DNA of 63,237 bases, counting the filler, from Dugesia japonica (taxonomy: Eukaryota): NCBI GenBank assembly GCA_001938525.1. It is 6 parts of 6 records of this genome, joined end to end, with 100 filler letters (N's around TTAATTAATTAA, not from the genome) between each part and the next. Parts side by side here need not be neighbours in the genome. Positions count along the whole stretch, not along the records: positions 8,458 to 25,014 come from MQRL01624501.1; 5 more parts are not named here. The stretch is one strand, 5' to 3'. Both the position numbers and the translations under genes were made by a program. This document shows, one piece after another, positions 1 to 63,237 of the stretch. How positions within the stretch are numbered: the stretch's first letter is position 1; each line of letters opens with the position of its first letter. The notes under the pieces are model-generated. The model saw only the letters and a program-made list of their open reading frames with translations, did no database searches and was not told the origin of the DNA.

Positions 1-1610
1 GTGAAATTGAAATGTTTAATGCATTTAATATTCAATTAAAAATACTTAATATATTGGATTTAGAGAACATTAACAGCAAATTCACTGATAATGATCGTTT
101 TAAGGCAGCATTAGCAGCCTTTAAACTAGAGGATAATGATTTAAAAGAAATGCTTCTAAAGTTTTAAATACTTTTGATCTTGAAAAAACACATGTTGTGA
201 AAAATTTCATTACAACAGTTGGTGATCCTATTCTACAACAAGCTCGACGTCAACCAATAAATCTTGAAAAGAAGATTGATGAATTAATTTAGCAACTGAT
301 AGAAAGTGATATTATCAAAGACTGCAGAAGTACTTGGAATTTTCCGATAGTAATTAATGGTAAAAAGAATGGCAAGATCAGAATGTGCTAAGACTTTAAA
401 ATGTTGAATGATTCTACAAAACATTTTCATTCCCAATGCCAGATCCACAAACCTTGTTTGATCACCTTTGTGGTTGTACAATATTTTCAATTTTGGATGT
501 AGGACAAGCTTATTATCAAGTAAATTAAACGAGGAAGATAAGTTTAAAACGGCATTTTCAACAAAGAATTTATAATACTGCTACAATCGTGTGCCATTTT
601 GGTTATCAACCGCTTTAGCTACATTTCAGAAATTGATGCATACAATTTTGGATGGAATATTATTTAAAGGTGTAGTTTTATATATTGACGACATTTGAAA
701 ATTTGCAAAAAGTCGATAAAAACCAAATGCTATAAGAGATATTCAAAATATAATACGACAATGTCAACTTTGCATGCGCAGAAAAATAAGAAGTGAAAAG
801 GTTCGAGAGAAATTTATTCCGCGCGAAGTTAGTAATCCTATGAAATGAATTGTTATGGATATAGCATATATGTATATCGGTCGATTAAATAAAAGATATA
901 TGATTGTTATCATCAATCAATTTAGAAAAATGATTAGTCTTACTGCAACAAACAATCAAAATGAAACCCCTGAAAAAAGAGCCTTTTAAACTACTAGATT
1001 TATAAATTTGGAAAACCACAGAAAATCGTGTCAGACTGTGATTAAGTATTTGAAGGGAAATTATTACAAAATCTAGCCAGTAAGCTTAATATTTGATGAA
1101 TCTTTACGTCTCCATATGAATATAAATCTAATGGATTAGCTGAACGAGTAACGAATAGTTCGAGATCTGATAGTGACTTCCATCAAAGCGGGAAAGTGGA
1201 AAACCTTGGGATGAGCTCCTAGAGTATAGTTTTCATTCAATTGTACTGTATCAAAGTCAACGGGAGTCTCACCAATGAAAATCATTTATAGGAGAAAGAT
1301 AAATATTCACACAAATAAGGAACACAATTTTGGAGAGGACGAAATTATAAATAAGGCATATGATAATATTAAACGAGCATCTCAAACAATGATAAAATCA
1401 AGGAAAAACCTTGTTAGTCACAAATTCGAAGTAGGTGAAGACGTATTAGTAAGGAAAGACTCTCGAAAACAGAAGAATGATTTGCTTTATGAAGGTCCTT
1501 ATAAAATTATAAAACACCTCATCAAGTTCGATTAGAAACTCCACAAAGTTCCAGATTTAAAAGAATCGAATGATAAAACAGATGCAGATTCGAGAAAGAG
1601 GAGGAAATTC
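1..1610 (+). mobile_element. Degenerate Ty3/Gypsy pol (RT fused directly to integrase; RNase H deleted)
   Basis: Frameshifted translation gives RRQPINLEKKIDE, KIRMCLDFKMLND, SILDVGQAYYQV, KTAFST, LATFQKLM, LYIDDI (about 680), then integrase Zn-finger RQCQLC, NGLAER and EGPYKI. A purine tract gagaaagaggaggaaa at about 1592-1607 resembles a PPT. Confidence 0.9.
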
Positions 1611-3199
1611 GATTATTAAATAAAACTAAATATTGGTTTAAATATGTGATTAGGATTGAGTTATATTCTGCAATTACTAAATAAATTTGTAATGGAAATT
1701 AAGACTGGATTTAACTAGCATATTATGAAAAATTTACATAGCTAACTTTGTTTTTAAACGAAAATTTTTTAATGTATTATTATCCATTATGCACTAAGTT
1801 TATTAGAAAAAAGATTTTTGTTGTAACTCATTACTTCAAAAACCCGCATAAAAAGAGAATTGAGATTATTTTGTTGCGCCAAATTATTTCAAAATAGCAT
1901 AACAAAACCGACATAAATGTTCTATAAATTATTGGCTTTATAACTTCAACTCATGATCTTCAAAATGAAATAATTTTAACTTCATGCCAAAATTCTTTTC
2001 AAATTTATTTATTAATTTTTTGTATTAATAATATTGTACAAATAATATTTTAAATTAATTTCATAATTTATTTTATTTCAAATATTTTCAAAAAGAATTA
2101 TTTATTTCAGATATTTTTCATATAAATTTCTAATTTTCATTTCTTTCTTATTTCTTAGTTTTTTATTAGCCTTATTTTATTTGTTACTTAAACTAATTTT
2201 CGTTAGTTTTTATCAAAAATTCATAAAACAAAAACAATTGTACATATTTTTTAAGCAATTTGTTATTTTATTAAACAAATCCTAATTTTATATTTGATAT
2301 TGTAATGAAATGCATTCCCGCAGTTTATATTTTACTTTTTGAAGGTATTATTACGATTTTCAGCTAATTTCTTGATAGCATATTGAATCTCAGTTACAAT
2401 CGATAAAAACCTCAATTTAAATAATTTAATAAAGAGCTATTTTCACCGATAAATTTTATTTGTAAACTAAATAGTTTTGTTGCAATAAAATCATACTCAT
2501 ATATTCAGGATTTTTATAAATTTATATAAATTCTTTTAAATAAATAAATTTCAGTAAAAATAATTAACACTTTTATTACTCATGTCAGTGAATATTATTT
2601 TATGTTCAATGTGAGTGCTTACTTAAAGCAAGTTAAAATTTTTGTGTGATTAGAGATCATATTTTAAAATCTTTTGTTTAAAGGAGAGAATTTAATTGTT
2701 GATGCAAAATTTAAATAAAAAATATTTGGTTTAATGATAAATTAAAGTAAATTAATTTGTAAAAATTATCACCAATGAAAACATGGGATTTTAATTTTTT
2801 TGAATAAAAAAATAGTGCTAAGCATAGTGTTTATTTTGAAATAAATTTTATGGAGTTTAATTTTGATGTTGATAATCCGAGTTCTCAAAAATCATCTAAC
2901 ATCCTGGATTACAAATTTATATTCATTGTTTGGTTTGTGTGATAGGCACAAAACGTGAATACAGCCTGATGTTTTACTTGCTTATTTAGTGTCACATTTT
3001 CGGTATAGTAAGCTAACTAACTAATAATCTTTTCCCCAAAAAAATTTAAATTGTTAATGAAAGGCTTACTGAAAAATTTATCATTTTAAATTAAAAGGTT
3101 GTAATTTCCAATTCTTATACAGTTCAGACCAATATTCAATAGAATTTTAAATAAATTTTAGAATTTTCGATTTTTAAATAAATTACTAGATCGAGGAAA

Positions 3200-3540
3200 A
3201 GTTTGTGTGTCGTTTTAAAGTACTTTTTGACGAACATGACTTGGATTCAACTAATTGATAGTTGAGATAAATAGTAGTAATTCTTGACTTGTTTAATAGC
3301 TTCAGCTTTGATCAACTTGTATGGATTTTGTTGTGGCTTCTAGAATACAAAGTCAAATTGCTTCAGATGATTCCAAACTGTCTTCAGCAAATTTTCACGT
3401 ACTTGATGACGGATCAACATCAAAACAACTTGGAAGTTTCCTTTTACCAAAACCGTTAGTTGTTAAGAACGCGGCTTATTTTCATGATCCAAATAGCATT
3501 CATTAAAACGTTTGAACCATTTCATGGTGCCACAAAAAAT
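3200..3540 (-). mobile_element. mariner transposase N-terminal (HTH) remnant
   Basis: Minus strand reads KWFKRFNECYLDHENKPRS...DVDPSSST.KFAE, matching the mariner WFxRF..xxDxPRSGRP...P..STRELA pattern. Confidence 0.6.
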
Positions 3541-3736
3541 TTATCTAACACTAAAAATTGTTTTTGTTTAGAAATTTTTCCTTTCCAATAATGACTCAGC
3601 AATATGCGAAGCTCAAAATTTGTTATTTAATAATCAGACATCTCAAAATTAATAAATTTTAATAAAAGCCTTGGAATTAAATTAATAAAACAAAAAATAT
3701 TGTTAGACTAGAGTATTAACCGTCAAAAATAACGGT

Positions 3737-3880
3737 TTATAAATGAAATTTTAGTAGTCTAAAAATATTACAATGGTTGCAAAGAATACAATATGGACGT
3801 CCATTTATTCCCGTAAAAACTCTTTTTTTATATTGTCTCACGTATTTTGCTAGCTTTCTGGCGAGTGAGTTTGAATTAGT
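3737..3880 (-). mobile_element. Possible hAT/CGGBP-type transposase N-terminal Zn-finger remnant
   Basis: KLAKYVRQYKKRVFTGINGRPYCILCN resembles the N-termini of this family; short and truncated. Confidence 0.3.
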
Positions 3881-4019
3881 TGTTATGGTTATATTAAAAC
3901 AAATTAAATAATAAAAATGCATTTATTTTACGTTGCATTTTTGCTTAAAAGGTGCTTTGAGTTTCCCTATTCATTAAAAACGTTTTTAATAAATGAATAA
4001 TTATCATTTAAAATGATTT

Positions 4020-4330
4020 TCTGATAGAGCGAGTTGTTGATCAGCACTTTAAATTTTCATGGTTGCAAAAATTGGTTCTGACAAATAAACTCCCACTTGA
4101 TCAAACGACTCTCATTGAGCCTTATTAGTTGTCATCGCAAATGCTAACATCACTGGAAATAGGTGTCGTTTCATTAAGAATTTCTACGCTTGGAACCTTT
4201 TCGATACGCTTCTTTCAGATTTCATCTCCTTTGTGGCTTCCAGTGATATTTCCAGTCTTGATTTAGTTCTGATAAAGGCTTTTGGCGATCAAGCGAGTAC
4301 CATTAAGCAATCTTTTCTTGATTGTAATGG
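4020..4330 (-). mobile_element. Helitron Pif1-type helicase C-terminal remnant
   Basis: Minus strand reads NGTRLIAKSL, ITGSHKGDE and KRHLFPVMLAFAMTTNKAQ*ESFDQVGVYLSEPIFA (cf. FPVRLAFAMTINKSQGQS). Confidence 0.85.
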
Positions 4331-4896
4331 CGAAATAACATAATGAATGCTCCAACTTTTATAATTCGAGCATTCCGAAAATTTAACATTGGAAATTATA
4401 TACATAGATATTATCGAATTCACATTTATAACACGGCACAAACCTTTTCTTCAACCTAATATTTTACTATACCAAATTTTTATTTAAANNNNNNNNNNNN
4501 NNNNNNNNNNNNNNNNNCGGTCACGCCTGATTTAAAGGATCAAGTATAAATTATGACTAAAGTTTTCTCATTCAACTGTTACCATCAAGTCAATATTTAC
4601 GATAAAAATAATTAATCTACTAAATGCTATTTTCATAATAATTTTAATACTCTAGGTCAATTCATGGTTTGCCAATAGACGTAATAGAAGCGATAACACA
4701 AAACCAAAAAAAAATCGAAAACAATTACAAGTACGACTTTACAAATTTGCACAAGAGCTTGAAAAAAATTCGGAAGGCCGTTTGAAAGCGTATGATATTG
4801 CTACAAAAATCAATAAAATGATTGATGAATATCTATCATGAAATATCAATAAATATTTGCTATTTATTTCACTAATTACAAACTTCATTATTATTA

Positions 4897-5631
4897 TCAA
4901 TGTGCTTGTTCAAATAATTGTTGATAAACAGCTTCATCCCTTTCAATCATTCTCTTATTGCACGCCAACATTCGATTAGTTAAAAAACCACCCAAAAAGA
5001 AGTTAAGCACTCCTAAAGTAATAAAAACATTTTTCCCTCGTTTAACTGATAGCTTAATTATATCATAAAATTTATAATACTCAGTTAATTTTGGTATTGG
5101 ATATGTTTTTTCTACTTTAGACACCGGGATGCAAATTAAAACAGATAACCACAGTGGTACAAAACTTCCAACTATTGTCTAAATATAGTGTTTAAAATTA
5201 ATAACAGATATAAAACTCACTTGTATAACAGATCCTCTTAATTCCATACACAAATCACAAAGGTTTAAATTCGAAAGTATTTTCCTACTAATTAAAGTAT
5301 CAGTACACATGACAGAAATTAAAAGTGGACAAAAAGTCCCGCCAATAAAAGTTGTGGGTATTTTTTGATATTGTAGTTGAAAGAATCGTCTTATATACAT
5401 ATGAGTAACAGAACTCGTTAAGAAAGTTAAAGAAGCCAAAAATTTTGAACCATGGCGAAGACTCCAAACATCCTCTTGAGGAATCCAATATTTCATTCTA
5501 AGTGAACGAACATCAGGTACTTCTATTATACTAATTGGTTTAGCATTGGGAGGAAGATTTTCATTAGAATTTCGAGTTATTATTAAACCGAAAAGACTAC
5601 TTAGTTTTATATCATCAGGTACATCAGTCAT
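4897..5631 (-). CDS. TMEM126: TMEM126-family mitochondrial membrane protein (2 exons: 5631-5221, 5178-4897; about 230 aa)
   Basis: A 42-nt GT..AG intron (5220-5179) joins the two ORFs in frame. Hydrophobic segments plus ILSNLNLCDLCMELRG...IQ..VGSFVPLWLS match the TMEM126 CxxC..RG motif. Start ATG at 5631 is inferred. Confidence 0.75.
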
Positions 5632-6349
5632 TTCAAAAAATTGCAATTAATAAATCTAAAATAGAATTAATACTTAAAATAAATAAAATTAAAAGATTAT
5701 CCAAAAAAATAAAAAAACGTAACTAATTATTTTTTATTTTACTTGGCAATATTGGTTTAATTAATAAAATAGAATTAATTATGTTTCTTTACTAAATAAT
5801 AATATTGTTATATTTAATAATTAAAATTTAATAACTTAGAGTACACATTTTAAAGTTATTGGATTTGAATTATATAATAAAACAATAATTTAAAAATTAC
5901 GAATAAGGAATAATTTCGAATATTATTATGAAAAAGTGTATGAAAAAAAAGATCTTTCAATTCAACATTAAAATTTCTTCAGTAATATTATCTTAGCTTT
6001 TAAAAGACTAATTAAATAATTATTTCATCAAAAACCCATTAATACTTAACATAATAATTTTACAATTTCAAATATTATTAGAATAACTTTTGAATTTAAC
6101 CATTATTCTCATTTTTAGGGTTTAAATAAATTTAAAAATGTAGATCGAAAAGATTTTCTTAGATTTCTTGTTAAACATTTTAAAATAGTTTATTGTCGAA
6201 AAATTGTATGACTAACCAGAGAATTCATTTAACTTAGGCTTATTAATTTATTGACTCAATAATAGCACTGCTAGCACAGGGCCTAGGAGAGGCAATGCGA
6301 GGCCTAAGACCATATTCGTTTTCAAGGCTCTTTTTTGAAAAAATAATAG

Positions 6350-8357
6350 TGTTGGGCTCCTAGATTTTTTATGTTAATTTCATCTATTTTACTTTCATTT
6401 CTTTCTTGAGTATCATTGCTAGAGGTAAATACACAGAAGCCGGCATATATTTAACAATGCCTCGTGAATTGTTCATCCACCCCGAGGGTTATGCGGGACT
6501 ATGCGTTATCCCATCTTATGATTTTCAATTTTGATTGAATTCGGCTCAACTTGTTCTTGTGTTATGTATCTTGATTAACATTATAGTCATGAAACAACAC
6601 TCGAACACATTTGTTAAGATAAAACTTTATTTCAATTTATTTCATCATTCATACAGGTCAATAACTCCACTGGTTTTCTCTTTTACCATTTCTTTCTCTG
6701 ATTTTGACACTTGCGTCAACATCCGCACAGTTGCTATTAACAAACCCTCTCTATCTACGTATGATTTGTGGATGTCGGTCCTCGCGCGACACGTATGTGA
6801 GAGAGCAAGATTCCTTTTTTTTCAGGCGCTTATTATTTTCTCTGAGGAAGATATTCTTCTTTCGTAATTCTACAATTTCATTCTGCAACTTATTGTGCAT
6901 AGAGCACCACTACTTTCGGATAATGATAAAATATGAAATTCATAATTAATATTGATCTTTTTCAGAGATGTTATTAAATCAACAATGAGTTTATCTTTTT
7001 ATATTATTGTGGAAAAATGATATTAATTTTCTTCAGATTAACAGCAAAAAGTCAATGAAAAACTGTACTGCATTTTAACACATAATTACACGGTGGTTTC
7101 TAGAATACTATCAGTATCGTCCAATGATACCAGAATTTGTTCGAGAATCGTCTTGACTTTGGTTGAAAGTCGCTCAGATAACTTTGAATATTCTTCTGCC
7201 TCTGTTTGAGTGGAAAGTATCGTCTATATTAGGCGCTGTTGTTGTCTGACCAGCTCTGTTGTTCCGACGAGTTATGTGACCAGTTCCTATCCCGCTTCCC
7301 GTATATATTTCAACAATATTTATCTGTCTCATTTTCATAACATCATCTCACAATACAGAGTCTAACTTTCTCATAATCACCTCAACAATATTCAACTTCA
7401 CACTGTCTAAATTCATGGTGGATTATCTCGTACGAAGATAACCGGCAGATTACGATCGTCATCACCAACAGAGCCAGCAGATAACGGTCCTCATCTCAAT
7501 ACAATTCTTTTAATTTACTTTGTGATATTTTCATATTATAATAGATAATTAATAAATAGTTACTTTCTCTTTTCTACGGGTGATGAGATTTAAAATAATA
7601 CTTGCTATTTTTAACAATAAATCATCAAGAGTTATAAGTGAATTTTTAAGACTGCTTTTCCACTGATTTGGATTTCCTTTTATACCTTACTGTATCATCA
7701 AATCAGATAATTTCAATTGTTAATTTTGGTTGAAAATTTTTATGATGATTGATGTCCAAAATTGAACGGTATTTATACTTAAGTTTAGTACGCCTTCTTT
7801 CTTCTCATTGGTCAATGCATATATTCTGATTTTTCTTGTGTTTTCATTGGACAAGATACTCAAATTCTGTCACCTGACTTCTTATTATTGGAAAAACATT
7901 TGGAATTCCAAAATTATTGGAATTTGATTGGTTAATTTTAAAATCCTTACAATTTCTTTCCTGATCTTACCATGATCTTCTGGTTTAGATTTTTGAAATC
8001 TATAATTTTTTCTGAACTATAATTTTCTTTACTGATAATTTTTTCCTTAACCGTAAGCCTTCTTTTTTCGATATTTCTGTATAAATTAAATTTCTTTTTA
8101 TAATAAATTATTTTAATTTATATAATTTATTCTATTCAATAAATTATTTGTTTTCTTTTCTTCATAATTTATTAATTGGATTTTCGATTTTCGTTTTTAA
8201 ATTAAATTTTAATCTAATTTAGTCGTTTTCTTTTATTAATTGATTTGTTAAATTATTTTCATCCTCTTCAATTATTATTTTAATTTAATTTTCTTTATTT
8301 CGCCTAATGAATTGATCGTTTTGTTATTGTTTGTTATTTTCTTTGTCTTCTCTATCT
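6350..8357 (-). mobile_element. Diverged partial copy of the unclassified TGTTGGG...CCCAACA multi-ORF element
   Basis: Starts TGTTGGGC at 6350. Minus-strand ORF remnants MHNKLQNEIVELRKK..LSHTCRARTDIHKSYVDREGLL (gene-B-like) and TTAPNIDD (shared with gene C, TAPNID). T-rich distal part as in the full copy; cut by the contig end. Confidence 0.6.
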
Positions 8358-8457
8358 NNNNNNNNNNNNNNNNNNNNNNNNNNNNNNNNNNNNNNNNNNN
8401 NTTAATTAATTAANNNNNNNNNNNNNNNNNNNNNNNNNNNNNNNNNNNNNNNNNNNN
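8358..8457. other. Artificial contig linker (N run-TTAATTAATTAA-N run)
   Basis: 100-bp spacer with stops in all six frames; recurs five times in the window. Confidence 0.97.
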
Positions 8458-8528
8458 TTTTCTTTATTTCTTTTTTCCGGTTACTTTTCTTTTTATTTCT
8501 TTTCCTTTAGGGGTGTTTCACCCCAACA
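8458..8528. mobile_element. Terminus of the TGTTGGGG/CCCCAACA element
   Basis: gtgtttcaccccaaca is identical to the end of the full-length copy (14681-14696). Confidence 0.8.
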
Positions 8529-8539
8529 CTATTACAATT

Positions 8540-9137
8540 AAATTATTACTAAATCATTTTTCTATAGTGAATAAATTCAATGATGAGAAGATGTTAAAAT
8601 GAGATGTAGTGGCAGTGCAGCAACGGTGGAAGGAGGAGAAGCGCGATTTACACCATGAAATTCTACAATTGAAAGGACATCTGAATCGGTCCTCCTCGAA
8701 ATTCGCACAACTAAAGAGAAGAAGTTGGCTCTCCAGCAGGTCAACCGCCTTATGGCCGAGGTGATCAAGATCTATGCCGACCTTGAGGACACAATGTTCC
8801 ACACTCTGCGAACATTGTGGTTAAATTACCCATCACCAGAGGAGTCAACCGAAGCAATGTAACAAACCGTAGAACTGGACGCTTAGTAAATAAAGACGTA
8901 GCTGTTAATAATTGAATAAATATTATGAATTTTGATTGAGTCAGTTTGAATAATGAATTTTATTTGTTGAAGTAAAACTATAATATTAAATTTTTACTGA
9001 GTGTGTAAGAGTGATTGCTGTCAGGGTTCGTGGATTCTGTGAATAAGACGCGATACCACAATCTCGCGCTGAACCCGTGGAAAGGAGGGGCACCTCACAT
9101 AGGTGACGCAAACGCTTGAGGTCTTTAGGTTGCCACA
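8540..9137 (+). mobile_element. Related subfamily fragment: acceptor-led gene-B-like ORF, AATAAA and a terminus ending TGCCACA
   Basis: ctatag|tg acceptor near 8567; translation LHHEILQLK...AEVIKIYADLEDTMF; AATAAA at about 8889. The 3' segment ataagacgcgataccacaatctcgcg resembles 6460-6520 reversed. Confidence 0.5.
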
Positions 9138-10952
9138 GATCAGTCGATGAAATTTTAAATATGCAAACGAGATTGGAGAGAGAAGTGAATAAAATAAAAC
9201 ATCCAAATCCTAAAAACCCAACAAATCAAACAATCAAAAGATATATTCATCAAACACCTTGGACAATTTATATTGATTAACTTTGTTTTATATTTGGTGA
9301 TCATATTAATTCTGAAAATAATTATATCCATCTAATTTTATTTTATTATTCTACGAGCTATTAATTATTTCTTTTTTGGTTCAGCTGTTCTATTTAATTT
9401 TGTAAATAATATATTGAAGTTTAACTATATTCATAATTCTGTAAATAACAGTTATATATTTAATTTTATAAACATCATACTGAAGTTTTACTATATTTCA
9501 TATTTTCATTATATAGAATTCTGTAAATATTAAAATTTTATTTAAATTTTAAGAAAATTTTGATTTTGCATGTAAATATTTGTTTTTAATGAAATACTGT
9601 ATAAAGATTTTATTAATGAAGCAGTATAAATACCAATTACAATTATCAGTTTATCACACTTTTTTAAAAGCCTGTAAAACAGTTTGCTTTTTTATTAACA
9701 AAGAGAATAAAATATCCATGTTGGCACTGCAGAGTAGTGTAGTATCTTTGCAAACATATCATTCCAGCACAATGAGAAAAATGCTGTTAACAACATTCAT
9801 TTTCTGTTGTGATTATATGCGCTATCAATTTTCAAGGTTCACTACCCAATAAACAACTGTTGAATGTCTTTCATGAATTGGAAATGATAAAATGCACCAT
9901 ACTGCTTCATTGATACTAATTTAGCGTCTCAACTGATATTGGGGAATTTTATCGATGAATACAGTTGCGTTTTCCACTCTAAAAGCAACCACATTGCTTT
10001 CTTTGTAAGCATATTTACCAATCTACTTGATCAATTTCACCAAATGTCAATACAAGACATTGATGTATGCTTTGTATATTTTTTAGAGTAACTGTGTATA
10101 CGGTACAACCCACTGATTATTGACTTCAGCATCATAGTATCGTACTGTTAAATTGATGGTCGACAATAGAGTGGATATCCGCCAATGTCATTGATAGTCT
10201 TTGCAAGTAAGTCTCTTGAGTATCGTTTCGTGCAATTCCCAACAAACGTGCATGGTGAATTTCTGTTAAGTAAGTCACAGGGATCATGAATCATGATTTT
10301 GATGACAACTTGAAATAAGTTTTGATCAATGTCGTCATCTGTTATTTCTGCTAAGATAACTTGATCATTTTGATCTGGTGTGAATTTTTCGAACAACCGT
10401 ATTTAAATGTGTACATGTGGCAAACATTTTTTGCCATTCAATGAACTACAACAATATGATTCTCAAAAAACATAATGCTTGACTATGAAATCTATAAATG
10501 ATTTTAATTTTGGTTTGAACACCCGCGCGGAAATATTATGACGATCCGATGATAATTGTCCGGTTAACAAAAGTTCTTGTATTTAATCCCATGCAGGAAT
10601 GCATGTGAAGGTAATAAAAACAATTAAATGGCCATATACGCGAACATATGACAATACATTTTGTGCGTATTGATGCATATGCAGTTGACTCAATGTAAAT
10701 TTGGTCCGTAGTATTGTTGGGGTCCCACCTGAGTTGAATGAAGAAACGATGGCTGGGGAAAAGCAGCCCTCAGGGAAACCCTTTCAAGAATTTAGATCCA
10801 CCGCCCCAGGGTGGATTTTCAGTTTATGGTGGTTGACTTCGCTCTTAATGGGAGGTGCACACCCATAAACCTTTTAATTTGGGTTCATCATTTTCCCTTA
10901 TCTTATACCAACATTTAAATCAGTGACACTGGAAACATTTATTACAACAAAT

Positions 10953-11333
10953 TTACAACTCATCTAACACACTTGGGTCTAACCATTGGCCTGGATCTGT
11001 CGCTAAAAATCCGAAAGCTGCGACATCACCATTATCGTCCCAAGGGACCCAATCTGGGTTGCCAATATGGCGAGAAAGATCGGCGATATATTGCTTTAAA
11101 AAATCGATCTTTCTCATCAGCAACTGCTTGGTTTCGGCTTCCAATGCTTTAGTTTGGACCGCCCAGTTGCTTTGTTTGCGAACTATCAAATCTAGCTTTG
11201 TATAAGTTTGTCACGCTGGGCCAGGTGTCGCAGAAGGGCTCGGTCTGTTTTACGCTTTAGGTGACGTTCTAACAACAGCCGGCGCATGATGCAATGACAT
11301 CGGTGAAGACTGTTGAGGAAATGGATACGAGGC
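10953..11333 (-). pseudogene. Element gene A: orphan basic coiled-coil protein with acidic/aromatic tail (one frameshift)
   Basis: tttcag|TG CCT CGT ATC gives PRIHF..RRLLLERHLKRKTDRALL..KLDLIVRKQ..KIDFLKQYIADL..WDDNGD; homologs at 24507-24862 and 29681-30005. Confidence 0.7.
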
Positions 11334-11456
11334 ACTGAAAGAAATTAGATTAATATATCGGTAATTAACAGCGAAACTCAGATAAACAATAGGATAAGAA
11401 GTCTGAACTCATATAACCATTGAAGAATAGATTTATTTATAGAAATTAAAACAGAT

Positions 11457-11810
11457 TAAGTCCGGGGGGTTTGAGTACCCTTCTCGATCATCAATGACTC
11501 GAGAGGTATCTTTTCCCGGAGCAGTAAGATGTCGGTAACCAGTTTATTTTCTCGGTCATGGCTGGACCGGATAATTTCCGAAAAAGATTCAACCTGCTTC
11601 TTCCAGGCTCGTTCCTGCAGGTGTGAGGCTTCAGCTTACTTTTTGAAAGCGAGGCATTTCTTCCTATATCTAGCCACTTTACTATTGGCCGTTGCCATCT
11701 CTGCCTACGACGTTTGGCCAACTTATACAGATCCCAGGTGAGATCAAGATATTCACTGGTTTCTCGCAGCTTTTTATTTGGAGCCTGCGATTTGATCAGG
11801 GAGGAATGCA
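11457..11810 (-). pseudogene. Element gene B: orphan coiled-coil protein ending KGTQTPRT
   Basis: tttcag|tg acceptor; the conserved frame is SHLQERAWKKQVESFSEIIRSSHDRENKLVTDILLLREKIPLESLMIEKGTQTPRT*, with a homolog at 29340-29570. Confidence 0.65.
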
Positions 11811-11970
11811 CTGAAATATCATTTTTTATTAATTACGAAGAAAAACCAAAATCAGACAACAACTTAAAGTTACTGGAAACCGGAGTTTATCTTAATCTAT
11901 ACGTAAAGATATAATATAATTGAACTCTAAACAAGACATCTATTTATTCGTATTCTAAAACAAACAACAT

Positions 11971-12328
11971 TCATTGGTGATTAATGTTAGCGTCAATATT
12001 GGGTGCTGTATTTTCACTATCGGTCACTCCGGTTGGCTCCCTAACCCCCCGAGAGAAGGTTAGAGATAAAAGCCTGTACCGCGGGAGCTGGGGGTGGCAT
12101 TGCAAGCTGATATTGGAAGGGTGACGCAAGGGTGCGACCAGGACCTGTCCAAGTTTGATACTGTTGTCGCTCTCCAAAATCCCGTATCCGGGCGACGATA
12201 GACTCAACCGGGGGTAGGTTGGACCTGTCGGCCAAAATACCCGCGTCACGGTTGTGCGGGTTGTGGTGTCGCCGGAAAATTACCCGACGGGTTCATCTAT
12301 CTACTATCCGTTCCCATATATACTCCAT
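11971..12328 (-). pseudogene. Element gene C: GC-rich, Pro/Arg-rich orphan ORF
   Basis: ttttag|atATG acceptor; MEYIWERIVDR*TRRVIFRRH...MPPPAPAV...TAPNIDANINHQ*; AATAAA at about 11943-11948; one stop and one frameshift. Confidence 0.45.
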
Positions 12329-12424
12329 ATCTAAAACATGAAAAGAAAATAGTAAAACTTGACTAAAACAGCTTGAATAAGTAAAGACAATTTATATATA
12401 TGGTCATGACAACATTACAACGAC

Positions 12425-12652
12425 TTATGACAGAGTCTCTTTGGCAATGCAGTGTGGACAAGACAAAAAGCACTCCTCACCTAAATCCACTTTGCTGACC
12501 TGGGGGAACATTACTGCGAGACAGCATAGGTCAGTTTCATCTGGATGCTCAACTCCCCATTTCGTCAGTAAGTGAGCTATCAACTGTTTTGTTCGGGCGA
12601 TTTGGCGCTGCTGTTTTATCCAACGTAGCGTGTGACTCAATTCCGTTGGCAT
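12425..12652 (-). CDS. Element gene D: 75-aa Cys-rich orphan protein (CC...C..CPHC)
   Basis: Intact ORF with ATG 3 nt after a tctag| acceptor; a 42-nt candidate intron (12697-12656) lies upstream; IAHLLTKW resembles IADLLSRY at about 23010. Confidence 0.5.
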   Translation of the reverse strand: MPTELSHTLRWIKQQRQIARTKQLIAHLLTKWGVEHPDETDLCCLAVMFPQVSKVDLGEECFLSCPHCIAKETLS

Positions 12653-15031
12653 GAGCTAGAGAATGGAAAATATCAATCACAGTATATAATTCCTGACTTA
12701 GTCCTCTGAACAATTGGTCGTCACGGACTGTTATAGAGGGAAAATAATAATTAAGGGGGCGAGGTTAATTAAGTTCGTAGCCCCTTGTTAGGGAAATAAT
12801 AATAGCCATAACATAGTAATAATAGGTGTTACAATACGACTAGCAGTGAAAATGAAATTAATTTGGAAATAATACGAATAATCAACATAATGCACGAAGA
12901 TATAATGATTTTATTGGTAATAGTACGGTTAATAGTAATTATACAAGCAATCATAATCCGAGCTACTAATACATCCACAAATTTGCAGTTACTAATTAAA
13001 CCCCTAATAATATTAATTGAGACACAATTGATCTGGGTACGCCACTAATCACCATAATTATGATCATCGCACTATCCGTTATAATATTACCATTAATATT
13101 AATAGTAATCATGATGATGATGATGATGATAATAAATAAAATTAACCTAGATAATAATTATGAAAGCAATTTTATAATAGTAATTATAATAAGATCAATA
13201 TTTCTGATATTGATAATGTTGCTAGCAATAATATTATTTTATAAAATTCCGGCTGTTTGTAAAATTTCGTCTATGAGCTCAATTCTGAACTTTGAAAAAT
13301 CCCGCTGTTTAGGGTTGCCTAGTAACGATGATTATTTTCTGCTACTATCGGAATACACGCTGAAAAGTTTATGTGTGTGTTACCACTCGGTTAATTTAAC
13401 TGCAGAATAAATTTCTGGTATTTTCGTCATCACATGCAGCCACGCAGACATGATTGGGTTGGAAAAAAAATTTTGATACATGTGTGCGACTGAATGATAC
13501 TCATAAAATATTCGAATTGCTTTTTGGATCATCGGATCATGTGGTTACTAATAAATTTATTTAACGAATAAAGTTGCCTTTTTTAATGATTTNNNNNNNN
13601 NNNNNNNNNNNNNNNNNNNNNNNNNNNNNNNNNNNNNNNNNNNNTTTATTTCATTTTATTTAAACATATAACCATACTTACTATCAAAAATATTTGGCTA
13701 AGAATTTCTGCAACGGGTTATCTATTCCTCGCACAATGTTTGGAATTTATGATCGATTTTCGGATTGCTGATAACTTCAACTGATCAAAACGATTTTTTA
13801 AAATTAATTTATACTTCTGAATAAGTTAATTACTGTGTACGATACCTCCGATAGCTAATGCGCGATAACTGATTGTCTTTGGGTTTCTTTATGGATATTG
13901 ATAAATTTGCAGTTAAAATTTTCTTTACGGATTAAAGAATGAAATAAATTTTTTTAGTGGTTTAAAATGGTGTGTTTCTTAAGTTTTTTTTAAATCAGGG
14001 GTCCTTTTATAGGATTTTCTTTACACCCCAACTCCGTTGGTATTGGCCAGTTATTTTTAATTTAAAATAACNTGTTTACATTGGCTCCGATACTACCTTT
14101 CTGGAATTTTGCAAACTTTTCTGCAATTCCGTTGGTAGGTATTTTTGGATAATCATGCGAGCTTTTGTTCTTTGTTCTATTTTTATTTTTAGATCTCCTA
14201 TTGGTCCGATCTTGGGGATCCTGCAGCAGCCCTCTGGAAGGTGGTAAGTTTTCCTTCTTAGTAATTTCAACTGCATCTTGATATTTTCTTTCTGTATTTT
14301 CTTATCCTGCTTCTTTCCGATTTCCCTTAGCGAAGTTATTCAGATAAAACGAATTTTTTGTTAATTTCGCTTCTTTTTTTATTTAAAATTAATTAATATT
14401 TTTCGTCTGTTAATTGATTCTTTTCATACCGATTTTCTTGGTTTTTATTATTATTTAATAATTTTTCTTAATTCCGATACTGGTATAGGTTGTTTTAGGA
14501 CACTTAGTTTATTGACCCCATCTTCGATGTTATTTTATTCCTCTTTACAGATTATTTCCGTTACATTCTTTCCAAATTATAATCGCTTTCTTCTTTTGAA
14601 TTTCATACAAGTAAATTTACAGGTTCTATTTTTCTTCTTTGCCGATTCTGAATTTTTTGTCTTATTATCGTTCTTCCCGAGTGTTTCACCCCAACAGTAT
14701 GAAAATTTTTATAATTCGTTGAGATTCATATTTTCATCATTAACAACTGCATTACATAAATGAATGCACTCTTCGGAACACAACTTGGTTTTGATTTTCG
14801 CAAACATGTATTGATGGAATAATGTTCGACATGTTCAGACAAAAATTTCAGATTTTTCACAAATCATCGATCGATATGAATAGTGTTTCATGGCATTGAC
14901 TTTCATATTCGTTTCCTCGTTTGTGGATTTCTCATTATGATGTTGGAATGATATTCAACTTCTCCTTACCAAAATAAAACTGGATATTGCAATCCGTCGT
15001 ATGAGCAATGAATCTTTGAGATTCTTTGAAC

Positions 15032-16660
15032 GGTACCCAAACATTTCACATAAAACTTTTTCACATAAAATCTTTTCACATAAAGACTTTTCATATAAAA
15101 ATGTATAATAATATTAAAAAAATTAAAACAGTAAATCTTTTTTTATTTAGTTTTGTTATGAATAAAGTCGTTTTAAAATTATAATTAATTATTTTTTAAT
15201 TACTATTTCTTTTGTCTTAATTAGTGAATCGAAAATAAATTAATTATAAAGCATACATCCCGGTTGTTCCAACATTGAGACAGGAGACTCTGTCGGGCTC
15301 AACAGATTTCTNNNNNNNNNNNNNNNNNNNNNNNNNNNNNNNNNNNNNNNNNNTAAATATCCTATATTAACATAATAAATATATTAGATCAAATAAATAA
15401 AAGATCAGAAGAACAACAAATAAGAATCAACTTTTGAGTAATTTCCCTATGCTTAAAAGATAGTCACATATTTCTCCATTTTTTTACATTCTGCATAGAA
15501 TTGAACAATAATTTCAATCTTACTATTAATGAGAATATATTTTTTTTAATTGGATGCCTGATTTTAGTATGACCTGCCAGCAGTTGCGAAATCAAAATTT
15601 TATTATCTCTTNNNNNNNNNNNNNNNNNNNNNNNNNNNNNNNNNNNNNNNNNNNNNNNNNNNNNNNNNNNTTTTTGGAATCGAGAATGCCATCCTTCGAC
15701 AACATTATTTGTCCTCCTATATCCAGAAATTACAGAATTATAACAATTTCAAGTATTTACAGCAAATGTAGTAGTAATTAAATTCCAATTTTCAACATTA
15801 TTTTCTGCTCCAATATATACACGGTCAATATATTTCACAAAATCTTCTAATACTGGAGATGAACTGCTAAAAAAGTCTTTGAATACATCAATTATATCTT
15901 CAGGTATAAATGGAAGAGCCATATATTTTAACAAGGAATCTTTTATATCTATGCTTTCTTTACTCATATATAGCCGAGAAAGACCTTCTTCTTGGACTTG
16001 TCTTCATAGAGATTGATTAAAATGAAACTAACATCCTTTAACTCGACTATTTGTAAGGACTTCTGATATTGCGCTTATAGCTCCAATTTAAAAGTCCATC
16101 ATAATAGTCTCTGGATTAAAAATTAATCCATTGCTAAGTGCAGCGCTGATGATATGCTGATAAATTATTTTATATGTATGCTTCGATTTACGAAGACACA
16201 GAACATAAATAAAAGGAAAGCTATGCCCTGGAACTTCTCCGTGTATTGTATATAACCTTTTGACCATGATATCACAAGATATATTCATCAAGATATACTG
16301 TAAAATATTTTATTTAAGTTTAAATAATTAACATTTATATTTTGTAATTATATTATCTGGTATTTATTTAATAAATCTTTAACCTATTTGATCGAATTAA
16401 GCATCAACCATGCTGATGTTATTATCTGATATAATAATTTGATTTTTTTTANTTTTAATAATGCCTGATTTGTTCTTCTGATCTTTTATTTATTTGATCT
16501 AATATATTATTATAAGTTTTTATGTGAAAAAGTTTTATTTGAAAATTTTTTATGTGAAAAAGTTTTATGTGAAAATTCTTTGTGAAAATTTTTTGTGTGA
16601 AAAGTTTTTATTTGAAAAAGTTTTATGTGAAAAGTTTTTATGTTAAATGTCTGTGTATCC
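15032..16660 (-). mobile_element. Mutator-like (MULE) element with repeat-rich TIRs, inserted in the Helitron
   Basis: TIRs ggtacccaaacatttcacataaaa / ggatacacagacatttaacataaaa with subterminal ttttcacataaaa repeats; (c)tttgaac duplicated on both sides. Transposase motifs LYTIHG..PFIYVL..KSKHTY..IMMDF..VKGC*FHFNQSL..MALPFIP. Confidence 0.9.
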
Positions 16661-19146
16661 TTTGAACATCAAAATCTATGGGATAAATAATTATNNNNNN
16701 NNNNNNNNNNNNNNNNNNNNNNNNNNNNNNNNNNNNNNNNNNNNTGACCATGATATCACAAGATATATTCATCAAGATATACTGTAAAATATTTTATTTA
16801 AGTTTAAATAATTAACATTTATATTTTGTAATTATATTATCTGGTATTTATTTAATAAATCTTTAACCTATTTGATCGAATTAAGCATCAACCATGCTGA
16901 TGTTATTATCTGATATAATAATTTGATTTTTTTTANNNNNNNNNNNNNNNNNNNNNNNNNNNNNNNNNNNNNNNNNNNNNNNNNNNNNNNNNNNNNNNNN
17001 NNNNNNNNNNNNNNNNNNNNNNNNNNNNNNNNNNNNNNNNNNNNNNNNNNNNNNNNNNNNNNNNNNNNNNNNNNNNNNNNNNNNNNNNNNNNNNNNNNNN
17101 NNNNNNTTTTATGTGAAAAGTTTTTATGTTAAATGTCTGTGTATCCTTTGAACATCAAAATCTATGGGATAAATAATTATATCATGAGTGTTAAATTCTT
17201 TGCCAACTATAACAATTACCATCAATTGTTGGTGCATTATATTGTCTTTCATGTTGACCGACAGATGTTTTGTCTTCTCTGCCTTTGTTGTTATCAGTTG
17301 AAAATTGTTCAAGGGCACTTATGAACAATCAAAATAATTCGTTGAGTTAATCGAATAAAGTTTATAATGCAGTGATATTATCTCGCCTAGTGCCCTTATT
17401 GAAATGACCTCGAATTGTAATTCAAAACATGATTTAGAAAATAATTTTATTGCTAGCGAAAATTAAAATTAAAATCAAAACACATATACACACATGCACA
17501 TAACACAAATTACATAACAAACATTAATCAAGAACCCAATGCAACATACCCAGAGCTTGATCGTTTGAAAACCAGATTATTCTCTAATTCAATCCATCAA
17601 ATTAATACATTAATTGACTGTTTAATTTATTATTTAATCTGACTATTTAACTTGGTGATTTATTATATCTGTTAATTGATCTGATACATCTGTATATCTG
17701 CAAATCATTTTATTTTATTATTTTTTTATTGTTATTATTAGTTTTTCAATTCTGTTTAAAAAATCGTTAATAAAATTTGTTCGAAAAATTTCTGTACAAA
17801 ATTTCCACGTGAAAAAATTTTACAAAATAAACTTCAAAATTTTTATAATTGCAATAATATATTTTTATGTAAATTGAAATTTTATATATTCTGTAAATAT
17901 TCTTCAAAATTGTTATAATAATTTTCAAGTTTTTAAGAAAGTAAGAAGTGTTTTTGGAAACACGCTGTGTAAAAGGGTATAAATACTGCGGTAAGACATA
18001 CATTTCTCACTATTCTAATAAACGTTTAAAAAGCGATACAAAGCTTCTAAAGCTGCTTATCCAAGACTAAAAATAATAACGCTTATTTTAACGTCTAAAT
18101 TAAAATTGCTGTAATTTTTTATAAAAGTAATTTTCCCATTTTCGATAAAGGTAATATCTAGTTTATATGTAATATATTATTCTATCTATTATAATCATAT
18201 TAAGGAATAAGAAAACCTATATCATTAGATCTACAATTTAAACAGTTGAATTTTAAAACTTTTATAGTAACTTAAAACTCATGCAATTGTTGATTTGCCT
18301 TAGCAAAATCCATAAGATATCTCAATATTATAAAAAATTTTAAAAACCTATTTCTGCTATATCATTTAATATTTTAAATTTAAACATAAATATTTTGGAC
18401 AGTACTGAAAAGATTTTCAGTAATTTAAAAAAAATCATAAAAATGGCTTTCAAGGTTTTAGATAAAATAAATTTATGGTTGTACTAATTTAGAAACCTTN
18501 NNNNNNNNNNNNNNNNNNNNNNNNNNNNNNNNNNNNNNNNNNNNNNNNNNNNNNNNNNNNNNNNNNNNNNNNNNNNNNNNNNNNNTTCATTTTTTATATA
18601 TAAAGAATAAAAAAATTATTGATTATGAAATTATAAAAAAATAAAAAAATTTTAATAGATTAATTTTCATTTTCAAACAATTATATTTCATTTACAAATA
18701 ATTTATTAATCACATTATAATCACATTAATCATATCTAATTATACTATTATACAATTACCACGTAAAAAATCGAATTAAGTTTATTAATATTTTAGAAAG
18801 AACTGACCGAGCATAATTTTTTTGATCATTAGATCTAACTTTTCATACTTTAATGAATTATAATAAACTAACTGGGGAAGTTTCAGAACTTTATTTTTGC
18901 AATTTTATAGAAAATTTTTGAATATTATATAGAATTTTATTAAATATCTAATGTTTTAATTTAATTTTACAATTAATTCAAAATTAAATCAAAAATAATT
19001 TTTATTAAAATATTTTAATTATTTCACTAAATATTTTTTTCATTATTAAAAATATCCAAGAATCAGTTTTAAACCAGTTTTTTTAAAATCAAATTTTGTT
19101 TAAATAATATTATTCGCTTAAATAATAAGATTTTATCTATAATTTA

Positions 19147-21639
19147 ATGGGCGACAGAGATAATTATAAAGTAGATATTGATATTGTTAAATATTACCAG
19201 TCATCCTTGAAATCGTATCAAAATGCTTCTGATAATGATAAATGTAGTTTAGCCATTAATTTTAGTTTGTCATATTAATTATTTTAAGATGATGAAGCTC
19301 TAAAAACTGTCGCATCTTTGAATAAGAATGGAATTAAAGTATGTTATCACACGTCAATATGTAAAATAATGGAACAATTTGTTAAAGATTTCCCTACTGG
19401 TGAGATAGTGGGATGTTTATTTAGATCTATAAATGCTTACTTGGANGGAGTTATTATTGGGAAAAATACTTCTCGACTTTTGGAAAAAGTACTCTTAGCA
19501 TGTCAGTCTAAAGATATAGCTCAAGATGATATAGTCCAATTTCAAAGCGAGAAATTCTGTGAATATATGTGGATTCATTATCCTGATAATCTAGAGAATA
19601 ATATCGGATCACATATAGTTAGAATGTTTTTTCAATTTGTTTGTGGCGTTTATGTGGGTATGGAGGGAATGGTTTATTCATCAAAATCAGTTGTCATTAG
19701 TAAACCCATGCAAAGTAACTACAAAGAAAAATTAGAAGATTTAATCAAACGATTTTTAATGAATCCTCAAATTAATTTATTAATTACTAACGAATATATG
19801 AGTTCTACTTTACAAATAATACTGGTTATTTGTTCTGTTCGTTGCCCGGAAAAATACGATGAAGTAGTTAAGCATTTAATGTATATTCTTTGTTGCATAG
19901 AAGATAAGGTTTCCAGTAAAAATTCTGATTTAATTAAGTAAGTTATATATCTATTTTTGTGATAAAATATATCGAGTCTTANTTTTTTCAATGAAAATAA
20001 ATAATATTGATGATATAAAGAGTTTAAAAATGTTTCCATTAAATTAATAATTAAATTTTTTCTAATTATAAATGAATAGTCCATAAATAACATTACAAAG
20101 CTTTAACTTAACCTCATCATATAATGTCTAACTCACTCAATATAATTTCTGTAATCAGGAAAATGTCCCTAAGAAAAAGAAGGACATTTCCTTGTATCTT
20201 TTACTAAGTAGTGATAAAAAGGTTTAATACGCGACAAAATTAATATTTAAACGTGGCAGTGCAGTTGAATTTCAATCCGAAACTNNNNNNNNNNNNNNNN
20301 NNNNNNNNNNNNNNNNNNNNNNNNNNNNNNNNNNNNNNNNNNNNNNNNNNNNNNNNNNNNNNNNNNNNNNNNNNNNNNNNNNNNNNNNNNNNNNNNNNNN
20401 NNNNNNNNNAAGCGATAAATCTAATAAAAAACAAAATCATTTCCCCAGAAAACCAGACAAAATAAGCATTTATCATTTTGACAGTTTACAGTATTTCATT
20501 CTCTTAAATTTTGTGACATTATGTAAGTACGCCATCTAATAATTTTATTCCTAGAATTCCAGAAAGTTTCCGCGACAAATATCAAAGTTTCTTTTTGGAA
20601 TGTTTAATTTACAATCTCGAAGATGGAATTCATTGGAAACGATTTGTCAAAAAGTATTTGAATTTAGGAAAAGAAAAGTTTATTGCCGATATATTTGAAA
20701 ATTCGAATTCTTGTGGATTATTTCGGTCAGCAATAATGCGTCTAACCTCCACTAAATTACTCTTGGAAATTATACAACAAGTCAAGTCTACCTTGTTTGA
20801 AATCAAGAATTTTCAGTGTGGAAATGTATTTTTGAAACTAATCATTGAATTTGTCAATAAAATTGTGCTTTTTACCGATGAAGAACAATCTGAATTACGA
20901 ACATATAAAAATTCAATTATTGAAGTATTTATTGAATTATTATGTTTTTTGGATAAATTTTAACTATTAGATTGTGCAATTTTTATCGAAAGATGATATG
21001 GGTGCAAATTCTTTAGTAAAATTTCTTGGTAATGGGTTAAATTTTCAAAATACTGAAGAAGACCGAGAAGAACAAGACGAAGAGAATTTCATTGAACATG
21101 AAAAGGTTTGCTCAGTTTGGTCTTCTCTTTTAATGCAAGCCATTTTAAAACGTTTTAAACCGATTCCTAAATCGATAAATAATTTATTTATCGGCACAAA
21201 AAGCGAAGAAATCGTTCAGTTGTGCTCTAATTCAAAAGCAAGTCGATTAATCGAAACATTTATCGATTCAGGAAATAATAATGTTCCCGATAATGTAAAA
21301 ATTCGATTTTTCGATTTGTTGAGTGCAGAAGAATTGTTGGAGATTGCATGTTCCAAGTTTGGAAGTCGAGTTATGGATTGCATTTATTTGTGTTGTCAAA
21401 ATAATCAATTATTCACAATTATCAAATCGAAATTAGAGTCGAAAAGAAATGAAATGAAACAACATAATATTGGAAAATATGTCGAATCGAAATTTTTCGG
21501 TTATATTCCCAAACTAAAAGGTAAAATAATGAAAAAATCGAAAGATAATGAAACGCAAAAGGTGGTTAATCAGAAACGGTCGGCACAAGTAAATGAAGTG
21601 AAAAATGGTTCACATTCGAAAAAACAGAAAATAAAATAA
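19147..21639 (+). CDS. NOP9: Nucleolar protein 9 (PUF/Pumilio-like repeat), multi-exon
   Basis: Exons about 19147-19243, 19289-19937, 20555-20924 and 20971-21639; extra exon(s) may lie in the N gap. PUF-like motifs GSHIVRMFF, ASRLIETFI and LEIACSKFGSRVMDCIY; lysine-rich tail. Confidence 0.8.
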
Positions 21640-22459
21640 AGTTTTTGGACTTTTTTCTTATTTATTTTTTCTTTTGAATAATCGATACAATTCTACATTA
21701 ATTAAAGTTCTGTAGGTTATAATAAAAATAATATTGATAACACACCTAGATTCCACTTTGTGCCGTTACTAACGTTACTAAATTTTACGACGCAGACAGA
21801 AACAACGTAAAATGAATTAGAATTTAATTGGAGAATCTATGCAAATGTAAATTGAAGATAGGTTCCCAAAAAATTCCACAAAAACAATAAATATAAATAT
21901 ATATAATATAAATATAATATGAAAATTCAATTAAACAAAAAATGTAACATTCTTTATTCATTCTGATTCAAATGAACGCAGATGTTAATACCGGAAATTT
22001 TGGATCAAATATTTTTTTAAAAATTCTCTATTAAGCTCCTTATGGCTATTACTTCCATTATCTAGGTACTTTAGTGCTTTGATCAAAGTTAGGATCATTT
22101 AAATTTTGTTTAACTATAACAAAAGAAATTTATAATTCACCAATAAATATCCTAACCAGAAATTATGCTTTAAAAATAACATCTACATTGAATGGAACAA
22201 GCCTCATGAAAATGCTGAATTGAGATTGTTGTTAAATTGGCCGTAGAGAAATTTTTTTATACAAAAAAAGAATTTTTAAAAAATTTAACGATGCAACTTC
22301 GTAAATATGCGGTTCAAAGTGAAAATTAATATTAATTCGAATGCGACACACGTTCGAAAAAACGCAAATCGAATCTACACAAAAAAAAATTAGGTGTAAT
22401 TCTCTTGATAATAATTTCTTGAAATCTGATTGAATAATAAAAATTGAATAATAATAAAA

Positions 22460-23150
22460 ATAGAATAATAGTGTCTCTAAAAATAGTGTCTCACGATCTG
22501 CGAAGCTCTTGACAATATTTGCAATAAATATGAGTTCCTATTGATGACTCACAGTCCAGAAATTTTCTTCTCTGACTTCTCCGATTTCCTTTCTCAACCT
22601 TTTTAATTTTGCACGATTAGTTTGCTGTTTAGCTAACACATCTTCTCGTGTGGGGTGACCTGGCTAGATTGACATACTGAATAAGTAGTTACATTTAGTT
22701 TTATAATTATTATAAAAATTTGATTATTTATAAATTGGTTTAATTTCAATAGACTCAAAACAAATCAATTTATCAACATTAATTCAAGTTGTTAATTGAT
22801 TCAAATACCATATTACATAAATTATATTGATGTTATCACAATGTTATCATAACTTTGTCATATTCCATTAAATATAGAACGAGCGTAGGCATCGTTCGGT
22901 TGATTCTATTTGCCAGGCGCTCCGCTATTTATTGTGAGCCAAAAAAATCAATAAAGTTACAATCCGTCATAGCCAGTGTACAGCGACGATGATCTAAATA
23001 TCGACTCAGTAGATCGGCGATTGCTTTATTTTGTCTTTCTTGATCCGGCTCTTTCTTTATCTTCTGGGTTTCGATATGCTCAATCTTTTTTTCTTATGTT
23101 TTGTATCTCTTCTCGATGGTATCGGATTTCCATTACTTTGATGCTGATTT
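22460..23150 (-). mobile_element. Internal fragment of the multi-ORF element family (gene B- and D-like remnants)
   Basis: RAKLKRLRKEIGEV..VSHQ..VKSFADRETLF behind an attcag| acceptor, and QNKAIADLLSRYLDHRRC upstream. Confidence 0.5.
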
Positions 23151-24231
23151 TGTTTTCAGATCAGGTAACTCAGATCCCAGTTTGCGTGTTAAAATTTATA
23201 TCCTATCCCGAATAATTCAGAAATAATTTCCGTACACTAATCGAGCAAGAACAGAAGCAATTGCAAGAAATTCGTGTACAGAAAAATAAATATAAAATTC
23301 TGCCCAAAGTGGATTTTACCTTACTTTTTCATTCAGCAAAAATTTTAAATCGACAACCAATTTCTAATTCACGAGAGGAGAAAATCATCTGCCATATTGG
23401 TCGCCAGTTTTATTTTTGGTAAGAATTTGTCTATTTTTATTTAATTTTTGTAGCTTGGTTCTATCTCACCTGATTAATAAATTATGAATATTCTCTGAAA
23501 AAGATTAATTAATTGAAACAGTATCCATGAAAAATAAATCTCAGCTAGAATAGTTCGAGCTACGCCGATTTTCTTGTCAAGTACCACCTACAGAAAATAT
23601 GCCGAAAGAAAATAATATTTTCTTTGTTACATTTCTACACTTCACAGAAAGAAACATGAACAAATATTAATTAAAGAAGATAAACCTCAGATTAATATAG
23701 TGTTCAACAATTACAATATTTGAAAAAAATATATTTTTTATTAAAAAAAGTTTATATCAGTATCTATAAATAATATTTTTAAAATTAATATATTTTTTAT
23801 ATAAAAAATTTAAAAANNNNNNNNNNNNNNNNNNNNNNNNNNNNNNNNNNNNNNNNNNNNNNNNNNNNNNNNNNNNNNNNNNNNNNNNNNNNNNNNNNNN
23901 NNNNNNNNNNNNNNNNNNNNNNNNNNNNNNNNNNNNNNNNNNNNNNNNNNNNNNNNNNNNNNNNNNNNNNNNNNNNNNNNNNNATTAGTTCATTTTTGAA
24001 TGAATTTTAATAAAGAAATTTATAAAAAATAATATTTAAAACATAAATTATTTGTATAAAAAACACAAAACAAAATAAAATTTTTAAAAATTTTCAAAAA
24101 AAATACAAAAATATTAAATTTAAAAAATTCTAAGTATAATATATCTATAATATCTAATAGACTTTTCTGTATTAATCAAAAAAATTTTTTTGAAAATTTT
24201 TTGAGTTGATTTAAAAAATAAAAATTAAAAT

Positions 24232-25014
24232 TGTTGGGGTTCTACCTGAGTCGGAAAAGTGACTGGGGAAAAAACAGTCCTCAGGGGAACCCTTTCAAGA
24301 ATTTAACCCTACCGTCCCTTTGGTAGGTTTTCAGTTTATTGTGGTTGACTTTACCCTTGATGGAAGGTGCGCGCCAATAAACCTTTTGTTCGGGTTCTAT
24401 ATATTTTCCCTACTGTTTATGTCGTGATAATTAAANATCTTTGTTATTCTAAGCAGAACATTTATTTAATAACAACACATTTATAATAAATCCAAGGCTT
24501 CTGGATCTAGCCATGGTCAGGGGTAGTGGTGATGAAATTAAACATCGCTATATCGTCATCCNNNNNNNNNNNNNNNNNNNNNNNNNNNNNNNNNNNNNNN
24601 NNNNNNNNNNNNNNNTATTGTTTCAAGAATTCCACCTTACGTTGCAGCAAGAGTTTGTTTTCCTCCTCCAACGCTTTAGTTTGGGTTGCTAAGTCTGATT
24701 GGTTCTTCACGACAAGATCGAGTTTTTTAATTAATCGATCGCGTTGATCGAAGTGTTTTAATAAGGCCTTATCCACTTTTCTCTTTAAATGTCGTTTGAT
24801 GAGGAGACGGCGCAAGAGGCGATGACAACGCCTTAAACTAGTGGGGAATTGAATTCTAGGCACTGAAATAACAAGAATATTAGACAAGCATATGATAAAA
24901 ATAAGTCATTCGCTTATTAGTGAAAATCACAAAACAAAACAATCAAGTAATGAATAAAATAGATTTTTAGATTTACACAAAATTAAGGATGGAGATTGTT
25001 TTTAGTTTGTGTAC
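24232..25014 (-). mobile_element. Partial copy of the multi-ORF element (terminus, gene A, tail of gene B)
   Basis: TGTTGGGGT at 24232 with clear similarity to 10715-10910; gene A ORF 24507-24862; (G)TQTKNNLHP* at 25014-24983. Confidence 0.85.
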
Positions 25015-25114
25015 NNNNNNNNNNNNNNNNNNNNNNNNNNNNNNNNNNNNNNNNNNNNTTAATTAATTAANNNNNNNNNNNNNNNNNNNNNNNNNNNNNN
25101 NNNNNNNNNNNNNN
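25015..25114. other. Artificial contig linker
   Basis: N-TTAATTAATTAA-N spacer. Confidence 0.97.
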
Positions 25115-25445
25115 ATTTTCCCAACTAAATACACAGGAAAAATTGATAGCCACTTTGCCGTCTAATAAGCTTGAAAATTTTTCCCAACCAAATACACTGG
25201 AAAAAAGGAACCTCTCTTACATAATAATCTCGTGACAAGATTAATTAAATTATGTAACGCACACAAATGTGTGCTGTCGCCTATTTACATTAGAAAAATT
25301 TAAAAACAGTTATGTAATAATCNNNNNNNNNNNNNNNNNNNNNNNNNNNNNNNNNNNNNNNNNNNNNNNNNNTATGTAATAATCCGATTACGTCGGGGGG
25401 GGGCTCTGCATGTGTGCTGAGGCTGTGCGCTACTATCTATCTACT
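25115..25445. mobile_element. Polinton/Maverick-like terminal repeat end
   Basis: Ends ...gctactatctatctact, i.e. AGTAGATAGATAGTAG on the minus strand; Polinton TIRs begin with AG/AGT simple repeats. Confidence 0.55.
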
Positions 25446-26237
25446 TAATACTTTTAATGATAATTTATTATTTAAAATTAATAGTATAAGACAATTTGAA
25501 AAAGCATATAATTTTAAAATAAGGTTTTGGTTATCACCTAATTTTCCTTTTGGTTTAGATAATATAAATGATAATCTCAATTATGAAGATTTAAGTGGTA
25601 ATGGATTAACTATAAAAGATAAACCTGATTTAAGATTAAAAAATAAACCAGATGGAAAACCTTCTTTTGTTAGTCGTAATAAATGTTTTTATTTAAATAA
25701 AGGTGATCAGTTTATTTCTAATTATGAATTTAAAAAAGACTTTGTTTTTATTATTCTTTTTAATAGAGAAAGTTATTTTGATTCAGAAGGTGTGTTTATT
25801 AGAAGTCATAACGAGAGTAAAACAATAAGTCAAATCGGAACAGCACCAAATAACATCTTAAAATATCCAAATATATTAGGTGAATATGAAGATTATAGAA
25901 ATTATATATACTTGGATTATAAAAAGTTATATAAAGATAAAAAAGATAATTTAACTTTCTTTAATACTCCTAAAGCTCGCCCCAATTTATTATATATAGA
26001 AAAGAATGGAAATAGAATTGTTCTTAATCAAAATAATCATCAAAATCAACAGACTTTGACTATAAATAAAAATTTTGAATTTGGTAAATTAGTTATAGGA
26101 GATAAAAATACGAGTGGATTTATTTATGAGTGATTATGTAATGAAACTAGTGGTGGTGATAGTGAAAAAAATAATGCTAATATATTTCAAAAATTTATTT
26201 TCAGTTATAGTACAGAAGCAAGAGTAACTCGCGATGC

Positions 26238-26270
<33 letters not shown>

Positions 26271-26310
26271 AACAAGTGAAACAGTTATAAAAACAAAATA
26301 TTATAATTAA
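25446..26310 (+). pseudogene. Intronless virus-like ORF (5'-truncated), possible LamG/ConA-like beta-sandwich
   Basis: About 230 open codons, continuing past a TGA at 26131 to 26310; FWLSP...EDLSGNG resembles the W..DxSGNG start of LamG-like domains; abuts the next ATG at 26313. Confidence 0.45.
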
Positions 26311-26312
26311 AA

Positions 26313-26575
26313 ATGGAGAAAGATTATGATCCTATTTATCCTGATATAAATGAAATAGATAAAGATTTAGATCAGCCAGTAAGAACACCATCTTTAGCTG
26401 ATTATAAATTGAAACTTAAAACATTAAGAATTAAAGATTTTGAAAATGATTTATTATTCTTAACTGATAAAATAAATCATTATAATAAATTATATAGAAG
26501 ATGAAAAAGGTTTGATACAAGTGTAAGATATACTAATATTTTAATAGGAAGTTTATTTGGTGCTTACTTTGTGGT
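26313..26575 (+). pseudogene. Polinton/adintovirus-type small membrane protein (GasderminX-like) remnant
   Basis: IYPDI...LRIKDFENDLLFLTDKINHYNKLYRR*KRFDTSVRYTNILIGSLFG recalls the IYPxL..RL..I..L..E....LYKKYKR plus hydrophobic-segment pattern. Confidence 0.45.
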
Positions 26576-26649
26576 TAACTGTTAGATGAATGCAATTTTT
26601 ATCATTCGCTAATTTAGAATGAGTTTTCCATTCATTACTCATTATGATA

Positions 26650-26830
26650 GACTAAATTACTATTTATTGACAAAAATAGTGGTGCCAATACACAATGAAT
26701 AGAGAAGATTTGGGGAAAACTGAAAATTAAAATTGTCGGAATGAAGGGAATCTAGGGTACGGTTCTAGAGTCCTACCTAAACGAATGGGTGTGGAGACAA
26801 AATATTCAAATGAAAAGTCCTCATGCAATT
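26650..26830 (+). mobile_element. Merlin/IS1595-like transposase C-terminal remnant
   Basis: FIDKNSGANTQ*IEKIWGKLK...G...LESYLNEWVWRQN. Confidence 0.75.
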
Positions 26831-27109
26831 TTTTGTTTAATAAATTTATAGATTTTCTATCGTGTTTGTAGTTTTTTAATTTAAATTTTCATCATATTTT
26901 TAATTTGATCAATCCAATACATCATGTTTTTATTTCGAACAATCCATAATATCATGTTTTTAATTTAAACAACTTTGTCAAAAAAAGATGATCCAAATGT
27001 ATTCTTTATTTACAAAAAAATAATTTTGTTCCATGTGTAATTTTTATATAGATTATTTTGAGTGTATGTTATAATATGACATTCACATTAATTTTCAAGT
27101 ACTTTAAAC

Positions 27110-27255
27110 TTTAGTAATTACAATTATTGTGAGAATAATTGTTGGACTTAACCATTGATCGGATTTGAGATTTCATATAATTTTGTCGAAAATTTGAACT
27201 TTTTTACAAATAAATTTTGTTTTGATCGAAGCCTTATCTTATTTTAATGAAATTT
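27110..27255. repeat. Degenerate copy of the palindromic Penelope-like repeat
   Basis: Reverse copy of ccaacaattattctcgcaataattg followed by forward tttgatcgaagc.ttat; shared with 35440, 42985, 45965 and 62890. Confidence 0.6.
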
Positions 27256-27299
27256 TAAACTTTAGATTTACATATTTTTAAAACTTTATTGTTGTTACT

Positions 27300-27687
27300 T
27301 TCGCTTCAAATTAGTTCTTTGAGGTAGGTAGAACACAATATTGAAACTTTATCGACCAATGTTTCTTGAATAATGAATGACTCTTGAAACCAACGTTCAC
27401 AAATTTCATTAGATAATTTCTCAACTTCTTTTGTTTTTTCCAACCACAATTCTTTAGCATCGTGTCGCATTAGCATATAAAATTTAAACGATAATTACAT
27501 CTGATTGAACGACGCGAATTCTTTTGTTGTTTGAAGCCACTCTTTAGCTGTATCTGATGATCCATCAAAGAAACTCGGCTTTGGAATTAGAAATTTCAAA
27601 AAAAATTTTATCTTTCATCTTTTTCTTTATTTGCCACCGTGTACACTATAACGCGGTCGCCAGTTAGAACACAAGATTATTCCATAA
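27300..27687 (-). mobile_element. Gypsy gag remnant
   Basis: LIPKPSFFDGSSDTAKEWLQTTKEF..DAKELW..CERWFQESF; homologous to gag at 47670 and 60225. Confidence 0.75.
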
Positions 27688-28789
27688 TGTTTATTTATTA
27701 AAATTCAAATTATAATTATAAAACTGATAATATTTAAACAAAGTTTATATATCAATTTATAACTGATATCTAGTTGAGGTTAACGTTTATTATTGTTTAT
27801 TTTAATTAGAGAATTTAATTAGTTATTGGACTATGCATTAACTTTAAGTATATTAATTTTTTTATCAATGAATGGAAAATTTAGAAAAATTGGTGCCAAT
27901 ATTTTTCGTAAAAAATTTTAATAAATAATTATTAAATCTATATTGTATTAAATTTAAATTAATTATTCAATATTTATTTTAATTTAATATAATAAAAATA
28001 TTATAAATATGTTTTAAATCACGGACCTTCAACCTAAGCAATATCGCTCACTAGTGTGCGTTTGAAAATATTAAGTGAGCAGTGTGTGGGCGCTCTATGC
28101 ATGTGTGGGCATTAGCATTTGGACAATTTATCTGCGCCCCAAGCCCGGCTGTAACTAGTAACTAGCATATGTACTTGCATAAAAGCACTCACTCACATAA
28201 AAAAGCATCATTCACCAAATCCAACTACTAACCAACATAGCTGCGTTGTCCTAGTATATGTAGCGAGCTTTAAATAGCATTTGCTACATATATATGCTTA
28301 CGCACTTGTAAAAGTTCTATTACTAATAATTCAGCTAACACATACTCACAGCAATTTAAGGCAACTTACAGTACAGAGTTCTAGAGTAGTCATTCGCTTA
28401 CTCATTTTACAATGTATAGATAGTGCAACTCCTTTTTTAAAGTTTGCAGTTTTCTTTTGCTTTTATCATTAATACGTGAAATACGTATTAACAGCACACT
28501 GCGGGTAGAAATAGTGCTTGCTTGTTGACTTAAATACTTTACAAATAGATTAATTTGCATTTAATTATCCTCGATATTGAAAAAAGACATGCCATTAAAG
28601 AAGAAGCGTTGCCGGCAGTATTCGTAGTATGGACTTGTTAAAGCTCTTAATTATAAAGCCATCAGCCATGTAATTTGAGCGATAAACTATATTGTAAACT
28701 TTTTAATCAAGACAAACAGTGCTGCGATAGGATTAATTTAACGTTACCTAAATAAACCGTTAAGAAAGTTTCAATTAAAAGTGAGGATA

Positions 28790-30252
28790 CGTTTAATTAA
28801 TTTTCATTTTTCAGGGAGGAGCCTTTGGGATCACTATAATCATCGTTACCTTTATAAAATCTGGATTATTTCTGTTAACCCAATTTTTTAATCCGCGATT
28901 TCCATCCCCTCGTCTGTTTGTGTAACTAAGTTTAATAAATATTCTTTTAGTGAATTCAAGCTCAAACATGACGACCAGCTGGAAATTGTACAAGCTTGAT
29001 GATGGTACCAAAAGAGACAAACCGGTCACCAACCTGTTGAATGTCTGCATAGGCATTTTGGTAGACAATTCGAATATGCCCTTCAAAGAACATGCGGCTA
29101 AATGTCATCAGACCAACTGGGAGAGATCCATGGCCCAAAATTGGCGCTCAGGATACGTGAAGTTTACGGATCCTCACAGTCCCCACAAGCTTGGTTTAGC
29201 GCGGTTTACGAGCCTAATCCCTCGAACAAGCGGTATACCTATTGACTAAACGCGACAAATACAAGTGTTTGATTAATAAATGTTCGTTCATTTATTTATT
29301 CTTATTCTCGATTTCCTTTTGTTCACGTTTCCATTTAATGAGAAAGCGAAAAACCAAAACTACAAAAGTGGTGTCGGGAATAACGAGTTGAGGCCGAACT
29401 TTCCCATTTGCAGGAGAGAGTTTGGAAGGCTCAACTAGAGTCATTTGCAGAAACGCCCAGTTGGCTTCTTGAAAGAGAAAATAAGCTGGTCAATAATGTA
29501 ATGACACTACGCAAACGAATCCCACTCGAGCCGTTGTTAATCGATAAGGCCACCCAAACTCATAACTAACCTTACTCTGTGTTTTATGTGAATATATTTT
29601 CTCTTTGCTAAAACTTAAATTATTGAGTTTATTAAAAGTCTAACTGTTTTATTATCTTTTCTAACTATCGTTTAATTTAGTGCCTCGTATTCAATGCCTA
29701 AGAAGTTTGAAACGCTACCACAAGTTGTCGCGCAGTCTGCATTATGCCAAAAAATTTAAATATACACTTTTCCAAACACACTCAAAACAAATCGACTCAT
29801 CAAAAAGATAGAGACGGTGTCCAAGAAACAACTGGACATCGAAAACCAAATTGCCAACAGGTTTTTCAATAAGGTAAACTTTTTGACACAGTATACCGCC
29901 GATTTAACGGCGCAACAAAGTATTGCAACCTTAGAACCTTGAAATATTGACGACGACGATGCCGAGTTGAACTTTTTTGATGACAGGCCAGCAAACTGGG
30001 AATAAGTTTAATATTGTATATCTTATAAATAAATCCTGGTTAGCATTATACCGTTTAGTCTTCTCTATTATATTAAAAGGGGAATAACGAACCCAAGCCA
30101 AAGGGGTGCGAGTCTGTACTCTAACTACGGGTTGACAGTCAACGGCTCCATTCCGAAAGCCTAATTAAGGGAAATTATGTAAATTCTTCGCGGAGTTCCA
30201 CTGAGGACTGATTCCCAAGTCACAATTTTCTAGCATCCAACTGACCCCAACA
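28790..30252 (+). mobile_element. Partial copy of the multi-ORF element (5'-truncated; acceptor-led ORFs, genes B and A, terminus)
   Basis: ttttag|tg acceptor at 28950 and atttag|tg at 29680; gene B ends DKATQTHN*; gene A starts PRIQ; the copy ends gaccccaaca at 30252. Confidence 0.85.
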
Positions 30253-30376
30253 TTATAATTGCAGAAATAACTTTGTAAACAAAACAGTAGCAGTGTATTG
30301 TTGGTTTGTTTATTACGTTTTCACGTAAAAACTAAGCAGCAAATCTCCTGATCTTGTGCGCAGATAAAGTTGGAGA

Positions 30377-30500
30377 TCTAGCTAGCTAAAGAGTTGACAC
30401 GGGCTTCAATTTACCGCGGAAAAATACTTTTTTTACCAAATAAAACCTTATACGCAGAGAAAATGAAACGTACGCGGGCTGAACTGTGGCAACTGCTAGT
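30377..30500 (+). mobile_element. Short non-autonomous Helitron-like element
   Basis: 5' TC start, subterminal GC-rich motif cgcgggctgaactgtggc and 3' CTAG(T) end. Confidence 0.5.
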
Positions 30501-31379
30501 TTATAATAATTCTTAAACCGTTTCATATATCAGAAAATAAACTAAATAACTTAAATTTTAATAAAATGTTTACTTCATAGGTACTTTTAAAAATTATGCA
30601 GATAGATATATGTCTTTATATTATAAGGTGGTATAATGTAAGTCTTACTTAAATTGTAAGTAAATAGGTACTATCAGTATATGTTGATTATTCCATTTAT
30701 GGAATGCCAAAATTAAATCCTGACCTGCTTATATGAGATTCACTATCGTTGACCCCCATTTTTTTCTCTGGCATGGACCCCTTGCAGGCTGTCATTGACC
30801 ACTTTGGAAATCACTAATTTAATTAAATAAAAGTTATAACAATTTTTTAAAAATTTAGAAAAAGTTTTCACTTTTTTACAAAACTTTAATAAAAATTGTT
30901 ACTTTTTAATAAATATTTAATTGAAATTACTTAAAATTTACTTGTTATTTAAAAATTAAATGGTAACTATGTAAGTAATACAAACAATACACCGTAACTC
31001 TGTAAATATTACAAATTTCGCACTGTTACTATGTAAATAATACAAATAATACATTATTACTATATAAATGAAATGATAATTAACTTTAACGTAATTTTAA
31101 TTAAAAAATTTAAATATATTGATTAGGATACCCCAGATAATAACTACAATCCTAAGGTAATACGATTTCAAAATTACTTATTATTTTATTATTTTTTTAA
31201 TTTCATATTACCATAATTACATTTATGATAATACGAAATTAAAATTTGTAATATGAAATTAAACAATCAATAAATATATTGATTGTTTAATTTCATATTT
31301 CCATAATTGTATTAAAATCGAGAAAATTATAAATTGGGAGTTTATTATATTTTTATATGTTTAATGTTAATTGAATTGA

Positions 31380-32961
31380 AATGTAGGTATATCTATTATA
31401 TAGTCTATGATGTTAAAAGGTTCCATTTTTATATGGTCTGTGTTGATTGAAGGTTTCATTATTAAATGTTCTATGATGTTTAAATGTTTCATTTATATTG
31501 TCAAAGTTGGTTAAAATGCGTCAAAGATGAGTATTATGTGGTGAATGATAGCTAAAGAATATAAAATATGACATGTATTGAATAAGTAACAGTTGCAATG
31601 GAATTTCTTACCATTTGTGTCTTGCTAATTATTGGCGATGATGACTGATTGTTTTTAAACAACTGTAGCAGTGTTCGATGTGTGACTGGGTGTGAATGGT
31701 TAGAATAACTGCTAATAGAAATACACATGTTGAATCACGCTTAGCGTGGTTAAAACTATGCAAGCTGTTTGATAAGTTCAATTGTGAACGGTTTCGAGCC
31801 TCTAATGGCTTAGGATTCGAGACAGAACTTGAACGGTGAGAATAATAGCTGCACTGTACATCTTTGGAGGATGCAATATGGTGGTACGTAAAGAAAACAA
31901 GACTATTACTGAAACAATGCATGAAAATAATTAATAATTTATTAGTAATTAATAACTTATAAAAAATTTAATTAATGACTTATTTCTTAGGCTCTACTCT
32001 TTAAAATTTCTATAATTTAAATATCTTTGAGCATATAGACTGTTCTGAGCATAGATATATAAACAATGCTGATCATATTAGACTGGTAGAACAATAAATA
32101 TTTGCACACAACTCACTTTTGCAACACAAAACCTGCATGGATGCAACACACAAACACGCCTCTCGGAACTTTACACTGCCTGAACAAAAAGACTAGACTG
32201 CTTGAACAAAATTCTACAAAAAACTCCCCCATCTTTTACAAACAATAATTTTTAAAAATTCACATACACACATTCCGGAAAATTACAACCTATACTTTTT
32301 CCCATTCTTTTTTCTACACTAGAAAAATAATCCTCATCCCATAAAAGTTTTTTTCATCAACACAAACTATTTACAAACCCTTAACATTCAATCTTAAAAA
32401 TTTAATAAGGCAAAAAGTCAACCAAAACACAGCACCATAAACCAACTCTCCAAAATTTATATAGTTATAATAATAATCATCATTAAACCCAAATTCCCTC
32501 AAATCCAACCAAATCCTTTTTAATCCAAGTACACCGTAAATAATCACCATGGTGTAATGCTGACCAAAGTCTGTAACCCTCAGTAGCATTTTAGCCGATT
32601 GTTACCTTTGGCAACCTATAGACCGATTTCGAATGCCCGGTCAAATACATAATCGAAATCAATAACCCACACACACAACCTGTCGCAAATTGCATATTTT
32701 CAATATACACTTACACACACCAGAACCAAAAAAGTGCATCCAAATGTACACTTGCACTTTAAAAATTCTTTTTTTAAAAAAATTAATTAATTAAAACAAA
32801 AAAATAAAAATTTTCTGAATTTGATCCTATCAAAACGTTTTAATCAATAAATCACATCAGAAATCAATCCGATCGGGAATCAATATATCGATCAACAAGG
32901 GGGAGGAGGGTTTGAACTGACCAATCAGACTAGTGATGTCATGCTGACCTATCTACCTACT
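31380..32961. mobile_element. Polinton-like terminal region (short repeats, shared block, AGTAG terminus)
   Basis: Ends acctatctacctact (AGTAGGTAGATAGG on minus); 31380-31990 is homologous to 37370-37920. Confidence 0.5.
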
Positions 32962-33467
32962 TTTAGTTGATATTTAAAGTCTTTAATATTATTGTTGCAA
33001 CTTTTATGCAACTATAACAAATCAAATACAATTATAACAAGGACAATAAAAAAAAATGTTCAAAAATTAGATTGAAGTCTAGAAAAAAATATAATACATT
33101 ACATAAAAGTCAATAAAAATATTTGAAGTTACTAGAAGTTGAAAAAAGGTTTTAAAAATTTTTCATAAATTTTCTGGATGTCAATAAAGTTTTTAGAGTT
33201 TCATATAAAAAGCGAATAAGTTTTCATTTAGAAACATATTCTGGTAACTTATTCGATTTATGAGTTCAAACTCATCCAAAATCCAACAAAGTGTGTGTGT
33301 TTTACCTTTTCAATGATGTTAGTTGTTTGAATATTTAAATTACCATATAATTGCTACTTACATGTATACTATAACAAAGAAAATACAAGTTAACATTGGA
33401 AATGCAACAGAGATGCAATAGAATTGCCAGTTAAACAAAGAAATTAGCAATGAAGATTTATTAAAAT

Positions 33468-34793
33468 AAAGGATAAATCAGTACAAAGGATAAATTAATG
33501 CAAAGGATAAATCAGTACAAAAGATAAATCGTTACAAAGGATAAATCAAAACAAAGGATAAATCGGTACAAAGGATAAATTAGTACAAAGGATAAATCAG
33601 TACAAAGAATAAATTAGTACAAAGGATAAATTAGTGCAAAGGATAAATCGTTACAAAAGATAAATCAATACAAAGGATAAATCGGTAAAAAGGATAAATT
33701 AGTACAAAGGATAAACCAGTACAAAGGATATATCGGTAGAAAGGATAAATCAGTACAAAGGATAAATAAGTACAAAGGATAAATCAGTACAAAGGATAAA
33801 TTAGTGCAAAGGATAAATCGTTACAAAGGATAAATCAATACAAAGGATAAATCGGTACAAAAGATAAATTAGTACAAAGGATAAATCGGTACAAAGGAAA
33901 AATCGGTACAAAAGATAAATCAGTACAAAGGATAAATTAGTGCAAAGGATAAATTAGTGCAAAGGATAAATCGTTACAAAGGATAAATCAATACAAAGGA
34001 CAAATCGGTACAAAGGATAAATAAGTACAAAGGATAAATCAGTACAAAGGATAAATTAGTGCAAAGGATAAATCGTTACAAAGAATAAATCAATACAAAG
34101 GATAAATCGGTACAAAGGATAAATTAGTAAAAAGGATAAATCGGTACAAAGGATAAATCGGTACAAAGGATAAATCAGTACAAAGGATAAATTAGTGCAA
34201 AGGATAAACCAGTATAAAGGATAAATCGGTACAAAGGATAAATCAGTACAAAGGATAAATTAGTTCAAAGGATAAATCAGTACAAAGGATAAATTAATGC
34301 AAAGGATAAATCAGTACAAAGGATAAATAAGTGCAGAGGGTAAATCAGTACAAAGGATAAATTATTGCAAAGGATAAATTAATGCAAAGGATAAATTAAT
34401 GCAGAGGATAAATTAGTGCAAAGGATAAATAAGTGCAAAGGATAAATTAGTGCAAAAGATAAATAAATGCAGAGAATAAATTAGTGCAAAAGATAAATCA
34501 GTAAAAAGGATAAATCAGTACAAAGGATAAATCAGTACAAAGGATAAATTAATGCAAAAGATAAATTAATGCAGAGGATAAATTAATGCAGAAGATAAAT
34601 TAATGCAAAGGATAAATTTATGCAGAGGATAAATTAGTGCAAAGTATAAATAAGTGCAAAGGATAAATTAGTGCAAAAGATAAATAAATGCAGAAGATAA
34701 ATTAATGCAAAGGATAATATAGTGCAAAGGATAAATCAGTAGAAAGGATAAATTAATGCAAAGGATAAATTAGTGCAAAGGATAAATTAGTGC
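33468..34793. repeat. 17-bp minisatellite (AAAGGATAAAT + variable hexamer), about 78 units, truncated by the contig end
   Basis: Direct reading of tandem units: aaaggataaat followed by cagtac, tagtgc, cgttac, caatac, cggtac or taatgc. Confidence 0.97.
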
Positions 34794-34893
34794 NNNNNNN
34801 NNNNNNNNNNNNNNNNNNNNNNNNNNNNNNNNNNNNNTTAATTAATTAANNNNNNNNNNNNNNNNNNNNNNNNNNNNNNNNNNNNNNNNNNNN
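34794..34893. other. Artificial contig linker
   Basis: N-TTAATTAATTAA-N spacer. Confidence 0.97.
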
Positions 34894-35435
34894 AAACACT
34901 AGGAACAATCTACATTTCTACACTACATAGAAAAAAACATGAAGAAATACTAATTAAAGATAACAATGCTAAAATAAATATAATTTACAATAATTAAATT
35001 AAATAATTAATTATAAAATAAGAATTAAAATTAACAATTAAAAATTTAATAAAAATGAATTAATTCAAAAATTATTACTATTATAAACATAAATCTTGAA
35101 TAAATTAAAAAATTCATTCCTGACGAAAACAAGGTCGAAATATCGAATAAATCAAAAAAAAACAATAATTAAAAAAACATTTTTTATTTTTAGTAGGTAG
35201 ATACGTAAGCACTGGAACACTTGCACTTGTCTGGTTGGGGGGGGGGTTCTTAAAATATATTTTTGTTCTTCAAATTTTTTGTTCTTCAAATGAATTATAA
35301 AAAAATGATCAANNNNNNNNNNNNNNNNNNNNNNNNNNNNNNNNNNNNNNNNNNNNNNNNNNAATTTAATAAAAATAAATTAATTCAAAAATTATTACTA
35401 TTATAAACATAAATCTTGAATAAATTAAAAAATTC

Positions 35436-35468
35436 ATTCCTGATGAAAACAAGGTCGAAATATCGAAT
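35436..35468 (+). ncRNA. Minimal type-I hammerhead ribozyme motif (Penelope-like); duplicate at 35116-35148
   Basis: attc-CTGATGA-a-aac-aag-gtc-GAAA-ta-TC-gaat: stem I attc/gaat, intact core, ATAT palindrome in place of stem III; one stem II mismatch. Confidence 0.65.
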
Positions 35469-36369
35469 CAATCTCAAAAAAACAATAATTAAAAAAACAT
35501 TTTTTATTTTTAGTAGGAAGACACGTAAGCACTGGAATACTTGCACTTGTCTGGTTGGGGGGGGTTCTTAAAATATATTTTTGTTCTTCAAATTTTTTGT
35601 TCTTCAAATGAATTATAAAAAAATGATCAATAGTCCAACAATTATTCTCGCAATAATTGCAATTGTAAAACAACCACTTCTATTAAAATATTTAATTTAA
35701 TCTTTAACTACACTTATTTTTTTTTTTTACCAAAACTTTAATTTAATTTACTTTAATTTCTTGATTAATTTATGACATAAATTTTTAAATAAAAGATTAA
35801 AAAAAAATAATTTCCAATCAAAGCACAAAAATGTCAATCCGCTTCAAAACACACTCACAATGTTCACTCTGCAAAATTTCAATTTTTAAGCTCTAGTTTC
35901 AAAATTAAAAATTTTAAGCATCACGCACAAACAAAGAAACAAACAAAAACCACAGGGTTTTTAATATATATCAATTGTAAGTTAATTTAAATTAAATATG
36001 TCAAACACTTTATTCTCATTCAGAGTATTGGGATATTTTCTTACTAGGAAGACACCAAATGCACACATCAAAGAGATCTCGCCAAATCGTACTCAGCATA
36101 ACGGGTGACACCCACATACACAGACATATAAGGTTGATTTTACATTATAGAAATGGAAATTATTTGCATTAATAACATTCGATTTAGTAGTGCGTTATTT
36201 AATTGTTTTTTTAACGTTATTTAACGTTATTTAATTGTTTTATTTAAATTATACATCTCAATTTAATTAAATTAATTCATTTTTAATTTACGAAACGGAT
36301 TTAATAAAATGCGATTAACACTTAGAATAACATATTTTTATAATGACATTTTGTGTATTGATTACATTG

Positions 36370-36610
36370 TCACTTACTGAACTATGAGAGATTCGATCGG
36401 ATTGCGGCAGTGTTTGAAGCTCGGGAAATGAAAGATTTCGCAAAACAGTTAATAATAACAAAACTAATGGACAAATTGAACAACTGTTCCGGGCGATGTG
36501 AGATTTTATGAATGCTACTATGCAAAAGAGAGGAACATCGGATTGGGCGGAATTATTACCAGAAATTAAGTGTGCAATAAATGCAACCAAACAAAAAATA
36601 GAGCAAATGA
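36370..36610 (+). mobile_element. Gypsy integrase core fragment
   Basis: IRSDCG..., KTNGQIEQLFRAM*DFMNAT..DWAELLPEIKCAINATKQ. Confidence 0.75.
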
Positions 36611-36739
36611 GCTCGACAAAAAGGGATTTTGATTGCNNNNNNNNNNNNNNNNAATAATGACAGAAATAAGGAAATCGAACGAGGTTCCAACGGAAAGCCT
36701 AGTGTGTCATATTTAAACAAATTATTTACCGGTGTTTTC

Positions 36740-37370
36740 TAATAATCCTTAAAAATTAAATTCTTATCCGATGGCATCGTATACATGGTGATACTGTCTG
36801 AATTATTTCACAAATTGGTTCATGCTTTTCATATGCTACTTCATTTTTAAATCCATTGAGACAGTTAGGACACCATGTTGATTGAATACGAACGTCTTCT
36901 TTTTTATCATCTCTGTTCATTAGTATATTTAGGTTCATTATTGCGGTGTAATGAAATTTGTTGTTATTTTCTAGTAATAACAGATAGGTTTTCTCTTCAT
37001 CTATCACTTTTGAACGGTGTATCAAATCCAAATTCGGATGTTTCATTACTACTTCGTCTTCTTCATCCTCCCCTGATTGTTGGTTCCATGATAGAACATT
37101 GGTGGATTGTCCTGGATTATTCCTCTCAAGCTTTGGTATATCAATCAGTTTCATCAGAATATTCTCTTCATNNNNNNNNNNNNNNNNNNNNNNNNNNNNN
37201 NNNNNNNNNNNNNNNNNNNNNNNNNNNNNNNNNNNNNNNNNNNNNNNNNNNNNNNNNNNNATACTGTAAATAAAACATCATCGTTCTTGATGTTTAAAAT
37301 AGCTTTTTTCTTTTCTAGATCTTTTCGTGTTGGAATATAACGTTTTCCCGAAAGTCGACAAATATTTGCA
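36740..37370 (-). mobile_element. Polinton protein-primed DNA polymerase B N-terminal fragment
   Basis: YIPT.KDLEKKKAILNIKNDD, MKLIDIPKLERNNP..S.NV, LLLENNNKFHYTAIMNL and WCPNCLNGF..E..YEKHE..C. Confidence 0.85.
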
Positions 37371-40300
37371 AATGTTCCATAGTAATATGGTCCATGATAT
37401 TTAAAGGTTCCATAGTAATATAGTATATGATGTTTAAAGGTTTCATTAATATGGTCGAAAATGTGTCAAAGATGACTAATATTTGCTAAATAATATTAAA
37501 AAAATGTCATGTATTGAATAAGTAACAGTTCCTTGGAATTCCTTACTATTTTGCGGATCTAAGTCTAGTCAATTATTGGCGATGGTGACTGATTGTTTTT
37601 TAAAACATTTGTAGTGGTGTTTAAATATGACCGGATGTGAACGGTAGGAAGCATTGCTACCAGAGATGCACATATTGTAAATGGAGCTTAGCCTAGTTAA
37701 AACTACGCAAACTGATTGATAAGTTCAATTATGAACGGACTTTATCGTGTGCTTTCTGACCTTAATGGATTCATTCTGTTTGACAGTTGTATGGCGGAGG
37801 ATGTAATGTAATGGCAAGGAAGGAAAACAAGATTGTTACTGAAACAATGCATGAAAATAATTAATAATTACTAATAATTTATTAAAACNTATTAACTNAT
37901 AAAAATTAATNANTGTCTTATTCTTTAAATACTTTTAATTAAATACCTTTGAGCAAATATATTTAAACTGCCACATTCCATGCAAAATATCAAGATTGCC
38001 CTAAGCTTATATATTTAGACTTCAAAACCTCACAACACCCTTTTATAAAATAAAATTTAAATCCTACCGAAAAAAATATTAAAATTTGAAATACTCACAA
38101 AATTCAACTATTAACTAAAATAAAAAATTAAATATAGTTTTTATTAAATATAGTTTCATTAAAAAATTTACAAAAAGTTATAAAAAATGTAATAAAAAGA
38201 AATTATAAAAAAACTAATAAATTTATAATAAATGTTGCTATTATAAAAATTTAATACATGCATGATTCAAATGCAATACACAGACCATGTAAATGCAATA
38301 CATATATAATAAATAATTTTACCAGTACATTGCTGTTGAGGATGAAAGAAAACCAGTTAAATATGCAATGGAGGAACTGTAAACATATACTCAAGGTGGA
38401 AGAAAACTCGAATACATACTAGGCCTAGACGATTAAAATTTATGCTTGACTTTTCTAGTCAATTTGATGAACAAGGTCGAATGATGCAAAATTCAAGAAA
38501 ATTAAACTTATATTATATTTGGTGAGAAATTACAAAACAATGAAGACATATTTGGTGAGAAAATTCGAAATAATGAAGGTTTTCTTTTGGTATCGTATTA
38601 CTACTTTATTAATTTTATTTACTTTAAGGAAATTTCAATCATATAGTTACATACCGCGATTATGAAATGGCATTTCTCAAAGAATATAAATCATTTCTTC
38701 TACCAGATGCAGTCAAATAGCAAAAAGTTAAATTTAGCTACCTCATATCGCAATTGACAGATAAAAATTAACAATTCTTAAAAAATAAATTGAGTCAATT
38801 TAATATGGAAATATAAACAGACATTCCAATTAAAAAACCATTTTACAGGAGAGCAACAAGTTTTAATTAGTATGATACAACTGGAAAAATACGTATTCCT
38901 ACACAAGTTGGTACTGTTAAAATAAAGCTTTTACTCCAAGGATATAAAATAAAAAATGGGAAAAAAATCCCCGTATGAAGATTGTTAGACGTGTTTGATT
39001 GTTAATTATTTTTAGAAAATGTTGTTAATGTTGTTGTTGATGTTTTACAAATAAAGTATTTTTTAAATAATTGTTTTTATTTAACATGTTTTTATAGTAA
39101 AGAAAAACTAATCGAAAATATTTATTAAACAATTAATTAAACAATCATTTGAACAATAATCGTTTCCATCATCACCATCAGCATCAGCATCATCAGTAAC
39201 GTTTTTCGTTTCGTCATCATCATCTGAAAAGTTTTTATCGTTCACAATGTTTTCTTCAAAAATTCATATCATTTTCCTCTTCTTTAGCTGGTGCAAGTTT
39301 CAGTTTTAAGTAATAATATTAATAAAAATAAACAACTTTAATAATTTAACTTTAACCTTAACATATGCAAGACATAAGCAATGTAGATGCAATTTAAACA
39401 TCAATATTATTGATTATGTAGACTTATAAAGAAAAGTAATAATTCATGTTTTAATAATTTTAAAACAATGATGAAAATTGATGATTTTGAAAATAAAATG
39501 GTGGAGGAGGAAAGAGAAAATATCTTAAAATTATTCAACCAACAACAACATCAATGAGGAACACAAACGACCAGAAAGTATCCATTCCAACTTAACTCAA
39601 TTATCGCCCACAATATGGATAAATATCTACGTGATTGTAGATATTTAATTTCTGAAAAAATTATAAAAGTGATTCCAGAACATAAATACCATCGAAAGAA
39701 ATTCGAAAGATTAAGTGACTGGGAAATATTAAAATATAGATATTTATTAGAAAAGGATATTGAAATAGGAATTCACTCTTTGAATCAAGTAAGATACAAT
39801 AATGATAATAAATTTAAATATAATTTTTACAGCTTCAATTGTTACAAGAAAGAAAAAAACGAAGAGAACCTCAATTTTCATATAGGATGGGTACCACATC
39901 AAATGTATAAAAAATAGTCGAAGGGTTGGCCTTTGCGCTAAAACTTAGAATTTCGACCCCACTAGTTTGTATAATAGAAAATATGCTGAAGAAATGTAAT
40001 GCAGAAAAACAGTACGATCCGCGGGACACAGTTCAACAGCAAAAAATATTTAATCTTGAAATAGTATCGGATGCATTACAGTCACTAAAAGGATGCGATT
40101 TACATCGAGATGGAGAAATTGGAGATTTAAGTAATACTATTAATAAAAATAAACAACTTTAATATTATTGTTATTTTAGTTTGGCGTTTCATTCATTTAT
40201 TAATTGAAGACGACGATAGTTAAAATAGGCCATAATGTTTTTAAAATAAATAAATATTTAAAATTGTTTTATTATTATTTTTTAAAAATTAAAATAATAA

Positions 40301-40973
40301 AATAAGTTTTTTTTGAAAATAATAAAACATTAAATGAGTTATAACACACCATGTTAAAATAATATTCAAAGAAATTTAAAAGGTTTTTTTAAAAAAAATA
40401 AAACATTTCACAAATTTTTATTTACATTTCTACTAAGAAAAAAAATCTATATCCCATTACAAAAATAATTTTTCAAAAATGTATACGATGAGTTGTCTAA
40501 AAATATGGGAGGAATCTAGGATAAGAAGTTTGAAACGTTATACCATAACTATTATTCAAAATAAAATTTTAAAAATTATCATTAAAATCTATATATTTTT
40601 CTAAATTTTTTCAGAATTCAGAAAAAATTATCAAAAAAATTTTACATTTAACAATTTTTTTTATATTTATACTAAAAAAATCTATATCTTATTACAAAAA
40701 TAAGTTAAAATTAATTTATTATAAAAATAATAGTATATAATAAACTATACATTTTTTCAAAAATTCAAAAAAAATATTTAAGAAATTTGGTTGCCATAAA
40801 TACGGAAACCATAGTTACATGTCACCGAGAAAAAATCACTCCCATATCTCCCTTAGTTACTGTATTAAATCTATAAAACCATTTTCATGCCCGATGCCAT
40901 GACAACGGTCGACATTTCCATTCTTCAGTAATCGCGAACCCTCCTTGACCTCGACTCCTCCCTTCCTACTACT
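37370..40973. mobile_element. Polinton-like terminal segment with decayed intronless orphan ORFs
   Basis: Ends cttcctactact (AGTAGTAGG on minus); decayed ORFs at about 38330-39003 and 39468-40162; shares a block with 31380-31990. Confidence 0.5.
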
Positions 40974-41179
40974 AATAGGCATTGCTATATTGAGGAAATG
41001 AATCTGCAGAAAATGCAAATTACAACACATAAAAATTAGTTTCCTTTATTATTAGCGAATTTAATATTCTATTTCAATACAAAATTAAAAAATTTCGATA
41101 CGCAAACAAATTACTAATTAAATTGTTAAATTAAATTTACATAAATTACAAAATGAAATTTATTTAAAAATATAAAACA

Positions 41180-42136
41180 TCAATTCAAATAGACTCGCTT
41201 TCGAGTTTTAATTTCTTGATCACAAAATGGACATTTAAATAATTGTTCAATACATTTAGCACATGATAAATGACCACAATCAAATACCATTGAAACATCA
41301 TTGTCGAAACAAATTGAACATTCCTACAAACAATATTGAATTATATCAATACACACAAGAATACCATTGAATTATTTGTTGGAACATTAGAAAGCAAGCG
41401 TATTATTTTAAAAATGTCCCCCATCGATCGATTCTAAATATTAATTTATAGAAATTTCAAACAAATTTATCATTACCATTTGAGAAAGTTTATTTTCAGC
41501 CTCAGCAATCTTTTTCAAAGCTAAATCTTTGTGAAATGTGTACAAAGGTTTATTGTTAACAATTTTCTCAATAGTAGAAACCATCACTCGTTCACAAGCT
41601 AATATCAATGGTAATTCATTATTTTTATTCGTTATATTTGTATCAAATATTTTCTTATCNATAATTTTATTAATTATATTTTCATCACAATTTTTTTTGA
41701 ATAAATTTGTCAGAAATGTTTCTCCATTTTCCAACATTGCATTCTTATTTGTACATTTATCAACAGACAGATCAAATAATTCGTCATCATCATTGGACAG
41801 AGAAATATTAGACAAATTCAAAAATGCATCATTGTAGGAATTATAATTGATACAATTACATAATAATAACTTGACGATTTCAAATTCATTTTCATTTATT
41901 AATATTTCTAACAAGTCTTGATGAATATCAAGATCGATTGGAATTTCTGGACAACTGATTATTGATTTTAGAATGCTGATAATAGCAATGGTAAATAATA
42001 ATTTTCAAATTATTTACATGCTTTTTGTCTTTTAGTTTCATTAAATCTTGCAATGTTTGTCGTTTGATATTTGAATCATTTGGAGAAAAGTAAAATCTTA
42101 AGAAGTTTTGCTTTATTATATCGATATCAGATACAG
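41180..42136 (-). CDS. Ankyrin-repeat protein with C-terminal C3HC4 RING (Mind bomb/IAP-type RING); 5' end unresolved
   Basis: Exons 42136-42022, 41975-41477, 41433-41365 and 41323-41180 with 41-46-nt introns. Ankyrin-like NAMLENGETFL and NITNKNNELPLILAC; RING CSICFDNDVSMVFDCGHLSCAKCIEQLFKCPFCDQEIKTRKRVY. Confidence 0.75.
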
Positions 42137-42984
42137 CTAGAAAAATAAAACATCTAAATTTTCAGAAATCTATACATGAATTTAAAAATATAATTCGTAA
42201 AGATATTTCAAAATATTTTAAACAAATTTGATATTAAGAACCCGGCAAACATATTAGGTCTGTGTATAAGTTCTCGCGTTTTTTCCAAAATTAAAGTATA
42301 ACTTTATTTTAAATAAATTACATTTCATCAATACAATATTGGGAACTACACGTATTTAATACGCCACGATAAACAAAGCCATTTTCAGACCGAAGACACC
42401 TTTGCTGAGTACCGTAGATCGGATATCGCCAGGATATCAACCAGCGGGAATGCAGAATCTGCTGACTGATTTTGAGTATCTCTTTGACGATCTAATGATG
42501 AAAACTCTTCTAAGACAGATAATAATTTTAAGAGAATTTGAAAGGACCAAAAACACCGGAACACGCAGACAATAAAACACCAGCCATGCTCAGTCGACAC
42601 TGCTCATGTTATAATTACTAACGAGACCTAATATCATCTGTATGGTAGCTGCTGAATAGAATTTATTCACTTAAAAAATGGATCGATTTTGCTACGCTCT
42701 AACAAAGAATCGCGAGCAGAATTTATATATTATAAACTTCTCTTCATTTTATTGTAGTCATCTAAGTTGATGAAGAAGTATGACCACTGTTGAATGGTTA
42801 ATACCAAGTGTAAGTATGGTTTGAGACAGTTAAATTTGTTATAGTTCTACCGAAGTTCTTATCGAAAATATTTTAATGAATAATTTACTTCATAAAAGAA
42901 TAAAAGGTACGGTCAAAAAAANNNNNNNNNNNNNNNNNNNNNNNNNNNNNNNNNNNNNNNNNNNNNNNNNNNNNNNNNNNNNNA

Positions 42985-43092
42985 AATTTGAATTATTATA
43001 AAAAAGTTTTGATCGACTTTTTTTAATGAATTCTGAAAACAATCAATGGTTACGTCCAACAATTATTCTCGCAATAATTGCAATTGTAAAAT
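42985..43092 (+). repeat. 3' part of the Penelope-like palindromic repeat
   Basis: ttttgatcga..atgaattctgaaaacaatcaatggttacgtccaacaattattctcgcaataattgcaattgtaaaa, shared with the other copies. Confidence 0.75.
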
Positions 43093-43599
43093 TTCATAAA
43101 AAAGTTAGACATTTTAAAATTTCCATATTTGAAAATTAAGTATTAATATTTAATTTTAAATAAATAATTTTTCAATTAAACGTTTAAATAATTTTATTGG
43201 TATTAAAATATTTTTAATGAAATTTTTCGAAAATTTCATTAAAAAAATTTTTGATTAATTATTAAATTTTTAATTTATGAAAATTTTAAATTTTGATATG
43301 TAATTCTCTGGAAATTGACTTCTTTAATTAAGCCTCTGATTAACTGGAAAGATTTTAATTAAATCGGCAAATTTTGAGTTTAAAAATTATCTAAATTTTT
43401 CTCAATTATATTGCGTTTTCAGGCAATTTTTAAAGTCGATTATTGTTTCAATTCCATCTTCATTGGTTATTCGTTATGAATTACTCGACTGATTTATTCC
43501 AAAAAATACTCAATTTTCACGAAAATACGATAATTTTCTGGTAATTTAATTTTATTTAACTTATTAATTTTATCATTTCTCCCAGATTTATTTGCTATT

Positions 43600-43699
43600 N
43601 NNNNNNNNNNNNNNNNNNNNNNNNNNNNNNNNNNNNNNNNNNNTTAATTAATTAANNNNNNNNNNNNNNNNNNNNNNNNNNNNNNNNNNNNNNNNNNNN
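43600..43699. other. Artificial contig linker
   Basis: N-TTAATTAATTAA-N spacer. Confidence 0.97.
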
Positions 43700-44054
43700 T
43701 ATTTAGTATTTTGTATTACTTTGTCAATATTATTTTTTTATTTGTATTTTAGCTACTTTTTTAATTTTAATAGTTTTAAATGTTGCTCAATCACTGATAT
43801 TTTATCAGTTTAAGAAACAGAAATAGAAATAGTTGGTGCATTATTATGGAATGAAACTTATACTTTGAAGCGGATTTAACTACAGATGTTCNNNNNNNNN
43901 NNNNNNNNNNNNNNNNNNNNNNNNNNNNNNNNNNNNNNNNNNNNNNNNNNNNNNNNNNNNNNNNNNNNNNNNNNNNNNNNNNNNNNNNNNNNNNNNNNNN
44001 NNNNNNNNNNNNNNNNNNNNNNNNNNNNNNNNNNNNNNNNNNNNNNNNNNNNNN

Positions 44055-44615
44055 GATGAGCATATGTGAAATTCAGATATGATATCGTCATTTATGAACA
44101 CGGTGTGCATTTTCATGCACCGCTTCATGATAAAGTTGCCTTAGCCAAATTCTAGAGTGAAATAATGATGAAAAAACAATGCAAATGATTCCATATGCAT
44201 TGAAACAAATTTTACTTTTAACGTGATTATCTTCTTTTTATAGATAAATATTTTGAGTAGAGAAGTGTGTCATCATCACCAGAATAATGAGATGAATAAT
44301 CAACAAATGTAGTACAACACTGTCTTTGGTAGTATATTTTAAATTAACCTTTGCAACCAATATGAATCTGCAATCAACGACCTGCCGAGAACCTGTAATG
44401 TAGCAGAAAAATGGCTTTAATACATCCACTTGTAAGGAGATTGACTCGAAAATTACAACACACCTCAGCTATCCAGAGAAATCAAATTGCAAATGGTTAT
44501 CTACCTGCTAAGAAACGGAACATATCAACAAATTAATAACGTCATCGAAACCATGGTTTTTAGTTACAGTTCAGAGTATCTACTGGCATATTTGAATAAT
44601 ATTGTGACATAGTTA
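44055..44615 (+). mobile_element. MULE transposase remnants
   Basis: HFHAP (FLYWCH-like end), NDLPRTCNVAEKW (RTNN..EGW motif) and terminal LLAYLNNI. Confidence 0.55.
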
Positions 44616-44744
44616 AGTTTTTATAAATATATCTTTAATCATATTAAATTTTGTACCTGAGTTTTGAAAACAAAAACATTAAAATATTCTTTACAAATAT
44701 ATTTTTTTAATTTTAAATTATTTTATCGCAATATATTTTTTATA

Positions 44745-45336
44745 TAAGCTATACCAGTATAAACGGCGTTTTTAAATTTCAGATATCGTTCTATATATAC
44801 AAGCACTAAAACATTATTTATCTTGTTTTAATCTGTAATTTTTCAACTTTTAATTTGAATAACGACTTTCAATTTCTCAATAACACGCAATCACATTTTC
44901 AAAACTTACCGCAATCAATTTTGTTCGAAAATATGCTTCTTATTCAAGATAACCCTCGTCTTCACACATTAAAGCAGCCCTTGACGTATTTGGAGCGTAA
45001 AAATGTTCGGTTGTGGAAACAGCTACATTATTCTCGTATTGTAATCTGTGTGATAGATACATTTTCCTTCTGTAAGACGCAATACGAATGAAAGACTATA
45101 AGAACAAAACAGAAACTGAAACATTTTGGATAATCAGTTCCTTCAGTTTACCGCAAAGGGATCAAGAGTGGCTTTGAACATAATGAAAGTTGATATATCT
45201 CATATTGTTAAAATTGGCGGAAATTATTTGTAGTATTATTATTTCCATTGACATTATTCACATTCAATTTGTCATTTTTCTTCCTAATAATATGTAGTTT
45301 GAAATTAAAAAACGCCATATTTTCTGGTATAGCTTA
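44745..45336 (+). mobile_element. Internally deleted Tc1/mariner element with TIRs, TA-flanked
   Basis: TIRs taagctataccagtataaacggcgttttt / aaaaaacgccatattttctggtatagctta; internal LIQDNPRLHT...VRLWKQLHYS..CNLCDRYIF. Confidence 0.8.
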
Positions 45337-45964
45337 TATATTATATATTTTTCCTAATATATTTTGTCTAATTTAGTATAGTAGAAATAATAACACTATC
45401 CTTGCGTTATTCATTCTTATTAATTCTCTTTACAATGCCTGTTGAAACAGTGTTTTCTTTGTTATTTGTTGGTATAGAGGTCAGCACTGCTCAAATCCCT
45501 GTGTGCTTACATGTTTCCTTGATTTGGTTAGTCGAAAACCAGTTGTGTGGTTACGTAATTGGAGTAGAATTCTTGCGGTTTGATTGGTTGAAATTTTATT
45601 CATATGTTGGTGACATAATCATTGCATAATCGATACGTAATCACCTCATAATTATTAATTAATCGTTACGTGATGTACGTTACAATTACACAATAATTAC
45701 GCACTCACTGGAAATTAAATTTTTTAAAATGAAATAAAACTAATGATGTTTGTTTAAATTAAGTGAAATTTTCGATTTTGGTTTAATTCGATGAAAATTA
45801 AATTTTTTCAATTAAAATAAATGAGTTTTAGTTTAAATTAACCACAGTATATCATGCTGCCTGTCATTCAACACATAATTTTACATTGAACATGAATATT
45901 GTGATTAAAAATCAAACAATTTTATTCACAACAAATAAAATGGAAAACATTAAAAGAAACAATT

Positions 45965-46195
45965 TCTCCTTTTTTTTAAGATTGATTCGATATTTCGACC
46001 TTGTCTTCGTCATGAATTGACTTTTTTGAATTGAAAAAAGTCAATTCCTGTCGAAGACAAGGTCGAAATATCGAATCAATCTCAAAAAACAAAAAGAATT
46101 TTTGATCGAAGCTTTTATTTTAAATGAATTCTAAAAAACGATCAATGTTTATGCCCAAAAATTATTCTCACAATAATTGCAATTGTAAAACAATT
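45965..46195. repeat. Palindromic Penelope-like repeat with two inverted minimal hammerhead motifs (45985-46017 minus, 46044-46076 plus)
   Basis: About 50-bp arms gattgattcgatatttcgaccttgtcttcgtcatgaattgactttttt / aaaaaagtcaattcctgtcgaagacaaggtcgaaatatcgaatcaatc; each arm has one core substitution. Confidence 0.75.
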
Positions 46196-46199
46196 AAAC

Positions 46200-47670
46200 C
46201 TTTGTACAGCATTAGTTTAAAAATCAAATTCATTAAACTCTAATAAGTTGCCGGTGCTGTACATAAACCGAAGGAAAACCGATTAAAACAGAATTGTCGA
46301 ATTTTCGTACTGAAGGCTATTTTCATTTGTGAATCTTCGTCTAACACAACTTGATAATAAGCTTGTCCTAAATCTATAGATGAAAAAATAGTTGATCCGT
46401 TTAATGTATCCAATAGTGTGTTTATTTCAGTTACCGGAAAAGATAATATTTCAGTTACTTCATTCAAGTATCGAAAATCCAAACACATTCGGATAGTATC
46501 ATCTTTATTGGGTACTATCACTAAAGGATAATTCCATGGGCTTTTGCATGTGTTTATAATTTTTGATTCTAACAAATTTTCAATTAATTTATCAACTTTA
46601 TCTTCTAGATACATTGGTTGTCTTCTTGGATTTTAAGAAATTTGGGGTTTTTTAGTTTTAATATGATGCTTAATCATTGAAACAATGACTATTTTTTACC
46701 GCAAATAAAGCCTTTGTTCTTAAGCGGACATTCATTTCGTCTATGACTCATATTTTCACAACAAAGGCATGCACCTTGTTGTAAATTTTCATCATGTGGA
46801 GGTGCTTTAACTCCGCAGTAATTGTAGAATTTCATTGCAATCATATTCATTGATCTTTGCGGTCTAATAGCTCGATGCGAAAAATTCCCATTATTACTCG
46901 ATTCTTAAAAGTTTTTATCTCGATCCTTATATGCAGTTGATTTTTCATATTGATTCTATTTCCTGAAGATTTAAAATTTATTGAATTACTCTAGTGCTCA
47001 AAATGTGTCTTCCATTCTGAATGTTGATTATAATATCGAGGTTTACTAATCACTTGCAAATATGCTGGTTTCATGACATGCACTTCCCGATGCGGAACCA
47101 ATTTTTCTAAATTCGTTGCAAATTCTCTTTTCCTTTCGTCAACGGCAAATGATTCACGTAGTTTTTCACTCTGTAATCCTTGCAGAATAAATGCTCTTGC
47201 AGTTTCTTCTATTGTTAATTTCTTTTGAAACACGTCTGTAACCATTTTTTAACTCGAATCTCGAAATTTCCTTACTTCTCGCCTGTTCCCTTTTTTTAAA
47301 AAGATAATTCATTTACTTTAGCATAAATCGATTTTGTATTTGTAAAGGTTTCCAGAAAACATTTTTTGACTTCCTCATTAATAACAGAATCATTTGAACA
47401 GCTAAAATCTTCCCACAACCGTTTCCTATCACCTATTAAGAGCATATCTAACGCGAAAGCAAATTCTATTTCATTGAATGTCGTAAAATCTTTCGTTGTG
47501 TGCATCCAATCTTCGGCATCTTGACTGAGACCATCAAAGAAACTCGGTTTTTGAATTAACATTTCTTGTGTTTTTGGAGGCAAATTAGAAAAAATCATTT
47601 GCCTTTCTTCGCGTTTCGCTCTAGTTAACGCATTAATTTTGGAGTGGTTACCAGTAAAAAGACTTGCCAT
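46200..47670 (-). mobile_element. Ty3/Gypsy gag, Zn knuckle and RT N-terminus (protease deleted)
   Basis: Gag QKPSFFDG..AEDW; CX2CX4HX4C knuckle CLCCENMSHRRNEC; RT SPWNYPLVIVPNKDDTIRMCLDFRYLN..SSIDLGQAYYQV..FGLCTAPATY. Confidence 0.9.
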
Positions 47671-47799
47671 TAATATTAAGGATTTATTTAAGAATAATAA
47701 TATTTGTCTTATTTTAACAAAATTGACTGTTTAAATAATCACTTGTTTCTAACTGGAATAAATCTATTTTTTAAATTGTCTAAAAAATCATTGATCTGT

Positions 47800-48315
47800 T
47801 AATAAATAAACTCGTTTTTAACAAGCAAAGACAAAAAGAATTCTACACCTCTTAAGTCAAGAATCTTATTCCACATCTCAAAATAAAACATTATTTTGTA
47901 TTTTCGCAATACAAAGCAGCATATGTTGAAAGATTTAATCCAAAATTGAGAGATGTATTGAAAAAGTACTTTGTGCATACTGATAATAAAACCTGAATAC
48001 ATGTGTAATAATTCATTATTATAATAAAATATAAAGTTGGTGATCATGTTAGATTCTCAGAAATATCTGCTTTCCCATTCATCGAGAATTTTTAGTAATT
48101 TGAATGATGAAGTGTTTCAAATATCGAAAATCAATCCAAACAAAACCCAATCATGTATGCGATTAAAGACTACCAATATAATATCATTCAAGGAAAATTC
48201 TATGAGCAGGAATTAAAAGTGATTCCACCACCAACAGTTTTTAGAATAGATAATATGGTCAGATCGAAGGGAACAGAAAAGGATAAATAATTATATGTAA
48301 AGTTGCATGGATTAG
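47800..48315 (+). mobile_element. Polinton integrase C-terminal/chromo-like fragment
   Basis: KAAYVERFN, KYKVGDHVR, IQGKFYEQELK, FRID..VR..G..LYVKLHG. Confidence 0.85.
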
Positions 48316-48999
48316 CTCAAATAAATGAACTAAGGAAATATTGTTTTCTATTTTATTTGTTATTTATAAAATTGTTTGATTTTTAACAATAACATTCCTG
48401 CTCAATGGAATTATATCTCAATTACTACCAATATAATTTCCATAAACATGTGTGCGCAAAGGTGCTGGGGCAGTTCGAACCTATACATCCTTATTCAAAA
48501 ATTATAATTATGTTGTGCTGGCTGTTTTATTTTAAAATTATAAGAATATTTTTTTACATTTACTTTGTTGAAAACTTTTTCTGAAGTGTAATTTAATATC
48601 TGAAATAGTTAGTCATAAATTAAAGATTACTACAAACCTTCATAACGTCATTGACAATTATCAAAATAGTTTCAAACTATTAGTTTGTGAACATTTTATA
48701 ATTATACCACAATTCTGAAACTAACCATTAGTGTTCATAAACTTATTTTGATTCATAAACTGTGAACAACTTTGCTTTGATTTATCAGCAGTAATCCACA
48801 CATCACAAGGTATTCAGTGTGCTCAAAGAATTTTAATTGCAAATGTAAAATGATATTTCTATTTTTAAGAGACATCTACTAATTGTTAATTCAAAATTTT
48901 TCTTTCAAAATATAAACTTTATTTTATTTGAATTTACTTCAAAAAATTATTTCTGAATAATAATCATGATGGTCAAAACATATTTTGTTACTTTGTGTT

Positions 49000-49545
49000 A
49001 TTGGTTTTTAATATCTGAATGAAATATTCACTCGTTTTCAGTGATCTATGATCAAATGCCATGAAATAGTTGGAGGATTATTTGTTTTCATGTTCGAAAA
49101 ACCAAAATGCGAACGATTAAAGAAAGAATGGAAATTGTATTACTGATGTCTCGACATCAATCGTGTATCCCAAGTTCGTCGAGAATTAAACAATAAAAAA
49201 TTGGAAAGAATTTTTGATTCCTTCACTAAAACGAAAGAAACTGTTAAATACTTGCTTTCAACAAGATGGATTTCCTACCCATTGGTTGTTAGATATTCGA
49301 CAATTTCTTAATGAAAATTTTCCATCACGCTGGATCGGACTGCATGGTCCTTTTACATGGCCTGCATGATCCCTAGACTTTCCTTCACCTGATTTTTTAC
49401 AAGCTACAACCATTGCAATAAAGAGCAACTAATGAAATTTATCTGAAATGAATGTTCTAAAATAACCCTACAATTGCTAAAGTTGATCTTTGAACGACGT
49501 TTGCAACAATGTGTGAAAACTGATGGGAAATCATGTGAACAATAA
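49000..49545 (+). mobile_element. Tc1/mariner-superfamily transposase remnant
   Basis: FQQDGFPTHW..IRQFLNENFPSRWIGLHGPFTWPA*SLDF.SPDF and RRLQQCVKTDGKSCEQ. Confidence 0.85.
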
Positions 49546-50821
49546 AAACTTAATTAAATACATTATATAAAAAATGTTTTTATTTTACCTTACCTTTTGT
49601 TTTATGTGAGTANTTGACGAATTAAATTAGACATAAACTTATCAAACAACATATATACATACCGTGTTTTTTAAATAATAGGATATGGTTTTATATTACA
49701 TTTACATACTGAAAAACATAGTACTCAGATTCGGTTGATTTTAAATTTTATTTTCCAAAAACTCAGAAAATTCTATATATAAAACAAAATTTAAAAACTT
49801 TTTATTTCATATCGTTATTTTCAAAAGCATTATTATAATTTGGATGGAAATGTTTAGAAGTTCAATTGTTTCATACTCACGAAGATTAAACTGCCCAATC
49901 GTTCATGTTTAACAACGTATGCTTTGTAACGAGTTTTGGCAAGTTTCTTACCAAATTGATTATTTCTTGTAGATTAGGTTTTCAAAATTCCCTGCAAATT
50001 TCTAATCATTCATTATAATTATTAACATTATTTTATATGTAATGTTTTAATGGTTTATTAATTGCAATGCCAAGAGTTTAAAGATAAGGGTCATACCATA
50101 TCGATTGCACGATGTCAACTGGCATAATTCCAAATAATTAAACCNNNNNNNNNNNNNNNNNNNNNNNNNNNNNNNNNNNNNNNNNNNNNNNNNNNNNNNN
50201 NNNNNNNNNNNNNNNNNNNNNNNNNNNNNNNNNNNNNNNNNNTGAAAGAATTTTGATCGTATCCTTTTTGTTTTTAGAAATTTCAACTGGTAGTGTAACT
50301 TTGGTCTAATTTAGTTAAATTGCCAATATACAAGTAATGCTCATATTTTATGACATATTTTAATAAATCCGATGATTTTCTATTAAGAACAAAGTCGTTA
50401 GAAGTGTATAAATTTGCATGTCTGTCTACATAAACAATAATTATGAAGATTTTTTGAAAAAAAATTCAGATAATCCGAATTCTTTTATTTCACAATTAAA
50501 TGTAAACTTGCAATATAAATATCACTGATTTCCTAAGAAATTAGTTTTAACTCATGATCTTAAATGTAACAGTGGTAAGTTTGAATTTCATTAAAAAACT
50601 TATTAAAATTTCAATAATCATATTTCTAGTTCACATTTCACAGATCAACTTTCTTTGGAGGTTTTAGTAACATTTTTCTTGAATATTTCATTATTAATAA
50701 AAAAATTTCAATTGTTTTCGGTGTTTTATTTAAATTATATCTGGTATAATCTAATATTTTTTGTAATTTTATATTATTTTTCTAATTTAATCAATTCGCA
50801 CTTGAAAATATCATATTTCAG

Positions 50822-51869
50822 GCACAATCATGGTCAACGGACCGACTACAATTCTTGCTACAGATTTAAAACCTTCACATATTAATCCAAAAGTTCCAGA
50901 ATGTCCAATAAGTAAGTCATTTTTTAAAATCCAAATTATTAGTCTGTGGTTCTGCTGATTTTACAAGTNNNNNNNNNNNNNNNNNNNNNNNNNNNNNNNN
51001 NNNNNNNNNNNNNNNNNNNNNNNNNNNNNNNNNNNNNNNNNNNNNNNNNNNNNNNNNNNNNNNNNNNNNNNNNNNNNNNNNNNNNNNNNNNNNNNNNNNN
51101 NNNNNNNNNTATAAAAATCAAATTTGTATATATTTAATTCAGCTCATGATTTTCCATCCGGGTGGAGAGATATTCTTCTTAAATCTGGTCCCAAAGCTTT
51201 TGCACAAGCAGTCAGGAAACATCCAGGATGCTTAATAATGGATACCACGTTTAGAGATGCTCATCAATCATTATTAGCTACACGTGTTAGAACTCATGAT
51301 ATGGCACAAATTAGTCCATTTGTAGCTCAAAACTTTTCTAATTTGTTCAGTTTAGAAAATTGGGGAGGTAAATATTTTAAGAAAATTTATGTTTAGAAAT
51401 ATGTAATATGTAGGTGCCACATATGATGTTGCAATGAGATTTTTACACGAGTGTCCTTGGGAAAGACTAGAAACTCTAAGAAAATTAATTCCTAATATTC
51501 CATTTCAAATGCTTTTACGTGGAGCCAATGCCGTTGGCTACACCAATTATCCAGATAATGTTGTTTACAAGTGATATAATTTTTTGTATAATAGAAAATG
51601 TTAAAATTAATATTAAAGGTTTTGCGATTTAGCTGTTCAATCCGGAATGGATATTTTCCGCGTTTTTGATTGTCTGAACTATTTACCTAATTTACTTGTT
51701 GGTATGGATGCTGTTAATAAAGCGGGGGGTGTTGTTGAAGCATCTTTTTGTTACAGTGGAGATATTAGTGATCCAACTAAAACTAAATATACTTTGGAAT
51801 ATTATATGAAACTAGCCGATGAATTGGTTAAAGGTGGTGCTCACATTCTCGGTATTAAAGATATGGCAG
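50822..51869 (+). CDS. PC: Pyruvate carboxylase, partial (carboxyltransferase-domain exons 50822-50911, 51143-51367, 51414-51570, 51619-51869)
   Basis: [80 protein letters not shown] and [10 protein letters not shown]; 46- and 48-nt GT-AG introns. Confidence 0.97.
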
Positions 51870-52765
51870 GTTCGTTTAAAATTTTTTAAACACACACACA
51901 NNNNNNNNNNNNNNNNNNNNNNNNNNNNNNNNNNNNNNNNNNNNNNNNNNNNNNNNNNNNNNNNNNNNNNNNNNNNNNNNNNNNNNNNNNNNNNNNNATT
52001 AAGAAAAAAATAATAATTTTAAATTTGAAAATAAAATAGAAAATAATTTATATATGAAAATTAACTAATATATTATTAAGTGCGTTTGTTAATTTCTGTC
52101 GTTCTTGAGCATTTTTCAAGTTTCAATAAATTAAAAAGCTTAGATCAATAGCTCATGATAATAATTCGAATTTCCGACGAGTCTTTTTTAAAGATTTATT
52201 TTTTGATTTATTCAAGTTATTAGAAGAAATGGAAATAATTTTAGAATTTATTTTATTTCATTGAATTTTAATGAAATAACCTTTTGAGCGTGTTTAGAAA
52301 AGCGAGTTAAAATTTTNNNNNNNNNNNNNNNNNNNNNNNNNNNNNNNNNNNNNNNNNNNNNNNNNNNNNNNNNNNNNNNNNNNNNNNNNNNNNNNNNNNN
52401 NNNNNNNNNNNNNNNNNNNNNNNNNNNNNNNNNNNNNNNNNNNNNNNNNNNNNNATTTTGAAAAATGATTTTAATTATTAGAAATTATATTGTTTTTAGG
52501 TTTATTTTTTTAGTAGTTCATTTTATCGCGTGGAAATTTAGTCTATTTCTAATGTTTTTCCATGTTCTATGGTGTAGTTCTTGTGAAATTAGATAAATAG
52601 TTAGTTTTCTCCTATTATAATAAAAATTTCCATAGTTTAGTAAAATTTACCCTATTTTAGTAAGTTTCCCCCTAATTATACAAACTTTACTTTCGATTAT
52701 CTATAAATAAATAGAATTATTTATAATTGTTTAAATTAAACAGTATATATTTAAATAAATCTTTT

Positions 52766-52865
52766 NNNNNNNNNNNNNNNNNNNNNNNNNNNNNNNNNNN
52801 NNNNNNNNNTTAATTAATTAANNNNNNNNNNNNNNNNNNNNNNNNNNNNNNNNNNNNNNNNNNNN
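52766..52865. other. Artificial contig linker
   Basis: N-TTAATTAATTAA-N spacer. Confidence 0.97.
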
Positions 52866-53569
52866 ATAAGTCTATGTAAAAATCCTACAAAAACCGTGTT
52901 ATTCAAATAACCAGAATTCATACCTATCATAGATATTTCCAATAGAACGTTGGCTATTAGAAATATTTGTAGAAATATCTCCTAAAGAATGACTGAAAAC
53001 ATGTGTAAAATAATATTAATTATAAAAATACTTTTTGGATCTGTAGATAATTCCTCTTATTTTTTCATGTCTTCTTCTTTTAAAACTTCAACTTCTTCAT
53101 CATTACCAAATTTCAATTTTTTAGTCATTTCTTTTAATAACTAATTCAAAAGAAAATTAATAATGAATGCAATATATAATGTATGTATGATAAAAAACCA
53201 CAATGTAATATATTTAATTACTTGAAAATTTAATTTATAAATTTAAATTGATATTATTTGTACTTGAATTTTACATGTTTTGTATATGTGTTGTGAATTT
53301 TCTAATTTGTTTCAATCAAATTGAATAAATCTGAAGTAATGTTATCCATATAACCTTGGAAATTCAGATTTTTAAGTATAAGCATTATAATTTTCCTGTT
53401 AAGAACACATTTACACATAAAGGGGCATATTTTACAAGTCTTAAAGCAAGAAATAACTCTCGTTCAAACCAACAGTTGACTATTTTTGCTAATTTATACA
53501 AACTTATTGAAACTCACACATTTACGACGGTTGTTGGCGACTGTAATTGCATTTATTTAATATCATAGG

Positions 53570-54290
53570 GGTTCAAATCTTTCGGTTCCAATGGTTTCTT
53601 ACACCTCATTATTATATATTTTCTGTTCTAGAGAGAAAATAATTGTATACTTGTCAATTCTTTCTATATAATTATTTAATAATATATCAAAAATCCTAGA
53701 TTTTGGACCGTATTGTATAGTAATTGTATGCTTGTTACTTTTAACTTAGAATTGACAATGTTTGACTATTCAAAAACTTATTTTCTTTGTTACTTCTGGC
53801 AACAATTCACTTCTATACTTAATATTAGTTATCATAATTAATGAATTAATGGGGAACATAAGGGTTTTGACAAAATCAATTAATACTTTAAAACAAATTA
53901 TGTATATTTTATTAGAATTAATGAAATTAATGAGTTTTATGAGTTTATTAAGGATCAATGGGTTTAATAGGGATTATGTGTTTAGTAGAAGTTAATGGGT
54001 TTTATCATGTTTTATACGGTTTTTATAAGTTTATGAAAGTATGGGTTTATAAGTATATATGAAAAATGAGTGTATGGGTTTATGAGTTTTATGAGTTCAT
54101 GAGTGTATGGTTTATAAGTGTATTGGGTTTATGAGTGTATAGGATTTTTGAGTATATAGTGCTTTTAAGTGTATAAGGTTAAAAGTGTGCGGGTTCAAAT
54201 TTCGTGGTTCTACAAGAACATAATTGTATACTTGTAATTATGTTTGTATAGTTATTTAAAAATATATCAAACATCCTAAATTTTGGACAT
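53570..54290. repeat. Degenerate short tandem repeats (tttatgagtgtatggg-like) between two roughly 100-bp direct repeats
   Basis: gggttcaaat...ataattgtatacttgt...atatcaaa.atccta.attttggac occurs at about 53570-53710 and 54190-54288. Confidence 0.6.
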
Positions 54291-54399
54291 TCAAAATTAC
54301 AGTAATTAATTTAATTGTACTGCTGATCAATAATATTTAGATGCAAATTTAAATTATATAAATTTATATATAATAAATACATTTTTTCCATTAAAATAA

Positions 54400-54958
54400 G
54401 GTAATTCTCCACTTGCTTGACTAGTACTACGCAATGATACAATATCAAGATTCGTTATTTATTTTTCTAAAATGTAACGTTTAATGAGTTTATAAGTCTT
54501 CAGAAAAGTTGATTAGTTTTCCACTATAATTTTTCATATTGATTTCTATATTATTTACAGATAATGAATAATAGGTAAAAACATTGGATGCTGAACAATT
54601 ATTTGAACTACTTCATCATTCTCATGTATTTCTATCCATACTAATTTCAAAAAGGGAATCCTAAAATCCCCTACAACAATTTATCTTCAGAATTAAAAAA
54701 AGCACTTTATTCTTTGTTATTAACATCAAGTATTAGTTCCTTCTCAATTGGTTTAAATAATACATAATCAATCCTGGATTGACGGCAAATCGGCTTGAAT
54801 GAATATACAAAGGGGAAGTTCGTCATGGTTACTTCCAAACCATTATCCATATAAATCGGATTTTGAAGCTCAAAAATGTAATTACTACCAGTTTTATTTG
54901 GATGAACTAGTGGAATACTATTACATGGTAAAAGTGTATAGAAATTATTTGATTTCAT
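54400..54958 (-). pseudogene. Polinton minor capsid (penton) remnant
   Basis: NFYTLLPCNS..VHPNKTGSNYIFELQNPIYMDNGLEVTM, cf. FY.TLPSNSS...P.NT.S.F...L..PI.L...WEV.L. Confidence 0.75.
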
Positions 54959-54959
54959 C

Positions 54960-55980
54960 TGAGTTTTCTTCTTGATTGACTATTTGTGATGCTAATATCC
55001 AACTTGGGTTTTCATATCCATGCCATTTTGCATAGTATTTTCATAATGCCTTTGATTTGATAAATTTTTCTATTCGATATATCTCTGGTGGCGGAATGAC
55101 TTTTAATTCTGGTTCACAGAATTTTCCTTGTACGATATTGTCTTTATAATCTTTATTAACGTACCTGACCGGATTTGGTTTGATGTTATTTTTTGTTATT
55201 TGAAACACTTTATCCAATTAGTATTGAAATTCTTAATAAATAGTAAAACTGACATTATAGAGATTCTCGTATGATCATTAACTTTATATTTTGGTTTTTT
55301 ATTTTCTTTTGAATTTTTACGTGATAACCATACCTTTAATTGATTGTTTGGACTTACATCAACCAGCTATGTTCCATTTAATCCCTTATGACCCGAATGA
55401 TTGTACCTATGAATATGTTTCGGTAAATAATTTATCCACGGTTTATTACCAAAATCTACAAAGTACTTTTTTTTAAAGCATCTCTCAATATACGATTAAA
55501 TCCCTCTACATATGCAGCTTTATACTGTGAGAATAAACTATAATGATTTATTTTTAGATGATTAATAAGTTTGGAATTGTAAAATTCATTACCCAAATCC
55601 ATTTGTAAATTATTTTGGTGTCCTTTTTAAACATTGACTTGATTGCAGGTTCAATATCATTAGCAGATTTTTATTTAACTGGAACAGTTCTTGCAAATCT
55701 ACTAAATACATTTATACATGTCAAGATATACTTGTAACATTTATTAATTTTTGAAAATGGAATCACATCCATTAGATAAAATTTGACATAAATCATCATT
55801 ACCGAAGGTTTTATACGGTATTTTTGGAAATCATTTCAACATTGGCTTGTTCAAACTGTACGCTAGTTAACCCAATAACCATTTTCTAGTCTGTCTTTTC
55901 GATTTTTGAGCTGCTTTCATCAATTTTGCTATTCCTCAAGAACCTGCTGGGTTTTTTGGATCCGTCTTTAATTGCCCGAT
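54960..55980 (-). pseudogene. Polinton retroviral-type integrase (degenerate)
   Basis: DPKNPAGS, YKYILTCINVFSRFA, LQMDLGNEFYN, KAAYVEGFNR, VQGKFCEPELK, AKWHGYENPSW. Confidence 0.85.
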
Positions 55981-56099
55981 TACAACAATTCGATGCAAAT
56001 TTTATGTCAAAATTAGAAAATGATTGTAACCCATCAATTCTTTATTTGAGTTAAGTCTAATGCAATTGTTAGTAATACTACCATAAAGTCAACCATTGT

Positions 56100-56400
56100 T
56101 TATTTAAAATGAGTTAAACCTAATCCAGCTGATGTAATTGGTAGTAATGCTGCTAAAAACGACATATGTTTCATCTATTTCCTGTTTTATGTATTTAAAA
56201 GCGTTAATAATGTTCTTTTTATGTTTTTTTAATGTTTTCTATTTGGCTTCACTTAAATCGAACAATATTTATGATAATCCCAAGTAAATCATCTATAACA
56301 TATGGTGGGAATGATTGCACAATTCTCATTCTTGAATATTTCGATGATTTAATAAATGAAGTAAAAACAGAATACTTCTTTGTAATTTCATTTTTATTTA
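56100..56400 (-). pseudogene. Polinton small basic ORF with hydrophobic C-terminus
   Basis: LLGIIINIVRFK...KRTLL...FLAALLPITSAGLG, in the usual position between ATPase and integrase. Confidence 0.5.
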
Positions 56401-56681
56401 TTAAAAAAATAAATATCATTTATTTGTTTATAATGATATATATTTTCCCTTCATAATTCTCAGTTTATTTCCACTCATTTTTGCAAGATTTTAATCATAT
56501 TCAATTACTTACTTTTATTTACTCGTTGCTTCTTATTTAAATGTTGTTTCCTTTTTGATTGTTTCCTATTTTGTTCATAATTTTCTTTCACAATACATAT
56601 TTTTTCAAGTTTAANAACACCATCAGTTACTTGATCAACTACAAATCTCTTTAATTTTGTCATTTTTGTAATATTAGGAAA

Positions 56682-57270
56682 TTAAATATTTTGTTTATAT
56701 ACTGTGATACCATTTGGACTGAATATATTTGTTCTCACTCTATTGTCATGTGGGCATTGTTGTGTAAAGTCAAGAAATAAATATCCATTGAGAATTTCTG
56801 TTGCATCTTGAAATGATTCAATATAAAATTGTCTGATATTTGGATATGCTTGTCTTGCTAGAAAATCAACAACAGACTTATCTCTAGAATTTTTAAAAAG
56901 AACCAATTATTGCATATTTAAATTGCGAGTTCTATGACTATTTCCTTGATGAAATATATTTTGATTAAAAAATATCACAGTCACAATACAATGCCTTGAT
57001 GCCTTTGTGAATAAATTAATGAAATCTTTATCTTTATTTGCATCCTAAAAATAGATCGCCAACAACCATAACATCACCAGGTTTCAATCTTTTTCTCCAA
57101 ATTTATCAAAACTATTTATAATTTTCATTTCAATATTACAAAATTCAGATTAAGTCAGACAATACTTTTCATCTGAGCCCCTATGACATTATAAATGTTT
57201 TTTAATTTGAACGTTAATAAATTTGATTTTAATAATTTACATACGAACAAAGTTTTCTCGCTTGTTTTCT
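56682..57270 (-). pseudogene. Polinton FtsK/A32-like packaging ATPase (degenerate)
   Basis: LFTKASRH...NQNIFHQGKSHRTRNLN..LVLFKNSRDKS...LARQAYP...DAT...GYLFLDF......RVRTNIF. Confidence 0.9.
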
Positions 57271-57359
57271 TGTTATAAAAATATTAAGAATTCAGTACAT
57301 TGTTTATATTTGTTTTATCGGTCCAATTAAATTAATTCCAACAAAACTCCAATGCTTCA

Positions 57360-59483
57360 TATTAAATCATTAATTATGATAACTAATATTAATTACAAAG
57401 GTGAAGTGTCGCAAGAAGTAACAAAGAAAATGAGCTTATCAATAGTCAAACATTGTCAATTTTAAGTTAAAAGTGGCAAATATACAATTACTAAACAATT
57501 AGAATGTGCAAAATCTAAGATTGTTATTAATTATACAGAAAAACGTGACAAGTATACAATTGTTTTCTCTCTAGAACAAGAAAATATATAATAATGAGGT
57601 GTAAGAAACCAATGGAACCACAAGATTTTCTGAAAAAGTTGTTTGTCTATTCTAGCATTAAATTATATTTTTTTAAAAGAAAAGAAAGCATGCAAAAATC
57701 TATTTAAAACCCCAAATTATGAGCAATTTCACGTAAAATGTCCAATTTCTTTTACGATTTCCAACGTTTTGTACAACAGTGAGGATTCGAGCCTTTAGAT
57801 CTAAGTTTTTCTTACAGGTTAAGGTGCATGGACAGCAGGAGCTTGTGTCAAGTAGACTTGCTACAGAGCTTGTTCACGTTTGATGCAGTCGAGGAAACTC
57901 CAAAAATTAGGATGATTACAACCAAAATTTGACTGGAAACGTCTATGCCATTCTTCAACTGAGTTGTTTGTTCTTGGAAGTTCATCTTGTGATCGTTGGT
58001 ATATGTTCCAAAGATCATTTTCAAAAGATAGGTGAACGCCGTCTTCATCGCTGTGGTCTGCCGATGTAAGTGCCTTCAAAATAAACTACGACAAGTTGTG
58101 CTTCAGCCTGGTAGTTCATCAGACAACTCTTCAAAGGCAGCCACTACATCTGGTAAAGGGACAAACGCTAGGGCTGGAATTATCTTCATTTTTAATGAAA
58201 AATCGCCATCTTCTTCATATCAGTGTTGTAGACTGTGTTCCTGGATCTTTCTATAGGCATTTTGGCTGAAGTGGAAGAAGCATCCTTTGACTACAGTGTT
58301 TGGTAAAACTTGTTGTATACTTGAGATTATGGCCTGCTCAAAAACAACCATTATTTAAACTGGATTTAAGCTGCCATTAATTGCCATCAACTATTGAATT
58401 AATTCTCTGTATGTAACTACCGCTTTGTTTGGTAGAAGAGCAAACACACATAGAATTGTGTGCTCCTGACGAGCGCATGTATTGTATACAGTTAGAAGAA
58501 AATTTAAGGTGCTCTTTTGAACGTCCCGTCAAGGAACCAATGTGGAAAACGTTGTAAAGAATCCATATTTTTTTGTGTTCCAAAGATTAACATTCTGGTG
58601 GCTGTTGGACCGGCATCAAACAAAAGGAAATCCTTACAGTCGTTTGTTATTTTGTATTCATCTGGTAAGATAAAATCTTCAGCAGATAATGCAACTGAAA
58701 TTGGATTATTTGCTGATTGCCTGTTGCGTCATAGATCACGTCATATATGGTGAAGAGTTGGCAAATTTGACGTAGCATTTCTTGTTACTGTTGAAACAGA
58801 TTGAGTGAGGATTTGTTGAGGTGTTTCTTCATTTTCATCGGCACGTGTCTTCGTTTCTTGCATTGCTGTGAAAACTTCTCTTCTTGTTGGATCGGTTTAT
58901 GTGTATGCTCATGAAATTGATCTATAGTTTGGTTACCAAGAGCGTTCACTTTAGCTTTGTATGTCGCCGAATATCGAAATTTCTCACACTCACATGAAAC
59001 AAATCCCTTTGCCAGATTTTTTTGTTTAACATAAAGTAACCCCTCAAGCAGAAGTTTTCTTTTCCTTTCTCGGACATAACATATTTCATGATTTTTATTA
59101 CTATATATTTAATTTTTTATATTTAATGATACTTACAAGTAAACTATTTAAATAAAATAAATTTAAAACAAATAGATTTTTGGAAGTTTTATTTTAATTT
59201 AAAATATTTAAAATATTTTACTTTCCTCAAAATTTTCATTATTTTGTCCGGGTGATATTGTCCCAGACTCATTTGCTTATTAACATTTGCTTATAAAATA
59301 TTTTTTCGGATTTAATATCATAAATAATTATTTGAAATAATTATAATTTGCAATTGAAAAGAATAATATAATTAAATAATTTTCCGGAGGATATTGTTTT
59401 GTGAGAATATTTTCCAGCGGAATAATGTCCGTGGGTATATTGTCCGGAGGAAAATTTTCCAGGGGAATATTGTCCTAGAACCG
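57360..59483 (-). mobile_element. FLYWCH-MULE (Mutator/Phantom-like) element
   Basis: MKYVMSEKGKRKLLLEG..HEHTH; WFLDGTFK; LYTIH; VKGCFFHFSQ; PRTNNSVEEWHRRF..HPNFW. Terminus ggttctaggacaatattccc with subterminal ggacaata repeats at 59245-59483. Confidence 0.9.
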
Positions 59484-60225
59484 TCTTTGTGTCTGAATTT
59501 CATTTGAGCAATGCTGATCCTCTTTGAAAACAATTGGCCGACATCTTGTACTTGGATTGTTTTGAGTATTCAATCATCTTTCTTCAGCATCTCTGTATAA
59601 CTGTTTTTTACCACATTAACAGAATATGTTGGTATTAATTTATACAAAATGTTGACTAATTCTCGTCTTTGTATATTAGTAAGTTCTGGTTGACGAACAA
59701 AAGATTCTTTCAATTTTACGCTCCTTACACAATTATTTACAAATATTGCAATTTGATCTAGAGTTTTTTGATTCGCAAAAACTTCGTTTACTATTTTTCT
59801 GAATCTTAACTCGAAATTACAATATTTTTCAGTTGAGATTTGTTTTATCTTCTGCAAAAGTGCTATTTTATACACCAGTGTCTCTGAAATCACAAATGAC
59901 TCAAGAAACCATTTTTCGCAGACCTCGTTCGTCAAAATGACATCTTCTTTACATTTCCCCACCCATAATATTTTCGCATCTCGTCTTCTTAACATATCAA
60001 ACGAGAATGATAGCTCCGTTTGATTAAACGAAGCAAATTATTTTGTTGTCTGAATACATTCATCAGCTGCTTCAAATGAAACCTAAAAAAACTTGGTTTT
60101 GGGATAAGCAATTGTTCTGTTATAGATAACAGCTTTGCAAAAATCTTCCGGCAATCATCTGTTTCTATCTTCGTCATTACGCTTATTTTGGCGTGGTCGT
60201 TAGTTAAAAGATTTATATATTCCAT
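59484..60225 (-). mobile_element. Gypsy gag remnant, interrupted by the MULE
   Basis: MEYINLLTNDHAK..LIPKPSFF..DAKILW..CEKWFLESF..KLKESF. Confidence 0.75.
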
Positions 60226-60589
60226 AATTATTTATTAAAACAAAAACTATTTATTAATACTGAATTATTTAAACAAATAATTAATAAATTATTTAAAACT
60301 TTATATCATTTTATAAATTATATATAACTGAAATAATTATAAAAAATGGCAACGCAAAATATATTCTGGAATGCAAAAATAAGCAAGAAGAAGTTAATCA
60401 AGAAGATGTATCAAATGTTATTGATGAAGAAGAATCAACAGATATTGATGAAGGAAAATCATCAGTTATTGATGATGAAGAAGAAGTTTAAAACATTTTT
60501 TTAAATACAAATTTAATAAAAATGACTTAAAATTTACTTGTAAAAATATTTACTTATAAGTTTTACTGTAATAATTTTAGACTATATAT

Positions 60590-61150
60590 AGGTTTATGTG
60601 TTTACTGAATAACACGGTTTTTATAGGATTTTTAAATAGACTTATAAGGGCTTTATATATTAATTTAAATTATATAGGGTTTTACATGGTCTTATTAGAT
60701 ATTATTCGTCTTCTATAAAGGGCTTAATCTTCTATATAAGTTTTTTATTAGATAACATACGGTTTCTATGGAGATTTATATATATATTTACATGTTTTTA
60801 TATGAGATTTATATGTGATTTGTATGGCTTCCTTATGGTTTCTATGGAGGTTTATTTATTCTTATAGGATATTATACGTCTTATATAGGGTTTTTATTTA
60901 ATACTTTTAGACATAGTTTTAATAAAGAGTTTCATTTAGCGTCTATTAGATATATAGATTTTCTATGAATGTTTATTTATTTATTTTATATATAGTCTTA
61001 TAAGGATTTTAAGAGATTATCTGGGTTTCATACGGTTCTATGGAGATTTATTTATTCTTAAAAGTTTTCTATATAGTCATAACGTCATATTATTTATACA
61101 GCAATTTTAAGTTATATATGGTTTTACATAGAACTTTATGGGTTTATTTA
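60590..61150. repeat. Degenerate tandem repeats (cggtttctatggagatttat-like)
   Basis: Several imperfect copies; 60600-60645 is an inverted match to 52866-52910. Confidence 0.6.
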
Positions 61151-61709
61151 ATTCATTGAAACCTGTCAAACTTTACATATGATAAACTAATGTACATAAT
61201 AAATCAATACATAGACTCCTTTCTTTGAATAATCTTTTTAATAGACATATTTAATAATACAAATATACAATATTTTAAAAATTTTATAGTAGAAAATTAA
61301 ATATAAACATATTTCATTCAAGTTCATTAAAAAATAATCAATTATTAGATTTTCTTTACTAGATTTTTAATCTTTCAAATTAAATTTTAGACTACCTTGA
61401 GATTATTTCAGACTACCCGAACATTCAAAATATCAAAGATTGCTCGAACATTCAACCATTAAGACTACCGAACAAAAAATATTAAATCGTCTCAAACCTA
61501 TAAATACTCTCACCCCTCTTTCACCATGATGTTAAAAAGTCACACATGCACAAGACAAACGAATACCATACCTTTTCCTTTTCTCTAACCTTCCCTCTTT
61601 CTTAAAAAAAATAAAGCACACCTCAGCAAAATCTTTTTCATCAATAAATAAAAGCTTCGACAAAAATTGGTTTTTATGGTTTTTGATAACATTTCTATAT
61701 TTTGACTTT

Positions 61710-62888
61710 CAGTAGCGTAGCCAGGAATATATAAAGGAGGGGTTTTAAATTTTTTTCAAAATTTTTGTTTATGTTTACTAACATAAAACAACAAAGACGC
61801 CAAGTATTAAATAATGATGTCATTAGCTGACTCTTTACGGTATGGGGACAACGTATGGGACATCAGAAAAAAANNNNNNNNNNNNNNNNNNNNNNNNNNN
61901 NNNNNNNNNNNNNNNNNNNNNNNNNNNNNNNNNNNNNNNNNNNNNNNNNNNNNNNNNNNNNNNNNNNNNNNNNNNNNNNNNNNNNNNNNNNNNNNNNNNN
62001 NNNNNNNNNNNNNNNNNNNNNNNNNNNNNNNNNNNNNNNNNNNNNNNNNNNNNNNNNNNNNNNNNNNNNNNNNNNNNNNNCCAAATGGAGTGCATGATTA
62101 TGGCAAAGCTAATTTAAAACATCTAATATTTTTCCGTTTTTTTCATTACAGCAGCTGCCTCGTTAGTTGATGCAATAGCATCACTTTTCAAAGAAATGCC
62201 AAAGTTTTCTAGCTTAGCTTCAAATCAATATTTAATAGTTTCTTCATTTCTTGTTTAACTATTTCTGTTAAACCGAGTACATAGCATTCAACTTTATTTG
62301 ATTCAATTCGTACTATAGAAACTGTTACGTTTACATAACTTAAGATAGTGCAATATGTCCATTCATCCACAGTAATAGCAAATTTACGATTTGCTTTTTT
62401 ATATTTTTCAAATTTATTTNGCAGTTCAATACATTTTTCTTTATAAAACCTGATGATGCGTTTTGAAATAGTTGTTGGACTTTTTGGCATTTTATAACCT
62501 TTTTGTTGCTCATACCACCAACTGCTGCGACTTTTGACATTATTTCATTTAAAGACTGTCTGTTTACAAAGTTCAAAATAGTACTTATTTCAATTTTTGC
62601 TTTTTAAGCGGAATATTATTTTATTCATAATTTTCCCTTGATATAGATTTAGATATAAATATGTTGTGCAGTAACATCAAATGATTAATCACAGGAGGTA
62701 CCACATGTGGCTTCACCAATTTTATTTTTTCTAAATATTCGAATATCAGATAGTCAATTAACACACAAATATATTAGAATATCAAGTATTCGAATATTCA
62801 GTTTGGAATCTCTAAGTCGCATCAAAAAATGAATTTTTTCATATGCCAATGGTGGGGGGGTGTTTTAACCCCCTTGCCTACGCCACTG
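61710..62888 (-). mobile_element. Deleted hAT element with TIRs and degenerate 8-bp TSD
   Basis: TIRs cagtagcgtagcca / tgcctacgccactg; flanks ttgacttt / tcaacttt; transposase motifs FAITVDEWT..YVNV, STNEAAAVMKK, LCHNHALHL. Confidence 0.85.
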
Positions 62889-63092
62889 TCAACTTTGTCT
62901 TCGTCAGGAATTGACTTTTTTGATCGAATTAAAAAAAGTCGATTCCTGACAAAGACAAAGTCAAAATATAAAATTGTTATCAAAAACCAAAAAAAAGCAA
63001 ATTTTGATCAAAGCTTTTATTTTAAATGAATTCTGAAAAACAATCAATAGTTACGTCCAACAATTATACTCGCAATAATTGCCATCGTAAAT
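62889..63092. repeat. Palindromic Penelope-like repeat (left arm continues at 61640-61709 beyond the hAT insertion)
   Basis: tttgtcttcgtcaggaattgactttttt..aaaaaagtcgattcctgacaaagacaaagtcaaaatat...ccaacaattatactcgcaataattg. Confidence 0.8.
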
Positions 63093-63237
63093 ATTAGTTA
63101 TTTATATAAAGACATATTTTAAATATTTTATTATTTTAATATATTAGTTTTGTTTAAAAAAAAACAATCGAGAGATTTTCAATTCTATTTGATTAGAAAA
63201 GATTTTTTGAGAATTAATTTTAAAATTTAAGAATAAC

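Follow-up and report, generated by a model that had tools for sequence, protein, structure and literature searches.

A four-kilobase insertion in a planarian Helitron as a probable giant solo LTR carrying its own gene cassette

Within a 63,237-nucleotide stretch of Dugesia japonica DNA (filler included; hereafter the window), a 3982-bp element that we call E1 interrupts decayed Helitron sequence. Our preferred explanation, to which we assign a probability of roughly 0.6, is that E1 is a giant solo LTR of an unseen Ty3/Gypsy-type retroelement and is itself a transcription unit of four genes. E1 is a genuine insertion and a member of a diverged repeat family; its LTR identity we infer. The element, its ends and its flanks lie as follows.

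10715..14696, minus strand (genes on the minus strand): element E1, an LTR-like unit, delimited by termini, target-site duplication (TSD) and the limits of homology between copies
10711..10714, no strand: left copy of the GTAT TSD, exact duplicate
14697..14700, no strand: right copy of the GTAT TSD, exact duplicate
14681..14696, minus strand: 5′ terminus of E1, a 9-bp short inverted repeat inside 16 nt shared exactly with the terminus at 8528
10151..10710, minus strand: downstream flank, decayed Helitron Rep (Helraiser, PF14214)
14701..14957, minus strand: upstream flank, taken from presumed resemblance as the preceding Helitron Rep segment

The termini of E1, TGTTGGGGT and ACCCCAACA, form TG…CA inverted ends of 9 bp (the 3′ short inverted repeat is 10715-10723), the empty site reads AGTATG, and the length includes a 52-N run at 13593-13644 and one further N. 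The coordinates, length, termini and exact GTAT TSD proposed in an earlier reading of this DNA (the sequence-only reading) all held. An inverted TG repeat of 9 bp together with a 4-bp TSD is nonetheless within chance here: a TSD was found in 4 of the 386 window pairs with such a repeat, compared to 0-8 in each of 30 shuffles. The boundaries are instead secure because the homology of other copies stops at the same termini and because the Helitron match begins at the insertion junction. TGTTGGG…CCCAACA is present at all five termini seen in the window, with the CCCCAACA end common to three copies and the first 16 nt to two.

On the downstream side, 10151-10714 matches Helraiser 493-682 (E 9e-29) and PF14214 positions 84-189, which upholds half of the earlier claim that a Helitron Rep frame is split by E1 and resumes on both sides. 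The other half fared less well: Pfam and PDB searches with the upstream flank (14700-14957), which we presume to resemble the preceding Helitron Rep segment, gave no match. Nor is the resumption clean, since the upstream frame, while colinear, is shifted by one base and runs into a stop some 15 nt away from the junction.

Other copies of the family are present in the window; these relatives, like the splice and poly(A) architecture described below, were absent from the sequence-only reading.

24232..25014, minus strand: relative E2, with 3′ terminus, structured end and ORF D, cut by a contig linker
28815..30252, plus strand: relative E4, with ORFs B, C and D, structured end and 3′ terminus
8458..8528, minus strand: relative E3a, a 5′ terminus with 16 nt identical to E1, entering a contig linker
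6631..8357, minus strand: tentative relative E3b, beyond the linker from E3a, proposed from its promoter pattern

E2 and E4 belong to the E1 family, and the order of ORFs B, C and D in E4 is that of E1, although the 5′ end of E4 was not found. Among the copies in the window, only E1 has both ends. E3b carries five CCAAT boxes and TATAAAAGG at 7684, followed by two decayed ORFs; one E3b protein shows weak homology to C (2 of 500 shuffles), while a held-out profile search with E3b was not significant (E 1.4 and 5.1). Its membership in the family, and hence its status as a second promoter example, is tentative.

The four ORFs of E1 are co-oriented on the minus strand.

12425..12727, minus strand: ORF A region, with acceptor-like sites at 12727 and 12655 and an open 76-codon frame
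12041..12330, minus strand: ORF B, 95 codons, with a premature stop at 12293-12295 and AATAAA at 11948
11456..11810, minus strand: ORF C region, with an acceptor-like site at 11810 and AATAAA at 11437
10953..11334, minus strand: ORF D, about 127 codons, with a frameshift near 11195-11200 and AATAAA at 10943

Comparison between copies indicates selection on the encoded proteins. ORF D is identical to its E2 copy at 60 of 94 residues (pS 0.87, pN 0.27), and ORF C, whose conserved frame of 80 codons (11456-11698) has a premature stop at 11636-11638, is identical to the E4 copy at 29345-29566 at 36 of 70 (pS 0.93, pN 0.30). Amino-acid identity for these two ORFs is thus 51-64% while synonymous sites are saturated. 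In the coding frame, identity is about twice that in the other frames, which contain more stops (D, 30/46 versus 15/45 and 8/45; C, 36/72 versus 17/71 and 15/71). With synonymous sites saturated and the proteins nonetheless conserved, C and D are, on this comparative evidence, real genes under purifying selection. By the same kind of comparison ORF B is likewise counted as selected, its homolog at 28968-29246 in E4 being identical at 12 of 31 residues (SW 48, 0/500 shuffles). The row of four ORFs described earlier therefore includes selected genes, but three of the four are broken in E1 (stops in B and C, the frameshift in D), and in the regions of B and C the longest ORFs that had been listed are other frames than the conserved ones.

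Searches of databases including Pfam, Atlas and PHROGs found no homolog of the ORFs searched. PHROGs gave weak matches only, to families of unknown function, the best (E 1.7e-4) coming from a non-conserved long frame over C. ORF A, seen in one copy only and Cys-rich at its C-terminus, matched no family in Pfam or Atlas and reached only E 0.063 in PHROGs. As had been reported, the E1 ORFs contain no reverse transcriptase, integrase or transposase by Pfam, nor was a Gypsy-like DDE integrase found in E1 in that database. A-D probably encode accessory factors whose target is either the host or the element itself. ORF D comprises a long basic/coiled-coil helix and then an acidic-aromatic tail, with helix 6-81 predicted in the E2 copy, and is probably a dimerizing helical regulator. 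C is probably a helical protein with a candidate LC8-type anchor: K-x-TQT ends both C copies, a pattern with 5 occurrences among the 84,981 residues of six-frame pieces. An LC8-binding protein would also have favorable flanks around the anchor. According to excerpts of PMC6607443, LC8 fails to bind many TQT peptides, and the anchor alone is insufficient.

The arrangement of candidate signals around these ORFs suggests a single transcription unit.

13990..14680, minus strand: A-rich region with a putative U3 role and CCAAT boxes at 14204, 14084 and 14046
14003..14011, minus strand: TATA box candidate TATAAAAGG
13682..13985, minus strand: putative ATG-free leader exon ending in A, its start guessed from the TATA box
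13676..13681, minus strand: splice-donor candidate GTAAGT, the sole one on the E1 gene strand
10715..10900, minus strand: conserved structured 3′-terminal segment, U5-like, from identity and consensus fold

The A-rich distal kilobase noted earlier is real (A makes up 45% of the gene strand over 13645-14696). The CCAAT box placed at about 13455 is present, at 13457, but a better promoter candidate is 14011, which combines three CCAAT boxes with a TATA box. Only two of the nine TATAAAAG sites in the window, 14011 and 7684, have at least three CCAAT within 250 nt upstream, and 0.5% of 250-nt windows contain three or more. The leader has zero ATG in 304 nt; equally ATG-free are 61 of 2000 shuffles and, among stretches of the window, 111 of 4010. 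This is a 3% event chosen after the fact, and is counted against the expression model. Also counted against the leader is a second phase-1 donor at 13090, with an upstream ATG present. No GTAAG was found upstream on the E4 gene strand or downstream of the E3b TATA box.

Each of the four ORFs in E1 is preceded by an acceptor-like site, and ORF B has its own ATG just behind the acceptor. An acceptor scan showed no strand enrichment in E1 (9 sense versus 8 antisense), nor did it pick up the C site in E1 or the B and D sites in E4. Homology of D starts at a pyrimidine-rich AG/TGCC in all three copies, its conserved N-terminal part lacks Met in two of the three, and there is no conserved ATG. As the base before the GTAAGT donor is A (A/GT, 13681), the leader could complete the D start codon as A/TG. 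A poly(A) signal lies behind three of the four ORFs in E1, and poly(A) signals are enriched near stops: AATAAA or ATTAAA falls within 30 nt of six of nine (background 0.158, p 8.5e-4). Those of the tandem ORFs lie about 90-230 nt ahead of the next 3′ splice site. The four ORFs probably serve as alternative last exons for a single leader.

The 3′ end of about 190 nt has a conserved, covarying fold. The E1 segment is identical to E2 at 135 of 180 positions, despite the pS of 0.87, and to E4 at 96 of 177, whereas the 5′ end shares 16 nt only. The consensus fold, derived from the same three sequences on which it is scored, reaches -26.8 versus -10.3±3.0 kcal/mol (0/1000 class-preserving column shuffles), with 13 compensatory pairs versus 5.5±2.4 (2/1000 shuffles as high). 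In helices 1 and 3, both sides have changed in 10 of 17 pairs. Taken singly, none of the 3′ ends has a more stable fold than its shuffles (z 0.02, -0.50 and +1.54). The opposite strand folds equally well (-31.1), so that there is no strand preference and the fold may belong to RNA or to DNA.

Several of these properties point to an LTR. The GTAT around E1, the sole copy with both ends, is a TSD of the 4-6 bp expected of a solo LTR, the range of Ty3/Gypsy-type elements. The order of E1 is U3-R-U5-like, with CCAAT×3 and TATA, then poly(A) signals, then the structured 3′ end, the genes occupying the R position. Its ends fit the LTR integrase-site consensus TGTTRNR…YNYAACA, and at motif level E1 agrees with the LTRs described in excerpts of PMC3601003, which have TATA, AATAAA, conserved stem-loops and an R/U5 more conserved than U3: in E1 TATA lies upstream of AATAAA and the R/U5 part is better conserved. 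PBS, PPT or gag-pol adjoin none of the five termini in the window, and for this reason retroelement membership of E1 stays a proposal; no direct LTR pair around gag-pol lies within the window. The absence of PBS and PPT is expected for solo LTRs, yet adds no support. Four poly(A) signals inside the element are counted against the LTR reading, since they would endanger genomic RNA and call for a read-through mechanism.

Under the solo-LTR reading, a retroviral-type integrase would have placed the parent into a dead Helitron via its TGTTGGGG…CCCCAACA ends with a 4-bp duplication, and recombination between the two LTRs of this large element would have left E1, the internal gag-pol lying outside the window. 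The LTR would be 4 kb long because the stretch from promoter to last poly(A) signal contains a gene cassette. Pol II would start about 25-30 nt past the TATA at 14011 to produce a non-coding leader, whose donor at 13681 would be spliced to one of four acceptors; each mRNA would stop at the poly(A) signal behind its ORF, so that a single promoter would give rise to protein A, B, C or D, with the D start codon assembled from leader A and exon TG. The structured 190 nt may be a U5 cis-signal for reverse transcription or packaging, and in the full element the 5′ LTR signals would be read through to give genomic RNA. Transcription, splicing, the split start codon and protein roles of the cassette are all what we infer.

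It is unlikely that E1 is instead a non-autonomous DNA element that a Gypsy-like DDE integrase (a Ginger2-like one, or some unnamed relative) mobilizes in trans, with its own promoter and selected gene cargo, the 3′ hairpins serving as DNA signals for the transposase. The lack of strand preference in the fold suits such an element, as does a sole complete copy that is single and TSD-flanked, no terminus lying beside a PBS or PPT. The strongly asymmetric end conservation argues against it, as does long purifying selection on cargo across subfamilies at saturated synonymous sites, which is unusual for passive non-autonomous elements. Ginger2 shares TG…CA ends and a 4-bp AT-rich TSD, but the Ginger2 families listed in excerpts of PMC2836005 have TIRs of 45-297 bp versus 9 bp, and the E1 site is not RTATAY. 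Of the two options left by the sequence-only reading, a giant protein-coding solo LTR or an integrase-mobilized cargo element, the ends, order, asymmetry and selected ORFs thus favor the former.

Less probable still is that E1 stems from a DNA virus-like element, be it Polinton/adintovirus-like or a segmented virus, as an integrated segment or a deletion product. The hairpins would then be a replication origin, and one promoter would serve several genes through alternative splicing and polyadenylation, much like the adenovirus major late unit. The layout of one leader and many last exons and the orphan small proteins are virus-like, the covarying hairpins fold on both strands, and the window contains what we take, from presumed resemblance, to be Polinton-like remnants. 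Nonetheless, the 4-bp TSD and 9-bp TIR are unlike Polintons, capsid, ATPase and polymerase are absent from E1 by Pfam, and PHROGs offers only the weak matches above. We give little credence to a stand-alone satellite of LTR retroelements, all LTR and copied by helper reverse transcriptase and integrase: the internal region is absent from all copies seen and E1 resembles a transcription unit that is complete, down to its selected genes and a structured end, but we know of no way to regenerate both ends by reverse transcription from one LTR without PBS or PPT, and solo-LTR formation is a simpler account of the same pattern. That a host gene cluster happens to be bracketed by chance termini, or that the assembly is a mosaic, is already largely refuted. 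TIR and TSD pairs do occur about twice per shuffled window, and the window consists of draft sequence joined by linkers, with N runs that include one in E1; but copies share the ends described above, the Helitron match starts exactly at the junction, and every copy with coding sequence is decayed or in part unreadable, which is usual for TE copies.

Solo LTRs are ordinarily regarded as non-coding promoter debris, and the LTR-encoded proteins known to us are single genes of vertebrate retroviruses. If the solo-LTR reading is correct, a 4-kb LTR with a selected four-gene cassette would represent accessory gene expression like that of complex retroviruses, apparently in a retroelement of an animal host, and abundant solo copies would be a source of lineage-specific orphan genes. 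How genomic RNA reads through four poly(A) signals is a question this raises. If no gag-pol parent exists, E1 would instead represent an unclassified class of mobile element. The broader proposal, of a retroelement lineage or new integrase-mobilized class in which the terminal repeat works as a multi-gene transcription unit in miniature (a single promoter with its non-coding leader, four alternative last exons with their own poly(A) sites, at least one split start codon), is possible but somewhat doubtful; on that proposal, each solo copy remaining in the genome would go on expressing a set of orphan accessory proteins.

Among known systems, solo LTRs of animal Metaviridae (Ty3/Gypsy) resemble E1 in their TGTTRNR…YNYAACA ends, the order from TATA to AATAAA to conserved 3′ part, and the single TSD-flanked copy, but training-set means in excerpts of PMC3601003 are 174-695 bp, versus 3982 bp. 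E1 also differs in that four protein-coding ORFs, accompanied by acceptors and poly(A) signals, lie between its promoter and U5, and in that its parent was not seen. The MMTV LTR, with sag, likewise encodes a selected protein and exists as solo LTRs (excerpts of PMC11998498). It holds one gene in about 1.3 kb, compared to four orphan genes downstream of the LTR's own promoter candidate, most of them with a poly(A) signal, and no sequence similarity was found. Further LTR-encoded proteins are HIV nef, foamy bel and HTLV-1 tax/HBZ. Polinton/Maverick was rejected for E1, which lacks the 6-bp TSD, long TIRs and pPolB, integrase, ATPase and capsid genes of those elements. The giant Gypsy elements Burro (planarian) and Ogre (plant) have multi-kb LTRs, reaching 6.5 kb in Ogre, and accessory ORFs, but as described in excerpts of PMC6431247 their extra ORFs or domains are in the internal region, not the LTR; compared by description only, the suggested Burro link is an analogy. 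Ginger1 and Ginger2/Tdd share TGTNR-type ends made by a Gypsy-like integrase and a 4-bp TSD, but have an integrase gene, TIRs of 40-297 bp, and CCGG/CCGT or RTATAY targets (excerpts of PMC2836005). From the same source, Ginger1 was rejected on TIR length (9 bp versus 40-270 bp) and TSD (GTAT versus CCGG or CCGT), and Ginger2/Tdd on TIR length (about 50-180 bp or longer) and site (AGTATG versus RTATAY). The Ginger-like possibility raised earlier thus fails on TIR length, TSD and target site. By analogy, the adenovirus major late unit and nematode SL2 operons have comparable tandem ORFs, each with a 3′ splice site and poly(A) signal; in E1, this layout would sit in a mobile LTR-like unit.

The insertion that the sequence-only reading had placed inside a Helitron Rep frame, here called E1, occupies exactly the span proposed for it, 10715-14696 (3982 bp, including a 52-N run), with its genes on the minus strand. 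Its ends are TGTTGGGGT and ACCCCAACA, with GTAT on both sides, again as described. The combination of terminal inverted repeat (TIR) and target-site duplication (TSD) is by itself a weak signature in this AT-rich window: a 4-bp duplication accompanies 4 of the 386 TG-initiated 9-bp inverted pairs, as against 0 to 8 in 30 local shuffles. The left flank (10151-10714) aligns with residue 493 onwards of the Helitron transposase Helraiser (E 9e-29), beginning at the junction, and also matches PF14214 (positions 84-189); the boundaries of E1 are thus secure on evidence other than the TIR/TSD signature, including this Helitron match. The right flank (14700-14957), which we take to be the preceding segment of the Helitron Rep, has no match in Pfam or the PDB, and its frame is shifted by one base with a stop codon close to the junction; of the two sides proposed as Helitron Rep, database matches bear out the left one only. 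MULE-like transposase remnants (weak PF10551) occur at 15464-16309 and 57851-59108, one of them just past the Helitron flank.

Relatives of E1 were found elsewhere in the window.

Members of the E1 family other than E1, and linkers
24232-25014: E2, with the 3′ terminus of E1 and ORF D
28815-30252, strand opposite to E1: E4, with ORFs B, C and D in the order of E1 and the same 3′ terminus
8528: E3a, a 5′ terminus with 16 nt in common with E1
8358-8457, 25015-25114, 34794-34893, 43600-43699, 52766-52865: linkers of 100 bases (44 N, a six-frame stop word, 44 N)

Adjacency across the linkers is uncertain because they merely join contigs of a draft. Near-identical duplications across 50-N gaps (16261-16451 and 16745-16935; 35043-35312 and 35363-35630) are probably assembly overlaps. 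Profile searches found no additional copies in the window. A decayed row of ORFs across a linker from E3a, termed E3b, is only tentatively a family member: its similarity to ORF C was reached by 2 of 500 shuffles against E1 and by 125 of 500 against E4, and when 2755 pieces were searched with a held-out profile, no convincing match to ORF C emerged (E 1.4 and 5.1). Three further pairings were rejected. TGTTGGG at 6350, considered as the other end of E3, has neither a matching duplication nor 3′-end homology; 24232-30252, considered as a single element, has two inverted 3′ ends on different contigs and no TSD; and the gag-like remnant at 27.3-27.7 kb, of which E4 might have been the LTR, has its own PBS-like site, identified by eye near 27660 on the minus strand among Gypsy remnants. 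Such decayed remnants of ordinary Gypsy elements, with reverse transcriptase (PF00078) and gag-like pieces, lie at 46240-47730, 1230-1535, 27300-27700 and 59570-60037.

Of the four small ORFs of E1 (A to D), B, C and D are genes, as judged from their copy pairs; A, present in one copy alone, is a putative gene. With protein-based alignment, which inflates pS/pN-type contrasts in weak pairs, E1 and E2 agree at 60 of 94 aligned residues in ORF D (pS 0.87, pN 0.27, Fisher p 5.5e-18), and E1 and E4 at 36 of 70 in ORF C (pS 0.93, pN 0.30). ORF D retains 30 of 91 residues between E1 and E4, and ORF B retains 12 of 31, a score reached by none of 500 shuffles. For the strong pairs, an ungapped comparison of frames gives the same picture, with 30/46 (versus 15/45 and 8/45), 24/36 (versus 11/35 and 9/35) and 36/72 (versus 17/71 and 15/71). 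E1 itself has premature stops in B and in C and a frameshift in D; as the copies are decayed, selection acted on active ancestors and not on the present insertions. A non-standard genetic code was rejected, since the two copies of ORF C have their stops at different points of the alignment.

No relatives of the ORFs were found outside the window in the sets searched for each. The ORF D profile confirmed none of 592 candidates (lengths 22-207 only) in a set of 5.8 billion and had no match among 1.84 billion representatives; for ORF C, none of 7 profile candidates (lengths 40-140 only) and, in prokaryotic genomes, none of 65 matches to a pattern was confirmed. ORF B was searched in Pfam and PHROGs, and ORF A in these and the Atlas. 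Pfam, PHROGs and the PDB returned sub-threshold matches only, mainly coiled-coil noise, the best being ExsD for a portion of D (E 0.007) and, for a non-conserved long frame over C, phrog_34110 (E 1.7e-4), while the best Atlas values, 0.87 for ORF D and 0.77 for ORF A, belong to unnamed entries under the reliable range. Structure prediction failed for ORF B (pLDDT 38); ORF D is predicted to form one long helix (residues 6-81, pTM 0.38); its N-terminal half is basic and its tail acidic and aromatic. ORF C ends in K-x-TQT, an LC8-type anchor, in both copies, a pattern met 5 times when 84,981 residues were scanned. According to the part of PMC6607443 drawn on here, numerous TQT peptides fail to bind LC8, and a putative LC8-anchor role for ORF C is a lead only. 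The TQT anchor is also seen in a decayed ORF of E3b (7086-7223, minus strand).

The 3′ end is conserved as well. Over the last ~190 nt, E1 and E2 are identical at 135 of 180 positions despite saturated synonymous sites, and E4 matches the other copies at 96/177 and 100/172. The consensus fold, derived from the same alignment of three sequences only, reaches -26.8 kcal/mol with 13 compensatory pairs, better than all 1000 class-preserving column shuffles (-10.3±3.0), of which 2 reached 13 such pairs. In three chosen helices both sides changed in 10 of 23 pairs, versus 0-3 when slid. Folded one at a time, the sequences do not surpass their shuffles, and the opposite strand folds equally well. Rfam gave no matches over 5500-31000, and no tRNA was found.

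Signals for expression were located around the ORFs. An AATAAA or ATTAAA signal accompanies 6 of 9 stops at a distance of at most 30 nt, against a background of 0.158 (p 8.5e-4), a count that leaves out two tentative ORFs, one with a signal and one without (7 of 11 if included); ORF A has no signal, and that of ORF B is 92 nt off. An acceptor-like site precedes every ORF of E1; a scan made blind to them gave similar numbers on the two strands (9 versus 8) and missed three proposed sites, so the case for acceptors rests on position. Homology in ORF D begins at a pyrimidine-rich AG|TGCC, in phase 1, in all three copies, and its conserved N-terminal part has no Met in two of them; an upstream exon is therefore needed. 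The best promoter candidate is TATAAAAGG at 14011, preceded by three CCAAT boxes; at least three lie upstream of 2 of the 9 TATAAAAG sites in the window (14011 and one in E3b) and in 0.5% of 250-nt windows. The 304 nt downstream are free of ATG and end in A at GTAAGT (13681), the sole one on the E1 gene strand. Splicing of this leader to the D acceptor would create an A|TG start codon, a split-start model to which the leader, whose lack of ATG is shared by 61 of 2000 shuffles, lends mild backing. An equivalent GTAAG is absent from E4 and E3b, and at 13090 there is a competing phase-1 donor that brings an ATG of its own. A flatworm-type trans-spliced leader ending in AUG was rejected for ORF D, as a short wrong frame would result.

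Other features were observed in the window. Host genes comprise a TMEM126-like gene (5179-5646, minus strand; E 2.6e-5, narrowly short of the Pfam cut-off), a very divergent Nop9-like gene (19288-21639, plus strand), a piece of which found no match among longer proteins, and pyruvate carboxylase (51115-51886, plus strand), whose best solved relatives are mitochondrial; a fragment at 4500-4840 (plus strand) is presumably homeobox-like, judging by motif. The TMEM126-like, Nop9-like and pyruvate carboxylase genes mark the host as a eukaryote and, given the range of TMEM126, probably an animal. An AT-rich 252-aa open stretch with following ORFs (25375-26504, plus strand) matches no Pfam or PHROGs family and gives the impression only of being Polinton- or virus-like. 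A 3.5-4 kb unit at 53500-57630 has ~300-bp inverted repeats (81%) and no Pfam match; its pieces seem to resemble the packaging ATPase and the minor capsid protein of Polintons. A two-copy repeat (31416-32037 and 37370-37959, 69% identical) adjoins ORFs (36756-37465) that we take to resemble a Polinton-type polymerase in its N-terminal region, and a 17-bp unit is repeated in tandem about 75-90 times over 33290-34800.

LTRs, as described in the part of PMC3601003 drawn on here, have short TGTTRNR…YNYAACA ends, TATA followed by AATAAA, and an R/U5 with stems that is conserved more than U3. E1 shows these features in this order, its row of genes occupying the position of R, and is therefore read as a solo LTR. 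We give a probability of roughly 0.6 to E1 being the solo LTR of an unseen Ty3/Gypsy-type element, one that doubles as a four-gene unit whose genes would be expressed through alternative last exons. The giant coding solo LTR proposed from sequence is thus favoured by ends, signal order and conserved 3′ end, but none of the five termini in the window adjoins a PBS, a PPT or gag-pol. A difficulty for the LTR model is that genomic RNA must read through internal poly(A) signals. E1 is real and works most like an LTR; LTR membership is unproven.

A non-autonomous DNA element moved by an integrase would accord with the lone TSD-flanked copy but departs from Ginger elements in TIR and target, as far as the part of PMC2836005 drawn on here defines them; we consider it unlikely, and the Ginger-like form suggested earlier is not sustained. 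Derivation from a DNA virus seems improbable, an LTR-only satellite somewhat more so, and chance is very hard to credit.

For the solo LTR with its own genes, no description of a multi-gene LTR was found in the literature searched, a search whose reach took in few subscription papers, and the parts of PMC8532177 and PMC11410931 drawn on here say nothing of LTR-borne ORFs. As far as the sources go in part, known systems offer partial precedents: MMTV carries one gene, sag, in an LTR of ~1.3 kb (PMC11998498), and Ogre and Burro have long LTRs, but with their extra ORFs in the internal region (PMC6431247).

Follow-up and report, generated by a model that had tools for sequence, protein, structure and literature searches.

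A Burro-type solo LTR of Dugesia japonica carries four genes behind a shared splice donor

Burro and GYPSM1 are giant gypsy-like elements of planarians (PMC6431247). The element described here has in common with them a CCHC-knuckle Gag, reverse transcriptase and RNase H, a fusion-glycoprotein env located between the Bcl-2-like region and protease, thousands of copies and long LTRs; its matches to their SUMO-like and Bcl-2-like motifs are weak. The available part of the Burro/GYPSM1 account covers polyprotein domains and an upstream accessory ORF, and mentions no LTR genes, spliced leader or split start codons (PMC6431247). Splice-made start codons are already known from the env genes of Drosophila gypsy and of the springer subclade, where, in the parts of the sources available, the codon is split AT/G (a slash marks the splice boundary) and one gene of the internal region, env, is served (PMC2585583, 10.1101/2023.08.03.551782). 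In the planarian LTR the split is A/TG, one donor serves four genes and everything lies within the LTR. In foamy viruses, which belong to the Retroviridae, the LTR likewise contains the major splice donor, placed ahead of a poly(A) signal, and the available text describes no gene cassette past the donor within the LTR (PMC3694450). The Drosophila MDG1 group, compared by description, likewise has small accessory ORFs (sORF1 and sORF2) upstream of gag and gives a short transcript from an alternative poly(A) site, but the sORFs are unspliced, with no shared leader or split start described in the available part of the source (PMC11952523). Accessory genes are placed in the internal region in the systems compared, whereas here four selected genes lie inside the LTR.

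Spliced genes inside Burro LTRs were not described in the literature searched, including the available parts of PMC8532177, PMC11410931, PMC4402516, PMC3383448 and PMC5408687; Grohme et al. 2018, the original account of these elements, may describe LTR ORFs. Nor was a four-gene spliced cassette within an LTR found in print.

Identity of the LTR

The window, which is the whole stretch of 63,237 nucleotides analysed, contains a solo LTR with TG...CA termini and 9-bp inverted ends (Table 1). An ATAC duplication is present on both sides, at 14697..14700 (5′, minus strand) and 10711-10714 (3′), and 4-bp target duplications were found in 5/5 units for which both ends were picked up. An exact-pattern census of the assembly counted at least 4,015 LTR 3′ ends and at least 6,519 LTR 5′ ends. 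Most copies are flanked on both sides by unrelated DNA, which together with the TGT ends and the 4-bp duplication would suit a self-contained, Ginger-like DNA transposon. An all-against-all comparison of 45 downstream and 24 upstream flanks revealed no common internal sequence, an initial primer-site pattern (0-4 nt gap) returned 22 unrelated flanks, and an initial polypurine pattern had no match. Against such a transposon, 6 of the 100 3′ ends listed are joined to a primer-binding site complementary to tRNA-Pro-like ends, 207 junctions of this kind were counted across the genome, and polypurine tracts precede 8 of the 100 5′ ends listed, these 8 sharing one of two purine-rich flanks. One locus (L401) has a longer stretch of tRNA sequence that includes a TGG anticodon; ARAGORN predicted no whole tRNA over six loci.

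Gag and env frames also follow the primer site. L345 runs from gene A through the LTR end and the primer site into zf-CCHC (E 3e-8) and a weak Retrotrans_gag match, and L337 has a Bcl-2-like match, the fusion glycoprotein and protease in that order. The fusion-glycoprotein env PF24664 is matched in element frames with E 2.5e-19 to 1e-77, RVT_1 and RNase H are present in L341 with a primer site (L342) on the same contig, and the integrase match is weak (rve_3, E 0.0017, L350). Matches to SUMO-like PF11976 (E 0.0025) and Bcl-2-like PF00452 (E 0.0009-0.0046) are below curated cut-offs but occur in the described Burro order. No BIR, ankyrin or MATH match reached E<=0.01 among the 32 broken frames scanned, whose coverage falls short of a whole element. 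The assignment as Burro-type is a comparison of domain content and order with the published Burro description, made in a fragmented assembly. Burro-type elements are further characterised by a total length above 30 kb.

Its ends and target duplication, the primer site for tRNA-Pro, the polypurine tract and the adjoining gag and env polyprotein show that the unit is an LTR, and the whole four-gene cassette sits inside this LTR of a retrovirus-like element. The DNA-transposon reading, which is hardly credible, is refuted by the primer-site and gag junctions; the intron loss reported below, which needs an RNA step, also argues against it.

Table 1. Positions of LTR features and of related copies in the window. 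A slash marks the splice boundary.
Feature	Position	Strand	Remarks
Solo LTR	10715..14696	-	3,982 bp, TGTTGGGGT...ACCCCAACA, Burro-type gypsy element
U3-like promoter region	13985..14696	-	CCAAT boxes; TATAAAA at about 14005-14011
Shared leader exon	13682..13985	-	ATG-free, last base A
Major splice donor A/GTAAGT	13676..13681	-	A/GT in 25/25 aligned rows; used in spliced copies
Earlier candidate donor	12692..12698	-	In one subfamily group; used in no spliced copy found
Gene D, about 60 aa	12428..12655	-	Acceptor 12655, own ATG 12652; spliced copies L303, L304
Gene C, about 118 aa	11971..12330	-	Acceptor 12330, own ATG 12328; spliced copy L214
Gene B, about 118 aa	11456..11810	-	Exon starts TG; spliced copies L290, L293, L295, L296
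Gene A, about 125 aa	10953..11334	-	Predicted single long helix; exon starts TG; spliced copies L143, L219, L221, L223, L273, L274, L275
Poly(A) signal of A (10943) and terminal LTR part	10715..10943	-	
Second copy, gene A and LTR end	24232..24862	-	AG/TG at 24862
Third, distant copy	28951..30252	+	C-like ORF (AG/TG 28951); 5′-truncated B 29342-29560; A (AG/TG 29681); LTR end 30252
Second LTR family, last gene and end	8568..9230	+	Same AG/TG design

Shared leader, donor and intron-less copies

Donor, acceptors, poly(A) signals and the four genes are all downstream of the promoter within the LTR. The TATA context (about 14010) is conserved among LTR copies, and transcription would start near 13985, about 30 nt past the TATA. 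The leader exon includes a conserved CCCGTTGCAG motif at 13708-13717. There is no ATG in the window leader, and over 25 copies 10 ATGs were observed in the leader versus 119 expected; as controls, the other A/T/G trimers number 78-133 and the U3 region has 140 ATG. Two AATAAA signals are located 21 and 31 nt downstream of the 13681 donor. A genome-wide donor census gave 535 matches versus 2 for the control, and among the first 100 listed of these 535 matches 98 have A at -1, with -2 variable, while the background frequency of A at -1 within the window is 16/41.

Fourteen genomic LTR loci, which fall into approximately 11 lineages, are missing exactly the intron between this donor and one acceptor, that of A in 7, B in 4, C in 1 and D in 2, and all 14 join at the 13681-type donor. 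Searches yielded 6 spliced copies from 24 matches, 4 from the 15 fetched of 19 and 2 from 5, as well as L274 and L275. In a separate search, one of the 7 matches was spliced. Locus L231 resembled a spliced B but was rejected on inspection. The A and B joins are A+TG, and 10 of the 11 loci concerned read ATG, the junction codon of L275 having been altered by a later point change.

Unspliced sisters carry GTAAG at the junction point of the spliced copies. The same leader end followed by GT was found in L253 and L255 (sisters of L143/L219), in L248, L262 and L264-266 (sisters of L214) and in L281 and L283 (sisters of L273/L275). Of the sisters fetched, 10 of 11 for L295 and 7 of 11 for L304 show it as well, two of these having GT and not the full GTAAG. 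For L223, the sole sister that shares its leader end (L233) carries T at -1, which leaves this pair ambiguous. The comparison covered L143, L219, L214, L273, L275, L223, L295 and L304. As AGT is present in both donor and acceptor, microhomology-driven loss at the DNA level would produce AGTG, whereas the copies read ATG. L275 is a spliced LTR still joined to its primer site, and L273, L274 and L275 seem to belong to a single spliced lineage that has multiplied. The intron-less copies establish the donor and all four junctions.

The first-pass annotation had proposed a different leader, a short exon ending at 12698 behind a local promoter ctataac (about 12736). Both the ctataac motif, near 12735, and A/GTCAGG at 12698/12697, 42 nt from D, do exist in the window, and the A/GT and its 42-nt spacing recur in close copies. 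However, the 12697 motif was found in just 11/41 copies, contrary to the conservation expected of it, the conserved promoter is the TATA at about 14010, and none of the spliced loci uses this donor. With the donor at 13681 the introns are 1.0 to 2.3 kb and not 42 nt. What stands is a single leader ending in A that is cis-spliced to several ORFs; as the shared leader, the exon ending at 12698 is very improbable, and this site could be a minor subfamily donor.

Coding frames and start codons

The window copy is decayed, with all four genes broken: A and B each have a frame break, C an internal stop and a frame break, and D reads beyond its usual end. The description of the acceptors was otherwise borne out. 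Those at 11810 (B), 24862, 29681, 28951 and 8568 are T-rich AG/TG sites, as is that of gene A, which is at 11334 and not 11333, and D and C have their own ATG 3 and 2 nt past their acceptors. More often than by chance, AG/TG precedes A in 48/64 unique copies (5 more have the spliced form and 11 are other) and B in 31/44 (the remainder being 4 in the spliced form and 9 others). In A and B copies C or T invariably stands in front of the acceptor AG. AATAAA is present behind A, B and C in the window, as had been noted, and in 41/49 A, 36/51 B, 25/31 C and 25/43 D copies it lies no more than 100 nt from the end of the ORF, more often than on the reverse strand (9, 16, 3 and 6, respectively).

For pairs 10-25% apart, pN/pS is 0.22 over codons 1-15 of gene A and 0.24 over codons 1-30 of gene B; the values for genes C and D are 0.25 and 0.24. 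Purifying selection therefore acts on A and B from the first codon after TG. An Ile/Asn-rich stretch between the donor and D has no codon-phase signal (487/442/463, frames uncorrected).

The A+TG joins bear out the idea that splicing creates an ATG for A and B, and this junction ATG is likely the start codon of both genes, a putative role that would follow from its being the first AUG met by a scanning ribosome. If the splices were real but the junction ATG incidental, A and B would start at an internal ATG or at the unspliced GTG that is in frame within AG/TG. The first internal ATG of A, at codon 16, is present in 36/78 copies, and TC, TT or TA replaces TG after the AG in four distant A copies, which means that the A/TG rule may not hold in every lineage. 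Such internal or GTG starts are nevertheless unlikely, given the near-constant A at -1 of the donor, the early codons (1-15 in A, 1-30 in B), which are as constrained as the rest, and the C/T alternation before AG, which is acceptor-like. No early ATG of B, furthermore, is present in more than 18/58 copies. Gene C, moreover, swaps ATG and AG/TG at one codon, with its own ATG in near subfamilies and AG/TG in 4 distant copies.

Spliced leader (SL) trans-splicing, the other source of start codons considered earlier, is known in planarians (PMC12582326, in the part available), and the serial acceptors resemble an operon. The same source states, for parasitic flatworms, that spliced leaders end in AUG (PMC12582326). 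The conserved frame of A and B starts 2 nt after AG, and an SL AUG joined to TG would miss this frame, on which ground the SL alternative fails. The leader found in spliced copies is that of the element itself, and it is depleted of ATG throughout, as expected under ribosome scanning. A start supplied by SL at each acceptor consequently has a very small probability. The arrangement is best explained, with high probability, as a solo LTR of a Burro-type element in which any one of four genes is joined by splicing to a leader that lacks ATG and ends in A, A+TG being the likely start of A and B.

Expression, products and other copies

Each splice would yield a short mRNA for one gene, terminated at the AATAAA that follows this gene, while spliced RNAs extending as far as the primer site would have been reverse transcribed into shorter LTRs. 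The split start would tie A and B to splicing, and the unspliced genomic RNA would not make them. On a broader reading, which is plausible but held with less than even confidence, the LTR is an alternatively spliced multi-gene operon and the invariant A of the leader a universal half start codon; any downstream AG/TG would then become an expressible gene, allowing the LTR to gain and swap accessory genes, and spliced RNA would give rise to short-LTR proviruses. If this is correct, each of thousands of solo LTRs can express viral accessory proteins on its own, and reverse-transcribed spliced RNA leaves heritable short-LTR proviruses that drop genes in order. Solo LTRs, usually seen as inert promoters, would retain a full expression cassette. 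ATG-dependent gene finders overlook A and B. The intron-less LTRs form a genomic record of splicing that gives access to the transcript map independently of RNA data, and the system offers testable ways into the question of how splicing, poly(A) choice and full-length RNA are balanced in a giant planarian provirus.

In three raw RNA runs (X12, X13 and X16; 6-25% of each) no read crosses the donor or acceptors; the 12, 140 and 27 partial matches to the LTR are short patches (10755-10794, 11538-11575 and 14140-14176) from distant relatives. Contigs of the presumed-RNA runs X9, X10, X11 and X20 have no donor-to-acceptor joint among the 15/21 joints listed, and some contigs run unspliced across the donor (X9) or acceptor A (X11 and X20); these runs may contain DNA. 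Drops in read depth at the acceptors were discarded as a splicing signal, being likewise seen in the DNA run X1.

The putative role of the products is most likely an accessory or regulatory one for the element. Searches of Pfam with A-D gave nothing above cut-off, NCBIfam and solved structures gave nothing, and none of 41 candidates is a homologue of A. AlphaFold models A as one long helix, and A is predicted to be a coiled coil; the ESM Atlas gave A a weak TRAF-type lead (0.77-0.80). For C, the AlphaFold model is of low confidence (pLDDT 56) and ESM Atlas has no match, but the C profile detects one 94-aa relative (P0001, E 7e-9) on a 512-bp contig. Two repeat proteins from this search were treated as spurious.

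Two further ORFs of the window had been called B-like. The ORF at 28951, with an in-frame ATG 5 codons past TG, is instead weakly C-like (39-45% over 31-38 aa). That at 8568 has no tblastn match to B at E<=1e-3 and belongs to a second LTR family; a family-1 LTR 5′ end (8528, minus strand) is inserted just upstream of it.

The LTR unit and its parent element

Four small genes, A, B, C and D, lie on the minus strand of an LTR in the window, behind acceptors at 11334, 11810, 12330 and 12655, respectively. Duplications of 4 bp flank all five units for which both ends were recovered, and exact end patterns occur 4,015 (3′) and 6,519 (5′) times in the assembly. Six of the first 100 3′ ends listed lead into one common sequence 7 nt past the end, a primer site that is the complement of tRNA-Pro-like ends. 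LTR end/primer-site junctions numbered 207, and the junction at one locus (L401, G000:C378538:153-218) carries a longer tRNA copy comprising most of the primer tRNA, with the TGG anticodon. A polypurine tract precedes 8 of the first 100 5′ ends listed. In contigs L345 and L350, gene A, the LTR end, the primer site and gag are continuous, and natural frames from these two contigs and their relatives have Pfam matches to CCHC knuckles, fusion glycoprotein, protease, RT and RNase H, with weak SUMO-like and Bcl-2-like matches. The domain order behind this LTR is that given for planarian Burro elements in section 7 of PMC6431247. Its ends, duplication, primer site, polypurine tract, gag junction and this domain order identify the unit in the window as the solo LTR of an element of Burro type; the junctions with primer site and gag rule out a DNA transposon. 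Taken with the 854-Mb assembly size and the low GC, the element would point to a dugesiid planarian as host. Many insertions lie within (ATT)n or (AT)n tracts, and one LTR is nested inside another with a CATG duplication (L058, L029).

Features in the window and loci of LTR copies lacking the intron
Feature	Position or loci	Strand	Details
LTR unit	14696 to 10715	minus	3,982 bp, TGTTGGGGT to ACCCCAACA; ATAC flank on each side
Spliced gene A	L143, L219, L221, L223, L273, L274, L275		
Spliced gene B	L290, L293, L295, L296		
Spliced gene C	L214		
Spliced gene D	L303, L304		
Second LTR family	8568-9230; also L356-L374	plus	ends AAACCCAACA
Host NOP9-like PUF gene	19288-21639	plus	Pfam PF22493
Tandem array	33292-34600		17-nt unit, about 75 copies

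Leader, donor and gene starts

Copies share a conserved TATA box at about 14010, and the donor at 13681, A|GTAAGT, retains A|GT in 25/25 aligned rows. A motif-anchored donor census gave 535 matches versus 2 for a control pattern. A precedes GT in 98 of the first 100 donors listed, with variable neighbouring bases, compared with 16/41 GTRAGT sites across the whole window. ATG was counted in the leaders of 25 of 37 TATA contexts, those with a usable donor and no gap, and occurs 10 times where 119 would be expected. Seven of those 10 are from a single row, in which the first GTRAG probably does not mark the donor. In the same leaders the other A/T/G trimers occur 78-133 times, and U3 contains 140 ATG. 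The first-pass annotation joined one promoter and leader to several ORFs through a donor at 12698/12697. A single leader ending in A is borne out by the spliced copies described below, but that donor is not its end, its motif being found in only 11/41 copies.

In all ten copies compared whose U3 shares 83% or more identity with the window, the alignment ends 7-49 nt past the TATA box, and the 15 copies with an alignable leader have a U3 69-81% identical. The switch in this mosaic LTR lies close to the inferred transcription start, as first-strand transfer predicts, and the four genes are within R or U5. The motif CCCGTTGCAGAAA (13708-13717, minus), 15-35 nt ahead of the donor, is kept in otherwise unalignable leaders and could be a splicing enhancer or reverse-transcription signal, or, by its consensus, a Myb-type site. 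Between the donor and gene D, 12900-13410 is Ile/Asn-rich (ATT/AAT), and both of its strands have hydrophobic frames; a test for codon phase gave no signal.

Of 8,261 candidates in a search of this genome with the window region, 40 were scored, and these gave 46 matches at identities of 75-95%. Every site annotated initially is present, acceptor A lying one base from its first position. As had been proposed, genes A and B open after AG|TG, in 48/64 and 31/44 unique copies; the preceding base is always C or T, and the T-rich DNA further upstream diverges. Genes C and D likewise have their own ATG just past the acceptor, in 27/36 and 37/43 copies, and its variable distance from AG (0-4 nt) indicates that the upstream exon is non-coding. 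Four distant gene C copies have AG|TG at exactly the codon that is ATG in near copies. In four distant gene A copies (L047, L052, L048, L038), AG is followed by TC, TT or TA, which could reflect a near-cognate start or decay. All four genes are decayed in the window copy. AATAAA, also noted earlier behind the ORFs, is commoner after each gene than on the reverse strand, a pattern suggesting that mRNAs may carry single genes.

Intron-less LTR copies and the likely translation start

As RNA data were uninformative, LTRs copied from spliced RNA were sought instead, using patterns in which a gene start follows the leader motif. Genomic LTRs lacking exactly the intron from the 13681-type donor were found for each of the four genes. 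The leaders of five spliced loci, used as queries, recovered unspliced sisters in which the match ends at the junction and GT follows; the comparison with sisters covered nine of the 14 spliced loci. ATATTTA is followed by TGCCTCG in L219 and by GTAAGC in sisters L253 and L255, TTATTA by TGCATTC in L295 and by GTAAGT in L376-L385, and TTAGAAA by ATATGGAG in L214 and by GTAAG in five sisters. L219 and L295 exemplify the predicted creation of ATG by the A+TG junction for genes A and B. Deletion of DNA via the AGT common to donor and acceptor would give AGTG, but the copies read ATG. L223 is a complete 1,634-bp LTR (U3, leader, gene A and end) with ATAC on each side, although its nearest sister has T at -1, and in L275 the primer site follows the spliced LTR. 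Retention of U3 and the terminal part argues that these LTRs arose by the element's own reverse transcription, not as poly(A)-tailed retrocopies.

Copy pairs 10-25% apart, which are not independent, gave pN/pS values of 0.22 for codons 1-15 of gene A and 0.25 for the remainder, 0.24 for codons 1-30 of gene B and 0.22 for the remainder, 0.25 for gene C and 0.24 for gene D. As values are low from the first codons, coding of A and B begins at TG. The first internal ATG of gene A is present in 36/78 copies and no internal ATG of gene B is shared by more than 18/58, leaving the junction as the only common source of ATG. Translation of both would then start from the junction ATG; use of GTG or of an internal Met as the start instead is unlikely. 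SL trans-splicing, suggested initially as an alternative, fails: SL leaders end in AUG, as PMC12582326 states for parasitic flatworms, which would put the AG|TG genes in the wrong frame, and the leader found in spliced copies is that of the element itself. An A-ending leader spliced to four LTR genes, with A+TG as the likely start, is very probably the best explanation as a whole; the splices are more certain than this, use of the junction ATG in translation less so.

Known systems and relatives

Comparisons of homologues, domain families and structures assigned no function to genes A-D. Drosophila gypsy env also has a splice-made start codon, split there as AT|G (PMC2585583) and here as A|TG, as does the springer subclade (bioRxiv 10.1101/2023.08.03.551782). 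Foamy viruses share a donor inside the LTR and ahead of a poly(A) signal (PMC3694450), and MDG1 elements have small accessory ORFs preceding gag (PMC11952523). Neither a single A-ending leader for four genes within an LTR nor intron-less LTR variants fixed in a genome were found described in the literature searched, which did not include the original Burro paper or its supplements.

Two ORFs first taken as gene-B-like are, at 28951, a distant gene C and, at 8568, the last gene of the second LTR family. That family's primer site (L356) resembles the tRNA-Pro one above, and AG|TG also opens its last gene in 14/18 rows. In the third copy, the C-like ORF is preceded at 28815-28925 (plus) by a further acceptor-like site with a short hydrophobic frame behind it, possibly a fifth cassette gene. 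A protein match to gene C (P0001), a 94-aa relative on a 512-bp contig, indicates that the gene also occurs beyond this assembly or in some distant lineage.
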